A DNA stretch of 64,000 nt from Takakia lepidozioides (Eukaryota; Plantae; Bryophyta). The position numbers and the translations under genes are program-made. The stretch is taken from NCBI GenBank assembly GCA_030704615.1, contig CM060732.1:8990001-9054000 (forward strand), read 5' to 3'. A model generated the notes under the pieces. It was not told where the DNA came from. It saw only the letters and a program-made list of their open reading frames with translations, and did not search any database. Shown here piece by piece: positions 1 through 64,000 of this stretch (its first letter is position 1; every line of letters begins with the position of its first letter).

Positions 1-3000
1 CACAACAAACATGTCATTGCTGATGAACCCCCGCTCGTGGTTGCCCTGTGCAGAGCGTATCCGGCTGCAACCATGTCTGATTGCACAAACTTGTGTAGCT
101 CTTGCTCCTCTGCTCCAGTACACCACGGCCTTGTGGCTGAACACCTTGGTCCCCGGGGCTGTCTTTGGCTGTGTTCCAAGCCTAGCTTTCACCCACTTTG
201 GTATTTCACCTACAGCTGCAGAACTGCTGGCTCCAACAGAGTTCTGACTGTCCAAGGCAATATTGAGGCCCTCAATGCCAACTACAGCAGTCTGTTGTCT
301 ACTGCTAATGCCTGCCTCCCAGTATGCAATCAACTCGTCCAACTGTTCTCCACTCAAATCAGTCTGAGTTCCTTGGGAAACATAAATCATGTCCCCTTGT
401 GTGCACAGACTAAGAGAAGAGACCTGCCCTTCAATTACGTCCTCATTTCCCCCAGCCATGCAAGGAGTACATCCACCAATTTGTCTCTCATATAGACCAG
501 CACAGGTTCTAGAGACAGGATTGTGGATCTTTCATAGCACACTCACACTCTAAAAATTCCATAGATTTTTAACAGAGTCCCAAAAACAAAAACCAGGTCT
601 AGATATGTAGATATCCCCTTTCTGCAGCTATCTCCTCAAAAACTGAGTTAAACGGAGCTCATTTGACAAAGATATGACCAACCAGGCTCTTTAAACATTT
701 AAATTAGATCAAAAGGCCCTTTTTTTTTTAAAAAAAAAATTTTAATACTTGTCTAGGTTCCCTGTTCCCTGGTTATCTATGGGTTCCCGAGGCCGTTCCC
801 CGACTATGCTGACTCCAGGGCTTTGATCCTTTGCGCTTGAACCAAGTAGCTCCCTGACCCACGCTCGTATCACCAGTACACACCCCTGCTCGACAGGCTT
901 AGCACCCCATAGGCTTCCCTCAACCTTTACACTCTAGTGAAACAGGATACGACCAGGGTGAGCAACAAAGACGAAGGCTCTGCTCAGTTTAGGCTCTGCT
1001 CTGCCAGGTTGGACCTAATCGAAGGGGACGAAGGAGTCAGCGACATGCACATCCCTGACGAACAACACTTCGCTGACGACCAGGCACTCCAAACCAAGTC
1101 CGCACGAGACCAGATGGTGACCACCAACGATCGCCCCATGAAATGCAATCAATTGGAAGTCCCTATATCACCATTGTTTCCAAGTTTTGCCTGTGAAGAA
1201 GACCAGGCCGCGTCTTCCAGAGAGACAGAAGGCGAGACAGTGGGGTCAGAACAAGCCACCCTTGAATCCTGGCTGGTCAGATCAAGAGAGGGACAATCAC
1301 CGACTTGCAGGCACATACTTCGCCACCTTCATTTTTATATTTGAGAAGCAAACTCTTGGTAGCACACCCGTGACCGCCGGGACAGGAACCCGAGACGCAC
1401 ACTCCAGTCTCCCGCAGATGAGGAGCGACCACGGAATCCAGAGTATGCGCAAGTCTGGCAGATATTAGGTAGAGCATTCACTCCACCAGGCTGCGATTTG
1501 CACTTTATTAGCAAATCTCCTTAAACCTTCTTAGTCTTTCACTTGCGTTGGAAGCCATCGCCATCTCCTCGCTAAACCTTCGCATCTGTAGAGCTTGCCA
1601 CACTCTCCTTCCCCCACGAACGAACATCAGCCAATCCTCGAAGGCACTAGCTCTCAGCCCCCACTGCAATTGTAGATGGGCTACCAGGTGCTCCAACAAC
1701 ATGCGCTGAACCTGGAACCAGCTTCAAAAGGGCATGAACGTCGACCCCGAATCGGGCAGTCGAGCTGCTGAACCCGACCACTGACGGGATTGCGCTGCTC
1801 AAGGACAACAGGGCCTTTGTTATGGAGATGGCTTTCGGGATCAGGCTGCAAGGTAAGATTGAAAGGGCCTTTGGCGTGCTGGCATCCCCGGACTAAAGCA
1901 ATGCACCGCGACCCAGCCAGGCAGCAAGCTCCTCTTCCCACTCCTCCTTACTTTCTCACATGCAAGTTGAAGCACGACCCCAGTTTCAAGTTGAAGAATG
2001 AACGCTCAGCATTTGCAGAGAGCAGGCACTGGGCAGCATTGCCACGACCTTGCCAAGCACTCTACCGCGCTTCCTTCTTGTGACTGCCTCCATCCAATTA
2101 GCATTCACTCCCTTGCTGCCCCCGAGCCCCACACCTCCATACTTCTCTTACATCACCTTCTCCGCCATTCCATCACAGAACGGGCAATCGCAAAAAGGAA
2201 ATGCAGGAAGTGCAAGCGAGAAGAAATGGATTGCCAGACACTTGAGTCTCCGTCGTCAAAGCTGCATCAGCAAAGAAGACACAACGTCCGACGGAGATGA
2301 AGCACAGCGCTCCACACTCTGCCAACACCGAGCTCACAGACATCGCCATGCCACCTCCACCATCTTGTGTCTCCACGGCAAATTAAATTTTCTTTCACTA
2401 AGGAGATTGCAACCAACTCTCAATCCACTCTGCCAGGCCTCTCATTTCACTGCCTATGTCTGCATACTTAGTCTCGACATCTTGCGCATTTTCTCTTTTT
2501 CTCCGGCAGGTGCAGCAACAGCACCTCCACCAGAGGAAGCCACCACAACCAGGGATGATGCCACCCCAAACTGTTTGCACTTCGTGATCCAGCCACTCCC
2601 GACTGTTTTGGGTCCGAATCCAAAGCTTACACAAGTCTCGTCTCCCTCCGTCCAAGTGAAAGAGAGTAGGGAAGCCAACTATCAACGTCTTCAACCTCCA
2701 CACCTCTTGGTTTTCAAACTCACGAGCAGAGACGACAACTAAATCTGCGCGCACAGCCCATGGAAACAGCAGGGCCAGATGGACTCCCGCCCCAAGATAT
2801 ATATTATAATAATGCTAAAACAAACATTGTATCTAGCTTAGCACCAGCACACTAGATAACGCTCATCTTTCTCGAGTGATAGAAAAGCTCATTACACACT
2901 GTTGACACAAAACATGGAAACCAAAATCATCACTCTTTCAAATAGAAGTCGAGCCAGGGGCACCCCAAGCTATGGGGACTCCACCCCACAACAACCTACA

Positions 3001-4121
3001 CTCCCATCATAAGCACACATAGCTTCTAAACGCAGGAAGGAGCTCGGTCGCGCAGGCTCAACTCGAGAAAGATGAGCTGCGCAACTGCCGCTCTCGTGAA
3101 GATAAGACGGACCAGGTGTCAAACTAAACTTGACACCTGATTTAACACTTGACCTAAATCCAAGTGTTAAATACAAATAACTAGTTTTATTCTAGCTGTT
3201 TTCACACTGTGCTTATTTAACTTGACAATGACATACCCTCTTCTAGCCATCGCATGCACTCATAATGCTTTCTTCTATGGCAATAATGCACCTCTTAGAG
3301 ATCCTAATCCAGCCCTGCACTTGTCACTTCCATAGACATGCTCTTCCCAAGCTTGGGATTGAAACCCCAACTCAAAGCATGGTCTACAAATACACTATTC
3401 TGCCCCAAAGAGAAATCAGATGTCTACCTCCACTCATAGCTCTCCTAAGCTTGAAGTTGAAGACTCCCACAAGCTGAAACCATGCTCCACACATGCACCG
3501 CTTGCTCCCTTAACACCCGAGCTCTTCTTGAACTCCTCAAACCCTGCAACACTTGCAGAACAAGAGCTTCTTCACAAGCTCTCAAACTTTTCAATGGGGC
3601 TCTCCTTGAAGACCTCCTCTTGTACATAAACACCACAAAGCTTTCCTCTTGCAAACCTTGCAACACCTTGTAACTTAAGAGCTATCTACCAAGCTCTCCT
3701 CCACACAAGTGCTAACTATGCTAACACCTTGCACTCATCGATGTAAGCAAGTCTTCTTCTAGTGATACGAAAATGGTGAAAAAATGAGAAACCACTCTAT
3801 CACGTTATATAAGTCAAGCCAATGGCACCTTTGCTAAAGGACTCCACCATACAGACCTCACCCACTCTCCATCTCAAGTACTAGAGCTATGGCGGCGAGA
3901 GAGGCCTCGGGAGGCTCGACTAGAAAAAGACGAGCCTGCCTACGTCTCACGTGGAGATAACCTCCCCACGTCCCAAGTGAGGTTCGCCACCTCATTTGGC
4001 ATATGGAACCAAATGAAGTCCCAATGCCAACAAAATACAAATATAAATGTATAATGTCCTAATTAGTTATAAATAATTATTTCTAACTAATCACAAATAA
4101 AACCATGACAGACTTAAGATA

Positions 4122-5223
4122 TTGAGGAATGTGAAGACAAGGTGGATTAGCATGCTAGAGCCATTGAAAAGGGTATTGGGAGAGTACAAAACCTTGATTG
4201 TCAAATTGTCACTTGACAGTGGATCAGTTGCAGCAGCGAGAGCAAATCTGGATCATTTGTGTGACATTCAAACCATATTGGGTTTGCCATGTGTTTTGCC
4301 TTCGATGGAGGCTGTCAATTCTCTCATCAAATTTGCTCAATCAATGGATGTGTTTATTTGTGATTATGTGGCCGCTGTCAAGATATGTCAAGCCGATGTT
4401 TATAGAACTGCTTTTCAGCCTGAGGACTTCCCAGACTTCAATGATGTGGTCTCAAATTCTTTTTGTAGAATCACTCAACATTGGGTTACTGATCTGAACA
4501 ACGGTAATGACACATTGGCATTTTTCATCATCGGACAATCTTACATGAGCCATTCTATGTCACCGTTGACTGGGCAGCCTCGTGTAGTGGATATGAAAGC
4601 ATCTTGCAAGCATCAAGGGACAGTGTACGATGGCAGCAAACCTTCTTATCAGTGAGTTTGAAAAAATGTTTCCAGATTCTGATATCATGAATGCTCTTGG
4701 TGTGGTGTACCCCCAGTACTGGCTGCAGCCTGAGTGTGATGATACATTTCTTTTACACATAGCGGTCATCAAATGAGCTTATTGTGTTTCCAAGCAGGTA
4801 ACACCTGCAAGTACTTGGATTTCTGAGCCCCTCAATGGCAATTTGCTAGAAATGCAAACTTCTTTCTTTAAATTGACAATGAAAACACAGGCAAAGAAGG
4901 CCATGGAGGAGCCTTTCGACATCAACCCCGTGACAAAACTATGGCAGAAACTCTCTACAAATGGCCTCATTGTTCAACGCCTTGGTGAATTCATGAAGCT
5001 TGCTGAAATTGCAGTGGTTCAGGTCTTTGGCAGTGTTGAGGATGAACGCACGTTTAGTACTTTGGCATTCATCAAGAACAAGCTACGGAATCGTTTGGTT
5101 GGTCACTTGAATACAACTGTCCGTATGTATGCACAGGATTTTTACAACAGAGACACCTTCCCTTATCAAGAGGCTATCAGTGATTGGATGGAGATGAAGA
5201 CCCGTAGATCTACTGATGCTTAG
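4122..5223 (+). pseudogene. hAT-superfamily transposase C-terminal remnant (ZNF862-like, hAT dimerisation region), frameshifted
   Basis: ORF 4122-4655 begins RNVKTRWISMLEPLKRVL (the TRWxS motif of hAT). ORF 4843-5223 has GSVEDERTFSTLAFIKNKLRNRL (the SxxxERxFS...KxRNRL dimerisation motif). The two are joined through frameshifts/stops near 4590-4780. Confidence 0.85.
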
Positions 5224-5480
5224 GTCTCTTGCCTGGTCTCTTGACAAGTTTCTTGTGTTAGGTCACTTGTTGGTCTCTTGACAGGTTTCTTGTGTTAGGT
5301 CACTTGCTGGTCTCTTGACAGGTTTCTTGGCAGGTCTCTTGTGGCTGGTATCTTGTGGCTAGTCTCTTGGTAGGTGTCTTGGCTGGTCAGTTGGGGCTGC
5401 TCTCTTGGCTGCTCCCTTGGCAGGTCTCTTGGCGCTGGTCTCTTCGCAGGTCTCTTGCCTTAGGTCTCTTGGTTGGTGCT
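5222..5480. repeat. Degenerate short tandem repeats (GGTCTCTTG-like) just 3' of the hAT remnant, probably subterminal repeats
   Basis: More than 10 imperfect copies of ggtctcttg/ggtcacttg are visible. Confidence 0.7.
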
Positions 5481-6913
5481 AGTCTCATCATCTGTAATGT
5501 GTCGTGACATATAATCTTCATGACTGTTTACATTTGTGAGCCAGGTTACTTGGTAATTTTATTTGTAGTTCCAAGAGCTTTGCAAACATTGATACTTCTT
5601 CTCTATGTGCCATGTAGCATTAGGCGGGGTCTTTTTGGGCCAGGGTTCAAATATGCCACTTAGTGTAGATTGACTGAAATGCAATATAAGCCAATTTAAG
5701 GTTTTGTAAACTTATGAATGGTGGTTTAAATTTTTATTTTTTTGGTTGTGTTTGCCATAATTTCTGCCTAGTCTCCATGTTGAGAGCCTCAAATTTGCTA
5801 TGTCAATTCTGAGTTGTTCGCCTCAGCAAGTCTACTAGGTTTTAGGTTCATTCGCCCAACACCCATTCAAAATCTCATATTATCGCCAGCCATTTCGACT
5901 ATGTATTTTGTACAAGCGCCATACATGCTCCTCTAAGGTTTCTCATGGAGGCCACTTGTGCTACAATGTAAATACCTTAAAAGAATCGCTGCTGCTGATG
6001 GATGTAGTCGCTTTAAGTAGTATTGATGAATTCGGATGTGTCCTGCGCCGACAATCATGTGGAGGCTGCGGCTTAAATGCCACTTAAATCCTGGATAATG
6101 AATTGTGCGAGGGCAGTGGATGGATGGCTTCGCAGATGCCTCACTCCAGTAAGTGGATTGAAGCAGTCTCGAAGCCAGGGTGAGAAAACAGAGCAGAACA
6201 GCAGAACCCTGCTACCGCCTCGTGCCGGGCCCCTCATTTTAGGAAGGCCCCCCTCCTCGGCCTCACCCTACACATTATTGGCCTGGAACCAGCCCTTGTG
6301 CTCACCCTTGGCGTCCCCACCACACGCTGCCTTATTACGAGGCCCGCCTTGACACTTTCAACCTGCGCTGGCCCATCCCTCTGTGCAGCTTCTCATCCAT
6401 TGCTCGTGCTACGCCAAGGATGAGAGTAAGGTACTCGCGGAGTACGATTAGTGAGATCATCCGCAGATTAGTGACTCTCGTGTGCTGCTGTGGCCGTTAC
6501 TAAAAGCTGCAATTAGTACCGCAATACAGTTTCCAGGCGAGTAAGCAATCGCCAGGGATGCATGCTGTAGGCATTTGAAGCTCTACGTGTGGCCATTGCG
6601 CAGCCAAACTGCAGCGTTGCAATAGCCACATTCGAGGTAGCCGTTAGCCGGAGCCAAGCTACGGTGGGCGGTGGGGCAACCAAATGGGTCGCGCGCCGCT
6701 TTCCCTCGCCGCCGGTTGGCTCACCCCTTGTACGCGTATTGCAGCCACTCCTTACATACGGATGCGTACATACTTCGTTTACATACATATCCGTACATAC
6801 TGCGTTTCTACCTCTCTCCTGGCGTCTAACTAAATCACAGCTGTCCAGTATCGCTACCGTCGACCTGCCTACCTACCTGCAGGAAGGTATGTTAGGCAGG
6901 TCTAGGTATCTCT

Positions 6914-8577
6914 TATGGATTAGCAAAAAGACCATGAACGCAGGCCCAGGTAATCGGTACAGGACTGAGTTAAAAATCACGGTTTTGGCCTGGCCCCAGG
7001 ACAGGGGTGCCTTGGGCTGCAGCCCGGGCTAGCCGGGCTTCGTGCCCTGGACACTGCGAGGTAGGTGTGGGAACATTGAGGAACAATTTTAGAGCATTTG
7101 CGGTCAGCTGCCCAGAAATGAACGGCCGAGATCTGATGTAGAATTTCGAAGGCCACGATTTCGTCTCTCTCCTCTCCTCCGTGTCTCTTGCCTTGCCCAA
7201 GCACTCGAAGCCCGCGTGCGACGATCCGAAAGTGTCTTCAATCCCCCTGGCCAAAAACAGCAATCTTCATCACTTGCAATGGACTGTACAGCTGCTCATC
7301 TGTTATGGGCAGGCATATTAGGGTGTCATTGTTATGAAGTCAATGTCAGTGGGAGCTGTGGACTGAAACATTGTTAACACGTGAGGCTCTTACCCATCCC
7401 CCTGCAAGTCGACCAACGCCTCTTTTGGGACTTGTGGGCATGTGAAGATGCTTTGTGAGGCAGGCAGACTCATAGAGGCTCTACAGATTTTAAATCAAGG
7501 AGGAATTTCAGCAGATTCAGAGATGTATGTCCGTCTCTTGCATATGTGCATCAAGATGAAAGGCCTGGAAGCCGGAAAGCAGGTCACATTATCGATAGTG
7601 GATTCAAGCCAAACGTTTTTCTACACAACACCCTCGTCAACATGTACGTTAAGTGTGGAGCATCATGGATGCTCACCAAGTGTTCCACATAATGCCTCAA
7701 CGATCTTTGATCACGTGGAATGTAATGTTGGCAGGATTTACCAAGCATGGGTGTGGTACAAATGCTTTGGAGAGCTATATTTATGTTTTTGGGGTTGTGG
7801 GGTAATAGTTGGATGCTGGGCAATTGAACATGCAGTCCCCATTAGAAAAAGATGAACAAGCCAAGGCTGCACTCATGGGGCAAATTCAGCGGCTAAGGAA
7901 ACTTATTCTTATCTCTACCAAAATATCAAACACCCCTGCCCCTGTCACTGAAAAGCCCACTCACCGACGGCGACACTCCTATGGTGAAGAAGAGGTAATT
8001 CCAAAAAAAATCAGCAGTTGGATGGAAGTACATCAGTCTTCACCCTCAACAAGGATTACAATGGATGCTTGAACGTTTCATGTGAAAGCCAGCCATCATC
8101 TACAAGACTTTATATATGGACCCTTTTCACACGCCTGACTAATTCATTCATCTCTGGAATCAATGCAGTATCATAAGGATTTCGCTGGCCACCGAAAATT
8201 GCAGCAGCATGTCTCACTTGAGAGCCCTTTCCTATTGTCTGGATGCCAGCATGTTTGTACTGTATTCATCGAAGTGAACACCTCTGAAGCCTGCCACACT
8301 GAAACCACAACGTAGAATCAGACAGCAAGTATCACACGGTGACATCCACCCAATCTATTTTTCCACAGCTATATAATTCCACAAGAATTGATTGAATACC
8401 TTCCCACACCTACCCCGCAGTGTCCAGGACATGAAGCCCGGCTAGCCCGGGCTGGAGGCCAGGTGCCCTGCGGCGCAGGCACCCCGGTCTTGGGGCCCAG
8501 GCCAAAACCATGATTTTTAACTCAGTCCTGTACTGATGTCCTGGGCCTGCGTTCATGGTCTTTTTTGCTATTTCATA
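6914..8577. mobile_element. Non-autonomous element bounded by ~160-175 bp inverted repeats and carrying a PPR gene fragment (Pack-TIR-like)
   Basis: 6914-7073 (tatggattagcaaaaagaccatgaacgcaggcccagg...ggtaggtgtgggaa) is the reverse complement of 8401-8577. ATCTCT flanks both ends (6908-6913 and 8578-8583) as a possible TSD. Confidence 0.65.
7442..7775 (+). pseudogene. PLS-class pentatricopeptide-repeat (PPR) gene fragment, frameshifted
   Basis: Read across frameshifts: LCEAGRLIEALQIL...YVRLLHMC...LEAGKQV / SGFKPNVFLHNTLVNMYVKCG / AHQVFHIMPQRSLITWNVMLAGFTKHG. Confidence 0.85.
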
Positions 8578-9231
8578 ATCTCTAATAAATGTGGTAGGTT
8601 CCGACACAAGTTTCAATCGGAGGGACATCCACGTGGCGAGTGTGGAATGGATGGGACCGCGTTGATTGGAAAGCACGTGAGTACGGTGAATCGTATGTGT
8701 AGTGTATATTGGAGGATATATATGTACGGTGTATTCTTAGAAAGTATTTGTGCGGGGTATTCGGGGGCGTATGTGTACGGTGTCGTGTGAAGACGTAGGG
8801 GGCAGTGCCTGCGCTGAAAGAAAGCGAGAGAGGGGGGGAGAGATGGTGTGAGCGAGTGTAGTGTCCGCGTGCAGCGGGTTGGGATGGAGGATGGCAGAGC
8901 GTCGGTTGGATTGGTAGGTCGTGAGAGGGATCGGGGCATTTTCAAGGAATTGGGAAGTTTGAAGATGAGGCTGCGTGGCTATGAATTCTGCAAAGCAGAT
9001 ACAGTTGCAGAGAAGCCGATAAAGGGGTAGGAATTTGTGGAGGGTGAGCGGTGGAGAGATGGAGAGAGGCAGTTTGTAAGGTGTGGGAAACTGGGAAGAA
9101 AGGCAGAGTGGCACTGTTGATGCTTGAAGACTTGGACATGGCAGCGTGAAGGAGCGTATGGCGAATAGGCCGTGCAAGGAATAGGAAGGTCGCACGGATT
9201 AGGCACTCTGTCTGGCTACGAACAGTCAGCC

Positions 9232-12200
9232 ATGATAGGAGCACGCAAGCTGATCGTGGAGCTCAACTCTGCGAGGGGTCTAATGCCTAAAGATGGACAG
9301 GGCTCCTCGAACGCCTATTGCGTGGTGCGTGTTTTGACTCACCTCCCTCATTTTGTGTACAGCTTCATTGCCACCAGCTGGGCTAGAATTCAACCATCTC
9401 AATTGACACGTTTTTGGACTAGAAAATTTACAATTGGTCAAAAGCTAGTAAGCATAGGACTGGTCAGCTAATATAGAGTTCATTCACGTGAATTCCAGGA
9501 AATGATAAATTTCTGTGCTCCTTCAGGCCTAGACCTGCATCTACAGATACTGCCCGTTACGTGCGTTCTGCTATAAATGTAGCGAGGAATAGAAGGCTAA
9601 ATGAGGCTATCATATGATTCTTCAAATGCCACGGGCTTTCATGGTATGGTTAGTCATGGCAGACTGTGTTGGTGGTGTGTTTTGCAGTTGGACTACGATG
9701 GCCAGCGGAAGAGGACTAAGGTCAAGCCGAAAGACCTCGATCCGACTTGGAACGAAAAGGTGTGTTCTGGAATTTGTGCCTACGTCTTTTCCACAATCAT
9801 TGGGGCTACAGGAATTGCAAGATCGGATTTGTTCGTGTCAGGAGAACAACAATGAAACATAAGGTTATGATGCACACTTGGCTGGCATTCTCTACCCTTC
9901 GCGCCAAGGTAGGTTTGTAAATGAACTCGCTGCATTCATCCTGATGCCTTAGATATGCCTGTTTCCTTCAACGACATGAGTTCCTTTTCGAAGAGCAAGC
10001 TTTGGATGGCCACAAAATGCCTTTCCTATTTTAAAGCATTACACTTGTTGAAAAACCTTGGCATGCTCATCCTCAATATGGATGGTTGAATCCTTTGGGC
10101 AGGAACCGTGCTGCGCATGGCTAGATTATCCACTGTCGGTTTGGATTTACATGCACTTGCTTGTGCAGTTTGAGTTTATCATCCCTGATCCTTCAATGCC
10201 TGGAGAACTGGAGATCAACATACAGAATGAGCGAAATAGTGCCATGGGCAGGCGGAGCAGTTTCCTTGGAAGGGTCACAGTTCCGGTGATCACTGTACCT
10301 AACAAACCAGAGCCTCCGCGATGGTACCCATTGCAAAAGCGGGGTCTTTTCTCTCACATCAAAGGCGACCTCGAGTAAGTTGTACTTTCCTCGCCATTCA
10401 ATTACTTGGTGATGGCATGTCTGTATAGCTATCCAAATCTCCCCGAGATTGTGGTGTAGTAGAGACTACTGGGATGGTGTGATATTGCTAAGCGAGCAGA
10501 ATCTGGGTAAGTGGTGAGCAAGGAGACAAGACATTATATATTGTGGATGCAACAAGCTGCTCCTACAGAAGCTGGGGTTTAGTGAAATATTCTGGAGGGC
10601 CCTTCTTTATATGGGCGCAAGGCAGGGGAAGTGAGACAGTAGAGCATGCATAAAGTGCAGGTATAGGGACCTGAATGAGTGGCACTTCTTGTCCATCTCT
10701 TCCCACACTGCAATGTGAGGGAATACCTAGAGACAAAGCCGCATGTCAAAATATTGAGCTGTCACAAAGTCTCAACATACTTCATATTTGTATGGGAGGG
10801 GTAATATAGTCAAATTAACTAGTCATAAATTTTCTTTCTGCAAGGAATTCTAATCTTAGTCGTCCAATACATTGAATCTTAGACTGTGGGAGCAGGCGAG
10901 TACTCTTGTTGTTGTTTGGTTCTGCTGGTTAATAATTGTTCTTGTATTGTTCAACTCTGAAGCTCCATGGTGTGAAGATATGTCTTGTGATAGGGTCCTT
11001 ATAAGCCATGATGACATTTTGATGAGCTCTGAGTTGTTTCCCTGTTCCAAAGTACAACCTAACTGGTGGATAATTTGTCATGCTTGATCTAGTCAACCCC
11101 GAAATGAAAGCCTTATGGAGGAGATTGGAGGAGGGCGATGGTTCTGACTTGAAGAATTGTCTGCCCTGTGCAGGCTGAGGATCTGGTATGTTGTGGAACT
11201 ACCGCCAAAGCCCAAAGAGGAGGAAAAAGCCAAACTGAAAGAGGAGGAGAAACCGAAGCCTCCTCCCAAGCAGGAAGCAAAGGCAGACAAACAGCCAGAA
11301 CCTCCTAAGCCCAGCCTATTAACTGTCCCAGAAGCTGATTTTACAATTAAGGATACAAACCCTGATTTGGGAAAGGCAGTTGACTACAACCATCACTATG
11401 ACCTGGTTGAGCAGATGACCTACTTGTTTGTACGTGTGGTGAGGGCACGTGGTCTTGCGGGCAAAGATTCTGATGGGAAGAGTGACCCTGTGAGTCAAGA
11501 ATCCTCCTGATTATATATGTCCTTCTGTCCCAACCACCCCCCCTGGTGTCTCATCCTCTATGTTAGTGCAACCTTGCACCAACTTAAATCCATTGCCTGA
11601 GTAGATGGTAGCTTGCGGCTATTCTAGCTAGCTATTCTGATCCAGTTGTTGGGCAACCTGGTTGTGTTTGTGCGATTTTGTTTTTCCTGACAAAGCTGAC
11701 AGGTGCTCTTCTTGACTTGAACGAGGTGTGCAACAGTACGTGAGGTTGATAGTGGGAGATGTCAGAACCGAGAGCAAGATTGTCAAGAGCGACCTCAACC
11801 CAGATTGGAATCAGGTCTTTGCTGTTAGCAAGGACAAGATCCAAGGTGGAACGCTAGAACTTATGGTTTGGGATGCGGTATTTCTCCTTTACTATTAACT
11901 TTCTCCATAGTTATTGGACCAAAATTGACAGTGGGAAGTTGGGAAGTGGGAACATGAGGAACAATGAGGAACAATGAGTGTAATGAGCTACCTCTCGAGC
12001 TGGAGGAAGCAGAAAGCTCAATCATACCAGTCTTGCATGGAAAGAAGAGTTGTAGGTGTTCCTCGTGTAGCTTGAGCTGGATTAGCTCTGAATTACTCGT
12101 AGACAGTACAGTGCAAACAGGGAAAAAAAGTTCAATTGTAGACTTTAGCTCGTGCTGTTCTCATGCCTGATGTAGCTTGAGCTGGATTAGCTCTGAATTA

Positions 12201-15200
12201 CTTGTAGAGAGTACAGTGCAAACAGGGAAAAAAAGTTCAATTGTAGACTTTAGTTCGTGCTGTTCTCATGCCTGATGTAAGTATATGTGTGATCCTGTGG
12301 AATGAAAATTACCCATTTATATTAAATGAATGTGACATGTTATGGGCAGGCCCCGTGGCTCCTATGAATTATCTGGATTACCAAGTTTTATTTCTGAGTA
12401 ACAGGTCGTAATCGCATGGTCACTGATTTAACTAGGTGTAGTTGGTGTCAAGCAGGACAAGGTCACTAAGGATGATTTCCTTGGAGGCCTTATGTTTAAC
12501 TTGGCTGAGATTCCTCAACGCAAGCCTCCTGAAAGCCCAGTGGAACCACAATGGTATAAGCTGGAGGAGAAGGCTGGGAAGGGTAGAGTTAAAGGTAATT
12601 TTCCTTCACCTCAGTCATATAGTTGACCAGTTTCTTTGGTTTTCTGGAATGAAGGTGTCTACTGTGCATAACATCTATCTTTTGGTTGATATCTGAGTCC
12701 TTTCTAGTGGTAAATGGTTTTCTCAAGCAAGTCTGTCCCTTGTGTCTAAATTGGTCACTCATGTGAGTGGGTTGTCAAGTTTTCTTGCCTTTTTGACGCA
12801 AAGTCTTCTCAATGTTGACTTCCGGCTTTGATCTTTCAGGGGACATCATGCTTGCAATTTGGTGGGGTACCCAGGCAGATGAGGCGTTTCCCGAAGCTTG
12901 GCAGTCAGACACAGGCGGACTTTCTCATTTCCGCTCCAAGGTCTATTTGTCACCTAAGCTCTGGTATCTCCGAGTGAACATCATTGAAGCACAGGATCTA
13001 ATGGCTCATGAGAAGGGACGGTTGCCAGAACCGGTGTGATTTCTTCCCTTCCCTTTGGGTGTCTGCTTACATAGTTCTTTGGGGTGGTCTCATGTTTTGT
13101 TTTTGGATTTCCCTCTGTTTCGTCTCATGTGCCCCTCTCGGTTGCTATAAACTATATTAGTGTACATGCTCTTGCAATGCTGCCAATTTTTTGTCTGTAC
13201 CCATTACTCATCAGTGCCATAAGCATCTTTGAAGCAATATTGGTCTCATGTTCCTGGGAGGTTCCCAATATGATATTAAAGTTCCCCTACGACCTGACAC
13301 CTCATGTGTATGGAGACACATGCGGTTCGCCTGTTGTATATATTTATGAAAATGTTTATTGCCACACACATGTTTTGGAAACTACTATGCTCTTTTCTGA
13401 CGGAAATCTCTAAGCTTTTCTTGGACAGTTTCACTCAAGTTTTGGATTGATTTTTATTTCTTCAGTACGTGAAGGCACATGTGGGTCCTTATCAAACGTT
13501 ACGGTCAAGAATAGCTTCCATTAGGAGTGCAAGCCCCTTCTGGAATGAAGACCTTATGTTCGTTGCAGCGGAGCCTTTTGATGAACTGTTGCATCTTCTT
13601 GTTGAAGACAGGGTTGGAAACAAAGTAAGTGCCTCCTGCTTTTGTTGTACTTTCAATTCATGCTATTACTTGAACTACCACATAAAGAGGACTAAAGTCG
13701 TCTGTGAACTGCCTTGGCGACCTTAGTTTTAATTACATGTTGGCTATTGATCATTTCTGCTTACCTACAGGTGTCTCAATAGTTTTGAAGGAGTAGAAAT
13801 ACCATTTATTCTGACAGGCAGGATGTTGACTCTGAGTGCAAGTAGTTTCTATTTTTCCTGGCATGCAGGAGGAGCTTCTGGGTCAAGTGAGAATCCCCCT
13901 CAGCAGTATTGAGCGACGAATTGATGGTCGCCCTGTAGCATCAAGGTGATTGATGCTCTAAACAAGAACGCAATTCATCTCATTGCCAATGTTTGACATA
14001 CTGTAATCAGTTAGTTGCAAACCATAATGGAAAGCTGTTGCAATCATGGTGGTACGTGCTGGATAGAAGTACTCTATGCCATTCCCTGCGAATGTTGGCT
14101 TGCCATAGCCATATGGCCATTGACCCCGCGGGAGACTAACCCTCCCGGAGCCTTTCATGGGGTTCGCACCCACCAGGATTTAGCTTTATAAACTTATTTT
14201 CCCGCAACTGTCTTAAAGGCGCTGAGGCACTTGTCCAGATGCAAACTCGCAGCCCGGTTGCAGAGTTATTGATTCTAGTTTTACAGCACTACGTTTACCA
14301 CAGAAATCACATGCATGGGGAAGGTATTGTCACTCTGGGTTGTGTGCAGGTGGTATGTGCTGGATAGAGAGGGTGACAAAGGAATGTTTCGAGGCCGTAT
14401 TCACCTGCGACTTAGCTTTGATGGTGGCTACCATGTTATGGATGAGTCTTCAAATTACACTAGCTGCACACGTCCAACGGCAAAGCAGCTATGGAGACCT
14501 TCACTTGGTGTATTGGAGTTGGGTATCCATGGGGCCAATAACCTACTTCCTATGAAAACCACCAAGGACAATCGGGGCAGCACTGATGCGTACTGTGTTG
14601 CAAAATATGGGCCAAAGTGGGTACGAACTCGTACAATTTTTGAAAGCTTCAATCCTCGGTGGAATGAGCAGTATACATGGGAGGTTTATGATCCATGTAC
14701 GGTTCTCACAGTTGGTGTATTTGACAATCGGTATGTATTTGGCCTCCTCCTTCCTCCATCTGCCGGTTTGGGTCTAATCTCCATCATAATTGCTCCTCTT
14801 GCCTGAGCTGTCTTCCTTGCTTTAGGTGTTGGTCTGCAGCTTTGGCGTTCTTGCAATATAAGATGTAAGCAAGGTCATACCAGCCAAGTTGTAGGCTTGT
14901 GTGTTAATGACAAATCAGTATTTCCATGTGACAAAATTGTTAACAAAATGTCCTCAATCTTGCAGTCATACACACCACCTTTTGCCAGACAAGGCAGTTG
15001 GTGCAAAGGATCTTCCTGTTGGGAAAGTGCGTATCCGTCTTTCCACACTTGAGAGTGACCGAGTCTACACCAATGCATACCCATTACTGGTTTTCACGCC
15101 CCAGGGAGTAAAGAAGATGGGTGAGCTGGAGTTGGCAGTACGGCTTTCATGTGCCTCAACGTTGAATTTGATGCATGCTTACCTCGAGCCACAGTTGCCC

Positions 15201-16875
15201 AGAATGCACTATTTTTACCCTCTAGACCCGAAGCAATTGGAAAGTTTGCGGGTGGCTGCGATGAACATGGTGGCCTTGAGGCTTATGCGATCTGAGCCTC
15301 CGTTGCGGCAAGAGGTGGTGCAGTTCATTGCTGACACAGAGGCAGAGCGCTGGAGTATGCGCAGGAGCAAAGCCAATTATTATCGTATCTTGGTAATGGC
15401 TTAAGTTTCTGATTTCTTTTTGTGTTTCATACCTTAATATATTAACGAAGAGGTTTTAAAGTGCTGAAATTTTCTGAACGTTAAGCCATTCCTATCTGTC
15501 CTGGGCACTGACACAAGTGTGTTTCTTATCTAAAATTAGTTAACAGACACCACTTTCAACTTGCTCATCTGTATTAGGTCTTAACTGTTTGCTACAACTC
15601 CCTACAAGTCTTTTGGTGGATTTTGGACACCTAATTGTCAACCACGAACTTAACACACAAATTTGTATGCATGCAGGGTGTGCTGAGTGGCATTCGTGCT
15701 GTCATGGATGGGTTTTCAGACATTTGCAGTTGGAAGAGCCCAGTTACAACTGTGCTCGTCCACATTCTATTCTTGATTCTGGTGTGGTACCCAGAGCTCC
15801 TGTTGCCAACTGTCTTTCTGTACAGGTTTCTGATTGGAGCATGGAACTACCGCTTCCGGTCTCGAGCGCCTCCTTTCATGGATGCCAAACTTTCTCAAGG
15901 GGAGCAGATTGGTGATCTCGATGAGCTGGAGGAGGAATTCAACGTTGTGCCAGCCAATAGGGCTCAAGAGGTCAGGGACAACTCACCCTGCCCCATCCAA
16001 AGCTCTTCTCCAATTCCTTCAGTGACCCCTTCAATGTCACTGTGACATGAAGCTGTGACACTCGTTATCGTCCAATGGAACTTGTATGTTATTTTCTGAT
16101 GGACATCCTTGGCCTTGCAGCTGTGGGCATTGTGACCATAATTGATGTCCTGTCAGAGAGTGTCATGGGTTTTGATCTTTTCTTTTGATTTCTTCAGACG
16201 TCCAGGATGAGTTTGGAATACCGCATGAGATCTCTCCCAGGCTCTTGTCATTTTGTTGTGTGTGGGTTCTGTTCTTGAAAAGATATGTCCTGAGGTTCTG
16301 GCATCCATGTTAATGTTCACAAGTAGCTGAAAATTGTGCAGGTCCTAAAACATAGGTATGAACGGCTGCGGGGTGTGGCTGGAAGAATCCAGAATGCACT
16401 TGGTGATCTTGCCACCTTGGGAGAAAGGCTCCATGCTCTACTCACTTGGCGAGATCCCAGGTACGAATGACTTAGTCTCTTCGACGACACGATAACAACT
16501 TCTGCACTTCATTTTTTTAACAAGTTTAGGATTTTCTGTGTATGCTAAACTCGGTTGCACTTACACTGGGAAAGCTGTGCCCTCTGGAATGTCCTCCATT
16601 GATGTCCATGTATTTTACCAAGTAGGCCTCTGGGAGCTAAAAATAGAATGAAGAGCTAATAAATCTTTGGTTGTACATTACCACAGGGCCACTGCAATAT
16701 TTATCACCTTCTGTTTGGTATCGGCTATTGTTGTTGTAGTTTACGACCCTTCCAAGTGGTGGCGGTGTTGTTGGGTGTGTACATCTTGCGTCACCCGAGA
16801 ATCCGAGAGCCTTTGCCTGCTGTGCCCATGAACTTCTTTAAGAGGTTACCGTCGCAGTCAGACCGTATCCTATGA
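9232..16875 (+). CDS. MCTP: Multiple C2-domain and transmembrane region protein (MCTP; FTIP1/QUIRKY family), 14 exons
   Basis: Exons with GT-AG borders: 9232-9324, 9688-9759, 10169-10374, 11174-11489, 11737-11877, 12456-12594, 12840-13033, 13466-13624, 13869-13945, 14350-14730, 14966-15392, 15677-15970, 16342-16460, 16687-16875. Family motifs: LMPKDGQGSSNAYC, YDLVEQMTYLFVRVVRAR, GTQADEAFPEAWQSD, YCVAKYGPKWVRTRT, NPRWNEQYTWEVYDPCTVLTVGVFDN, WSMRRSKAN, RYERLRGVAGRIQ, WRDPRAT, NFFKRLPSQSDRIL*. There is one apparent +2 frameshift in the last exon. Confidence 0.95.
12066..12275. repeat. 105-bp direct tandem duplication in MCTP intron 5
   Basis: tgtagcttgagctggattagctctgaattac...tcatgcctga occurs at 12066 and again at 12171 with few substitutions. 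Confidence 0.9.
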
Positions 16876-17931
16876 GTCAACTTTTAATTTTAGCTCGATT
16901 GTTACTGGAAGTGCGGAACAGCTCGGTATCACCATACTTCATTTTGTAATATATTGTGTAGTTTTAGTTCATAATGGATTTACCTTTGTGAAGAAAGGTA
17001 CTCACACCACCCTCGGCTCTGTGGAAAGAGAGTGGGTGTGGAGTTTGTAAATTCTAAGTTAGGAAACAAACAGGCAGCCACATAATATGCCCGGGTATGC
17101 TGCGCCACATTCGTTAGAAACATATAACTCAAACAAATTGATTACAGCAGATTGTAGCTGCAACTACTACGATGCCAATCTTGGTTCACATAATTTTATT
17201 TTCTTACTATATGGTTGAGACTCTCTCTTCATGAGTGACACATTGTCTACATTTAATACTTGGTTTTTTGGTGATCTGAAGCTGAAGATGCATTGATCTA
17301 TTAACTCAATGGGAGATAAAGAAGAAAAGTCTAGGTATTTCTGTAGTTTCTAGACTGAGGAATACTTTGGGTGGAATACTGGGTGATCACATTGCTGCTT
17401 GCTTGGAGCTTTGTAGCTGTGCAGCTTCTTAGAGAGCCGAGATATTGGTTGTGAAGTTGTAATGAATGAATTCAAACAAGAAGCAGATCACAGCCGATTT
17501 CCCTTGATTGAAACTTGGGTTTACATATTCACTTTGTTGGGTGAACTTAGAAAACTTGAACTTATTGTCACAGGTTGATTGCTAACATCTAAACCCAGTG
17601 GGTGTATTTCAACACTAATATCTTGAAATGCTTAATGTGATGAAGTCTGAGGGCCTGCTCTGGCCACTTGCAGTTAGGCTCGACTTTGTTAAGAACATGT
17701 GAAGAGATATAGTTAGTCAATTGTGATTTGTGCTGGGAAACAATTCCTAACGTAAGGACTTAATGCACGCGGGCGATTTGATGGTACTTTTGTAAGATTC
17801 CGGCATTGCCAGCTCCTCTGGCAGGCCCCCTGTCAAATCCTCCCCACCCCTTATCCCGAACTCACTATTAAGTATTCAAAATGCAAAAGACTGCTCTGCA
17901 AAATGAGTAGTCTAAACATTTGCAGGTAATA

Positions 17932-18310
17932 TCATATCATCGACATCGGTCTCTTGTTGATCTCATTGATGAATTGACAGTTCGATGTTTGTAGCGTCGT
18001 TTGTGAGCGATTGACATTATTAGGGATAATAATATCATCAATATCTGTCTTAGCAATATTGTTGTGTACCTCAGCATCACAATTTCCAGCCCCGTCTTTA
18101 ATCTCTCCAAGTATCTGTGTTTTCGGCCACCGGATGACGGAATTGATGCACTCTTCCATTGTATCCAAAAACCCTTCATGAACTTTGGTCTTTGGTACCA
18201 ATATTTTTTTGATATAAACCGAAACTTTTGATTTTTTAATAAGAATTGTATGTAACACATGATTTGGCTCAAAACAAACCAGTAATCCTTTTGCAACGAT
18301 TACACCATCG
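17932..18310 (-). pseudogene. Possible CACTA/En-Spm accessory (Tnp1-like) ORF fragment
   Basis: AT-rich minus-strand frame IVAKGLLVC...VSVYIKKILVPKTK...TMEECINSVIRWP resembles the VAxG...VxV...IxWP pattern of En/Spm Tnp1-like domains. By-eye only. Confidence 0.35.
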
Positions 18311-19639
18311 GTACTTATTAATTCAACAAGCTTGATTCCGCAATCTGCACAAAAATGTAAACTTATCTATTAGTATCTTTTCATAGTAACAAGTTTTTAC
18401 AGATATTAAATTCATGCAACTTTCAGTTCAACAACTATAATTCTTTGAATTTTATTATTGTTATAAAAAGATAAAAGTAACATTTCATAAAGATAAATTT
18501 TCTTTAACGTCCAGTGAATTTACAGAGCCTACTGCTCAACACACATGCCATTGAGGGCCCAATGGACGGTCTGAAGGCACATGTTGAAGGATTGAACCCA
18601 GGATCACCTAGGTTATGCACAAGCAAGGCACAAACACCCAACCACTGGACTACCTGCTCAAGGATGTAGGGTGTTCATATTGTGTACACCAGGGCTTCGC
18701 GTTGCTCCGCACTACTAGCAACGAATTCTGAGAACTACATTCAATTTTCACAAAAAAGGTTGGGTTTCTGCATGGTGTTACATACACACATCCCATGTTT
18801 TCATTGTTTCGCGCAAGAAGAATGTATGTCCAGATATATGGGGAGAATTGAAGTTTTATGAGAAGATGAACATTTATTTCACTTCAAGATTCATTTGACC
18901 GGTGTAATGATTGTGGCTAATTTTGATACAACAAGCAGATTTGGATTTGGATTATCAATGTTGTTTATATGATATCTTTTTCAACTTCATTTTCAATTGG
19001 TTTAGTTTCAATTGGTTTAGTGCATAAGACTCCTTGGAAACAAACAGTGACCCGCTTGTAATGACATCAATTGGTGCCCGCTTCCTCTATTTTACAAGTC
19101 TGAATGACAAACGAATATGAAATGAGGATGAGGATGAAAGACTCTTCTTCTACCCGAGAACCTGAATAACATGCAGTAAGAAAATTCTTTTTTGGATCAC
19201 ATGAAGTGGAACCCGCTCCCCGTTCCCCATGGATCGATTTGTCCACCGACGTAATGAAAAATTTCCCTTAAATTTGACAAACGCGTGGAGTCCAAATGCT
19301 AACTGACAAAGGGTTTGACCTCCATCACGAGAGCTATAAGCTGAGGGAAGGTCGTATATGTGTGAAGAGTGACAGGAGTGGCAGGGGGTTGGCATGCCAT
19401 ACTACATGTGATATCAGGGGATCCCAACTTCGTTGCAATCGCACCTCATAGTCACAAGGTTGCATGACATTCTGCAATATTGTCCAACAAAGGTCCCAAC
19501 TGTCTTCTTAGGCACTGTTACCAAGCATTATCCCAAGCACACTTGTGAGAGAGTCAACTACCTTCATCAGGTTGATTGTCCAGATCCAAAAGTAAGGGTC
19601 GCAGATGCAACAAATCATGGAGCCATTTCAGCGGCAGGC

Positions 19640-19880
19640 ATCAAAAAGCCCTTTTCCAAGGCTGTAAGGCTGACACAGGCATTGCAAATGCAGACGAACG
19701 TGATGGTTGGGTTTGACCCCTTCCCGCATCATTTGCTTATAGTCTCCAATGCCTCCATCCCACCTCCATGCTGGGTAAAACCCTACGATCATCACATTCC
19801 AAGAGACTAAATTTCGCTCAACCATATTGTTGAACATTGCCTTTGATCCTTCATGCTCCCGCACTTGGCATACATGTCTA
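19640..19880 (-). pseudogene. PLS-class PPR gene fragment, frameshifted, abutting the Gypsy remnant
   Basis: MYAKCGS / MFNNMVERNLVSWNVMIVG...YKQMMREGVKPN. Confidence 0.8.
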
Positions 19881-22800
19881 CCAAAGTAGTGTCTAGAATG
19901 ATAGTTGGCACGATTCCAGTGGTAACCCCTGTAGTGGATACTCTTGTAGTAACCCGAACTCAGGCCAAGAAACATAAACCTCCAGATAAAGAGATTGAAG
20001 AAGAACGGAAACAATATCCAGAAAGTGCAGCATGGCAGGAGGAAAAGAGCTTACACCAGGAAGTAAATAAAACCATAGCTCAAATGCAAGAGGGAACCCA
20101 TATACCTTCTGGAGAGCCAACTCCAGATAAGCAAATCAGACCAACGGTGAAGACCATGAATACAACCACGGAAACAGAATTGGCCGAAGTAATCTGCCAG
20201 ACCAAGACCCAAATTACCATTGGACAATTATTAAAAATTGCTCCACACTACAAGAAAACTTTATTTCGGGCGATCGAGGCATTGACCCCCACACCAAAAC
20301 AAAAACCAACACCAGAGGTTTACACGATTAAACCCACAACTATATGACAAACTCCAGATTACGACGAAGCAGTACCCGTAATACAAGTACGTATTGGACG
20401 GAAGATGGTAACAAATGTACTCATCGATGGAGGATCAGAAGTGAATATCATGACAGAAAAGATGAAGAAGTCATTAGGATTGGGGCACATGGAACCTGCT
20501 CCATTCACGGTACGAATGGCTGATCAACGAAAAGTGCAGCCATTGGGGATCATCAGACGACTTGCAATGGAAGTAGCAGGACTGGTATACGAAATATCAG
20601 TAACCATTCTCAGAATGGAGGATGTGGCAGAGGGATATTCACTACTACTTGGCCGACCATGGTTAACACAAGCCCAATCACACCACGATTGGGGAAGTCA
20701 GACTCTCACAATAAAAAAAAGGGAGCAGAACAAGTCACCATCACGACGAAGCAACGAGGTACCATTCCATGAGAGAAACGACCTTGCATAGTGGAAGAAT
20801 ATGATTGGTCCAGTGGACTGTCGGATGAAGAAGAAGCCACAGTATACGCAGCACATCCACAGTTGGAACCTATTGGACAACTGGTGGTCAAGCATACCAC
20901 AACAGTAGGATGTCACATGGTGAACACCCAAGGAGAACCAAATACTTCGAGAACTGAAGATCCAGAGGAAGAAGCGATGGACACACCTCAACACCCGCCC
21001 GGTTCTATCAAGAAAGGGAAGAAGACATTCAAATCAGTGAAGTACCTGCCACAATTGCAACCATCGGACAAGAGATTGCAGGATGGACAGTAACGGAAGA
21101 AACTCAATTGATTCAAGTGAATCTGGGAACAGTGGAAGAACCACAGATAATACGAGTAAGTGCAGGTCTTGAAGAATCATTTCTACAAGAAGCCACCGCA
21201 TTATTCACTGAATACAAGGATGTATTTGCCTGGAACTACAAGAATTTGAAGGGTATACCTTCTGACATCTGTCAGCACCGAATTGAATTGGAAGTTGACA
21301 CAAAACCAATTCGTCAGAACCGTTACAGAATGAACCCCAACTATGCAGCTAAAGTTTGGGAAGAAATCAAGAAGTTATTGGATGCAGGATTCATATACCC
21401 AGTAGAGACACCAAAATGGTTATCGCCCATTGTGATAGTACCCAAGAAAAATGGAAAACTATGAGTGTGTGTGGACTACCGCAAGTTAAACGCAGGAACC
21501 AAGAAAGACCCTTTTCCACTACCTTTCACTGAAATAATGTTGGACACAGTGGCTGGACATGAAATGTACTCATTCATGGATGGGTTTAGTGGGTACAACC
21601 AGGTACAGTTGGCAGAAGCAGACCGAGAAAAGACCGCATTCATCACTGAATGGGGAGCATATGCTTACAAAGTCATGTCATTTGGACTTTGCAATGCATC
21701 AGCCACATTTCAACGAGCAGTATCTGAGATATTCAAGAACTATCTCAATGATTTTATGCAGGTATTTTTGGATGATTTCAGTGTCTAGGACAGAAATTCA
21801 AACATTTGGCACAGTTAAAACTTTGCCTACAAGCCTGCAGAAACAATGGAGTAAGTCTCAACCCGGAAAAATGTACATTCTGTGTGAATTCGGGATTATT
21901 ATTGGGACACATTGTGTGCCAACAAGGAATTCTGGTAGATCCAAAGAAAGTGGAGGTTATCTAGAAAATACCACCACCAGAAAATCCCAAGAAACTCAAG
22001 AGATTTCTGGGACATACAAGCTATTACAGAAGGTACATGGACAAATATGCTCACAGAGCGGCACCAGTCTATAGACTGCTGAAGCAAGATACCGAATATC
22101 GATGGTCTCCAGCTTGCCAGGAATCATTTGATTCACTAAAAAGGGCACTCACAGTAGCACCAATTCTGATAAATCCAAGATGGGATTTACCATTTCATGT
22201 ACACAGTGATGCATCAGGCATTGCTTTGGGAGCAGTTCTAGCTCAGAATGTGACAGGCACAATAGATTCACCAATCTATTATGCAAGCAGATTGTTGACA
22301 GCAGCAGAAAAGAACTATAGCACCACAGAAAGGGAAGCATTGGCAATGATTTATGTTGTTCAAAAAATTTGGCATTATTTACTTGGCAATCGCTTTAAAT
22401 TTATTGTTGATCATCAGGCTCTAGTTCATCTAGCAAATCGACCACTAGCTAGTGGCAGGGTTGCTCGATGGTTATTACTTCTTCATGAGTATGACTTTGA
22501 AGTTGTTCATAAACCAGGGAGATTACATGTTACAGTAGATCATCTATCAAGGATTACTGCAGGAGAACCAGCCACGGGGGTAGAGGATCAACTTCCTGAT
22601 GCATTTCTGTTTGTTGTTCAACTAGAAGCACCAGATAAAGAGACAGATCCTATAAATGCTCTGGGAATGTTTCAAGGAGACTATGACCTTCCAGATGCAC
22701 TCAAACTCATGGACGACACGGATGAAGATGAAGATTCATCCGATGAAGATGAACCTCTTGATGAAGGACTTATTATTAAAGAAGAGCTAGATCCACAAGA

Positions 22801-24311
22801 AGAAGATGACAAGGAAAACGAATAAACAAACAATCAAGAATTGGCCAATATCAGTATTGGAGCTTATACAGTCACCAAAGAAGAATCAGAAGATATTCAG
22901 GATCAAAATCAAGATGATTGGCAATGGCCAATCAAATACTATCTGAACACAGGGAAATTTCCTAAAGGTTACACCAAAGATGACAGGAGAAAGCTTTCAA
23001 TGAAAAGCAAGCCATACACATTAATCAAAGGGATTTTGTACAAAAGAGGAATTGACTCCATAATGAGAAGATGTGTAAACAAAGACCAAGCCAAAACAGT
23101 AATGCAAGAACTACACGAAGGAATTGCAGGTGGACACTTCAGTTCGGACCTGACAGCAAAGAAAATATTACTAGCAGGCTACTGGTGGCCTACTATATTT
23201 GGAGATACTTATGAACACTGTCAATAGTGTGATGTCTACCAGAGGATGGGACCAGTAGAACGAACGGGGAAAGGGACTCTGCACCCAATACTACCAACAG
23301 AACCATTTCAGCGCTGGGGGCTAGACTTCGTGGGACCCATTAAACCTCCAGCAAGGTACACACAAAACCAATACATCCTCACAGCCACTGACTACACTAC
23401 CAAATGGGTAGAGGCCAAGGCACTAAGAGACAACACTGCCAGATCAACAGCCAAATTCTTATATGAAAACATCATCACACGTTTTGGTTGCCCACTAGAA
23501 TTCGTCAGTGATCAAGGATCACACTTCATAAATGATGCTATAAAATGCTTGACGGAGGAGTTCATGATTGTACATCACAAGAGTACTGCTTACTATCCTC
23601 AAGGAAACGGTCAGGCCGAATCTACCAACAAAATATTATGCACTATCTTAACCAAGATAGTAAATGCAACTGGTGTATGGAGCAGAGGCACTATTACCCA
23701 TTGAATGTATGATACCCACACTACGAACCGGAACTCATGAACGATGGGGCTTAGAAGAATCATTACGAGTCAGGAAATATGAATTATTCCATCTGGAAGA
23801 AGTTCGAACAGATGCCGCAGATAATATGGCACGGATCCAGGAACAACGAAGGAAAAGAATATCCGAAGGGAAAGAGAAATCTTTCCAGGACGGGGATATT
23901 GTATTATGGTTACCAAAAATCAAGAAGATCAAACTGGGCGGAAAATTGAAAATGCCATGGATGGGACCATTTCAAATCAAAAGGGTACATTACAATGGAA
24001 CTGTTGATTTGCAAACCTTGGAACAAGAATTCGTGGGACGAATTAATATTAACAAGTTAAAAGGCTACCAGGGAATACATGACAAAACCCTTATACATGA
24101 TTTATACGCCAACGAGAAAGATCAAACTGAAGAGGAGGAGCGCGAAACCACCAATGCCTACTACATTCATCACGACACGGTGAATCAGCATGTACTAAGA
24201 CAAGTGGCAACACGAATTCAGGGCACCACGACGGCTAGACCACCATTTATCTGGAGGACAACATTACCACCCCGTATACCGTATGGTGAAAGAGGGAGGT
24301 CCTTTATGTGA
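19880..24311 (+). mobile_element. Degenerate Ty3/Gypsy LTR-retrotransposon gag-end/pol (PR-RT-RNaseH-IN), with multiple stops and frameshifts
   Basis: Protease VLIDGGSEVN and LLLGRPWL (20405-20700). RT WLSPIVIVPKKNGKL, CVDYRKLN, DGFSGYNQ, FGLCNA, FLDDF (21108-21790). RNase H HSDASGIALGAVL, NYSTTEREALA (22037-). Integrase [38 protein letters not shown] (22841-24070). The RT-RH-IN order is Gypsy. Confidence 0.95.
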
Positions 24312-27300
24312 TGGGGTCTGGTATGCACTCCCTTACGGGGCGAGTGCATACCACACTCACTCCATGAGGAGCTGCCATACCGGGGGATGGTTGGTGGGTT
24401 CCCTCTCTCTCCCTCTCTCTCCCTCCCTCCATGGATCTGGCTGGTTCTTTTAAACCCGATGGTTTAAACCCAGAGATATGTTAATTAATCCCTAATTAAC
24501 TTCCTTGATATTTCGTCCATACTGGATGATCTGTTGATGATGAAGTCATCAGATGGTGGATTTACCTTTAACAGAACTCAGCCATACCGGCTGATTTCTT
24601 ACTTTACGGATGACGTCCGAATTTGGTTAATTTCGGTTAATTACCCTACTTGGATCTTTGGTTTATAAGGTCATGAGGTTTCTATCCTAATGAATGCCAA
24701 ATGATTTTCATCCCTATCTAGATGTCATCCCTGGCGGATGACACAGGGATGAAAAATCGGGATTTTATCAACCGTTTGTTGATGGAGCTCATCCCGTGCG
24801 GATGAAATCGCGGGAAATAGCTTCATCTCCTCCCGCCTATTTCTACACGACATCGTGCTTAAGGTTTGCTGGAACTGAGGGATGGTGCGAGTGCGCATTG
24901 AGCCCGATTCAGGGCCTTTTGATTACTAGGTGTTGCGTAATTAAGGTCTGCAGGGTTTCTGGCAAGATTCCAGTACTTTCTTCCTCTCTTGGGGTGCGCA
25001 ATGGCGGCAGTGCTTCAATTTCCCTGTGGCGGTTGTCTCTCATGTTGGCGGGCGATCTACTCAGCTTGTGATCGTTTGTTGTGCCCTTCATTGATCATTA
25101 AGATACAGCGGCGCATCTTAAGACCTCAGGGAAGTGAATGAACCTGTTAAAAATGCTTGGGCAATCCACTCTTTTTGTGTTTTGTTGTTTGTTGGTCTTG
25201 GGAGCCATTTTGCAGGCTTCTCTTCCGCAAACCATCGAGGTGATGGCTTGTTTATGCTCTGATTTCTTTCTACTCCTGCTTTGGAATGCATGTTGTACAG
25301 CGATAACAAGCGTGAGACCTGTGATTCACCTGGGGTTCCACAATCCTTACTAACCCGTCGGTTTTTGTGGGGGCTTGTGATGGGACCAGGTGAGGGTCCT
25401 CACTTAATATGATTCTTTGAGCTTGAAGTTGAATGAAATCGAGCTACTGATGCGACGCCGCAACTTCTGTATCTTTGGGGGAGAAGACCTCTTTCTGCCT
25501 CTTTGCATTGATCTTTCTGGCCTTTGTTCTTAACCTTCTATGGTGGACAACGATTCATTAGGATATTTCTCTCTTGTTCCCTGTGGCCTTCTGTTGTGAC
25601 ACCGGAGCAATTATATGACGAGCTGGCTGTTTTAAGATATCTAGTACCAAGCAGCAAAGTGGGGGAGCTCTGTTTTTTGACCAAACAGTGTCCTTTATTG
25701 TAAACCTCGGAAAGCCTGGATTTTGTTACGAGCAGGCTGTTTTAGGACATTTGGTGCCATGCAAAATTGTAGGGTGGCTCTTCTTCGACCAGATAATGTC
25801 TTTGGTTACAAGCCCTGGATGCTTGGCTTTTTTAATGGACAATGTCCACGGTGGTAAGCACTTGCTGGCTGTTAAGAAGTTGATTCAGGCCCTGTGTTCA
25901 TGTTGCCTTAGGATAAATATGCCGTGGCAGCTTACTAGCCTGTTGGAATGAACAATTCAGACCCCGTGATACTACTCTATGATGGTAAACTGATTAGAAA
26001 AATATCTGCAATTTTAATATGGTGTTTGTGTTACCAAAACAGACTGGAATTCGTTTTCCAGCGTGCAATGTAGACATTGGTGGTAATTGTAGCAATCTGA
26101 ATACTTGCTTGCTATTCAACACCTTGTTAACGCATTTATACACTAGCCCCAGACCTAAACCAGGTCGTGGGACAAAAAACAAGGTATCCGGTTATACCCT
26201 AGTGTGTAATTTGCTTAGAAAATGTCTGCAGCTCTGATATGGTGAAGGTGTTAAACAAAACAAAGCTGGAACTTCTTTTCCAGGCTTTCAATGTAATCGA
26301 GGGTGGCAATTTTGGCAAGCTGAACACTTATTCTTGCTATGCACAGTTGTAAATATTCCATATGAAACATACCCAAACATGTAACACTTGTTTGGGTCCC
26401 TGTTTTGCTGAATATAAAGCTGATTTATATAGGGGGGGTTCTTTATGTAATCCCACCCCCCCACCCATTCATTTCATTTACTTTGAAATCAGATGTATGC
26501 CTTTTTAAGACTGGTTTTTGAATGAAGGATGATTGATAATGCCTTGTTATGAGGCTGATTTGTCGTTAATTTGACAAAGACCTTGTTTGGTCTTGTCCAT
26601 GTCCCGACAAGACATAGTATCTTCCCTCTCTTCTTTAGACCAGTGTACTTAGTGGTGTCTGTACACATTATCAATCACTCTCCCTTCTTTTTCCAGATCT
26701 GTATATGGCATACTAACACTTTTTATGGCCATAAGAGATGGTGATCTAGCACATTCTTGAGTGGAGTGACACTTGATGAACTAACACCTGTTGGTTTTTG
26801 GCAGATGGTCAAAGCCATGGGATATCAGCCACCTCTTCCGCCATGAACATGGTGGGGAGCAAGAAACTCCTTCCCAAGGTATCATCTTCAACAAAAATAT
26901 ATTGGATGATTGGGCATGGAAAATAAGGCATCCTTGATGATACCTAAGATAAACATTGAGCATCTAAAGGACGTCTGAACGCTGGCACTTTGAGCTAGGC
27001 CCTGGTAAGACAACGTGTTGGAGTATGTGTGTACACCTTATACATGATCCGGTCAATGCACATTGCTCTCGTTTGCTGGTCTCCTGTAGCCAATGCCTTA
27101 TGTCAGAGTTAGATACCTTATGATAAGAATGACTTCCATGTCCTTGGCTCAAATGCTTCTATGTCGCTCTTGGTTATGGCTTTGCTCTTTATAGCACCAT
27201 AAAAATACCCAATTCTATTTTATTGCTGGAAGATGTTTTGTTTGAATCATAGGCAGTACATTACTGCCAATGACTGAAGAACAAATATTCGTACCTCTTG

Positions 27301-30300
27301 GGAAAACTGGTTCTATAACCAGATTCTTGGCTGATAAACAATAAAGGGGCTGATAAACACTAATTGGCTGATAAATGTTTATTTCCTGTTTGTTGCTTCC
27401 TGAATTTGGGAGTTGAGGATTCTTTCATCGGCCTCTTCTTTCCATTACCAGAGCTCATGTGCGAGCTAAAAGGTAAAAGTTAAAACTCTATATTATGATG
27501 TAAGTGTTGATGTACCTTCGCTTGTCACAGCTTGTTTTGTTTTTTGACCTTGGAGAATTGAGATTGTAGGCTTTATTTATTTATTTCTATGGTTCCTTTG
27601 TAACCAGAAATAAAAGCTACAAAGAAGAGGGAGGTCCTTTATGTGATGGGGTCTGGTATGCACTCCCTTACGGGGCGAGTGCATACCACACTCACTCCAT
27701 GAGGAGCTGCCATACCGGGGATGGTTGGTGGGTTCCCTCTCTCTCCCTCTCTCTCCCTCCCTCCATGGATCTGGCTGGTTCTTTTAAACCCGATGGTTTA
27801 AACCCAGAGATATGTTAATTAATCCCTAATTAACTTCCTTGATATTTCGTCCATACTGGATGATCTGTTGATGATGAAGTCATCAGATGGTGGATTTACC
27901 TTTAACAGAACTCAGCCATACCGGCTGATTTCTTACTTTACGGATGACGTCCGAATCTGGTTAATTTCGGTTAATTACCCTACTTGGATCTTTGGTTTAT
28001 AAGGTCATGAGGTTTCTATCCTAATGAATGCCAAATGATTTTCATCCCTATCTAGATGTCATCCCTGGCGGATGACACAGGGATGAAAAATCGGGATTTT
28101 ATCAACCGTTTGTTGATGGAGCTCATCCCGTGCGGATGAAATCGCGGGGAAATAGCTTCATCTCCTCCCTGCCCTAATTTTCTACACGACAATCGTGCTT
28201 AAGGTTTGCTGGAACTGAGGGATGGTGGCGGAGTGCGCATTGAGCCCGATTCAGGGCCTTTTGATTACTATGGTGTTGCGTAATTAAGGTCTGCAGGGTT
28301 TCTGGCAAGATTCCAGTACTTTCTTCCTCTCTTCCTTCTTTCCCTGTGGCGGTTGTCTCTCATGTTGGCGGGCGATCTACTCAGCTTGTGATCGTTTGTT
28401 GTGCCCTTCATTGATCATTAAGATACAGCGGCGCATCTTAAGACCTCAGGGAAGTGAATGAACCTGTTAAAATGCCTGGGCAATCCACTCTTTTTGTGTT
28501 TTGTTGTTTGTTGGTCTTGGGAGCCATTTTGCAGGCTTCTCTTCCGCAAACCATCGAGGTGATGGCTTGTTTATGCTCTGATTTCTTTCTACTCCTGCTT
28601 TGGAATGCATGTTGTACAGCGATAACAAGCGTGAGACCTGTGATTCACCTGGGGTTCCACAATCCTTACTAACCCGTCGGTTTTTGTGGGGGCTTGTGAT
28701 GGGACCAGGTGAGGGTCCTCACTTAATATGATTCTTTGAGCTTGAAGTTGAATGAAATCGAGCTACTGATGCGACGCCGCAACTTCTGTATCTTTGGGGG
28801 AGAAGACCTCTTTCTGCCTCTTTGCATTGATCTTTCTGGCCTTTGTTCTTAACCTTCTATGGTGGACAACGATTCATTAGGATATTTCTCTCTTGTTCCC
28901 TGTGGCCTTCTGTTGTGACACCGGAGCAATTATATGACGAGCTGGCTGTTTTAAGATATCTAGTACCAAGCAGCAAAGTGGGGGAGCTCTGTTTTTTGAC
29001 CAAACAGTGTCCTTTATTGTAAACCTCGGAAAGCCTGGATTTTGTTACGAGCAGGCTGTTTTAGGACATTTGGTGCCATGCAAAATTGTAGGGTGGCTCT
29101 TCTTCGACCAGATAATGTCTTTGGTTACAAGCCCCTGGATGCTTGGCTTTTTTAATGGACAATGTCCACGGTGGTAAGCACTTGCTGGCTGTTAAGAAGT
29201 TGATTCAGGCCCTGTGTTCATGTTGCCTTAGGATAAATATGCCGTGGCAGCTTACTAGCCTGTTGGAATGAACAATTCAGACCCCGTGATACTACTCTAT
29301 GATGGTAAACTGATTAGAAAAATATCTGCAATTTTAATATGGTGTTTGTGTTACCAAAACAGACTGGAATTCGTTTTCCAGCGTGCAATGTAGACATTGG
29401 TGGTAATTGTAGCAATCTGAATACTTGCTTGCTATTCAACACCTTGTTAACGCATTTATACACTAGCCCCAGACCTAAACCAGGTCGTGGGACAAAAAAC
29501 AAGGTATCCGGTTATACCCTAGTGTGTAATTTGCTTAGAAAATGTCTGCAGCTCTGATATGGTGAAGGTGTTAAACAAAACAAAGCTGGAACTTCTTTCC
29601 AGGCTTTCAATGTAATCGAGGGTGGCAATTTTGGCAAGCTGAACACTTATTCTTGCTATGCACAGTTGTAAATATTCCATATGAAACATACCCAAACATG
29701 TAACACTTGTTTGGGTCCCTGTTTTGCTGAATATAAAGCTGATTTATATAGGGGGGGTTCTTTATGTAATCCCACCCCCCCACCCATTCATTTCATTTAC
29801 TTTGAAATCAGATGTATGCCTTTTTAAGACTGGTTTTTGAATGAAGGATGATTGATAATGCCTTGTTATGAGGCTGATTTGTCGTTAATTTGACAAAGAC
29901 CTTGTTTGGTCTTGTCCATGTCCCGACAAGACATAGTATCTTCCCTCTCTTCTTTAGACCAGTGTACTTAGTGGTGTCTGTACACATTATCAATCACTCT
30001 CCCTTCTTTTTCCAGATCTGTATATGGCATACTAACACCTTTTTATGGCCATAAGAGATGGTGATCTAGCACATTCTTGAGTGGAGTGACACTTGATGAA
30101 CTAACACCTGTTGGTTTTTGGCAGATGGTCAAAGCCATGGGATATCAGCCACCTCTTCCGCCATGAACATGGTGGGGAGCAAGAAACTCCTTCCCAAGGT
30201 ATCATCTTCTCCAACAAAAATATATTGGATGATTGGGCATGGAAAATAAGGCATCCTTGATGATACCTAAGATAAACATTGAGCATCTAAAGGACGTCTG

Positions 30301-33300
30301 AACGCTGGCACTTTGAGCTAGGCCCTGGTAAGACAACGTGTGAGTATGTGTGTACACCTTATACATGATCCGGTCAATGCACATTGCTCTCGTTTGCTGG
30401 TCTCCTGTAGCCAATGCCTTATGTCAGAGTTAGATACCTTATGATAAGAATGACTTCCATGTCCTTGGCTCAAATGCTTCTATGTCGCTCTTGGTTATGG
30501 CTTTGCTCTTTATAGCACCATAAAAAATACCCAATTCTATTTTATTGCTGGAAGATGTTTTGTTTGAATCATAGGCAGTACATTACTGCCAATGACTGAA
30601 GAACAAATATTCGTACCTCTTGGGAAAACTGGTTCTATAACCAGATTCTTGGCTGATAAACAATAAAGGGCTGATAAACACTAATTGGCTGATAAATGTT
30701 TATTTCCTGTTTGTTGCTTCCTGAATTTGGGAGTTGAGGATTCTTTCATCGGCCTCTTCTTTCCATTACCAGAGCTCATGTGCGAGCTAAAAGGTAAAAG
30801 TTAAAACTCTATATTATGATGTAAGTGTTGATGTACCTTCGCTTGTCACAGCTTGTTTTGTTTTTGACCTTGGAGAATTGAGATTGTAGGCTTTTTTTAT
30901 TTATTTCTATGGTTCCTTTGTAACCAGAAATAAAAGCTACAAAGAAGAGGGAGGTCCTTTATGTGATGGGGTCTGGTATGCACTCCCTTACGGGGCGAGT
31001 GCATACCACACTCACTCCATGAGGAGCTGCCATACCGGGGATGGTTGGTGGGTTCCCTCTCTCTCCCTCTCTCTCCCTCCCTCCATGGATCTGGCTGGTT
31101 CTTTTAAACCCGATGGTTTAAACCCAGAGATATGTTAATTAATCCCTAATTAACTTCCTTGATATTTCGTCCATACTGGATGATCTGTTGATGATGAAGT
31201 CATCAGATGGTGGATTTACCTTTAACAGAACTCAGCCATACCGGCTGATTTCTTACTTTACGGATGACGTCCGAATCTGGTTAATTTCGGTTAATTACCC
31301 TACTTGGATCTTTGGTTTATAAGGTCATGAGGTTTCTATCCTAATGAATGCCAAATGATTTTCATCCCTATCTAGATGTCATCCCTGGCGGATGACACAG
31401 GGATGAAAAATCGGGATTTTATCAACCGTTTGTTGATGGAGCTCATCCCGTGCGGATGAAATCGCGGGGAAATAGCTTCATCTCCTCCCTGCCCTAATTT
31501 TCTGCACGACAATCGTGCTTAAGGTTTGCTGGAACTGAGGGATGGTGGCGGAGTGCGCATTGAGCCCGATTCAGGGCCTTTTGATTACTATGGTGTTGCG
31601 TAATTAAGGTCTGCAGGGTTTCTGGCAAGATTCCAGTACTTTCTTCCTCTCTTTCGCAATGGCGGCAGTGCCTTCAATTTCCCTGTGGCGGTTGTCTCTC
31701 ATGTTGGCGGGCGATCTACTCAGCTTGTGATCGTTTGTTGTGCCCTTCATTGATCATTAAGATACAGCGGCGCATCTTAAGACCTCAGGGAAGTGAATGA
31801 ACCTGTTAAAATGCTTGGGCAATCCACTCTTTTTGTGTTTTGTTGTTTGTTGGTCTTGGGAGCCATTTTGCAGGCTTCTCTTCCGCAAACCATCGAGGTG
31901 ATGGCTTGTTTATGCTCTGATTTCTTTCTACTCCTGCTTTGGAATGCATGTTGTACAGCGATAACAAGCGTGAGACCTGTGATTCACCTGGGGTTCCACA
32001 ATCCTTACTAACCCGTCGGTTTTTGTGGGGGCTTGTGATGGGACCAGGTGAGGGTCCTCACTTAATATGATTCTTTGAGCTTGAAGTTGAATGAAATCGA
32101 GCTACTGATGCGACGCCGCAACTTCTGTATCTTTGGGGGAGAAGACCTCTTTCTGCCTCTTTGCATTGATCTTTCTGGCCTTTGTTCTTAACCTTCTATG
32201 GTGGACAACGATTCATTAGGATATTTCTCTCTTGTTCCCTGTGGCCTTCTGTTGTGACACCGGAGCAATTATATGACGAGCTGGCTGTTTTAAGATATCT
32301 AGTACCAAGCAGCAAAGTGGGGGAGCTCTGTTTTTTGACCAAACAGTGTCCTTTATTGTAAACCTCGGAAAGCCTGGATTCTGTTACGAGCAGGCTGTTT
32401 TAGGACATTTGGTGCCATGCAAAATTGTAGGGTGGCTCTTCTTCGACCAGATAATGTCTTTGGTTACAAGCCCCTGGATGCTTGGCTTTTTTAATGGACA
32501 ATGTCCACGGTGGTAAGCACTTGCTGGCTGTTAAGAAGTTGATTCAGGCCCTGTGTTCATGTTGCCTTAGGATAAATATGCCGTGGCAGCTTACTAGCCT
32601 GTTGGAATGAACAATTCAGACCCCGTGATACTACTCTATGATGGTAAACTGATTAGAAAAATATCTGCAATTTTAATATGGTGTTTGTGTTACCAAAACA
32701 GACTGGAATTCGTTTTCCAGCGTGCAATGTAGACATTGGTGGTAATTGTAGCAATCTGAATACTTGCTTGCTATTCAACACCTTGTTAACGCATTTATAC
32801 ACTAGCCCCAGACCTAAACCAGGTCGTGGGACAAAAAACAAGGTATCCGGTTATACCCTAGTGTGTAATTTGCTTAGAAAATGTCTGCAGCTCTGATATG
32901 GTGAAGGTGTTAAACAAAACAAAGCTGGAACTTCTTTTCCAGGCTTTCAATGTAATCGAGGGTGGCAATTTTGGCAAGCTGAACACTTATTCTTGCTATG
33001 CACAGTTGTAAATATTCCATATGAAACATACCCAAACATGTAACACTTGTTTGGGTCCCTGTTTTGCTGAATATAAAGCTGATTTATATAGGGGGGTTCT
33101 TTATGTAATCCCACCCCCCCACCCATTCATTTCATTTACTTTGAAATCAGATGTATGCCTTTTTAAGACTGGTTTTTGAATGAAGGATGATTGATAATGC
33201 CTTGTTATGAGGCTGATTTGTCGTTAATTTGACAAAGACCTTGTTTGGTCTTGTCCATGTCCCGACAAGACATAGTATCTTCCCTCTCTTCTTTAGACCA

Positions 33301-36300
33301 GTGTACTTAGTGGTGTCTGTACACATTATCAATCACTCTCCCTTCTTTTTCCAGATCTGTATATGGCATACTAACACCTTTTTATGGCCATAAGAGATGG
33401 TGATCTAGCACATTCTTGAGTGGAGTGACACTTGATGAACTAACACCTGTTGGTTTTTGGCAGATGGTCAAAGCCATGGGATATCAGCCACCTCTTCCGC
33501 CATGAACATGGTGGGGAGCAAGAAACTCCTTCCCAAGGTATCATCTATATTGGATGATTGGGCATGGAAAATAAGGCATCCTTGATGATACCTAAGATAA
33601 ACATTGAGCATCTAAAGGACGTCTGAACGCTGGCACTTTGAGCTAGGCCCTGGTAAGACAACGTGTTGGAGTATGTGTGTACACCTTATACATGATCCGG
33701 TCAATGCACATTGCTCTCGTTTGCTGGTCTCCTGTAGCCAATGCCTTATGTCAGAGTTAGATACCTTATGATAAGAATGACTTCCATGTCCTTGGCTCAA
33801 ATGCTTCTATGTCGCTCTTGGTTATGGCTTTGCTCTTTATAGCACCATAAAAAATACCCAATTCTATTTTATTGCTGGAAGATGTTTTGTTTGAATCATA
33901 GGCAGTACATTACTGCCAATGACTGAAGAACAAATATTCGTACCTCTTGGGAAAACTGGTTCTATAACCAGATTCTTGGCTGATAAACAATAAAGGGGCT
34001 GATAAACACTAATTGGCTGATAAATGTTTATTTCCTGTTTGTTGCTTCCTGAATTTGGGAGTTGAGGATTCTTTCATCGGCCTCTTCTTTCCATTACCAG
34101 AGCTCATGTGCGAGCTAAAAGGTAAAAGTTAGAACTCTATATTATGATGTAAGTGTTGATGTACCTTCGCTTGTCACAGCTTGTTTTGTTTTTTGACCTT
34201 GGAGAATTGAGATTGTAGGCTTTTTTATTTATTTCTATGGTTCCTTTGTAACCAGAAATAAAAGCTACAAAGAAGAGGGAGGTCCTTTATGTGATGGGGT
34301 CTGGTATGCACTCCCTTACGGGGCGAGTGCATACCACACTCACTCCATGAGGAGCTGCCATACCGGGGGATGGTTGGTGGGTTCCCTCTCTCTCCCTCTC
34401 TCTCCCTCCCTCCATGGATCTGGCTGGTTCTTTTAAACCCGATGGTTTAAACCCAGAGATATGTTAATTAATCCCTAATTAACTTCCTTGATATTTCGTC
34501 CATACTGGATGATCTGTTGATGATGAAGTCATCAGATGGTGGATTTACCTTTAACAGAACTCAGCCATACCGGCTGATTTCTTACTTTACGGATGACGTC
34601 CGAATCTGGTTAATTTCGGTTAATTACCCTACTTGGATCTTTGGTTTATAAGGTCATGAGGTTTCTATCCTAATGAATGCCAAATGATTTTCATCCCTAT
34701 CTAGATGTCATCCCTGGCGGATGACACAGGGATGAAAAATCGGGATTTTATCAACCGTTTGTTGATGGAGCTCATCCCGTGCGGATGAAATCGCGGGGAA
34801 ATAGCTTCATCTCCTCCCTGCCCTAATTTTCTGCACGACAATCGTGCTTAAGGTTTGCTGGAACTGAGGGATGGTGGCGGAGTGCGCATTGAGCCCGATT
34901 CAGGGCCTTTTGATTACTATGGTGTTGCGTAATTAAGGTCTGCAGGGTTTCTGGCAAGATTCCAGTACTTTCTTCCTCTCTTGGGTGCGCAATGGCGGCA
35001 GTGCCTTCAATTTCCCTGTGGCGGTTGTCTCTCATGTTGGCGGGCGATCTACTCAGCTTGTGATCGTTTGTTGTGCCCTTCATTGATCATTAAGATACAG
35101 CGGCGCATCTTAAGACCTCAGGGAAGTGAATGAACCTGTTAAAATGCTTGGGCAATCCACTCTTTTTGTGTTTTGTTGTTTGTTGGTCTTGGGAGCCATT
35201 TTGCAGGCTTCTCTTCCGCAAACCATCGAGGTGATGGCTTGTTTATGCTCTGATTTCTTTCTACTCCTGCTTTGGAATGCATGTTGTACAGCGATAACAA
35301 GCGTGAGACCTGTGATTCACCTGGGGTTCCACAATCCTTACTAACCCGTCGGTTTTTGTGGGGGCTTGTGATGGGACCAGGTGAGGGTCCTCACTTAATA
35401 TGATTCTTTGAGCTTGAAGTTGAATGAAATCGAGCTACTGATGCGACGCCGCAACTTCTGTATCTTTGGGGGAGAAGACCTCTTTCTGCCTCTTTGCATT
35501 GATCTTTCTGGCCTTTGTTCTTAACCTTCTATGGTGGACAACGATTCATTAGGATATTTCTCTCTTGTTCCCTGTGGCCTTCTGTTGTGACACCGGAGCA
35601 ATTATATGACGAGCTGGCTGTTTTAAGATATCTAGTACCAAGCAGCAAAGTGGGGGAGCTCTGTTTTTTGACCAAACAGTGTCCTTTATTGTAAACCTCG
35701 GAAAGCCTGGATTCTGTTACGAGTTGGCTGTTTTAGGACATTTGGTGCCATGCAAAATTGTAGGGTGGCTCTTCTTCGACCAGATAATGTCTTTGGTTAC
35801 AAGCCCCTGGATGCTTGGCTTTTTTAATGGACAATGTCCACGGTGGTAAGCACTTGCTGGCTGTTAAGAAGTTGATTCAGGCCCTGTGTTCATGTTGCCT
35901 TAGGATAAATATGCCGTGGCAGCTTACTAGCCTGTTGGAATGAACAATTCAGACCCCGTGATACTACTCTATGATGGTAAACTGATTAGAAAAATATCTG
36001 CAATTTTAATATGGTGTTTGTGTTACCAAAACAGACTGGAATTCGTTTTCCAGCGTGCAATGTAGACATTGGTGGTAATTGTAGCAATCTGAATACTTGC
36101 TTGCTATTCAACACCTTGTTAACGCATTTATACACTAGCCCCAGACCTAAACCAGGTCGTGGGACAAAAAACAAGGTATCCGGTTATACCCTAGTGTGTA
36201 ATTTGCTTAGAAAATGTCTGCAGCTCTGATATGGTGAAGGTGTTAAACAAAACAAAGCTGGAACTTCTTTTCCAGGCTTTCAATGTAATCGAGGGTGGCA

Positions 36301-37607
36301 ATTTTGGCAAGCTGAACACTTATTCTTGCTATGCACAGTTGTAAATATTCCATATGAAACATACCCAAACATGTAACACTTGTTTGGGTCCCTGTTTTGC
36401 TGAATATAAAGCTGATTTATATAGGGGGGGTTCTTTATGTAATCCCACCCCCCACCCATTCATTTCATTTACTTTGAAATCAGATGTATGCCTTTTTAAG
36501 ACTGGTTTTTGAATGAAGGATGATTGATAATGCCTTGTTATGAGGCTGATTTGTCGTTAATTTGACAAAGACCTTGTTTGGTCTTGTCCATGTCCCGACA
36601 AGACATAGTATCTTCCCTCTCTTCTTTAGACCAGTGTACTTAGTGGTGTCTGTACACATTATCAATCACCCTCCCTTCTTTTTCCAGATCTGTATATGGC
36701 ATACTAACACCTTTTTATGGCCATAAGAGATGGTGATCTAGCACATTCTTGAGTGGAGTGACACTTGATGAACTAACACCTGTTGGTTTTGGCAGATGGT
36801 CAAAGCCATGGGATATCAGCCACCTCTTCCGCCATGAACATGGTGGGGAGCAAGAAACTCCTTCCCAAGGTATCATCTTCTCCAACAAAAATATATTGGA
36901 TGATTGGGCATGGAAAATAAGGCATCCTTGATGATACCTAAGATAAACATTGAGCATCTAAAGGACGTCTGAACGCTGGCACTTTGAGCTAGGCCCTGGT
37001 AAGACAACGTGTTGGAGTATGTGTGTACACCTTATACATGATCCGGTCAATGCACATTGCTCTCGTTTGCTGGTCTCCTGTAGCCAATGCCTTATGTCAG
37101 AGTTAGATACCTTATGATAAGAATGACTTCCATGTCCTTGGCTCAAATGCTTCTATGTCGCTCTTGGTTATGGCTTTGCTCTTTATAGCACCATAAAAAA
37201 TACCCAATTCTATTTTATTGCTGGAAGATGTTTTGTTTGAATCATAGGCAGTACATTACTGCCAATGACTGAAGAACAAATATTCGTACCTCTTGGGAAA
37301 ACTGGTTCTATAACCAGATTCTTGGCTGATAAACAATAAAGGGGCTGATAAACACTAATTGGCTGATAAATGTTTATTTCCTGTTTGTTGCTTCCTGAAT
37401 TTGGGAGTCGAGGATTCTTTCATCGGCCTCTTCTTTCCATTACCAGAGCTCATGTGCGAGCTAAAAGGTAAAAGTTAGAACTCTACATTATGATGTAAGT
37501 GTTGATGTACCTTCGCTTGTCACAGCTTGTTTTGTTTTTTGACCTTGGAGAATTGAGATTGTAGGTTTTTTTTTTAATTTCTATGGTTCATTTGTAACCA
37601 GAAATAA
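24290..37607. repeat. Head-to-tail array of four near-identical ~3.33-kb units
   Basis: The unit start aagagggaggtcctttatgtgatggggtc is at 24290, 27625, 30945 and 34273. Identical small ORFs recur in each unit, and differences are mostly short indels. Confidence 0.97.
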
Positions 37608-38603
37608 CCAACGGAAGAAAATCAAGCACAAAAGGGTTGAAGTTTTCTCAAAACCGTTACCTGAGGCTAAATGCTTCTTGGTAAGCCTGGGCCCAACAAT
37701 TAAAGCTAACCACGCTTTAAACCTAGGCAACCAGCAGGACAGAATTACCTCCACGAGAACTATCGAGCGGCTTTTACTCACCCATCCCTTCGCTATCCGA
37801 GGTGGAAACTCCAAGATAGAAGAGTTGGATATCTCTAAGCACTCAGCCCGCTCAGAACAATCAGTCATGACCTACAGCTAGTGAATCATGGTTGTGCTTC
37901 CTATTTCTATTCTTTCTGGCCTTCATGTTATCAATTTACCTTACCGTGTATACTGAAGCATCAGATTGCTTCAGTATCTACTAAGTTCCAATTAATCATG
38001 CATTCATTCCACAGCTTCTCTCGTGTCTCTCTACACAGTATGTTTGTATCTATTCAGTATCGGATTAAGATTAATCATGTATCATGCCTATGCCATGGTG
38101 TCTCTAATCTACCCTACTGTATAATTTTACAGCTTGCATGAATTAAGCCTCAATCAAGTCATCATCTCCTCTTCACTGTCTCCGCTCTCCGTGTCTCCTC
38201 CTCAAGAAGTGATCCCCTTCCTGTTGCCGCTCTGCCTAATCTACCCGCAAGCTGTTTTAACCACCTAACTAACTAACCGTCACCCCTGAAGTAACACGTT
38301 CCCTCTGCAGATGTTGTTCCCTGTCAATGATAACTGTTCCCCATGTATTGTGACAGGCTGTGTCAAGCAGTGCCGAGCTGTGACTGGCTGTGTAAAGCTG
38401 TGTCGGGCTGTGACTGGCTGTGCGAAGCTGTGTCGGGCTGTGTAAAGCTGTGTCTTGCTGTGATAGAATGTGACGAGCTGTCTAACCCCCCTAAAGCCTG
38501 CGCCTGCCACCCCTAAGGCTCCTATTGGTCTCAGTCTGCGCAAAAATTAAGGGTACCCCACAAAACCCGTAAAAGCGTCCAAGTCCCAAGCAGCCCTCTA
38601 ACA
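37593..38603 (-). mobile_element. Probable 3' LTR (~1 kb) of a minus-strand LTR retrotransposon; PPT at ~38607-38620
   Basis: The minus strand reads ...gaggacacgactttttgagagggggagggataa|TGTTAG, a typical Gypsy PPT/LTR junction. The candidate far end is TGTAAC at 37593 on + (TG...CA). There is an internal GCTGTG-rich minisatellite at 38350-38480. The left boundary is tentative. Confidence 0.6.
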
Positions 38604-38686
38604 TTATCCCTCCCCCTCTCAAAAAGTCGTGTCCTCACGGTTTACTATTTGGGATCAACAAACCTTTGTGAGCGAGCACCCTTCTG

Positions 38687-41600
38687 TCAGTGAGAGTCTC
38701 GTGAAGGACTCCGTGTGCGAGCCCGAGTCCTGTCACTGGCTGATGGAGATGATTGAGCACTACCTGGAAATGTTTGACCCTCCTTTGGCTGATAACGAGG
38801 TAACCTCTCAGGCATAGGAGATCCCCGTCGTTTCTTCTCTGCCATCTGAAGTGCATAGTCCTCTGCCATGTCAAAAGAGTCCTCTGAAGAAACAGTAGTA
38901 TCAGAATCCTCATCCCCCCTTAGGTGTTTTAACGGCCGAACTTTAAGTGGCTTCTCGGGAATCCTGCGTGGCATACAAGGGCCCACCATGTCTGGAAGTT
39001 TAAATTGTACGACTTGCTGTAAACGCTTGCAAGCAAAATTAGTGAACGCCCTGAACTCCTTAGCCGTGTAGGTGAGAGGTGTGCCAATGACTTTGGAACA
39101 GTGTAAGTATTTCCAGGCTTCATGTCCCTTAAAGAAAATATCCTCACGGCCGAATTTATGTGTTGCCAAATTGTTCCAAGCCGAATTAAACCATGAACGA
39201 AGTTGGGAATCCTTCTGCATCATATATTTTGCATCATATTGGTACATATGAGGTGGCACTGAAGGTAAGACCCAATGATCCCCACTGGAATAACTCAGAA
39301 ATCGTGATTGCATCTTCTGCTGCTCAATGTGATAACGTGCCATAAAACAAGCAGCATAGTATAATCCACAGCCCATGACAATACTAGATACCTCCTTGGT
39401 CTTGGTATAGATGTACCTATGTACAACCTGGAAGGCAATTAATTCCTTTAGCATGGTACCTGCCTCAGAGCAGTACCTTGCAAAGTAATGATCCTCAATG
39501 GGTCGATTGTTCAGAAGAACCTTAGTCCCAGTTGCCACTGGCAACCAAATGCACATGATCTGGTAGTAATGTGCCAACGATTGCGGAGGACAAAATTTCT
39601 TCCAAGCCAAATCCAGCACAATGGGAATTTGGTTGAAGGGCATAATTATAGCCCGACTGTACTCCCATGCAACATGAGTCCTAGGTGGGTTAAAAGTAGC
39701 ATCCCCCCATACCTCAGGCTGTGGTTTGGCTGTAGTAGCAACAGGGTTAGCTACCTGCACAGGCACCTGCTGTGGTATTGGTACCATTGGCCCTTCTACC
39801 ACTGGCATCTCCTGCACCCCCTGCGAAGAAGACTGAAATATGTAGCCATTAGCTGCTCCTCAGGAACAAAGACTCTCTTGTCAATATTTGAACTCAGGTC
39901 ATCCACTTGAGTCTGCAGGCCTTCCACATCCTCCTGTAGCTCCGCTATCCTACTATAGATATTGTCTACAGTAGTTGTGGCAATGTTTTGCACCTGCAAT
40001 TTGAGCTCATTCATCTCGCCCTGGGTGAGCTTCCTTGGTGTTTTGCCTTCTACCGGCCCTTGTGCTAACCAGACCTGCATAAGGTGGTTATCCACCAAGT
40101 CCTGTGTGGCACCCCTGAGAGTCTGCTCCTCCGTGAGTCTGTACACATCTAGCTGCTGCTGTAAAGCCTCCATGCGCTTCGCATGAGGTTCAACCAGGCC
40201 CGCATAGGCAGCAGCCAAATTATTGGCTTCCTTCCAAGCCTTGTTAGCCACAGAGAGTTCATTTCTATTGACCATGACTGTTTGTTGCAACTCCAGGATG
40301 TACCTCTCCTGGTCAGCCTCAACTTGTCTGTACTGTTGGAAAGTATTCTCATTGCGACAGATTGTAGCCTGCAAATCAACAATGAATTTCCTTTGCTCTA
40401 TTATCTCAGCTTTTGCCATCATACATCTCTCCCCTTGTCTGTTAACTTCTAATGCAGTTTGCTCTAGAGCAGTTGTGAGTGTAGCACATTGTATGGTCAT
40501 CCTCTGATGTACTGCCTCCAACTCTGTATGTAGTACGTTCACTTCTTACAACTTGCCCTCATGCTTCACCTGCAATTGGTATAACTGTTGCTTATGTGCT
40601 TCATGCAACTGGTCCTGCTCGAGACCTGCTTCAATCAAATGTCCCTTAGCCAACTGCAAGGTAGCCTTTGTGTCCTCCAACTCTTGCTGTAACTTGAGAT
40701 TGATCTCTTCATCTACCTTGTTAGCACACTCAGTGGCAATTCGAGTCTCAAACTCCTTCCTGAGTTCCTCCCTCAAAGCTGCCAATTGGGTAGATGGAAC
40801 ATGGGATTTCACATAAGTGCCCAACAAATTGAGTGTCATGCTTATGGAACTCATAAGCATGGCCTGCTGGGCGTCATCATGGTGAACTTGCTGCTGTTCT
40901 CCCTGATCCTCCACAGTGTGATCCTTCACCAACCATTCAGGCCATTGCCCCACCAGATCCTCTTCCTGAACCACCTCATCCTCCACAGGTGCTGCAGTGT
41001 CCTTATATTCTACCCCTGGTACCTCCATCACAGGTGTGGATATTACATGCACAGCAGGGATTTCCCTGGACAGACTCTGCACCTCTAGTACCACTGATTC
41101 CCTGACCAAGCCAAAGTTTTCATAGAGAAGGTCACCCTTCTCAATTTCTGCCACGACCTGCTCTGTAGTGGGAATGTCCAACCCTTCTCTTTCTAGAGCA
41201 ATAGGCTCTGGTGGAACAGCATGTACTAACTGAGGTACCTCTGAGACAACCGATTCAACTGGCTGTGATGGCTGTGGTACTGAAGTGACTTCTTCTTCCC
41301 TCTCCAAAGGTCGTGCTTTTAGTAATAACAGCCCTTTGTGCTGCTGTGCCTCATCCTGCACAAGAGCTTGGGAAACATCATCTTGCGGCTTTCTTGAAGC
41401 CAATGGATCCGCCACTACAGTCATACCCCTCTTCAATCTCTTAGACTGGTGTTGCTCTGCCAGTCCACCCTCACTATGTGAAGAACCCTGCTCCTCCATT
41501 GCAGTGGTTGCTGCCTCAAACACTCCCATCTCCTTACGTTCTCGCGCATCAAGTATGCAAGAGTCAAGAATGATCTGAGCAATGACTGGGCCAGACACGA

Positions 41601-42183
41601 TGATCGGAGACTTAGCAGCACTGCCCTGTAACCTCTTCATCTCTTCCACCAGACCATTGTACATTAACTCTGCCCAAGCTACATCCTCCCCTCGCAAGGC
41701 TTTCAGTATCTCCTCTGTGAATGACCTGCTCAAATACTATTGGTTCTATTTCATGGCAAACAGAACGTTCAGTATTTGGCCAACATCTTTGAGCCCTCGG
41801 TACTCGGCTTTGGTGCAAGCGTAACCTTGAGTCTTAAAGAAACTCCCTTCTTGGAACAGATTCTCTATCTGCAATCTTGCCCTGTGCTCATCCACATCCA
41901 CATGACCCGATGACAATTCAAACAATTGCTGCAGGTACTGGGGAGTAATTTCTATATCTACTCCCCTCACCTGGGTTACTCCCGTCCTAGGCTCAAAGTT
42001 CTGAAGAAATTGAAGCATATATTGCCGATGATGCAAGGACCAGTCCTTGGGTAGTAGCCCCTCTAATCGCAACTCCCTCAGCAGTTGCACTGCCTGCGGT
42101 GTAGCAATTGTTTGCTTTTGCAGTATCGTGGTGCTCTTCACCCTGATATCCTCCATTCCCCTCACTCTCTTCATTCTAGACAA
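38687..42183 (-). pseudogene. Large LTR-retrotransposon accessory ORF (plant-transposon/Athila-ORF1-like N-terminus plus coiled coil), broken into 4 pieces
   Basis: Consecutive minus-strand ORFs 41746-42183, 40546-41733, 39796-40542 and 38687-39817 end just before the PPT. The N-terminus has LQFLQNF...QVRGVDIEITPQYLQQLFEL, followed by an E/Q-rich heptad region. Confidence 0.6.
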
Positions 42184-42508
42184 ACAAAAAGGCCTTGTTT
42201 GAAACAGCTGAAGAAAAGCTTACAGGGCACAGAGCATAAAGGTATGGTTGGCACAGAATGGAACGGGTAAGTGCGTGTAAGCCTGTGGGGCTTGCAAGGG
42301 GGGCTGCTATTTCATGAGCGGCATGAGCATGAGCGGGAAAAAAAAAAGCATGAGCGGGCCATTGTGTGTCCACGGAAATAGGGTTAGGAGGCACGGAAAT
42401 ATGGTCATGTGGACTCGTCATAGCAATGAAATGCAACATTTTATTGCAAATTTTGTGCCAAGCCACGTCTATACAAGTGTGTACTAACTGACATAGCAGG
42501 AATGGGAA

Positions 42509-45500
42509 CTACTCTCCTACACCTTCCGAGGAACTTGGCCCTCCTTCTTCCTCATCCCCCTCATCCCCCCCATCCTCCGAGCTCTGTGATGCATTGGTTG
42601 CACTATGCCTCTCAAAAAATCCGTCCTCTCCTTGGGGGACTGTCCACCTCACCTCCTGGGAATCTTCTGCCTCTTCTCCCCCACTTTCCTCAGCAGAATC
42701 CAAGACAAATCTACGAGCCCGACGGGCTCTAATATCTGCTGCCTCCTCCCTCATCTTCATTTTCTTGAGGCTTGCCTCGTCTAAAATCTGTTGTACACGA
42801 CTAGGTTCGGAAGACCTCCTAATGGACACCGAAGCAAGCCGGGCAGCATAAGTAGGAAGGATGTAATCCCTTTCTGGACTAGGCATGAAATCCCCCCTGG
42901 CAAAAAAAGGCACGTTCCTCCTGCCCATGAACTCCGGTGTAGACGTCCCTCCTGCAGTACTTGGCATCCTACAGTAAGAACAAATCCACTTCAAGAATGT
43001 CAATACCAGCAGAAGCAGAAAGGGTTTTCAATGAAATAAGAGAGTGAAGGGAGGTGCCTCACGAAATCTGGAGGCAACTTACAATGCGACCACTCACTCG
43101 TAAACCGGGGGCTCCTCGGCCTCGATCCCAACTTGTTCCTCCCCCTGCTCCTTCTCGGATTTTTCCTCATCCTCCGAGGGTGCCTCTTCCTCTTTGGGCA
43201 GACGTTCAGCCGCTGCAAGTTCCGAGTTGTGGAGGGTAGTATCTGGCTCGAAGGCCAACACATGCCTGTCGGACAACGTCCCTGCCCACATTGAAGCACC
43301 TGAGGAGCAAAGCGGGCGGTTAATAGCTTGCGGCATGCAATTGCAATCGGGCCAGGGGACAAACTGAGCACGTGAAGGCTTACCCGTGCCGCATGTGAGG
43401 TCAAGAATCCGCCCTTGGACATCCGAGCACGTCTCCATGAGGGTTTGGATGAAAGCAGGGCTCCGGGTCCGGCTGTACCGCCACGGTTTGCCTGTCTTTG
43501 TGTCCTTCGGCATACTGGAGTGGGGCACATAGTTGTAGATGACATCGTAGGTAACAGGGTCCACAGCGGCATCAACAAGACGACTGTCGTTGCGGAATTT
43601 GAACGTAGACCCTCTCTTCACAAAGCAATATGCCTCAAACACCAATGTCTGCATATCCAACAAAAGAGGGATGAACTCCGGGATCTAGTTTAGATACACC
43701 ACAATATGAGGTGAATGCAATAGATTGATAACTTACACTTTGGCCCTCTGTTTGCAACCCCTATGTATTGATGCAGAACCATTTTCTGAGGAGGACCGGG
43801 GTGACACTTTTTGGTGTCCATCTTGCCACCACATTCTCTGTGGTCTTCCCTCTTGTGGCAAGGACAACCACACATCCACTGTCATCCAGGAGCATCCATG
43901 CCAGCCCAAACCCGGCTTTCCAGTAGTCCTCAGTAAACCTGTTCCAGTTGGGCACACCATCCAGGCCCTCAAGTAGCTCCCCATCTGGAATGTCAAGGAG
44001 AATCATATCGCAAGCTCTCTCCACCTCAACCCCCCCCGAGTGCTCTTGCAATCCGTGCTCACAGATGTGAAGAATTCCATCATGGCTTCAAAACCAGGGG
44101 TGTCTTTAGGCTCTGTACCGGCAGCCCTCTTCTTGGCTTTCCCCTTCTGCTCCGCCAGAGACTTGCTGTGTGCCACCTTCTTCGCCCTGGCAGCGAGAGC
44201 GTCAAGGAAGCTCTCATTGACGCATTGGATGATGGTTGGAGGTTCTAGCTTTGGCCTGTGCATAAACATCACCGCCGAATACCGCCGTGTAGGCTCGCCC
44301 TCAAATGCCAACTTCTTGGCAGAGCCAGTCCCACTCCGAACTGACTTGGGAACCCGGACGACCGGTGACTTGGTAGCAGCAGCAGCAGTCGCAGGACCTT
44401 GAACAAAGTCGTCGTCCGAGTCACTCCCTTGGGTCCCCTCCTGCGCCTCCTCCGATGCCCCGATGGTTTTCTATTTTTTGGGTGTTACTGTACTCACCTA
44501 TTTCCTTGTCCTTTTCCTTTGGCCTTTATTCTTCTCATTCAATTTCTCCTGAATTCCTGCCTGAGCAAGCTCTGCCGCTTTCCTAGAGTTTGCAAGCACT
44601 TTTGCCTCTTTTGGACCCAGCGGAGGCAGCGGAGCCCGGTTTCGTCGGGCCTCAACATTCAGCTTCAATTGAAACTCGGATGGGTTGAGCGAGTCGGGCG
44701 GAAGGTCCACATACCAAGGGCAATCACGCAAATGTTCCAGATGCCACTCCTTCACAATAACGTCAGTGTACATGGAGTCAGCCCCAGGATTCCTCCATGC
44801 CAGGAAGAATGGTGGCTCAAAAGACAGATGACCTTTCTCCAAAAGGGAGAACTTGCAGTACCTGCATTCATGAAAAACACAGAATGAGGTCCCTGAACTG
44901 GAAATTCGGCACCATTTTCCCAGGTTGGGGCGGAACTGCCTGGGCCTAGAACTGGGAAAATGGCGCCGAATTTCGGTTTTCGGTGCCAGCCACCCTAGGG
45001 ACTTAGCCATTTTGGGAGCCCTGAACTGGAAATTCGGCGCCATTTTCCCAGGTCTGGGCCGAAAATGGCTAAGTCCTTGAACTGACTGGCCCTGGAATTG
45101 GAAAAATGGTGCCGAATTTTGGATTCCGGTGCCAGCCACCCTAGGGACTTAGCCATTTTGGGAGCCCTGAACTGGAAATTCGGCGCCATTTTCCCAGGTC
45201 CGGCCCGAAAATGCCTAAGTCCCAGAACTGACTGGGCCTTGAACTGGAAAAATGGCGCCGAATTTCGGTTTTCAGTGCCAGCAACTCTAGGGACTTAGCC
45301 ATTTTGGGTGCCCTAGACTGGAAATTCGGCGCCATTTTTCGAAGGACCAATTTTTATGCGCCACATGAGGCCTCTAACATCCTGAAATGCAAGGACTTGA
45401 AAGGAAGGCATCGCGTATGTACCTATACAGAAGGCGCATTGCTGCTTTGTCCGCGTTCGGCTGGTCGGTGAACTCGTGGCTCCGGCGGGCAAAGAATAGG

Positions 45501-48042
45501 TTGGTTTTGTACAGCAGAAAGTACCTCGTCACATAGTCGCGTAGGCTCTCTGTTGCAGGAGAAATCTCCATCTTGAACTAATGTGCTTGTGTGTCCAGCT
45601 GCTCTTGCGCATTCGTCGTCACCTGTGGAGATTCTCCATCAGATCGCTTTCCTGAAAAAATACAATGAATCCACCCCCTACAAGAGTAGAAGCGTCAAAC
45701 GAAGCGTGGGGAAGTATCTGAAACCACCATGTCATGCGGTTCATCCACATGTCGAATGTCGGGTCAGACAGTTTGTCCGGTTTGGGGAAGCTCCACATGT
45801 CCCTTGTACTTTGGGAACCATTCCAGATTTGGAGCCACCGGGTCTGTCCAACCACCCAACATATTCTTAAGCGCCAAACACCACAAAAACGAGTTGTTGC
45901 CACCACAATTTGGTTAAGAATGTATCACCTTTTCTGTTGCATCCACACAGGATGTGGCTAGACGATGGAGCTTCTCCAATGTCATCGTGGGCTTCAGAGC
46001 GCGGGAGTAGTGCTCCCCCACCTCCACCAGAAAGTCGGCACCAAGGGCGGGATCAGCTATGGCGACGTACTTTACCATCCGCGACTTGTACTTTATGCGG
46101 GCCCTGGCCTCCGCAGCTTTGAGATACGATTCGAGTGCCGGGAGGGTTAGATTCTTCTCCTCTGACTCCATGTAGAACCTCCGCGCATGTGCCAAATCCT
46201 GCTGAATTTTCGTCTGTCAAGAATGCGCACATAAGATTAGAGATCCTGCTCAACACTTTTTCTTCTATTGGGGGAGGAGAGACAGATTAGCTCAACAAAA
46301 CAGTCAGGAGCTTTACCCGAAATATGTAGTCCACCGTGGCGTCCATGCTCAGCCTATACCAGGTTCTGTCTGCCTTTGCCTCCGACTTGCGCAAGAGGTC
46401 GGCACTGAGCGAATTGGCAAACTTTTGCATCCCCTGCTTCCCGACATCCTTCACTCGGAAGAGCATATGGGACAAGTTGGTGGCAAAGAAGGCATTCTCA
46501 GTCACCCTGCAATGCCACATTTCCATCAAACAATACTGAAATGGGAATTTTGAACAAATATGAGAATTCGCAATGAAATGACTTACAAATTTTGGGTCCA
46601 AAAGCAAGAGGCGTTGTAACTTACGAGTTGATGTCTGCCATTGCAGCTTTGAGAAGACTGCGATCTTTGGGCCCCACAACCTTCAGCACAACACACTCCA
46701 CGGCGAAATGCCAATCGAGGTCGTTGGGGTGGGCTTCGGCTATGTGCTCCATCCATGCCAGGAGGCGATGATTGTCGTCCCACACGTAAAACATCTTTCC
46801 GGACAAGTGCTGGAAAAGAGGATCAGTAGCAATCGATCTCTCGAACTCCTCATTTCGCCTTTGCCAATGGGGACCCCATTTGTCCACCTCATCGGAAGTG
46901 TGGGCACGAGAAACTCCGTGGTCGTTCTCAATGGAAACGTAAAACGCGGCAGACCCCATTCGATATCCATCCCGGAAAGAGAATTTCAGTTTGTCGATAT
47001 CGCCTGGGAGGGCAGGTCTCACCACCTGCAAAGACACCAAGCGGCAAAGGGGAATTCGAAGCTTGGCCGGGTACACCATGCCCCCCAGCACCCTGCCAAT
47101 GTTGCTGTGGGTTGCCTCCAACATCTTGGCAGCGGCCAACTTCATATCCGCCTCCGACATGACGTCTGCTGCAGAGGGGTTCTCCGGCAGCCCACCAGGA
47201 CCGCCAAATCCAGCCTGTATGCTGCGGGTTTGGGGCCTGGGGATGTCCGGGAGGATGTCATCCTGGTCAGAAAGCTCGGTGTCGTCCTCCTCAACATGGT
47301 GAACCACCGGCGAAACCACCTCGAGCACTCTCCCCGTCTCTACTGCCATCTCCCCGGCTTCACCTCGAACTTGCACAATCCGTGCTCTTTGTGGTGTTCT
47401 TTCCTCTCCTCCACTCTCCACCGTATGGGTAATTGCGGGGGCTGCTCTTGTCCGCGATGGTGTAACCAGTGTGTTACTGCCTCTTTGTGGTGTCTTGGAG
47501 GGATCCACCGTCTCTATGCGTCCCTCGCTTACATGGGCATCTGTCATTTCAGCACCCCTGGCCTCTTCAGTGGCCTTTTCTTTTTCCTCCTGGCTAGCCT
47601 TCTGTCTCACTTGTTCTTTTGCCCTCTCTTTTGCCCTCTCACGGGCTTTCTGTTTCTTACTAGGGCTAGCAGCAGGGGAGCCCTCCAGGACGACCACCTT
47701 TGATTGAGGAGAATTGACACCCTCGCGTGCACTGCTCACTCCCCCCTCCGCAGCCCGTGACGGCTCTCTCGCCGGGGATTGCATGTGCTTGGCTTTCTTC
47801 TTCTTCTTTGTGTGGGCGGGCCCTACTGCATGTGCATCAACAACCTCCATTGCCGGATCTGGTGTCCTCACATCCTCACGCCCTTCACCTGCCATGCCGC
47901 CTGCACCAACCTCCCCAATGCCTATTCTGTCGTACTCTCGCTGCAGGTCCTCCCGTCCACCAACAAAAGGTTTTAGTTTGCCCTCCCGCCCCAAGTTGGG
48001 CGATCCAAACATGCGATGAGTTGGAGCTGTCGATGATACCAC
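42509..48042 (-). pseudogene. Multi-exon gene: ParB/Srx-like N-terminal domain plus C-terminal beta-class (N6A/N4C) DNA methyltransferase-like domain (copy A), with some frameshifts
   Basis: ParB-like: LRIPLCRLVSLQVVRP...DIDKLKFSF...FYVWDDNHRLLAW (~46740-47065). MTase-like: DMILLDIPDG...LLDDSGCVVV...RSPAFIQTLMETCSDVQGRILDLTCGTG^ASMWAG...RHVLAFEPD (~43240-44010). GT-AG introns were read at 43300-43383, 43649-43736, ~42970-43098 and ~46508-46624. Confidence 0.7.
44892..45340. repeat. ~145-bp tandem repeat (3-4 units) of TGGAAATTCGGCGCCATTTT motifs in alternating orientation, apparently intronic
   Basis: ctgaactggaaattcggcgccatttt-like starts at ~44892, 45022, 45167 and 45312. Confidence 0.9.
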
Positions 48043-49055
48043 CAGCGTGCCGGGCTCGTCGTCACTCTGTCATTCCCGAAAATCGTGTGAACCAACATCG
48101 GAATGAAAACCACCATCCGCCACGAGCAGCGCAACCACCATCGCAACAATCGTGGAACAACAATGAAAACAAATCCAACCAATGCCTAAGAATGACATGC
48201 ACAAGCCTTCTCCAGAGCTGCCGGCTTTGCATACGCATTGCAAACTATCTAAGGTTCACTCAACCAGTAACTTGCAGAAATCAACATGAAACACGATGAA
48301 CAAATGAACACGAATTCCATAAGACGGGAAAACAAGGTGAAATGTTTTGAAGGCACTTCATCTGCTCAGACAATCTTCTCAGCTCAGCATGGATTTCCTT
48401 AATTCCGAGATGCAACTTGTTATCTACAGCGAGGTGTGCACCCTGTTCTGGCAAGCAATCTGAATGCAGCAACGACCTGGCTCCTTTCTAACCACTCTGA
48501 CCTTGATCATTCTTCTCAACAACTCATGCTTTTGCGATGCAACCATGCGCTTCCAAGGCTGCCAGGCGGAAGATGTGAAAACAAACTAAAAAAACGAAGA
48601 AAACCGAAAGAGGAAGGGGCGGAACCTGAGATTGCTCGGCTTCAGTTGGCGCGGGCTGTGAGCAAGACAATGGAATTTCCTGCTGGAGCTTAAGTTTGGC
48701 CATGCGAGAGGTTGGACGTCGCCCGTAGTACAAAGCCTTCAGCTTCCGCCGCGGTCTGGATGTGGGGTTTCTCTCAGGAGAGCCACGCCCTTCTCCACGC
48801 GGCATAAGTCCCAGCAAAAGATAAAAGATCTTGCAGTCTGTCTGCGTACATGCCTCGAATAGAAGTTCATCCAAGTTTAACATCAGGTTTCCAAGGCGTA
48901 TCCAGGAAAGCAAGCGCGGAATCCTTGTGTCGCTAGCCCGGTTCAAAACCGACGGCGGAGGACATTTAATGCGCAACTACGCCATTCAATGTCGTAGGTA
49001 TGGAGGTCGGTCAAGCGCCCACCCCCCCCCCCCGAGACTGCGTCAATCGCCCGCT

Positions 49056-49800
49056 GGATGGAAAAAATCGGCGCCGAATTTCCATCCAGCGGATGAAGTA
49101 TGATGCAACGAGGCCATTCCTCCGCCCGAGCCGTTCTCATCCAGGAGACGCCGGATGGAAATCCGGCGCCGCATTTCCATCCTGCAGGTAATTCGGAGCC
49201 CGGCCGGATAGAAAAACGGCGCCGAATTTCCATCTTGCAGGCAATTCGGAGCGCGGCCGGATGGAAATCCGGCGCCGAATTTCCATCCCAGAGGTAATTC
49301 GAAGCGCGGCCGGATGGAAAAACGACGCCGAATTTCCATCCCAGAGGTAATTCGAAGCGCGGCCGGATGGAAAAACGGCGCCGAATTTCCATCCTAGAGG
49401 TAATTCGGAGCGTGGCCGGATGGATATCCGGCGCCGAATTTCCATCCGCCAGGTAATTTGGAGCGCGGCCAGATGGAAAAACGGCGCCGAATTTCCATCC
49501 TACAGGTAATTCGGAGCGCGGCCGGATGGAAATCCGGCGCCGAATTTCCATCCGCCAGGTAAGTCCAAGCGCGGATGGATGGAAATCCGGCGCTGAATTT
49601 CCATCCGCCAGGTAATTCGGAGCGCGGATGGATGGAAATCCGGCGCCGAATTTCCATCCTACAGGTAATTCGGAGCGCGGCAGAATGGAAATCCGGCGCC
49701 GGATTTCCATCAAACAGGTAACTCGGAGCGCGGCCGGATGGAAATTCGGCGCCGAATTTCCATCCGCCAGGTAAGTCGAAGCGCCGAATTACCATTCTGC
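49056..49800. repeat. 53-bp minisatellite: 30-bp palindrome GGATGGAAAT(T/C)CGGCGCCGAATTTCCATCC plus a 23-bp linker, ~12 units
   Basis: Palindrome starts at 49153, 49206, 49259, 49312, 49365, 49418, 49471, 49524, 49577, 49630, 49683 and 49736, with an extra copy at 49056. Confidence 0.95.
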
Positions 49801-49984
49801 AGGTAATTCAGAGCGTGGCCGCTTGTTTTATTGGTCTAAAAAGACACAACCTTAAGTTTGAGACACGGTTTTCAGGGAATTCTCGACTGGTTGAGAGAAA
49901 TTCCTTGCTTCTTTTCCATCCCTCGTAGTTCCTACATGGAAATTCGTTGCCGAAATTCCATCTAGCCGCGATTGCGATTAAATG

Positions 49985-51035
49985 CCGAATGGAAATTCGG
50001 CGCCGGTTTTCCATCTGGCCGCGATCACGATTACATGCCGAATGGAAATTCGGCGCCGGTTTTCCATCCCCTCCGCCCGAGTCGACTTTATTCCGGCGCC
50101 CCCTGTTGGATATTCGGTGCCGAATTTCCGTCCGGGGGTTGTAATGTGATGGCCAGGTGCCGGCCTCTCCCCCCGAGCCGACTGCATCCGAACGGCCCCG
50201 GATGTAAATTCGGCGCCGTTTTTCCATTCGGGGAGGTTTTTATGTCGGCCAGTTTTCGGCCTGACCCCCCGACACGACTTCCTTTGGGGGGGCCCGGATG
50301 GAAATTCGGCGCTGAATTTACATCCGGGGGATGTTCTCTGTCGGACAGGTGCCGGCCTCTCCGCCCGAGGCGACTTCATCCGGGCGGCCCCTGTTGGATA
50401 TTCGGTGCCGAATTTCTGTCCGGGGGTTGTAATGTGACGGCCAACTGCCGGCCTCTCCCCCCGAGCCGACTGCATCCGAACGGCCCCGGATATAAATTCG
50501 GCGCCGTTTTTCCATTCGGGGAGGTTTTTATGTCGGCCAGTTTTCGGCCTGACCCCCGACACGACTTCCTTTGGGGGGGGGGCCGGATGGAAATTCGGCG
50601 CTGAATTTCCATCCGGGGGATGTTCTCTGTCGGACAGGTGCCGGCCTCTCCGCCCGAGGCGACTTCATCCAGGCGGCCCCTGTTGGATATTCGATGCCGA
50701 ATTCCCGTCCGGGGGTTGTAATGTGACGGCCAACTGCATCCGAACGGCCCTGGATGGAAATTCGGCGTCATTTTTCCATCTGGGGAGGTTTTTATGTCGG
50801 CCAGTTTTCGGCCTGACCCCCCGACACGACTTCCTTTTGGGGGGCCCGGATGGAAATTCGGCGCTGAATTTCCATCCGGGGGATGTTCTCTGTCGGACAG
50901 GTGCCGGCCTCTCCGCCCGAGGCGACTTCATCCGGGCAGCCCTTGTTGGATATTCAGTGCCGAATTTCCATCCGGGGGTTGTAATGTGACGGCCCGGTGC
51001 CGGCTTCTCCCCTTCAGCCGACATCATCCGGGCGG
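49985..51035. repeat. ~289-bp GC-rich tandem repeat (~3.5 units), each with about 3 variants of the same palindrome
   Basis: ccctgttggatattcggtgccgaattt-like at ~50101, 50389, 50678 and 50941. Confidence 0.9.
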
Positions 51036-51873
51036 CCCCCCACTTTCTGACTGCATACCGTTGGCAGTTATTGCGCAAAGACCAGGGGCCGCATTCCGGA
51101 GACAAGGTTCATTAACACTCTGACTGTGGATTTTTGAGATAGTTGGCTCCCTGGATTTGGATCAGGCTTTGTCGCTCGGACAAATCGGCACCGCATTCCT
51201 TCCCATCGGTGCATCCTCTTTCTACCAGGGAGCTTGCCCGCACGCTATTCTGGCAGTCTTGTGTGCACATCTCCCATGGCGGAAAACCCGAGCGCTACAG
51301 TGTACTGCCCTCCTCACGAGCATAGAGCTTCATTTCCGTGCAGAGGGGACATCTGCCGTGTGATGGAGAAATATCTGTGCGTCCGATACCACCTGAAACC
51401 GGGGTCGGTTTTTTTGGAGGAGGAAAGGAAGGACTCAAACAGGGGGAATGCTTGCGCGTGAGCCTGTGAGCCTGGCTAGGCTCACGCCACGTCAGCAAGC
51501 ATCCACGTGTTCAGGCCCTAATTCCGTGCTTACCCCCCCCTATTACCGCGGATCAGCTGTCACCTATGTCCTAATTTTTTATCCCTCTTCATGGCCCCCA
51601 CATGAATATTCTTTGTGGCTGAGAACAATGGCAGGTTTGCGGATGAATTATGATTGAGGTCATGACTTTGGAATGAGGAGATCGTCCACTAGAGAACTGA
51701 ATATTAAAAGCAAACATTTTTTTTGGGCAAAGCAGTACATTCATTCCAACACACAAACATTTTTCAATTCCGCAATCCGAAGACCTATCCTAGGCAATCC
51801 CTAACTGTACTTACGGGAACGCGCAAAGAACTTGAAAAACAGTTTGGAGATGGAAGCAAAACCAAAACACAAT

Positions 51874-53660
51874 TTATTGAGCCTCGGTACTTGAACCTAA
51901 AGAAATATTGGAGGTTTCAGAGGAACCACTTCCAGAGTTTACAGCAATATCATCTATGAATACAGCAGCACATCCATGACGTTTTTTTTTTCCACGACCT
52001 TTATGGAGATGCGAATACAATGTTTGTTCGGATAACACCCGTGCGCAAGCTTCCGCGTAAACCGGCAAGCGGTTGGATCTAGGGGGGCTCGGGGACATGT
52101 AGTATCCTTGGAAACCGAAAGATGTCTGCTGATTCGATGACTGGTGCTGAATGGTGGTAGATATTAACATCCAGATATAGACAACGAAAGCCACTATTTC
52201 TCGAATGGGAACGACACAAGGAAATGCAACATATTTTGCACGACTACACAAGAACTTACTCACACTCAAAATCAGAGTCCACGACCAGATCCTCGTCAAG
52301 CGCTTCGGGCTCCTCCAGAAGTCCCTCTGTGGATGGGGCAGAAGTAGTGCCCGACTCAAGCTGACGAAGCTCGCTTGAGAAGAGCTCCGTATCAGCTTCC
52401 ATGCCGAAGAAGTGCCTTCCGGCGCTCTTGCAAGCATGAAAACATGCTCTCGCAAATCCAAGAAGAACGAGAAATAAAAACAGGGTTTCCCTAAGGTCAC
52501 TGCCCATATGTCAAACACAATGTGAAGGGCCCCACCTGTGCCCATAGACAAGTCAACCACTCGTCCACCACGACGGCTGCATGTCTCCACCAAAGTCTGC
52601 ATGAAAGCTGGAGATTTCTCCCGTGCACCTCTCCAAGGGACACCAATTGACCTTTTCATAGTCCGACCCGAGTCGACGTAATTGAAGATAACATCATCCT
52701 CCACAGGCTCGCAGGTGGGGTCAATGTGAGCTGCAAGGTCCCTCAACTGAAACTCAGCAACACCAGCAGGAAGAGTGTCCTTCCGCCTCACCAGGCACAA
52801 AGCTTCGAACACCCGTGTCTGTCAATAATCACGAAGAGAGAATGAGACAGAAGACATAACCCACCATTTTGATTTACCGAAAACCACGAAACATCAATTG
52901 AAAGGAACCAACTCACTTTCTGCCCCGGGAACTCGCCCTTCGTAAGAGGCAGAGTATTGATGCATGTCCAAGTTTTGATGACACGAAACCCGGAAGCTTT
53001 CATGTAGCTGAAAAGAGTTCTTCGAGCCGACATGTCCTTTGACTGCATGAGAAGAAGAGCCCCCGAGTCCGAAAGGAACTTGTTGCTGAACGAGAAAGCC
53101 CACTGCCAGTAACGAGAATCCGATTTGTTCCAAGTCGGGGTCGAATTGGAAGGAAACACATCAGGGACAGGAAAACCGTCAGGAATGTCCAGCACCACAA
53201 GGTCAGTCGCGTATGCCTGCTGAACTCCATTCACCCATTCCGGACTTTTTGTGACCTACAGCCAAAAACATGAGACAGTGTAAGAAGCCCAATCCAAATC
53301 TAACAGGAGATCAATCCCCTGGACAAGCCACAACAAGCTGCCAAAACACAATTATTCATACAACAGTTTAGACATAAGTGTTCACCTGAGTGAGGAACGA
53401 AACAAGCATGTCCCATGATTTTGAGGGCACCCCTTTGAATGTGGACTTCCTGGACTCCATCATTGCAAAAAAACTTTCATTCAGCACCTTACGATTGAAC
53501 TGGCCCAAAACCCTGGAGGGATGTTCTCTCGCCTCGAAAACTTGCTCCCTCGACTTTGATGTTCTCCTATCCCTCCTTGTGGGAGAAGGCTGTCTTTCAG
53601 GAACCTCTGACGGTCCCTGTCCTTGCGGAGCTGCACTTTTCCCCTTCCCCTTACTAGTAT
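51874..53660 (-). pseudogene. Divergent paralogue (copy B) of the beta-class MTase-like domain, 5'-truncated, with introns
   Basis: DLVVLDIPDGF...FLSDSGALLLM...WTCINT...WRGAREKSPAFMQTLVETCSRRGGRVVDLSMGTG^ACFHACKSAGRHFFGMEAD. Intron positions match copy A. Confidence 0.75.
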
Positions 53661-53868
53661 AGGTTTATTTCTTAAGGAACACTTTCTCAGCAGGTGGCAG
53701 ACCCTTTACAAAGCGATGCTTCATAATAGTAGGTCGTTCAGAGGCAATTAGGACAGGCTTACATATAGCAGTCCTTAGATCAGAGTAGTATTTCCATACA
53801 CTGTCACCATACTGAAACTATAAGTCTGGAGTGGTGTAAGTTATAGGCTTTTCTTCACGAAACAATTT

Positions 53869-54110
53869 TCAAGCCAACTCCCTTGCTTCCACCCATGTAA
53901 GATCAACCTTGCCTTTGATGTTGCACTCAAAAAGCTTTCGGGCCTCACCCTTGAGACAAATCCGAAAGGATTTAATCTTAAACTTTGGTGGGACACCATT
54001 CATCTCAATACTGATTTCAAAAAACTCCAAAAAGGACTCAAAATCTTCCCCCAAGTTGTACTCAGGGTATTGCTGCTTATGCATGCGCTCTCCAGTCTTA
54101 GTTTTCCGAA
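53869..54110 (-). pseudogene. Retrotransposon gag fragment
   Basis: PEYNLGEDFESFLEFFE...FRICLKGEARKLFE...LTWVEAREL matches the capsid-like LxGxAxxW...TW pattern. Confidence 0.65.
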
Positions 54111-55039
54111 ATGCAGTGTCTGTAACATCGTTTTGTTTCAGCAACATCACATACGTAGCGCATTGGGCCCCGACTCTCACCTACGTGGCGCTCTGGCATT
54201 GGTGGTGAGGTATAGCTGTGAGAGCTCAAGTTCCTTTCATTGTTCCCTATCAAGCTTAACAGACTATCTGTGGACATTACAAAGTATTATCTTTTCTTCC
54301 TGTCTTTCTGTCCCTCTCTGATCCTTGACAGAGGCTGAGCCTGATGCCGTGGCCCTGTTGGGATCTAACTTTTGGGCTGCTCACACACAACAGATTGATG
54401 CTTGTGTGAAGGGCTTTCTCGAGGATATATGGGAAGCCCGAACTAATTGTTTATATCAAGGTAATTCACACTATGGGGTGAGACCCTCACAAAGGTAGTG
54501 CCTATTCCTTATGTTTCTGTCCAAACTGGGCGGGGGGTCTATGGCCACAAGGCAAACAAGGGCTTATGTGTACATCCTAAACCTTGACAGAGTTGCTTAC
54601 AAAGTCACTATTATTCACAGTACAATATCATCACTATACACGTGCACATATTGTCACTAACCCTATAAAATGACTCGGTGACATTTGTTCAGGACCAGTA
54701 AGATCAAAACCTTGCAAAATGTACTATTACTTCATCTCTTTTCACATCTCTCTCTCTGAAATAAACACTCTGTGTAGTGTTTAAGGTTTGCTTTCATCTA
54801 TGGCTTCAGTGGTTTTACTGTGCTGTTCTACCATGTCCCATGGACTCTCTGGGCCTCCAGTGGACGTAAGCAATCTCTTCTGCTCCTCTCCTCTCATGGA
54901 CATTTAAACTCAGTAATTTCGATCTCTTTCCCATCACAGAGGCCCTTTTGGTTTCCAGTGGATGTAATTCTTTTTGTCTTTTCTTTCTTTTCCCCTATTC
55001 TCTTCCCAAACGAAATGACAACACAAAATAATTCAGATT

Positions 55040-55225
55040 TAATACCGTTGCACACCTGTTCAGCAAATTCAGAGCCAGGGCCTCTTGTCCTTCCTTGATG
55101 GAAACCACAGTGCCATCCTCCAAAAGCCCTTTATAGACCAGGCCAAATGCACCCTCCCTAATCAAAATACTTGAGCTAAAATTCTTTGTTGCATGTTCTA
55201 GTTCGTCCAAGCCAAATTGGTGCAC
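55040..55225 (-). pseudogene. RLK/Pelle receptor-like kinase exon fragment (subdomains I-II)
   Basis: FGLDELEHATKNFSSSILIREGAFGLVYKGLLEDGTVVSIK. The G-loop is degenerate (IREGAFG), a frameshift follows the catalytic K, and no downstream kinase exons were found. Confidence 0.8.
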
Positions 55226-57627
55226 TTGCTAGGGATTCGCAACTGCAGCCAACATGCCTCCCACCAACGGTGTCTCGGGCCTCTTGACCTTGCCCACTGT
55301 CACTCACTATCTTTGCCAGCAAGTTCAATCATAAAATATTGTCAGAAGGGAGGAAATGAAAACAGACTACTTCAACGGCATACAACAATAGTTTGTAGTG
55401 AGGGGCGTAGGGAAAGGGTAACTGCCTGTAAGTCGAAGGGAGGTGATGAGGGAAACACGGGAGAACCCCATGGGCAAGACAAGGAAATTGGGGTTTTGTG
55501 CTCAAGGAACGATGGCGGACTAGCTGGATGAAATCACGATTTATCATTGGAGTTAACAGGATGAAATTGACAAATGTTCATCAGTGGATGGATGGTGGAA
55601 AAATTGGATAACAAGCAGGGATGAGATCACTAATTGGCATTAGTGGATGGATGACGAGCTAGCAGGATGACAGGGCGATGAAAGCACCAATGAGAAAGTT
55701 GATTCTTCATCACATGGGGATGATACTGCAGAAATAAGACAAATGACTCAACGGTGATTTAGTGGAGAGAGTGGCCACAATAATATTAGCTAGGTGGCAC
55801 TAAGATAAAGGGTGGATAGAAGGAGGTACACGTCGCCGTAAGATGTATTTAGCAACAATCAGGCTTGTGGCACAGAGGGGAATAATACCCAGTGGCCACT
55901 AAGTCTTCAAGCCTAAGGTTATAGCTGGTTAAGTTGTGGGGTCTAGTTATTAAATGATCACGTGGAGTGGCGGCATAGATAAGACCAAGTTTATGATCAG
56001 GTCAGGTATAAGACGAGTGGTTGCGCATAGTTAGCTCTCTCAGATTTTTGGTACCAGCTTACGTTTCTTCTGGCAGTAAAGCATGGAGATTATCATCATT
56101 ATGAAGTGAGCACTAGAATCAGCTTGGTGTGAAGGAGAATGTATCCATTAACATAGAGATGGTGTTATGATGATTAGTTAAAGTGTTTTGTGAGGCCTAA
56201 TTCTCATGCATCGAAGCATCTGATTTGCGTTTATACAAAGAGGAGGTGCAGGCTTAGCTAGCATGCACGATACGGTTGTGTACTAAGAATAGTGAACTGA
56301 TACCAATATGTAGTAGGGTAGTTTCTCCATGCACTTCTCTGCAAAGTCAAGTTAGACATATGTATTAATACTGGAGCAAGGCATCAACACTAGAGGGGCG
56401 GAAGTAAGCATCACGGGCAGGCCTCGTGCGACCGGTGAATGGTGCAAACACAGATATGAAAGTGAATGAAGCAACAAGCTCAAAGGCATTTGGTCACCTT
56501 CTAGGGATGATAACAAAAGAAGACAAACAATGTGTCTAGACAAATCTCAATGACGAATCTCCGTTTGTGCCAGGTTTTCTCTTCCGCTGCAGCCTGGGAT
56601 AAATGGTGTACTGACTGGATGGATTGTCATGGGTTGTAGGCCCCTTCTTTTTACGTCCCTCCGGCTTCCTCCACGCAGCCACCCTCATCGGCTCACAGGC
56701 AGGCTTTGACGACTTGTGCTTGTAATTGATGATCATCTTGAAGACTCTCCCAATCTCCAGATAAGAAACGGCGAAGGCGGATGCACGTCTCTCTATGACC
56801 TGACTTACCGCCACGAGGGGGCAAAACCAAATACCACTGAGAAAATAACAAGAAAAAATACCACACTGGTATATCACCAGGATCACGAGCCAGCCTGTCT
56901 AAGGGTAGACAGAGTGCCAGTTGGACCTCATGATGTAGTGCCACCGGGATCCTTGTAAAAAAGACGAGGCCTTGGCAGTCCTAATGGAAATGCGCCCTGC
57001 AATACATCTAGAGTTGAAAGCCAATGCCATGCAGAGGCAAGAGGTGGTGCGTGAAAGACACTGGGCTGAATGGAGGAGTACCTCTATGTGGGACTGATGA
57101 AGAGCCGCACACGTGTGCTGATGTTGCGCAAAAAGACGACCGCAAGCTGGGCACGGGGTATGGTCTGCAGGGATAGGCGCCTGTTGTTGGGGGAAGAGTG
57201 ACGGGGTCGTCGATGTAGGCTGCACAACTGGAGAAGATGGCGCGTGAAGAGACTCATGACCAAGAGAAGTTGGGGATGCCTTGGAGCCGCTGCCGAGAAC
57301 CCGGGGGAGAAGTGACTGGTGTGGGACCTCGGACCCTACCTGAGAGGCGCAGTGGGAGAGAGCTCAACAGACACGGTGCAAGTTCTTCGATCGGTGTGGC
57401 GCCAGTGGAAGAACTTGGAATCCGATGTGGAGAAGACCGTTGTGAAGAGGAAGAATCTTCTTGAATTTGTCTGGAGCTTGGGCTCTGGTGGTACGCATCA
57501 TGAATATGTGATATGGGGATAGGAGTATTGTGGCCCTGGGGCCTTCCAACATGAGCAGTCGTGGCCATGTCCAACACCTCTCGTTGCAATGGGAAGCCAA
57601 CTGGCACAAATGGTGGAATAGGCCGTA

Positions 57628-57903
57628 AGGGAGATTTACTATTTCATGAGCAGAAACCATGAGCCATGAGCCATGAGCCGCATGAGCCACATGAGCGGTG
57701 AGCCAAAGTCTAAGACACGCGGATTCCATGAGCGGACTCCTCCAAATTTGGAAATGCGGCAGATTAAAAAAGTATTAAAATAATAGTTTTTAATTTGACC
57801 TTGCCGTTTTTGGAAGTTCCAGATCTTGTAACGCAGCGAAGATATGTCGTCAGTAACAGCTCCGCTCATGGTTTTTTAGATCCGCTCATGGAAATGAGTG
57901 ACC
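57628..57903. mobile_element. Short MITE-like relative of the CATGAGC-terminus element
   Basis: Left end is taa|gggagatttactatttcatgagc plus (catgagc)n. Right end is the inverted ccgctcatgg...ccgctcatggaaatgagtg. Confidence 0.45.
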
Positions 57904-58543
57904 GTGCAACGAGAAATCCAGTATACCACGACAAAAGGACGTCGCATACTGGCCTGTATAGAGTATTCCGCGGTTTTACATGCCTTAACATTGGAATGAA
58001 GCTGACCCTTCTGCCGCGATTGAACCAATAGAGTTTGCACCAATAGAGTCTGCAGTACTTCACAATTCTGTCATCTTCGGGTATTCGGCGGGAAAGGTTT
58101 GCGACTCAACTAGGAAATGCGGTGCCGCATTAGGGTTCGCACGTGCGAAATTTCTGGGGGGTTTGGTGTTGGCGACGGTCGGCTCCCTGAAGGCTGGGTG
58201 CGACTATCTTGCTATGACGAAGGCCGCAACTACCAGTACCTACGACTTTACTTGGAAATGCGGCGCCGAATTTCCTTGCCGGGGGTCGAATGAGGAAAGC
58301 AAAGTTTGGGAGAGCAGAAAAACAGGAACCCTCCAACAAACAAAAATACAAGCACGTGGAAACAATAATGAATGACAAACTATTATCTTATCTTAGTTCG
58401 AGCAAAACAAGTTACTGGTAGGCAAGACATAAGTTGGACCTTTCTGTGGCCAGAGTCAGAGGTACTTGCAGCAGTACAGTTCTACTATAACTGAAACTCC
58501 GAAAAGGATGAGCGTACCATTGTGTGGGGACCGCAAGCCAAGC

Positions 58544-59370
58544 TCACTGGTCCCCTGGATCCATATTCAGAAGAGTGCACACCTCTTGGGGGCTCAACCT
58601 TGGTGCATGTATGAAGTGATGAGTTGTGGAATTACACCGGAGTCTCTTTAGGTACACGTAGTACAGATGCTTGCAAGGGCAGTATGGTGCCCCCTTGTTC
58701 GCCATGATCTGGAAGTCGGTGCAATTGTAGGTGGGTAATTCTGAAATGGTGATGGTGTACACCTCATTGCAAACAACTGAGCTTGTCGTGGCCATCTGAT
58801 ACACACGCCCGAAGCCTGGTGGGGGCACTTCTGTCGAGCTCTGGATTGTACAGTTCATCCGAAGTGCATTCCCCATCCTTGTCTCGTTCACTTTTGAGGG
58901 AGGTCGTCGCCTCTTCGGTTTCCCCCAACGGTGTGTAGGATGCTTAGAGCTGTCGTGTCCCATTGTTCTTGCTCTCACAGGGGTCGGTAGTGGAGGCTCT
59001 GAAAGCGAAAATGGTTGTCTGGGGACGTCAGTGCGCTGCACCATCCGAAATCCTGCGGCAGTAAGGCGTCGGCCTCAACCTGACTCAGATCGCAGCTTGG
59101 TTCCACTGGCCACACCGGGGGAGCCTCTGGCATTGTTTGTATGCCATACTTGGGCTTTCCATACATGCAAGTCATAATGTCGTGCCTGCAGAACCAGAAC
59201 TGGATGGTTGTCGCCTCCGCAAACTTTGCATGGACAAATCTTCCGGAAGATCAAATGGGGAGGGGTTTACGACGCCAGCCGCGCCCCCACGCCCCGAGCG
59301 TGCAACGCCAACCCCGCGGAGTGTGTTTGCGACGCCGGGCCGTCGTAGCCAAACCCCACGGGAGTGAAAC
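58544..59370 (-). pseudogene. SWIM zinc-finger-containing ORF fragment (transposon-associated)
   Basis: YTITISELPTYNCTDF...PCKHLYYVY fits the SWIM CxC...CxH motif with the first Cys changed to Tyr. Frameshifted upstream. Confidence 0.7.
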
Positions 59371-59384
59371 CTGGACTCGGGAGG

Positions 59385-61786
59385 TATAGGCCACTGCGGG
59401 TCTTGTTGGACTCGGGAGCACAGCCATTGATGTTGGGGGGAGCAGCAATTGCAGGCTTGGGCCTTACAGAGGCGGATTTGGAGCTTTGCCCTTTCCAAAT
59501 TCAAACATCTTTGGGCGGTTCAGAGAAGGCATGAGGGATTACATGCCATGAGCTCTTCATTCGATTGCAGCCAGATCATCTTACAAATGGCTCTGTCATG
59601 AGAGCTAAAGCCATTGTTACGGACGCGATGTCTTATGATGTGCTTGTTGGTGGGGTTGTGTTATACCCGATGGGTTTTACTTTGGACTTTTGGGAAGAAA
59701 CGACATCCTACAGGCCGGAATGGCAGTCAGGGGATGGTCGACATACACTGCTCCCAGTGCGGTTTATTGGGAATGTAGCGGTGGATCATAGGAACATGAT
59801 GCCCACATTGGCTGCATTCTCAGGGGTGGTGGCTTGGGGTGGTGAGCTTTTGGAGGGTAATAGCCATGCAGATGATAGGCCACCACCTGATAAGGACAAA
59901 CAATTGGCATACAAGGCTGATTTTCTTCCTCATGTGCCTGTTCATATTCCACTGTGGGGTACAGTTGGGAATTTGCATCGAGTAGCAGGCGAGTGTGTGC
60001 ACCAAGCATGGCAGGAGGCCTATCCATTGGTGAGTGAGGGGAGTTCAATGACATCACCCGGACCTCCTCAGTTAGCTCATTTGGACACAATGCCCATTAC
60101 CTGGCAACCACTTGACTCAGGGATTTGTTTGCTAGACATGTTTGGAGGCATGAGCACTTGGCTTGCAGGAGTGTTGTAAGCAGGGATTAAAGTATGCAAG
60201 TACTTGTATGTGGAGAAGGATGAGATAGCTCGGCGTATTTCTATGCGCTACATCGCCTTGCTCACACACCGGTATCCTAAGTTGTTGCCTCTCTCAACAA
60301 TTCAAGGGTATCAAAAGGCCTTGCCAGCAGACATTACCTTGCTGGGGGCGGATGATTTGGACCGGCATGGTGCCATTGACTTGGTGATAGCTGGATGGCC
60401 TTGCCAATGACACTCTCCCGCAGGTCATGGGAATGGCTTGCATGATGCACGATCGCATTTGTTTTGGGAGATGTTGAGAGTGTTGCGTGACTTGCAGACG
60501 AGGCAAGTGCAACCTCTAGCCTATATCTTTGGAGAATGTTCCTCTTATGGGGGACTCTCGGGCCAGGGTTATGGCCAGTGTGCATCAGGTGCGGTCTTGG
60601 ATTGGATCGGCGGTGCTATTGGATGCAGCAGCGGTGGGATCACGAGCGCATCGACCTTGATTGTGGTGGACAAATCTTGCACCACCAGAGCTGCTCAAGA
60701 GAGCATACGATTCCATTCAACGGCCATCCAATCTCACAGTTGAGGGCATTTTGGACCAAGGGAGGCAACCACAGAGGGTGCAACATGATGACCGTCCACC
60801 TTTAGCAGTGGTAGATCGAGTGGGGCAGCCACGTGCAGCCTTGCCTACGTTCATGAGCTTTCCCTCGTCTCATGCTTTTTGAGACAACGGTCCTGGGTTG
60901 ATTTGGGACAGTGTGCTACAGCAATTGGTGGAGCCCAATGCGGATGAGTGAGAGTGGGCAATGGGATTTACCACCGGCACTACAACTGTGCCAGCTCTGT
61001 CAGAGGCATTACGATGCCAGGTGTTGGGTCAGGAAATGGATCTCAATTGCTTGACATGGGTCATTGACTTGTGCATGGCTGAGCAACGGAGATTGCAAGC
61101 ATTGGTGGCTACTTCTGCACTTCCATTGGATATTGCACCATCTCTGCCAACCGGGACGGTGGAGGCAGTGAGTGGGGGCGAGCACAAGATCATGGGGTGC
61201 AAACACCCATGACAGATGTGGGATGAGATGCGCAAAGAGAGAGTCATTGGATCTCTCAAGCAGCAGTATGAGGAGTGGGGAGAGCCATACACTGAGGATC
61301 GGTTGGAGGCCAAGGTGGCCAATGTTTTTGAAGAGGTTGAGAATGTTTCTTCCCCAGAGGATGTTCTCAAGGTGGCTATGGCGGAGCAAGTGGAGGCTAC
61401 GCCACGGTCAGGGTGGGCGGATAAAGCCCAAGAGGTTGCTATCTAGCAACCAAAGGATGCGTCTCTTACTTCCAAGCCTGGTGTACCCAAGGTTGCAGTC
61501 ACTGAGGACAACTGGGAACCAGATGTTGGACCTACAGTCACCGGAGGAGAGAGGTGGAGGATCCAGCGATTTCTAAGGGCTTATAGAAATTGCTTTGCCT
61601 TCGGTTTGAAGGATTTGGGGAGTTTGAAGGGCCAAGAGATTTGTATTGATTTGGCAAGTGACACGCCAATTTTTCGAAGGCCCTACAAGTATAGTGATAT
61701 GGAGAGGTCTTTGATCCAGTCACGGACTATGGAGTTGTTCGAAGCTGGATTGGTGGAGTTGTCAGGCGGGGAGTATGCCTCGGCAA
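59385..61786 (+). mobile_element. Decayed Ty3/Gypsy-like pol fragment: aspartic protease - C5 DNA methyltransferase - RT N-terminus
   Basis: Protease VLLDSGAQPLMLG (~59400) and YDVLVG. The DNMT motifs are at 60120-61050. The RT start CFAFGLKDLG...IDLASDTPIFRRPYKYS...ELFEAGLVELSGGEYAS is cut at ~61786. Confidence 0.8.
60120..61060 (+). pseudogene. DNMT3-like cytosine-5 DNA methyltransferase domain inside a retrotransposon pol
   Basis: Motif I LLDMFGG, II YVEKD, IV IDLVIAGWPCQ, LFWEMLRVL, VI ENVP (after a frameshift), VIII AHRP*LWWTNL, IX E*EWAMGF and X LGQEMD, all in canonical order. Confidence 0.9.
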
Positions 61787-63559
61787 GGGGGCTGCTATTT
61801 CATGAGCGGCATGAGCGTGAGCGGAAAAAAAAAAAGCATGAGCGGACCATTGTGTGTCCACGAAAATAGGGTTAGGAGGCACGGAAATAGGGTCATGTGA
61901 AGTTGGAATGTGGCACCAATGGACTCGTCATAGCAATGAAATGCAACATTTTATTGCAAGGCGAAGGCGAAGACATGCCTGTCGGACAACGTCCCTGCCC
62001 ACATTGAAGCACCTGAGGGACAAAGCGGGTGGTTAGTAGCATGCGGCATGCAATTGCAATCGGGCCAGGGGACAAAATGTGCACGTGAAGGCTTACCCGT
62101 GCCGCATGTGAGGTCAAGAATCCGCCCTTGGACATCCGAGCACGTCTCCATGAGGGTTTGGATGAAAGCAGGGCTCCGGGTCCGGCTGTACCACCACGGT
62201 TTGCCTGTCTTTGTGTCCTTCGGCATACTGGATTGGGGCACATAGTTGTAGAGGACATCGTAGGTAACAGGGTCCACAGCGGCATCAACAAGACGACCGT
62301 CATTGCGGAATTTGAACGTAGACCCTCTCTTCACAAAACAATATGCCTCAAACACCAATGTCTGCACATCCAACAAAAGAGGGATCCACTCCAGGGTCTA
62401 GTTTAGATACACCACAATATGAAGTGAATGCAATAGATTGATAACTTACACTCTGGCCCTCTGTTCGCAACCCCTGCGTATTGATGCAGAACCATTTTTT
62501 CAGGAGGACCGGGGTGACACTTTTTGGTGTCCACCTTGCCACAACATTCTCTGTGGTCTTCCCTCTTGTGGCAAGGACCACCATACATCCACCGTCATCC
62601 AAGAGCATCCCTGCCAGCCCAAACCCGGCTCTCCAGTAGTCCTCCCTAAACCTGTTCCAGGTGGGCACACCATCCAGGCCCTCCAATAGCTCCCCATCTG
62701 GAATATCGAGGAGAATCATAACGCAGGCTCTCTCCACCTCACCCCCCCCCCCCCGAGTGCTCTTGCAATCCGTGCTCACAGCCGTGAAGAATTCCATCAT
62801 GGCTTCCAAACCAGGGGTGTCTTTAGGCTCTGTAGCAGCAGCCCTCTTCTTGGCTTTCCCCTTCAGCTCCTCCAGAGACTTGCTGTGTGCCACCTTCTTC
62901 GCCCTGGCAGCCAGAGCATCAAGAAAGCTCTCATTGACGCATTGGATGATAGTTGGGGATTCTAACTTTGGCCTTTGCGGAAACGTCACCGCCGAATACC
63001 GTTGTGTAGGCTCGCCCTCAAATGCCAACTTCTTGGCAGAGCCAGTCCAAGTCCGAACTGACTTGGGAACCCGGACGACCGGTGACTTGGTAGTAGCAGC
63101 AGTAGTCGCAGGACCTCGCACAAAGTCGTCGTCGGAGTCACTCCCTTGGGGCCCCTTCTGCGCCTCCTCTGGTGCCCCGGTGGTTTTCTGTTTTTTGGGG
63201 GTTACTTTACTCCCCTGTTTCCGTGTCCTTTTCATTTGTCTTTTATTCTTCTCATTCAAATTCTCCTGAATACCTGCCTAAGCAAGCTCTGCCGCTTTCC
63301 TGGACTTGACAAGTGCTTTCGCCTCCTTTGGACCCAGCGGAGGCAGCGGAGCTCGGTTTGGTCGGGCCTCCGCATCCAGCTTCAATTGGAACTCGGATGA
63401 GTCGAGCGAGCCGGGCGGAAGGTCCACATACCAAGGGCAGTCGCGCAAATGCTCCAGATGCCACTCCTTCACGATAACGTCAGTGTACATGGAGTCAGCT
63501 CCAGGCTTCCTCCATGCGAGGAAGAATGGCGGCTGGAAGGACAGATGACCTTTCTCCAA
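61787..63559 (-). mobile_element. Second, internally deleted and truncated copy (C) of the CATGAGC-terminus MTase-like element, inserted into the RT
   Basis: Collinear with 42298-42450 and then 43250-44841 (about 800 bp missing). Retains VMILLDIPDG and ILDLTCGTG. Confidence 0.9.
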
Positions 63560-63783
63560 GTGGATGCATGACGTGTAGTGAGTGGCTTAAGGGCAGAGTG
63601 ACGTGGATGCATGTAAAGTGGTTTAACTGAAGTGGAACTTATTGACTATGTTCCATGATGTCTAGTATACGGTTTGACTGTAAATCAGTGATAGTGAGTT
63701 TGCTTGACTTTGTATATTTTAATATTCTACTGTGAAGCAGTAAAAGAGGACACATTTTTGTAAATATGTTTCACTCTGGAGGT

Positions 63784-63831
63784 GTATATACATATATACA
63801 TATAAATATAATAATACATATATATATATAT
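63784..63831. repeat. Imperfect (TA)n microsatellite
   Basis: tatatacatatatacatataaatata...atatatatatata. Confidence 0.8.
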
Positions 63832-64000
63832 GAATTGGGAGGCTTTTTATTTAATATTTGGTTTTTTGTTTATTACTGTTATTTCGTTTCTTTCATTTAC
63901 TTTTAGTTTATATCTGTACTTATGTGAATTAGTGGATATTGTATTTAATTTTTTTGATTCGCTGCACTGCATTGAAAATATATTACAAATACAACAAAAC

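Follow-up and report, generated by a model that had tools for sequence, protein, structure and literature searches.

A dead Gypsy-DNMT3 fragment in Takakia lepidozioides and the possible loading of retrotransposon particles with a methylase through a leaky stop codon

The window analysed here, a stretch of 64,000 nucleotides from Takakia lepidozioides, contains on its forward strand an internal fragment of a Gypsy-DNMT3 retrotransposon (59380..61795). It belongs to the old (A) subfamily and shares 93–95% DNA identity with six other copies across 2286–2424 bases, its ends falling at 59380 and at 61786–61798. Read in the frames 59349–60530 and 60532–61788, with X at the stops, the fragment comprises an aspartic protease region (59388..59771, +; LLDSG motif at 59388–59420, one stop at 59532), a linker (59772..60122, +), a DNMT3-like C5-cytosine methyltransferase domain (60123..61075, +), an in-frame TAG followed by CAA CCA, a context of the CARYYA type (61444..61452, +), and the start of a second frame, consisting of a spacer and the reverse transcriptase N-terminus (61453..61786, +; YRNCFAFG at 61582 to GGEYASA at about 61786). 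With the motifs found at these positions, the same-strand order protease-DNMT-RT proposed by an earlier sequence-only reading is confirmed. The full set of C5-MTase motifs is equally borne out, from the FGG of LDMFGG (60123–60152) through YVEKD (60207), GWPCQ (60393), ENVP (60532), HRPxLWWTNL (60649) and AMGF (60955) to GQEMDLN (61027). The Pfam scans that had been suggested gave a mixed answer: DNA_methylase (PF00145) matches the window copy above the cut-off (E 4.3e-9), but the aspartyl protease profile (Asp_protease_2) stays below it both here (E 0.056) and in one relative (E 8.8e-5), so that the protease is identified here by its DSG motif and its position, and the window's short RT piece gives no match. 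This RT piece is 93–95% DNA-identical to copies continuing into RVT_1, RNase H, integrase and PHD, and has 86% amino-acid identity, over 43 codons, to the RT of the young (B) subfamily. The doubt whether the DNMT is really flanked by protease and RT is thereby removed.

The copy is dead, as the earlier reading had held. It carries seven decay stops (59532, 60177, 60408, 60658, 60880, 60949 and 61210) and one frameshift near 60531; five of the stops and the frameshift lie in the DNMT domain. An eighth stop, the TAG at 61444–61446, is separate from these and is a conserved feature of the family; therefore, DNMT and RT do not form one open frame. Both edges of the fragment adjoin unrelated repeats, the RT being cut at about 61790 by one of them, and the fragment's gag, end repeats and remaining RT are absent from the window and the next 30 kb. 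Separate from the fragment are the 5′ end of a young-subfamily copy (2809..3227, −; A1 plus putative self-priming site), whose 5′ region is found also at 1–828 and whose TAG region lies 5 kb before the window, and an old-subfamily A-type repeat (3788..4110, −) that is 78% identical to its counterpart in a full-length A copy.

Other features of the window include repeated ORFs with methyltransferase-like motifs (DLVVLDIPDG, VVDLSMGTGG, ILDLTCGTG) at 51874–53255, 61951–63586 and 43000–45148, all on the minus strand and with no Pfam match. One of them (52791–53255) has Rossmann/amino-methyltransferase-like neighbours at 0.86–0.92 in a protein atlas, and the stretch 61962–63559, in the repeat that begins where the Gypsy fragment is cut, is 92% identical to 43249–44842. 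This repeat is possibly a DNA transposon carrying an N4/N6-type methyltransferase. Another repeat (57631–59244, −), with a SWIM-like CxCxnCxH motif seen by eye (ORF 58544–59074) and no Pfam match, is 90% identical to a stretch interrupting repeat A of a family copy at 2.65 Mb of contig C1. Host gene exons are found at 14279–14806 (+; Pfam C2), in a protein which we take to be of the MCTP type, and at 54995–55577 (−; receptor-like kinase fragment, by eye). At 24383–37495 a 3.3-kb unit stands four times in tandem, nearly identical each time, and overlaps a plant gene region; this is either a real duplication or an assembly artefact. Arrays of 53-, 96- and 10-base units lie at 49044–51028 and 38349–38488. 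A second Gypsy pol fragment (RNase H; 21538–24311, +), in which no DNMT was seen, was used as a control.

The genome (325.6 Mb, four large contigs) was searched with the domain, giving 40 scored DNA matches at 92–100% (of 2028 candidates) and 141 scored protein matches (of 3707 candidates). These 141 carry the DNMT, contrary to the case, envisaged earlier, of other copies lacking it. The Gypsy family amounts to hundreds of copies in this genome and comprises an old subfamily A, that of the window, 82–100% identical to the query and mostly with stops, and a young subfamily B, with 76–77% identity to the query (26 rows) and stop-free in the matched stretch. Exact 31–32-base patterns at the DNMT-RT joint count at least 611 B and at least 117 A copies. 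Six A and ten B copies were read at length. The B copies measure 11.6–12 kb, and their A repeats are 99–100% identical within the copy in seven of eight cases and about 97–100% in seven further pairs, which indicates recent insertion. Full copies have the order Gag-protease-DNMT, TAG CAA CCA, RT-RNaseH-integrase-PHD: Gag is marked by two zinc-knuckle motifs (by eye), Pfam finds RVT_1, RT_RNaseH, Integrase_H2C2, rve and a C-terminal PHD finger in succession in a young copy, and the same domain order was read in one old full-length copy. The Gag-PR-RT-RH-INT order and the DDE integrase are those of Ty3/Gypsy elements. None of the ten young copies read has both frames open, the first being open in three and the second in three; where the repeats of a copy are identical, its single-base indels may stem from errors of the assembly. 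Full-length copies, for which the sequence-only reading had proposed a search, thus exist, but they have split repeats and a stop between DNMT and RT in place of the single open frame. That reading, though supported, had overlooked the PHD finger, the split repeats and the stop, which is likely programmed. Three further observations concern single groups of copies. A sense-strand open frame of 258–279 codons lies about 1.3 kb before gag in seven of the ten young copies and gives no alignment to the old subfamily; in three cases a young 5′ end and a 3′ end with the same 4-base flank lie on opposite strands, owing either to inversion or to mis-oriented contigs; and an E-class PPR gene lies beside one family copy.

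The identity of the methyltransferase was assessed with the domain of the young subfamily. Its best PDB match is DNMT3A (7.6e-11 from the single sequence, 5.9e-17 from a profile), followed by DNMT3B/C, DRM (6e-8) and HhaI (6e-6). The structure model predicted from a 75-row alignment (pLDDT 96.5, as against 35 for the single-sequence fold) resembles DNMT3A/B with Z 29.6 and an rmsd of 2.3–2.5 Å over about 270 residues, compared with Z 24.0 for HhaI, and Foldseek matches it to DNMT3A/B over its whole length at 8.9e-20. Sequence and predicted-fold rankings put DNMT3 ahead of DRM, DNMT2 and bacterial enzymes as the nearest relative of the domain, in support of the DNMT3-like assignment made earlier. 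Its C5-MTase motifs are unpermuted, as in the DNMT3 family, with catalytic PC and ENV present. The catalytic C, the ENV glutamate and asparagine, and HR are near-invariant in 75 sequences; motif IV reads GWPCQ in the clade of the Takakia element and often GWECQ in distant clades. Comparison of B with seven A copies yields a dN/dS for the DNMT of 0.08–0.11 in all seven pairs (0.10 for the window copy), similar to Gag and protease (0.11 in the window) and lower than in the linker (about 0.2; 0.22 in the window, at 52% amino-acid identity to the young subfamily) or the tail (0.6), these values being rough because dS, at 1.7–2.8, is near saturation. They indicate that the DNMT domain is under purifying selection. 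De novo cytosine methylation is its putative activity. The observed/expected ratio of CpG is 0.44–0.54 in the element and 0.43 in the control Gypsy of the window, so that no special footprint of self-methylation (CpG loss) is seen against this one control. Differences among old copies are concentrated at CG (0.18), followed by CHG (0.10) and CHH (0.05), for which host methylation is a sufficient explanation.

The stop between the two frames is not a product of decay, since it is kept as TAG in 596 of 611 young copies and 114 of 117 old copies. A further 13 young copies have TAA, bringing the stops to 609 of 611, and one has TAT; CAG, AAG or GAG was found in none of the 611. No ATG lies near the stop in the copies of this genome. 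The feature extends to metagenome loci (79), in 20 of which, belonging to a peat-moss-like clade, the first stop after the domain is TAG (14) or TAA (6), followed by CAA CCC ATG (CAA CTC in one). Three loci with 49–51% DNMT identity have TAG CAG TTA or TAG CAA TCA, and one of them consists of frames of 1369 and 1047 codons with a single stop between. In ten loci of a more distant clade (about 40%) DNMT and RT are not separated by a stop, and the remainder are incomplete or broken; as this distant clade also has GWECQ, both the stop and the PC motif are missing from part of the relatives. The Gag-PR-DNMT database proteins of Marchantia, Calypogeia and unnamed sources end 80–170 residues past the domain. 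In one assembled-contig set, guessed to be RNA, a contig spans the stop without a gap; it was not counted as evidence.

In gammaretroviruses the stop comes directly after Gag, whereas here it sits after Gag-protease-DNMT. The element shares the stop and its six-base context with tobacco mosaic virus (TMV), whose signal UAG CAR YYA gives 6–32% readthrough in plant assays and, as far as the available part of that article describes it (PMC2754532), sets how much of an upstream protein is made relative to its polymerase extension, as it would here. CAR-YYA is kept in three lineages with differing encoded residues (QP, QL, QS). From this pattern, programmed readthrough of the TAG between Gag-PR-DNMT and RT-RH-INT-PHD appears likely, in which case the methylase would be produced as abundantly as Gag, and RT and integrase in a fraction of that amount. 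The peat-moss-like context, CAA CCC, is not of the CARYYA type, is followed by ATG and also fits re-initiation. Folding of the 130 bases after the stop in four sequences, without shuffle control, revealed no obvious shared structure.

At the ends, the copies have the layout A1 (about 350 bases), internal region, polypurine tract, B1 (about 87), two bases, A2, B2. The element starts with TGTCA and ends with GACA, the tract AGGGGGG precedes B1, and 4-bp duplications outside A1 and B2 are exact in seven of nine young copies and occur also at two old copies and three metagenome loci. TG...CA termini, a short target duplication and a polypurine tract are all Ty3/Gypsy features, but two complete co-linear end LTRs are lacking, the layout being A...B-nn-A-B. 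Four loci from distant clades have the same split layout and keep the junction CACGACA-nn-TGTCA, and split repeats and DNMT co-occur in all long loci examined. The NCGN preference described for Phygy is absent from the target duplications. The position of the polypurine tract before B makes B-nn-A the probable true LTR. We sampled 30 B-gc-A junctions and 30 A repeats, two overlapping sets from the start of contig C1; the young subfamily has 344 junctions and 850 A starts in all. All 30 junctions follow a polypurine tract, and 28 continue into B2 and none into the internal region. The A repeats divide into 17 of the form host-A-primer site (5′ ends) and 13 of the form tract-B-A-B (3′ ends), and none of the 30 is a 5′ end with B in front of its A. 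If a free circle with two LTRs were cut with equal chance at either internal site, mirror-image insertions would be expected, and this symmetric model is rejected because such forms are absent from both samples (0 of 30 each). Integration likely proceeds via the internal site of the left LTR of end-joined cDNA, which accounts for the only product seen. The A2-B2 join is mostly precise. Remnants of the tract or bases of the internal region are sometimes found in it, which is what a join newly formed by end joining would show.

A primer-binding site follows the 5′ repeat, as in other Ty3/Gypsy elements, and is not tRNA-like by eye; no tRNA genes lie near it, which is uninformative on priming. 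In 16 of 20 cases the 10–19 bases after A1 are complementary to a stretch about 150–185 bases into A, the match being weak or absent in four. Compensating changes occur within the young subfamily and between families, and control windows gave no match in 200 each. This complementarity points to self-priming of the Tf1 type at the end of A1.

The closest named relatives of the family are bryophyte proteins at 69–75% identity, from Marchantia polymorpha, M. paleacea, Calypogeia fissa and two Sphagnum species (up to 75%); the M. polymorpha members, e.g., Mp_4g09160 and Mp_8g17980, are annotated as hypothetical proteins. Distant named relatives are found in Closterium, Haematococcus and Chromochloris (30–42%), and the protein relatives found include no Klebsormidium sequence by name. 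Two family members (P0050 and P0224) are labelled bacterial MAG proteins in NCBI and are likely plant or algal DNA in bins. Among 131 long proteins with the domain, 36 have the order RT-DNMT-INT-PHD and 28 are Gag-DNMT, and in green-algal relatives the DNMT is mostly placed between RNaseH and integrase. In the RT tree (49 rows, midpoint-rooted), elements with the DNMT before the RT form one clade (support 1.0), within which four stop-bearing rows are a subclade (0.82). In the DNMT tree (122 rows, midpoint-rooted), both Takakia subfamilies stand together inside a clade with bryophyte sequences (0.97–1.0); support is weak at the deep nodes of both trees. The genome search with PF00145 returned only element-like matches, the 123 scored ones all spanning the same short profile stretch, and therefore yielded no host DNMT3 to include. 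RT and DNMT distances correlate (rho 0.39, 0 of 999 permutations). The sequence-only reading had offered both persistence in and independent origin within embryophytes. As one DNMT family spans bryophytes, Closterium and chlorophytes, and RT and DNMT distances correlate, persistence is the better supported of the two. These data fit a family that has long resided in the green lineage and whose domain moved once; horizontal transfer would also be compatible with them.

Our literature search, which mostly lay outside subscription journals, retrieved no account of the family in land plants, of its stop or of its priming; a prior description could sit in Repbase reports, theses, or the figures and main supplement of PMC5890265, which were outside this search. 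The available portions of PMC9033089 and PMC11982613 hold nothing relevant to the family, and the 96-genome table of PMC5890265, in the form accessible to us, has no Marchantia row. The closest published element, described by de Mendoza et al. (2018; PMC5890265), is KnitGypsy-Dnmt3 from Klebsormidium nitens, which the Takakia element resembles in the way it works and with which it probably shares its ancestry. According to the accessible text, KnitGypsy-Dnmt3 has DIRS-like repeats, given in the authors' reply as A1/A2 around the ORFs and two B around A2, and its DNMT lies in the Pol frame. Both elements combine Gypsy domains, an intronless DNMT3-like domain, purifying selection and DIRS-like split repeats, the repeats being compared by figure legend and authors' reply only. 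They differ in that the DNMT of the Takakia element ends the Gag-PR frame before the stop, whereas that of KnitGypsy-Dnmt3 is joined with RT and RNase H, an arrangement found here in the more distant clade. The Takakia element differs further in its land-plant host and its hundreds of copies; PHD finger, 4-bp duplications, self-priming and internal integrase site go unmentioned in the accessible text of PMC5890265.

SymbioDIRS-Dnmt3 likewise has a DNMT3-like domain within a retrotransposon, two domain positions among relatives and split repeats, as far as the same text shows. However, DIRS elements use a tyrosine recombinase and no DDE integrase, whereas the Takakia element has a DDE integrase (rve) with H2C2 zinc finger, and 4-bp duplications. 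The EpiLTRs of Cymbomonas and Euglena (bioRxiv 10.64898/2026.05.21.726589) likewise combine a cytosine methyltransferase and a chromatin reader in an LTR element, but in the part of that preprint available their DNMT is sister to DNMT4 and accompanied by DAM and a chromodomain; it names ‘streptophytes (Gypsy-DNMT3)’ as a distinct earlier case, there without detail. Tf1 and Tcn1 share a primer site complementary to an LTR stretch but have ordinary LTRs, with a chromodomain in Tcn1 and no mention of a DNMT in the accessible part of the source (PMC6317226). Chlamydomonas Gypsy-7a similarly has a PHD finger in a green-lineage Gypsy polyprotein but ordinary LTRs, DNMT being unmentioned in the portion available (bioRxiv 10.1101/2022.06.16.496473). 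REXdb, by the available description, was built from elements with target duplications adjoining both LTRs (PMC6317226) and would therefore exclude the split-repeat form.

We propose, with a probability of about 0.6, that the dead fragment derives from an element whose leaky TAG loads particles with the methylase, which likely methylates the cDNA before insertion; cDNA self-methylation was proposed by de Mendoza et al. (2018), as the accessible text of PMC5890265 shows. Transcription would start inside repeat A, and the 5′ end of the RNA would pair with the 13–19 bases right after A1, allowing Tf1-like priming free of tRNA. Readthrough would yield Gag-PR-DNMT in excess of RT and integrase, and the protease would free the methylase in the particle. 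The right end of the LTR, B-nn-A, would be joined to the start of the left LTR, and integrase would cut CACGACA/nn/TGTCA of the left LTR only, leaving A...B-A-B. Marked by the methylase, probably at CG, the cDNA would give a new copy that resembles host chromatin or is protected from nucleases, and the PHD finger may guide target choice.

The same anatomy could serve a methylase whose main work comes after cDNA synthesis or is independent of it, its targets being the integrated copy, competing elements or host chromatin, for instance to keep the element's own activity in check. Made in bulk together with Gag, the enzyme would also be available in free form, the PHD finger ties the element to chromatin, a host-benefit reading is raised in the accessible text of PMC5890265, and host moss DNMT3b is, from what is available of PMC6453930, a de novo CG/CHH enzyme. 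We nevertheless regard this as unlikely, since fusion to Gag and protease would place the methylase in the particle and algal relatives have their DNMT between RNase H and integrase, among cDNA-bound enzymes. It is quite unlikely that the domain is retained for binding DNA or RNA or for a structural role, e.g., holding cDNA ends, with catalysis secondary: the near-invariant catalytic C, ENV glutamate and asparagine, and HR, together with a full DNMT3 fold and SAM-binding motif in the predicted model, speak for an enzyme. Such a role would nonetheless agree with the GWECQ of many relatives, the lack of extra CpG loss and the constant association of split repeats with DNMT. The accessible text of PMC5890265 reports that the isolated Klebsormidium domain did not methylate yeast DNA, a result its authors call inconclusive, and that SymbioDIRS-Dnmt3 domains methylate CG de novo in yeast.

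The stop could also be real without being read through, RT-integrase arising instead, in the manner of Ogre, by splicing or re-initiation. Ogre has an intron between Gag-PR and RT in the available part of PMC6317226; the ATG three codons past the stop in the peat-moss-like clade would suit re-initiation. However, a single in-frame stop without spacer, the retention of CAR-YYA in three lineages and the lack of an ATG near the stop in this genome make such expression very unlikely for the Takakia copies. Finally, the dead and truncated state of the window copy might suggest that a host DNMT3 gene was captured once, at this locus or in this lineage, and has been decaying ever since; hundreds of copies in two subfamilies, purifying selection and relatives across green plants refute this reading, and its probability is practically negligible.

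Particle loading through a leaky stop, followed by cDNA methylation, thus remains our preferred reading. The anatomy is well supported, and the element is a variant that is new in its stop with respect to the published KnitGypsy-Dnmt3; the function of the methylase is suggested by sequence and model. More tentatively, and with some doubt, the family may represent an old green-plant Gypsy clade that combines leaky-stop loading of DNMT3, self-priming, an integrase cut internal to the left LTR and a PHD reader, and that, with its hundreds of young copies, is a source of de novo cytosine methylation in bryophytes. Such a clade would have been overlooked because LTR finders need a target duplication beside both LTRs; standard LTR annotation misses the copies, which also swamp DNA-methylase counts in such genomes. 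Split LTRs together with a DDE integrase imply an integration route unlike the textbook one. Why a transposon keeps an enzyme that normally silences it has been an open question since 2018, in hosts that were hard to handle. The leaky stop, if true, predicts both the amount and the place of the methylase, and the presence of the family in Marchantia polymorpha opens cDNA methylation, readthrough and target choice to testing in a model plant.
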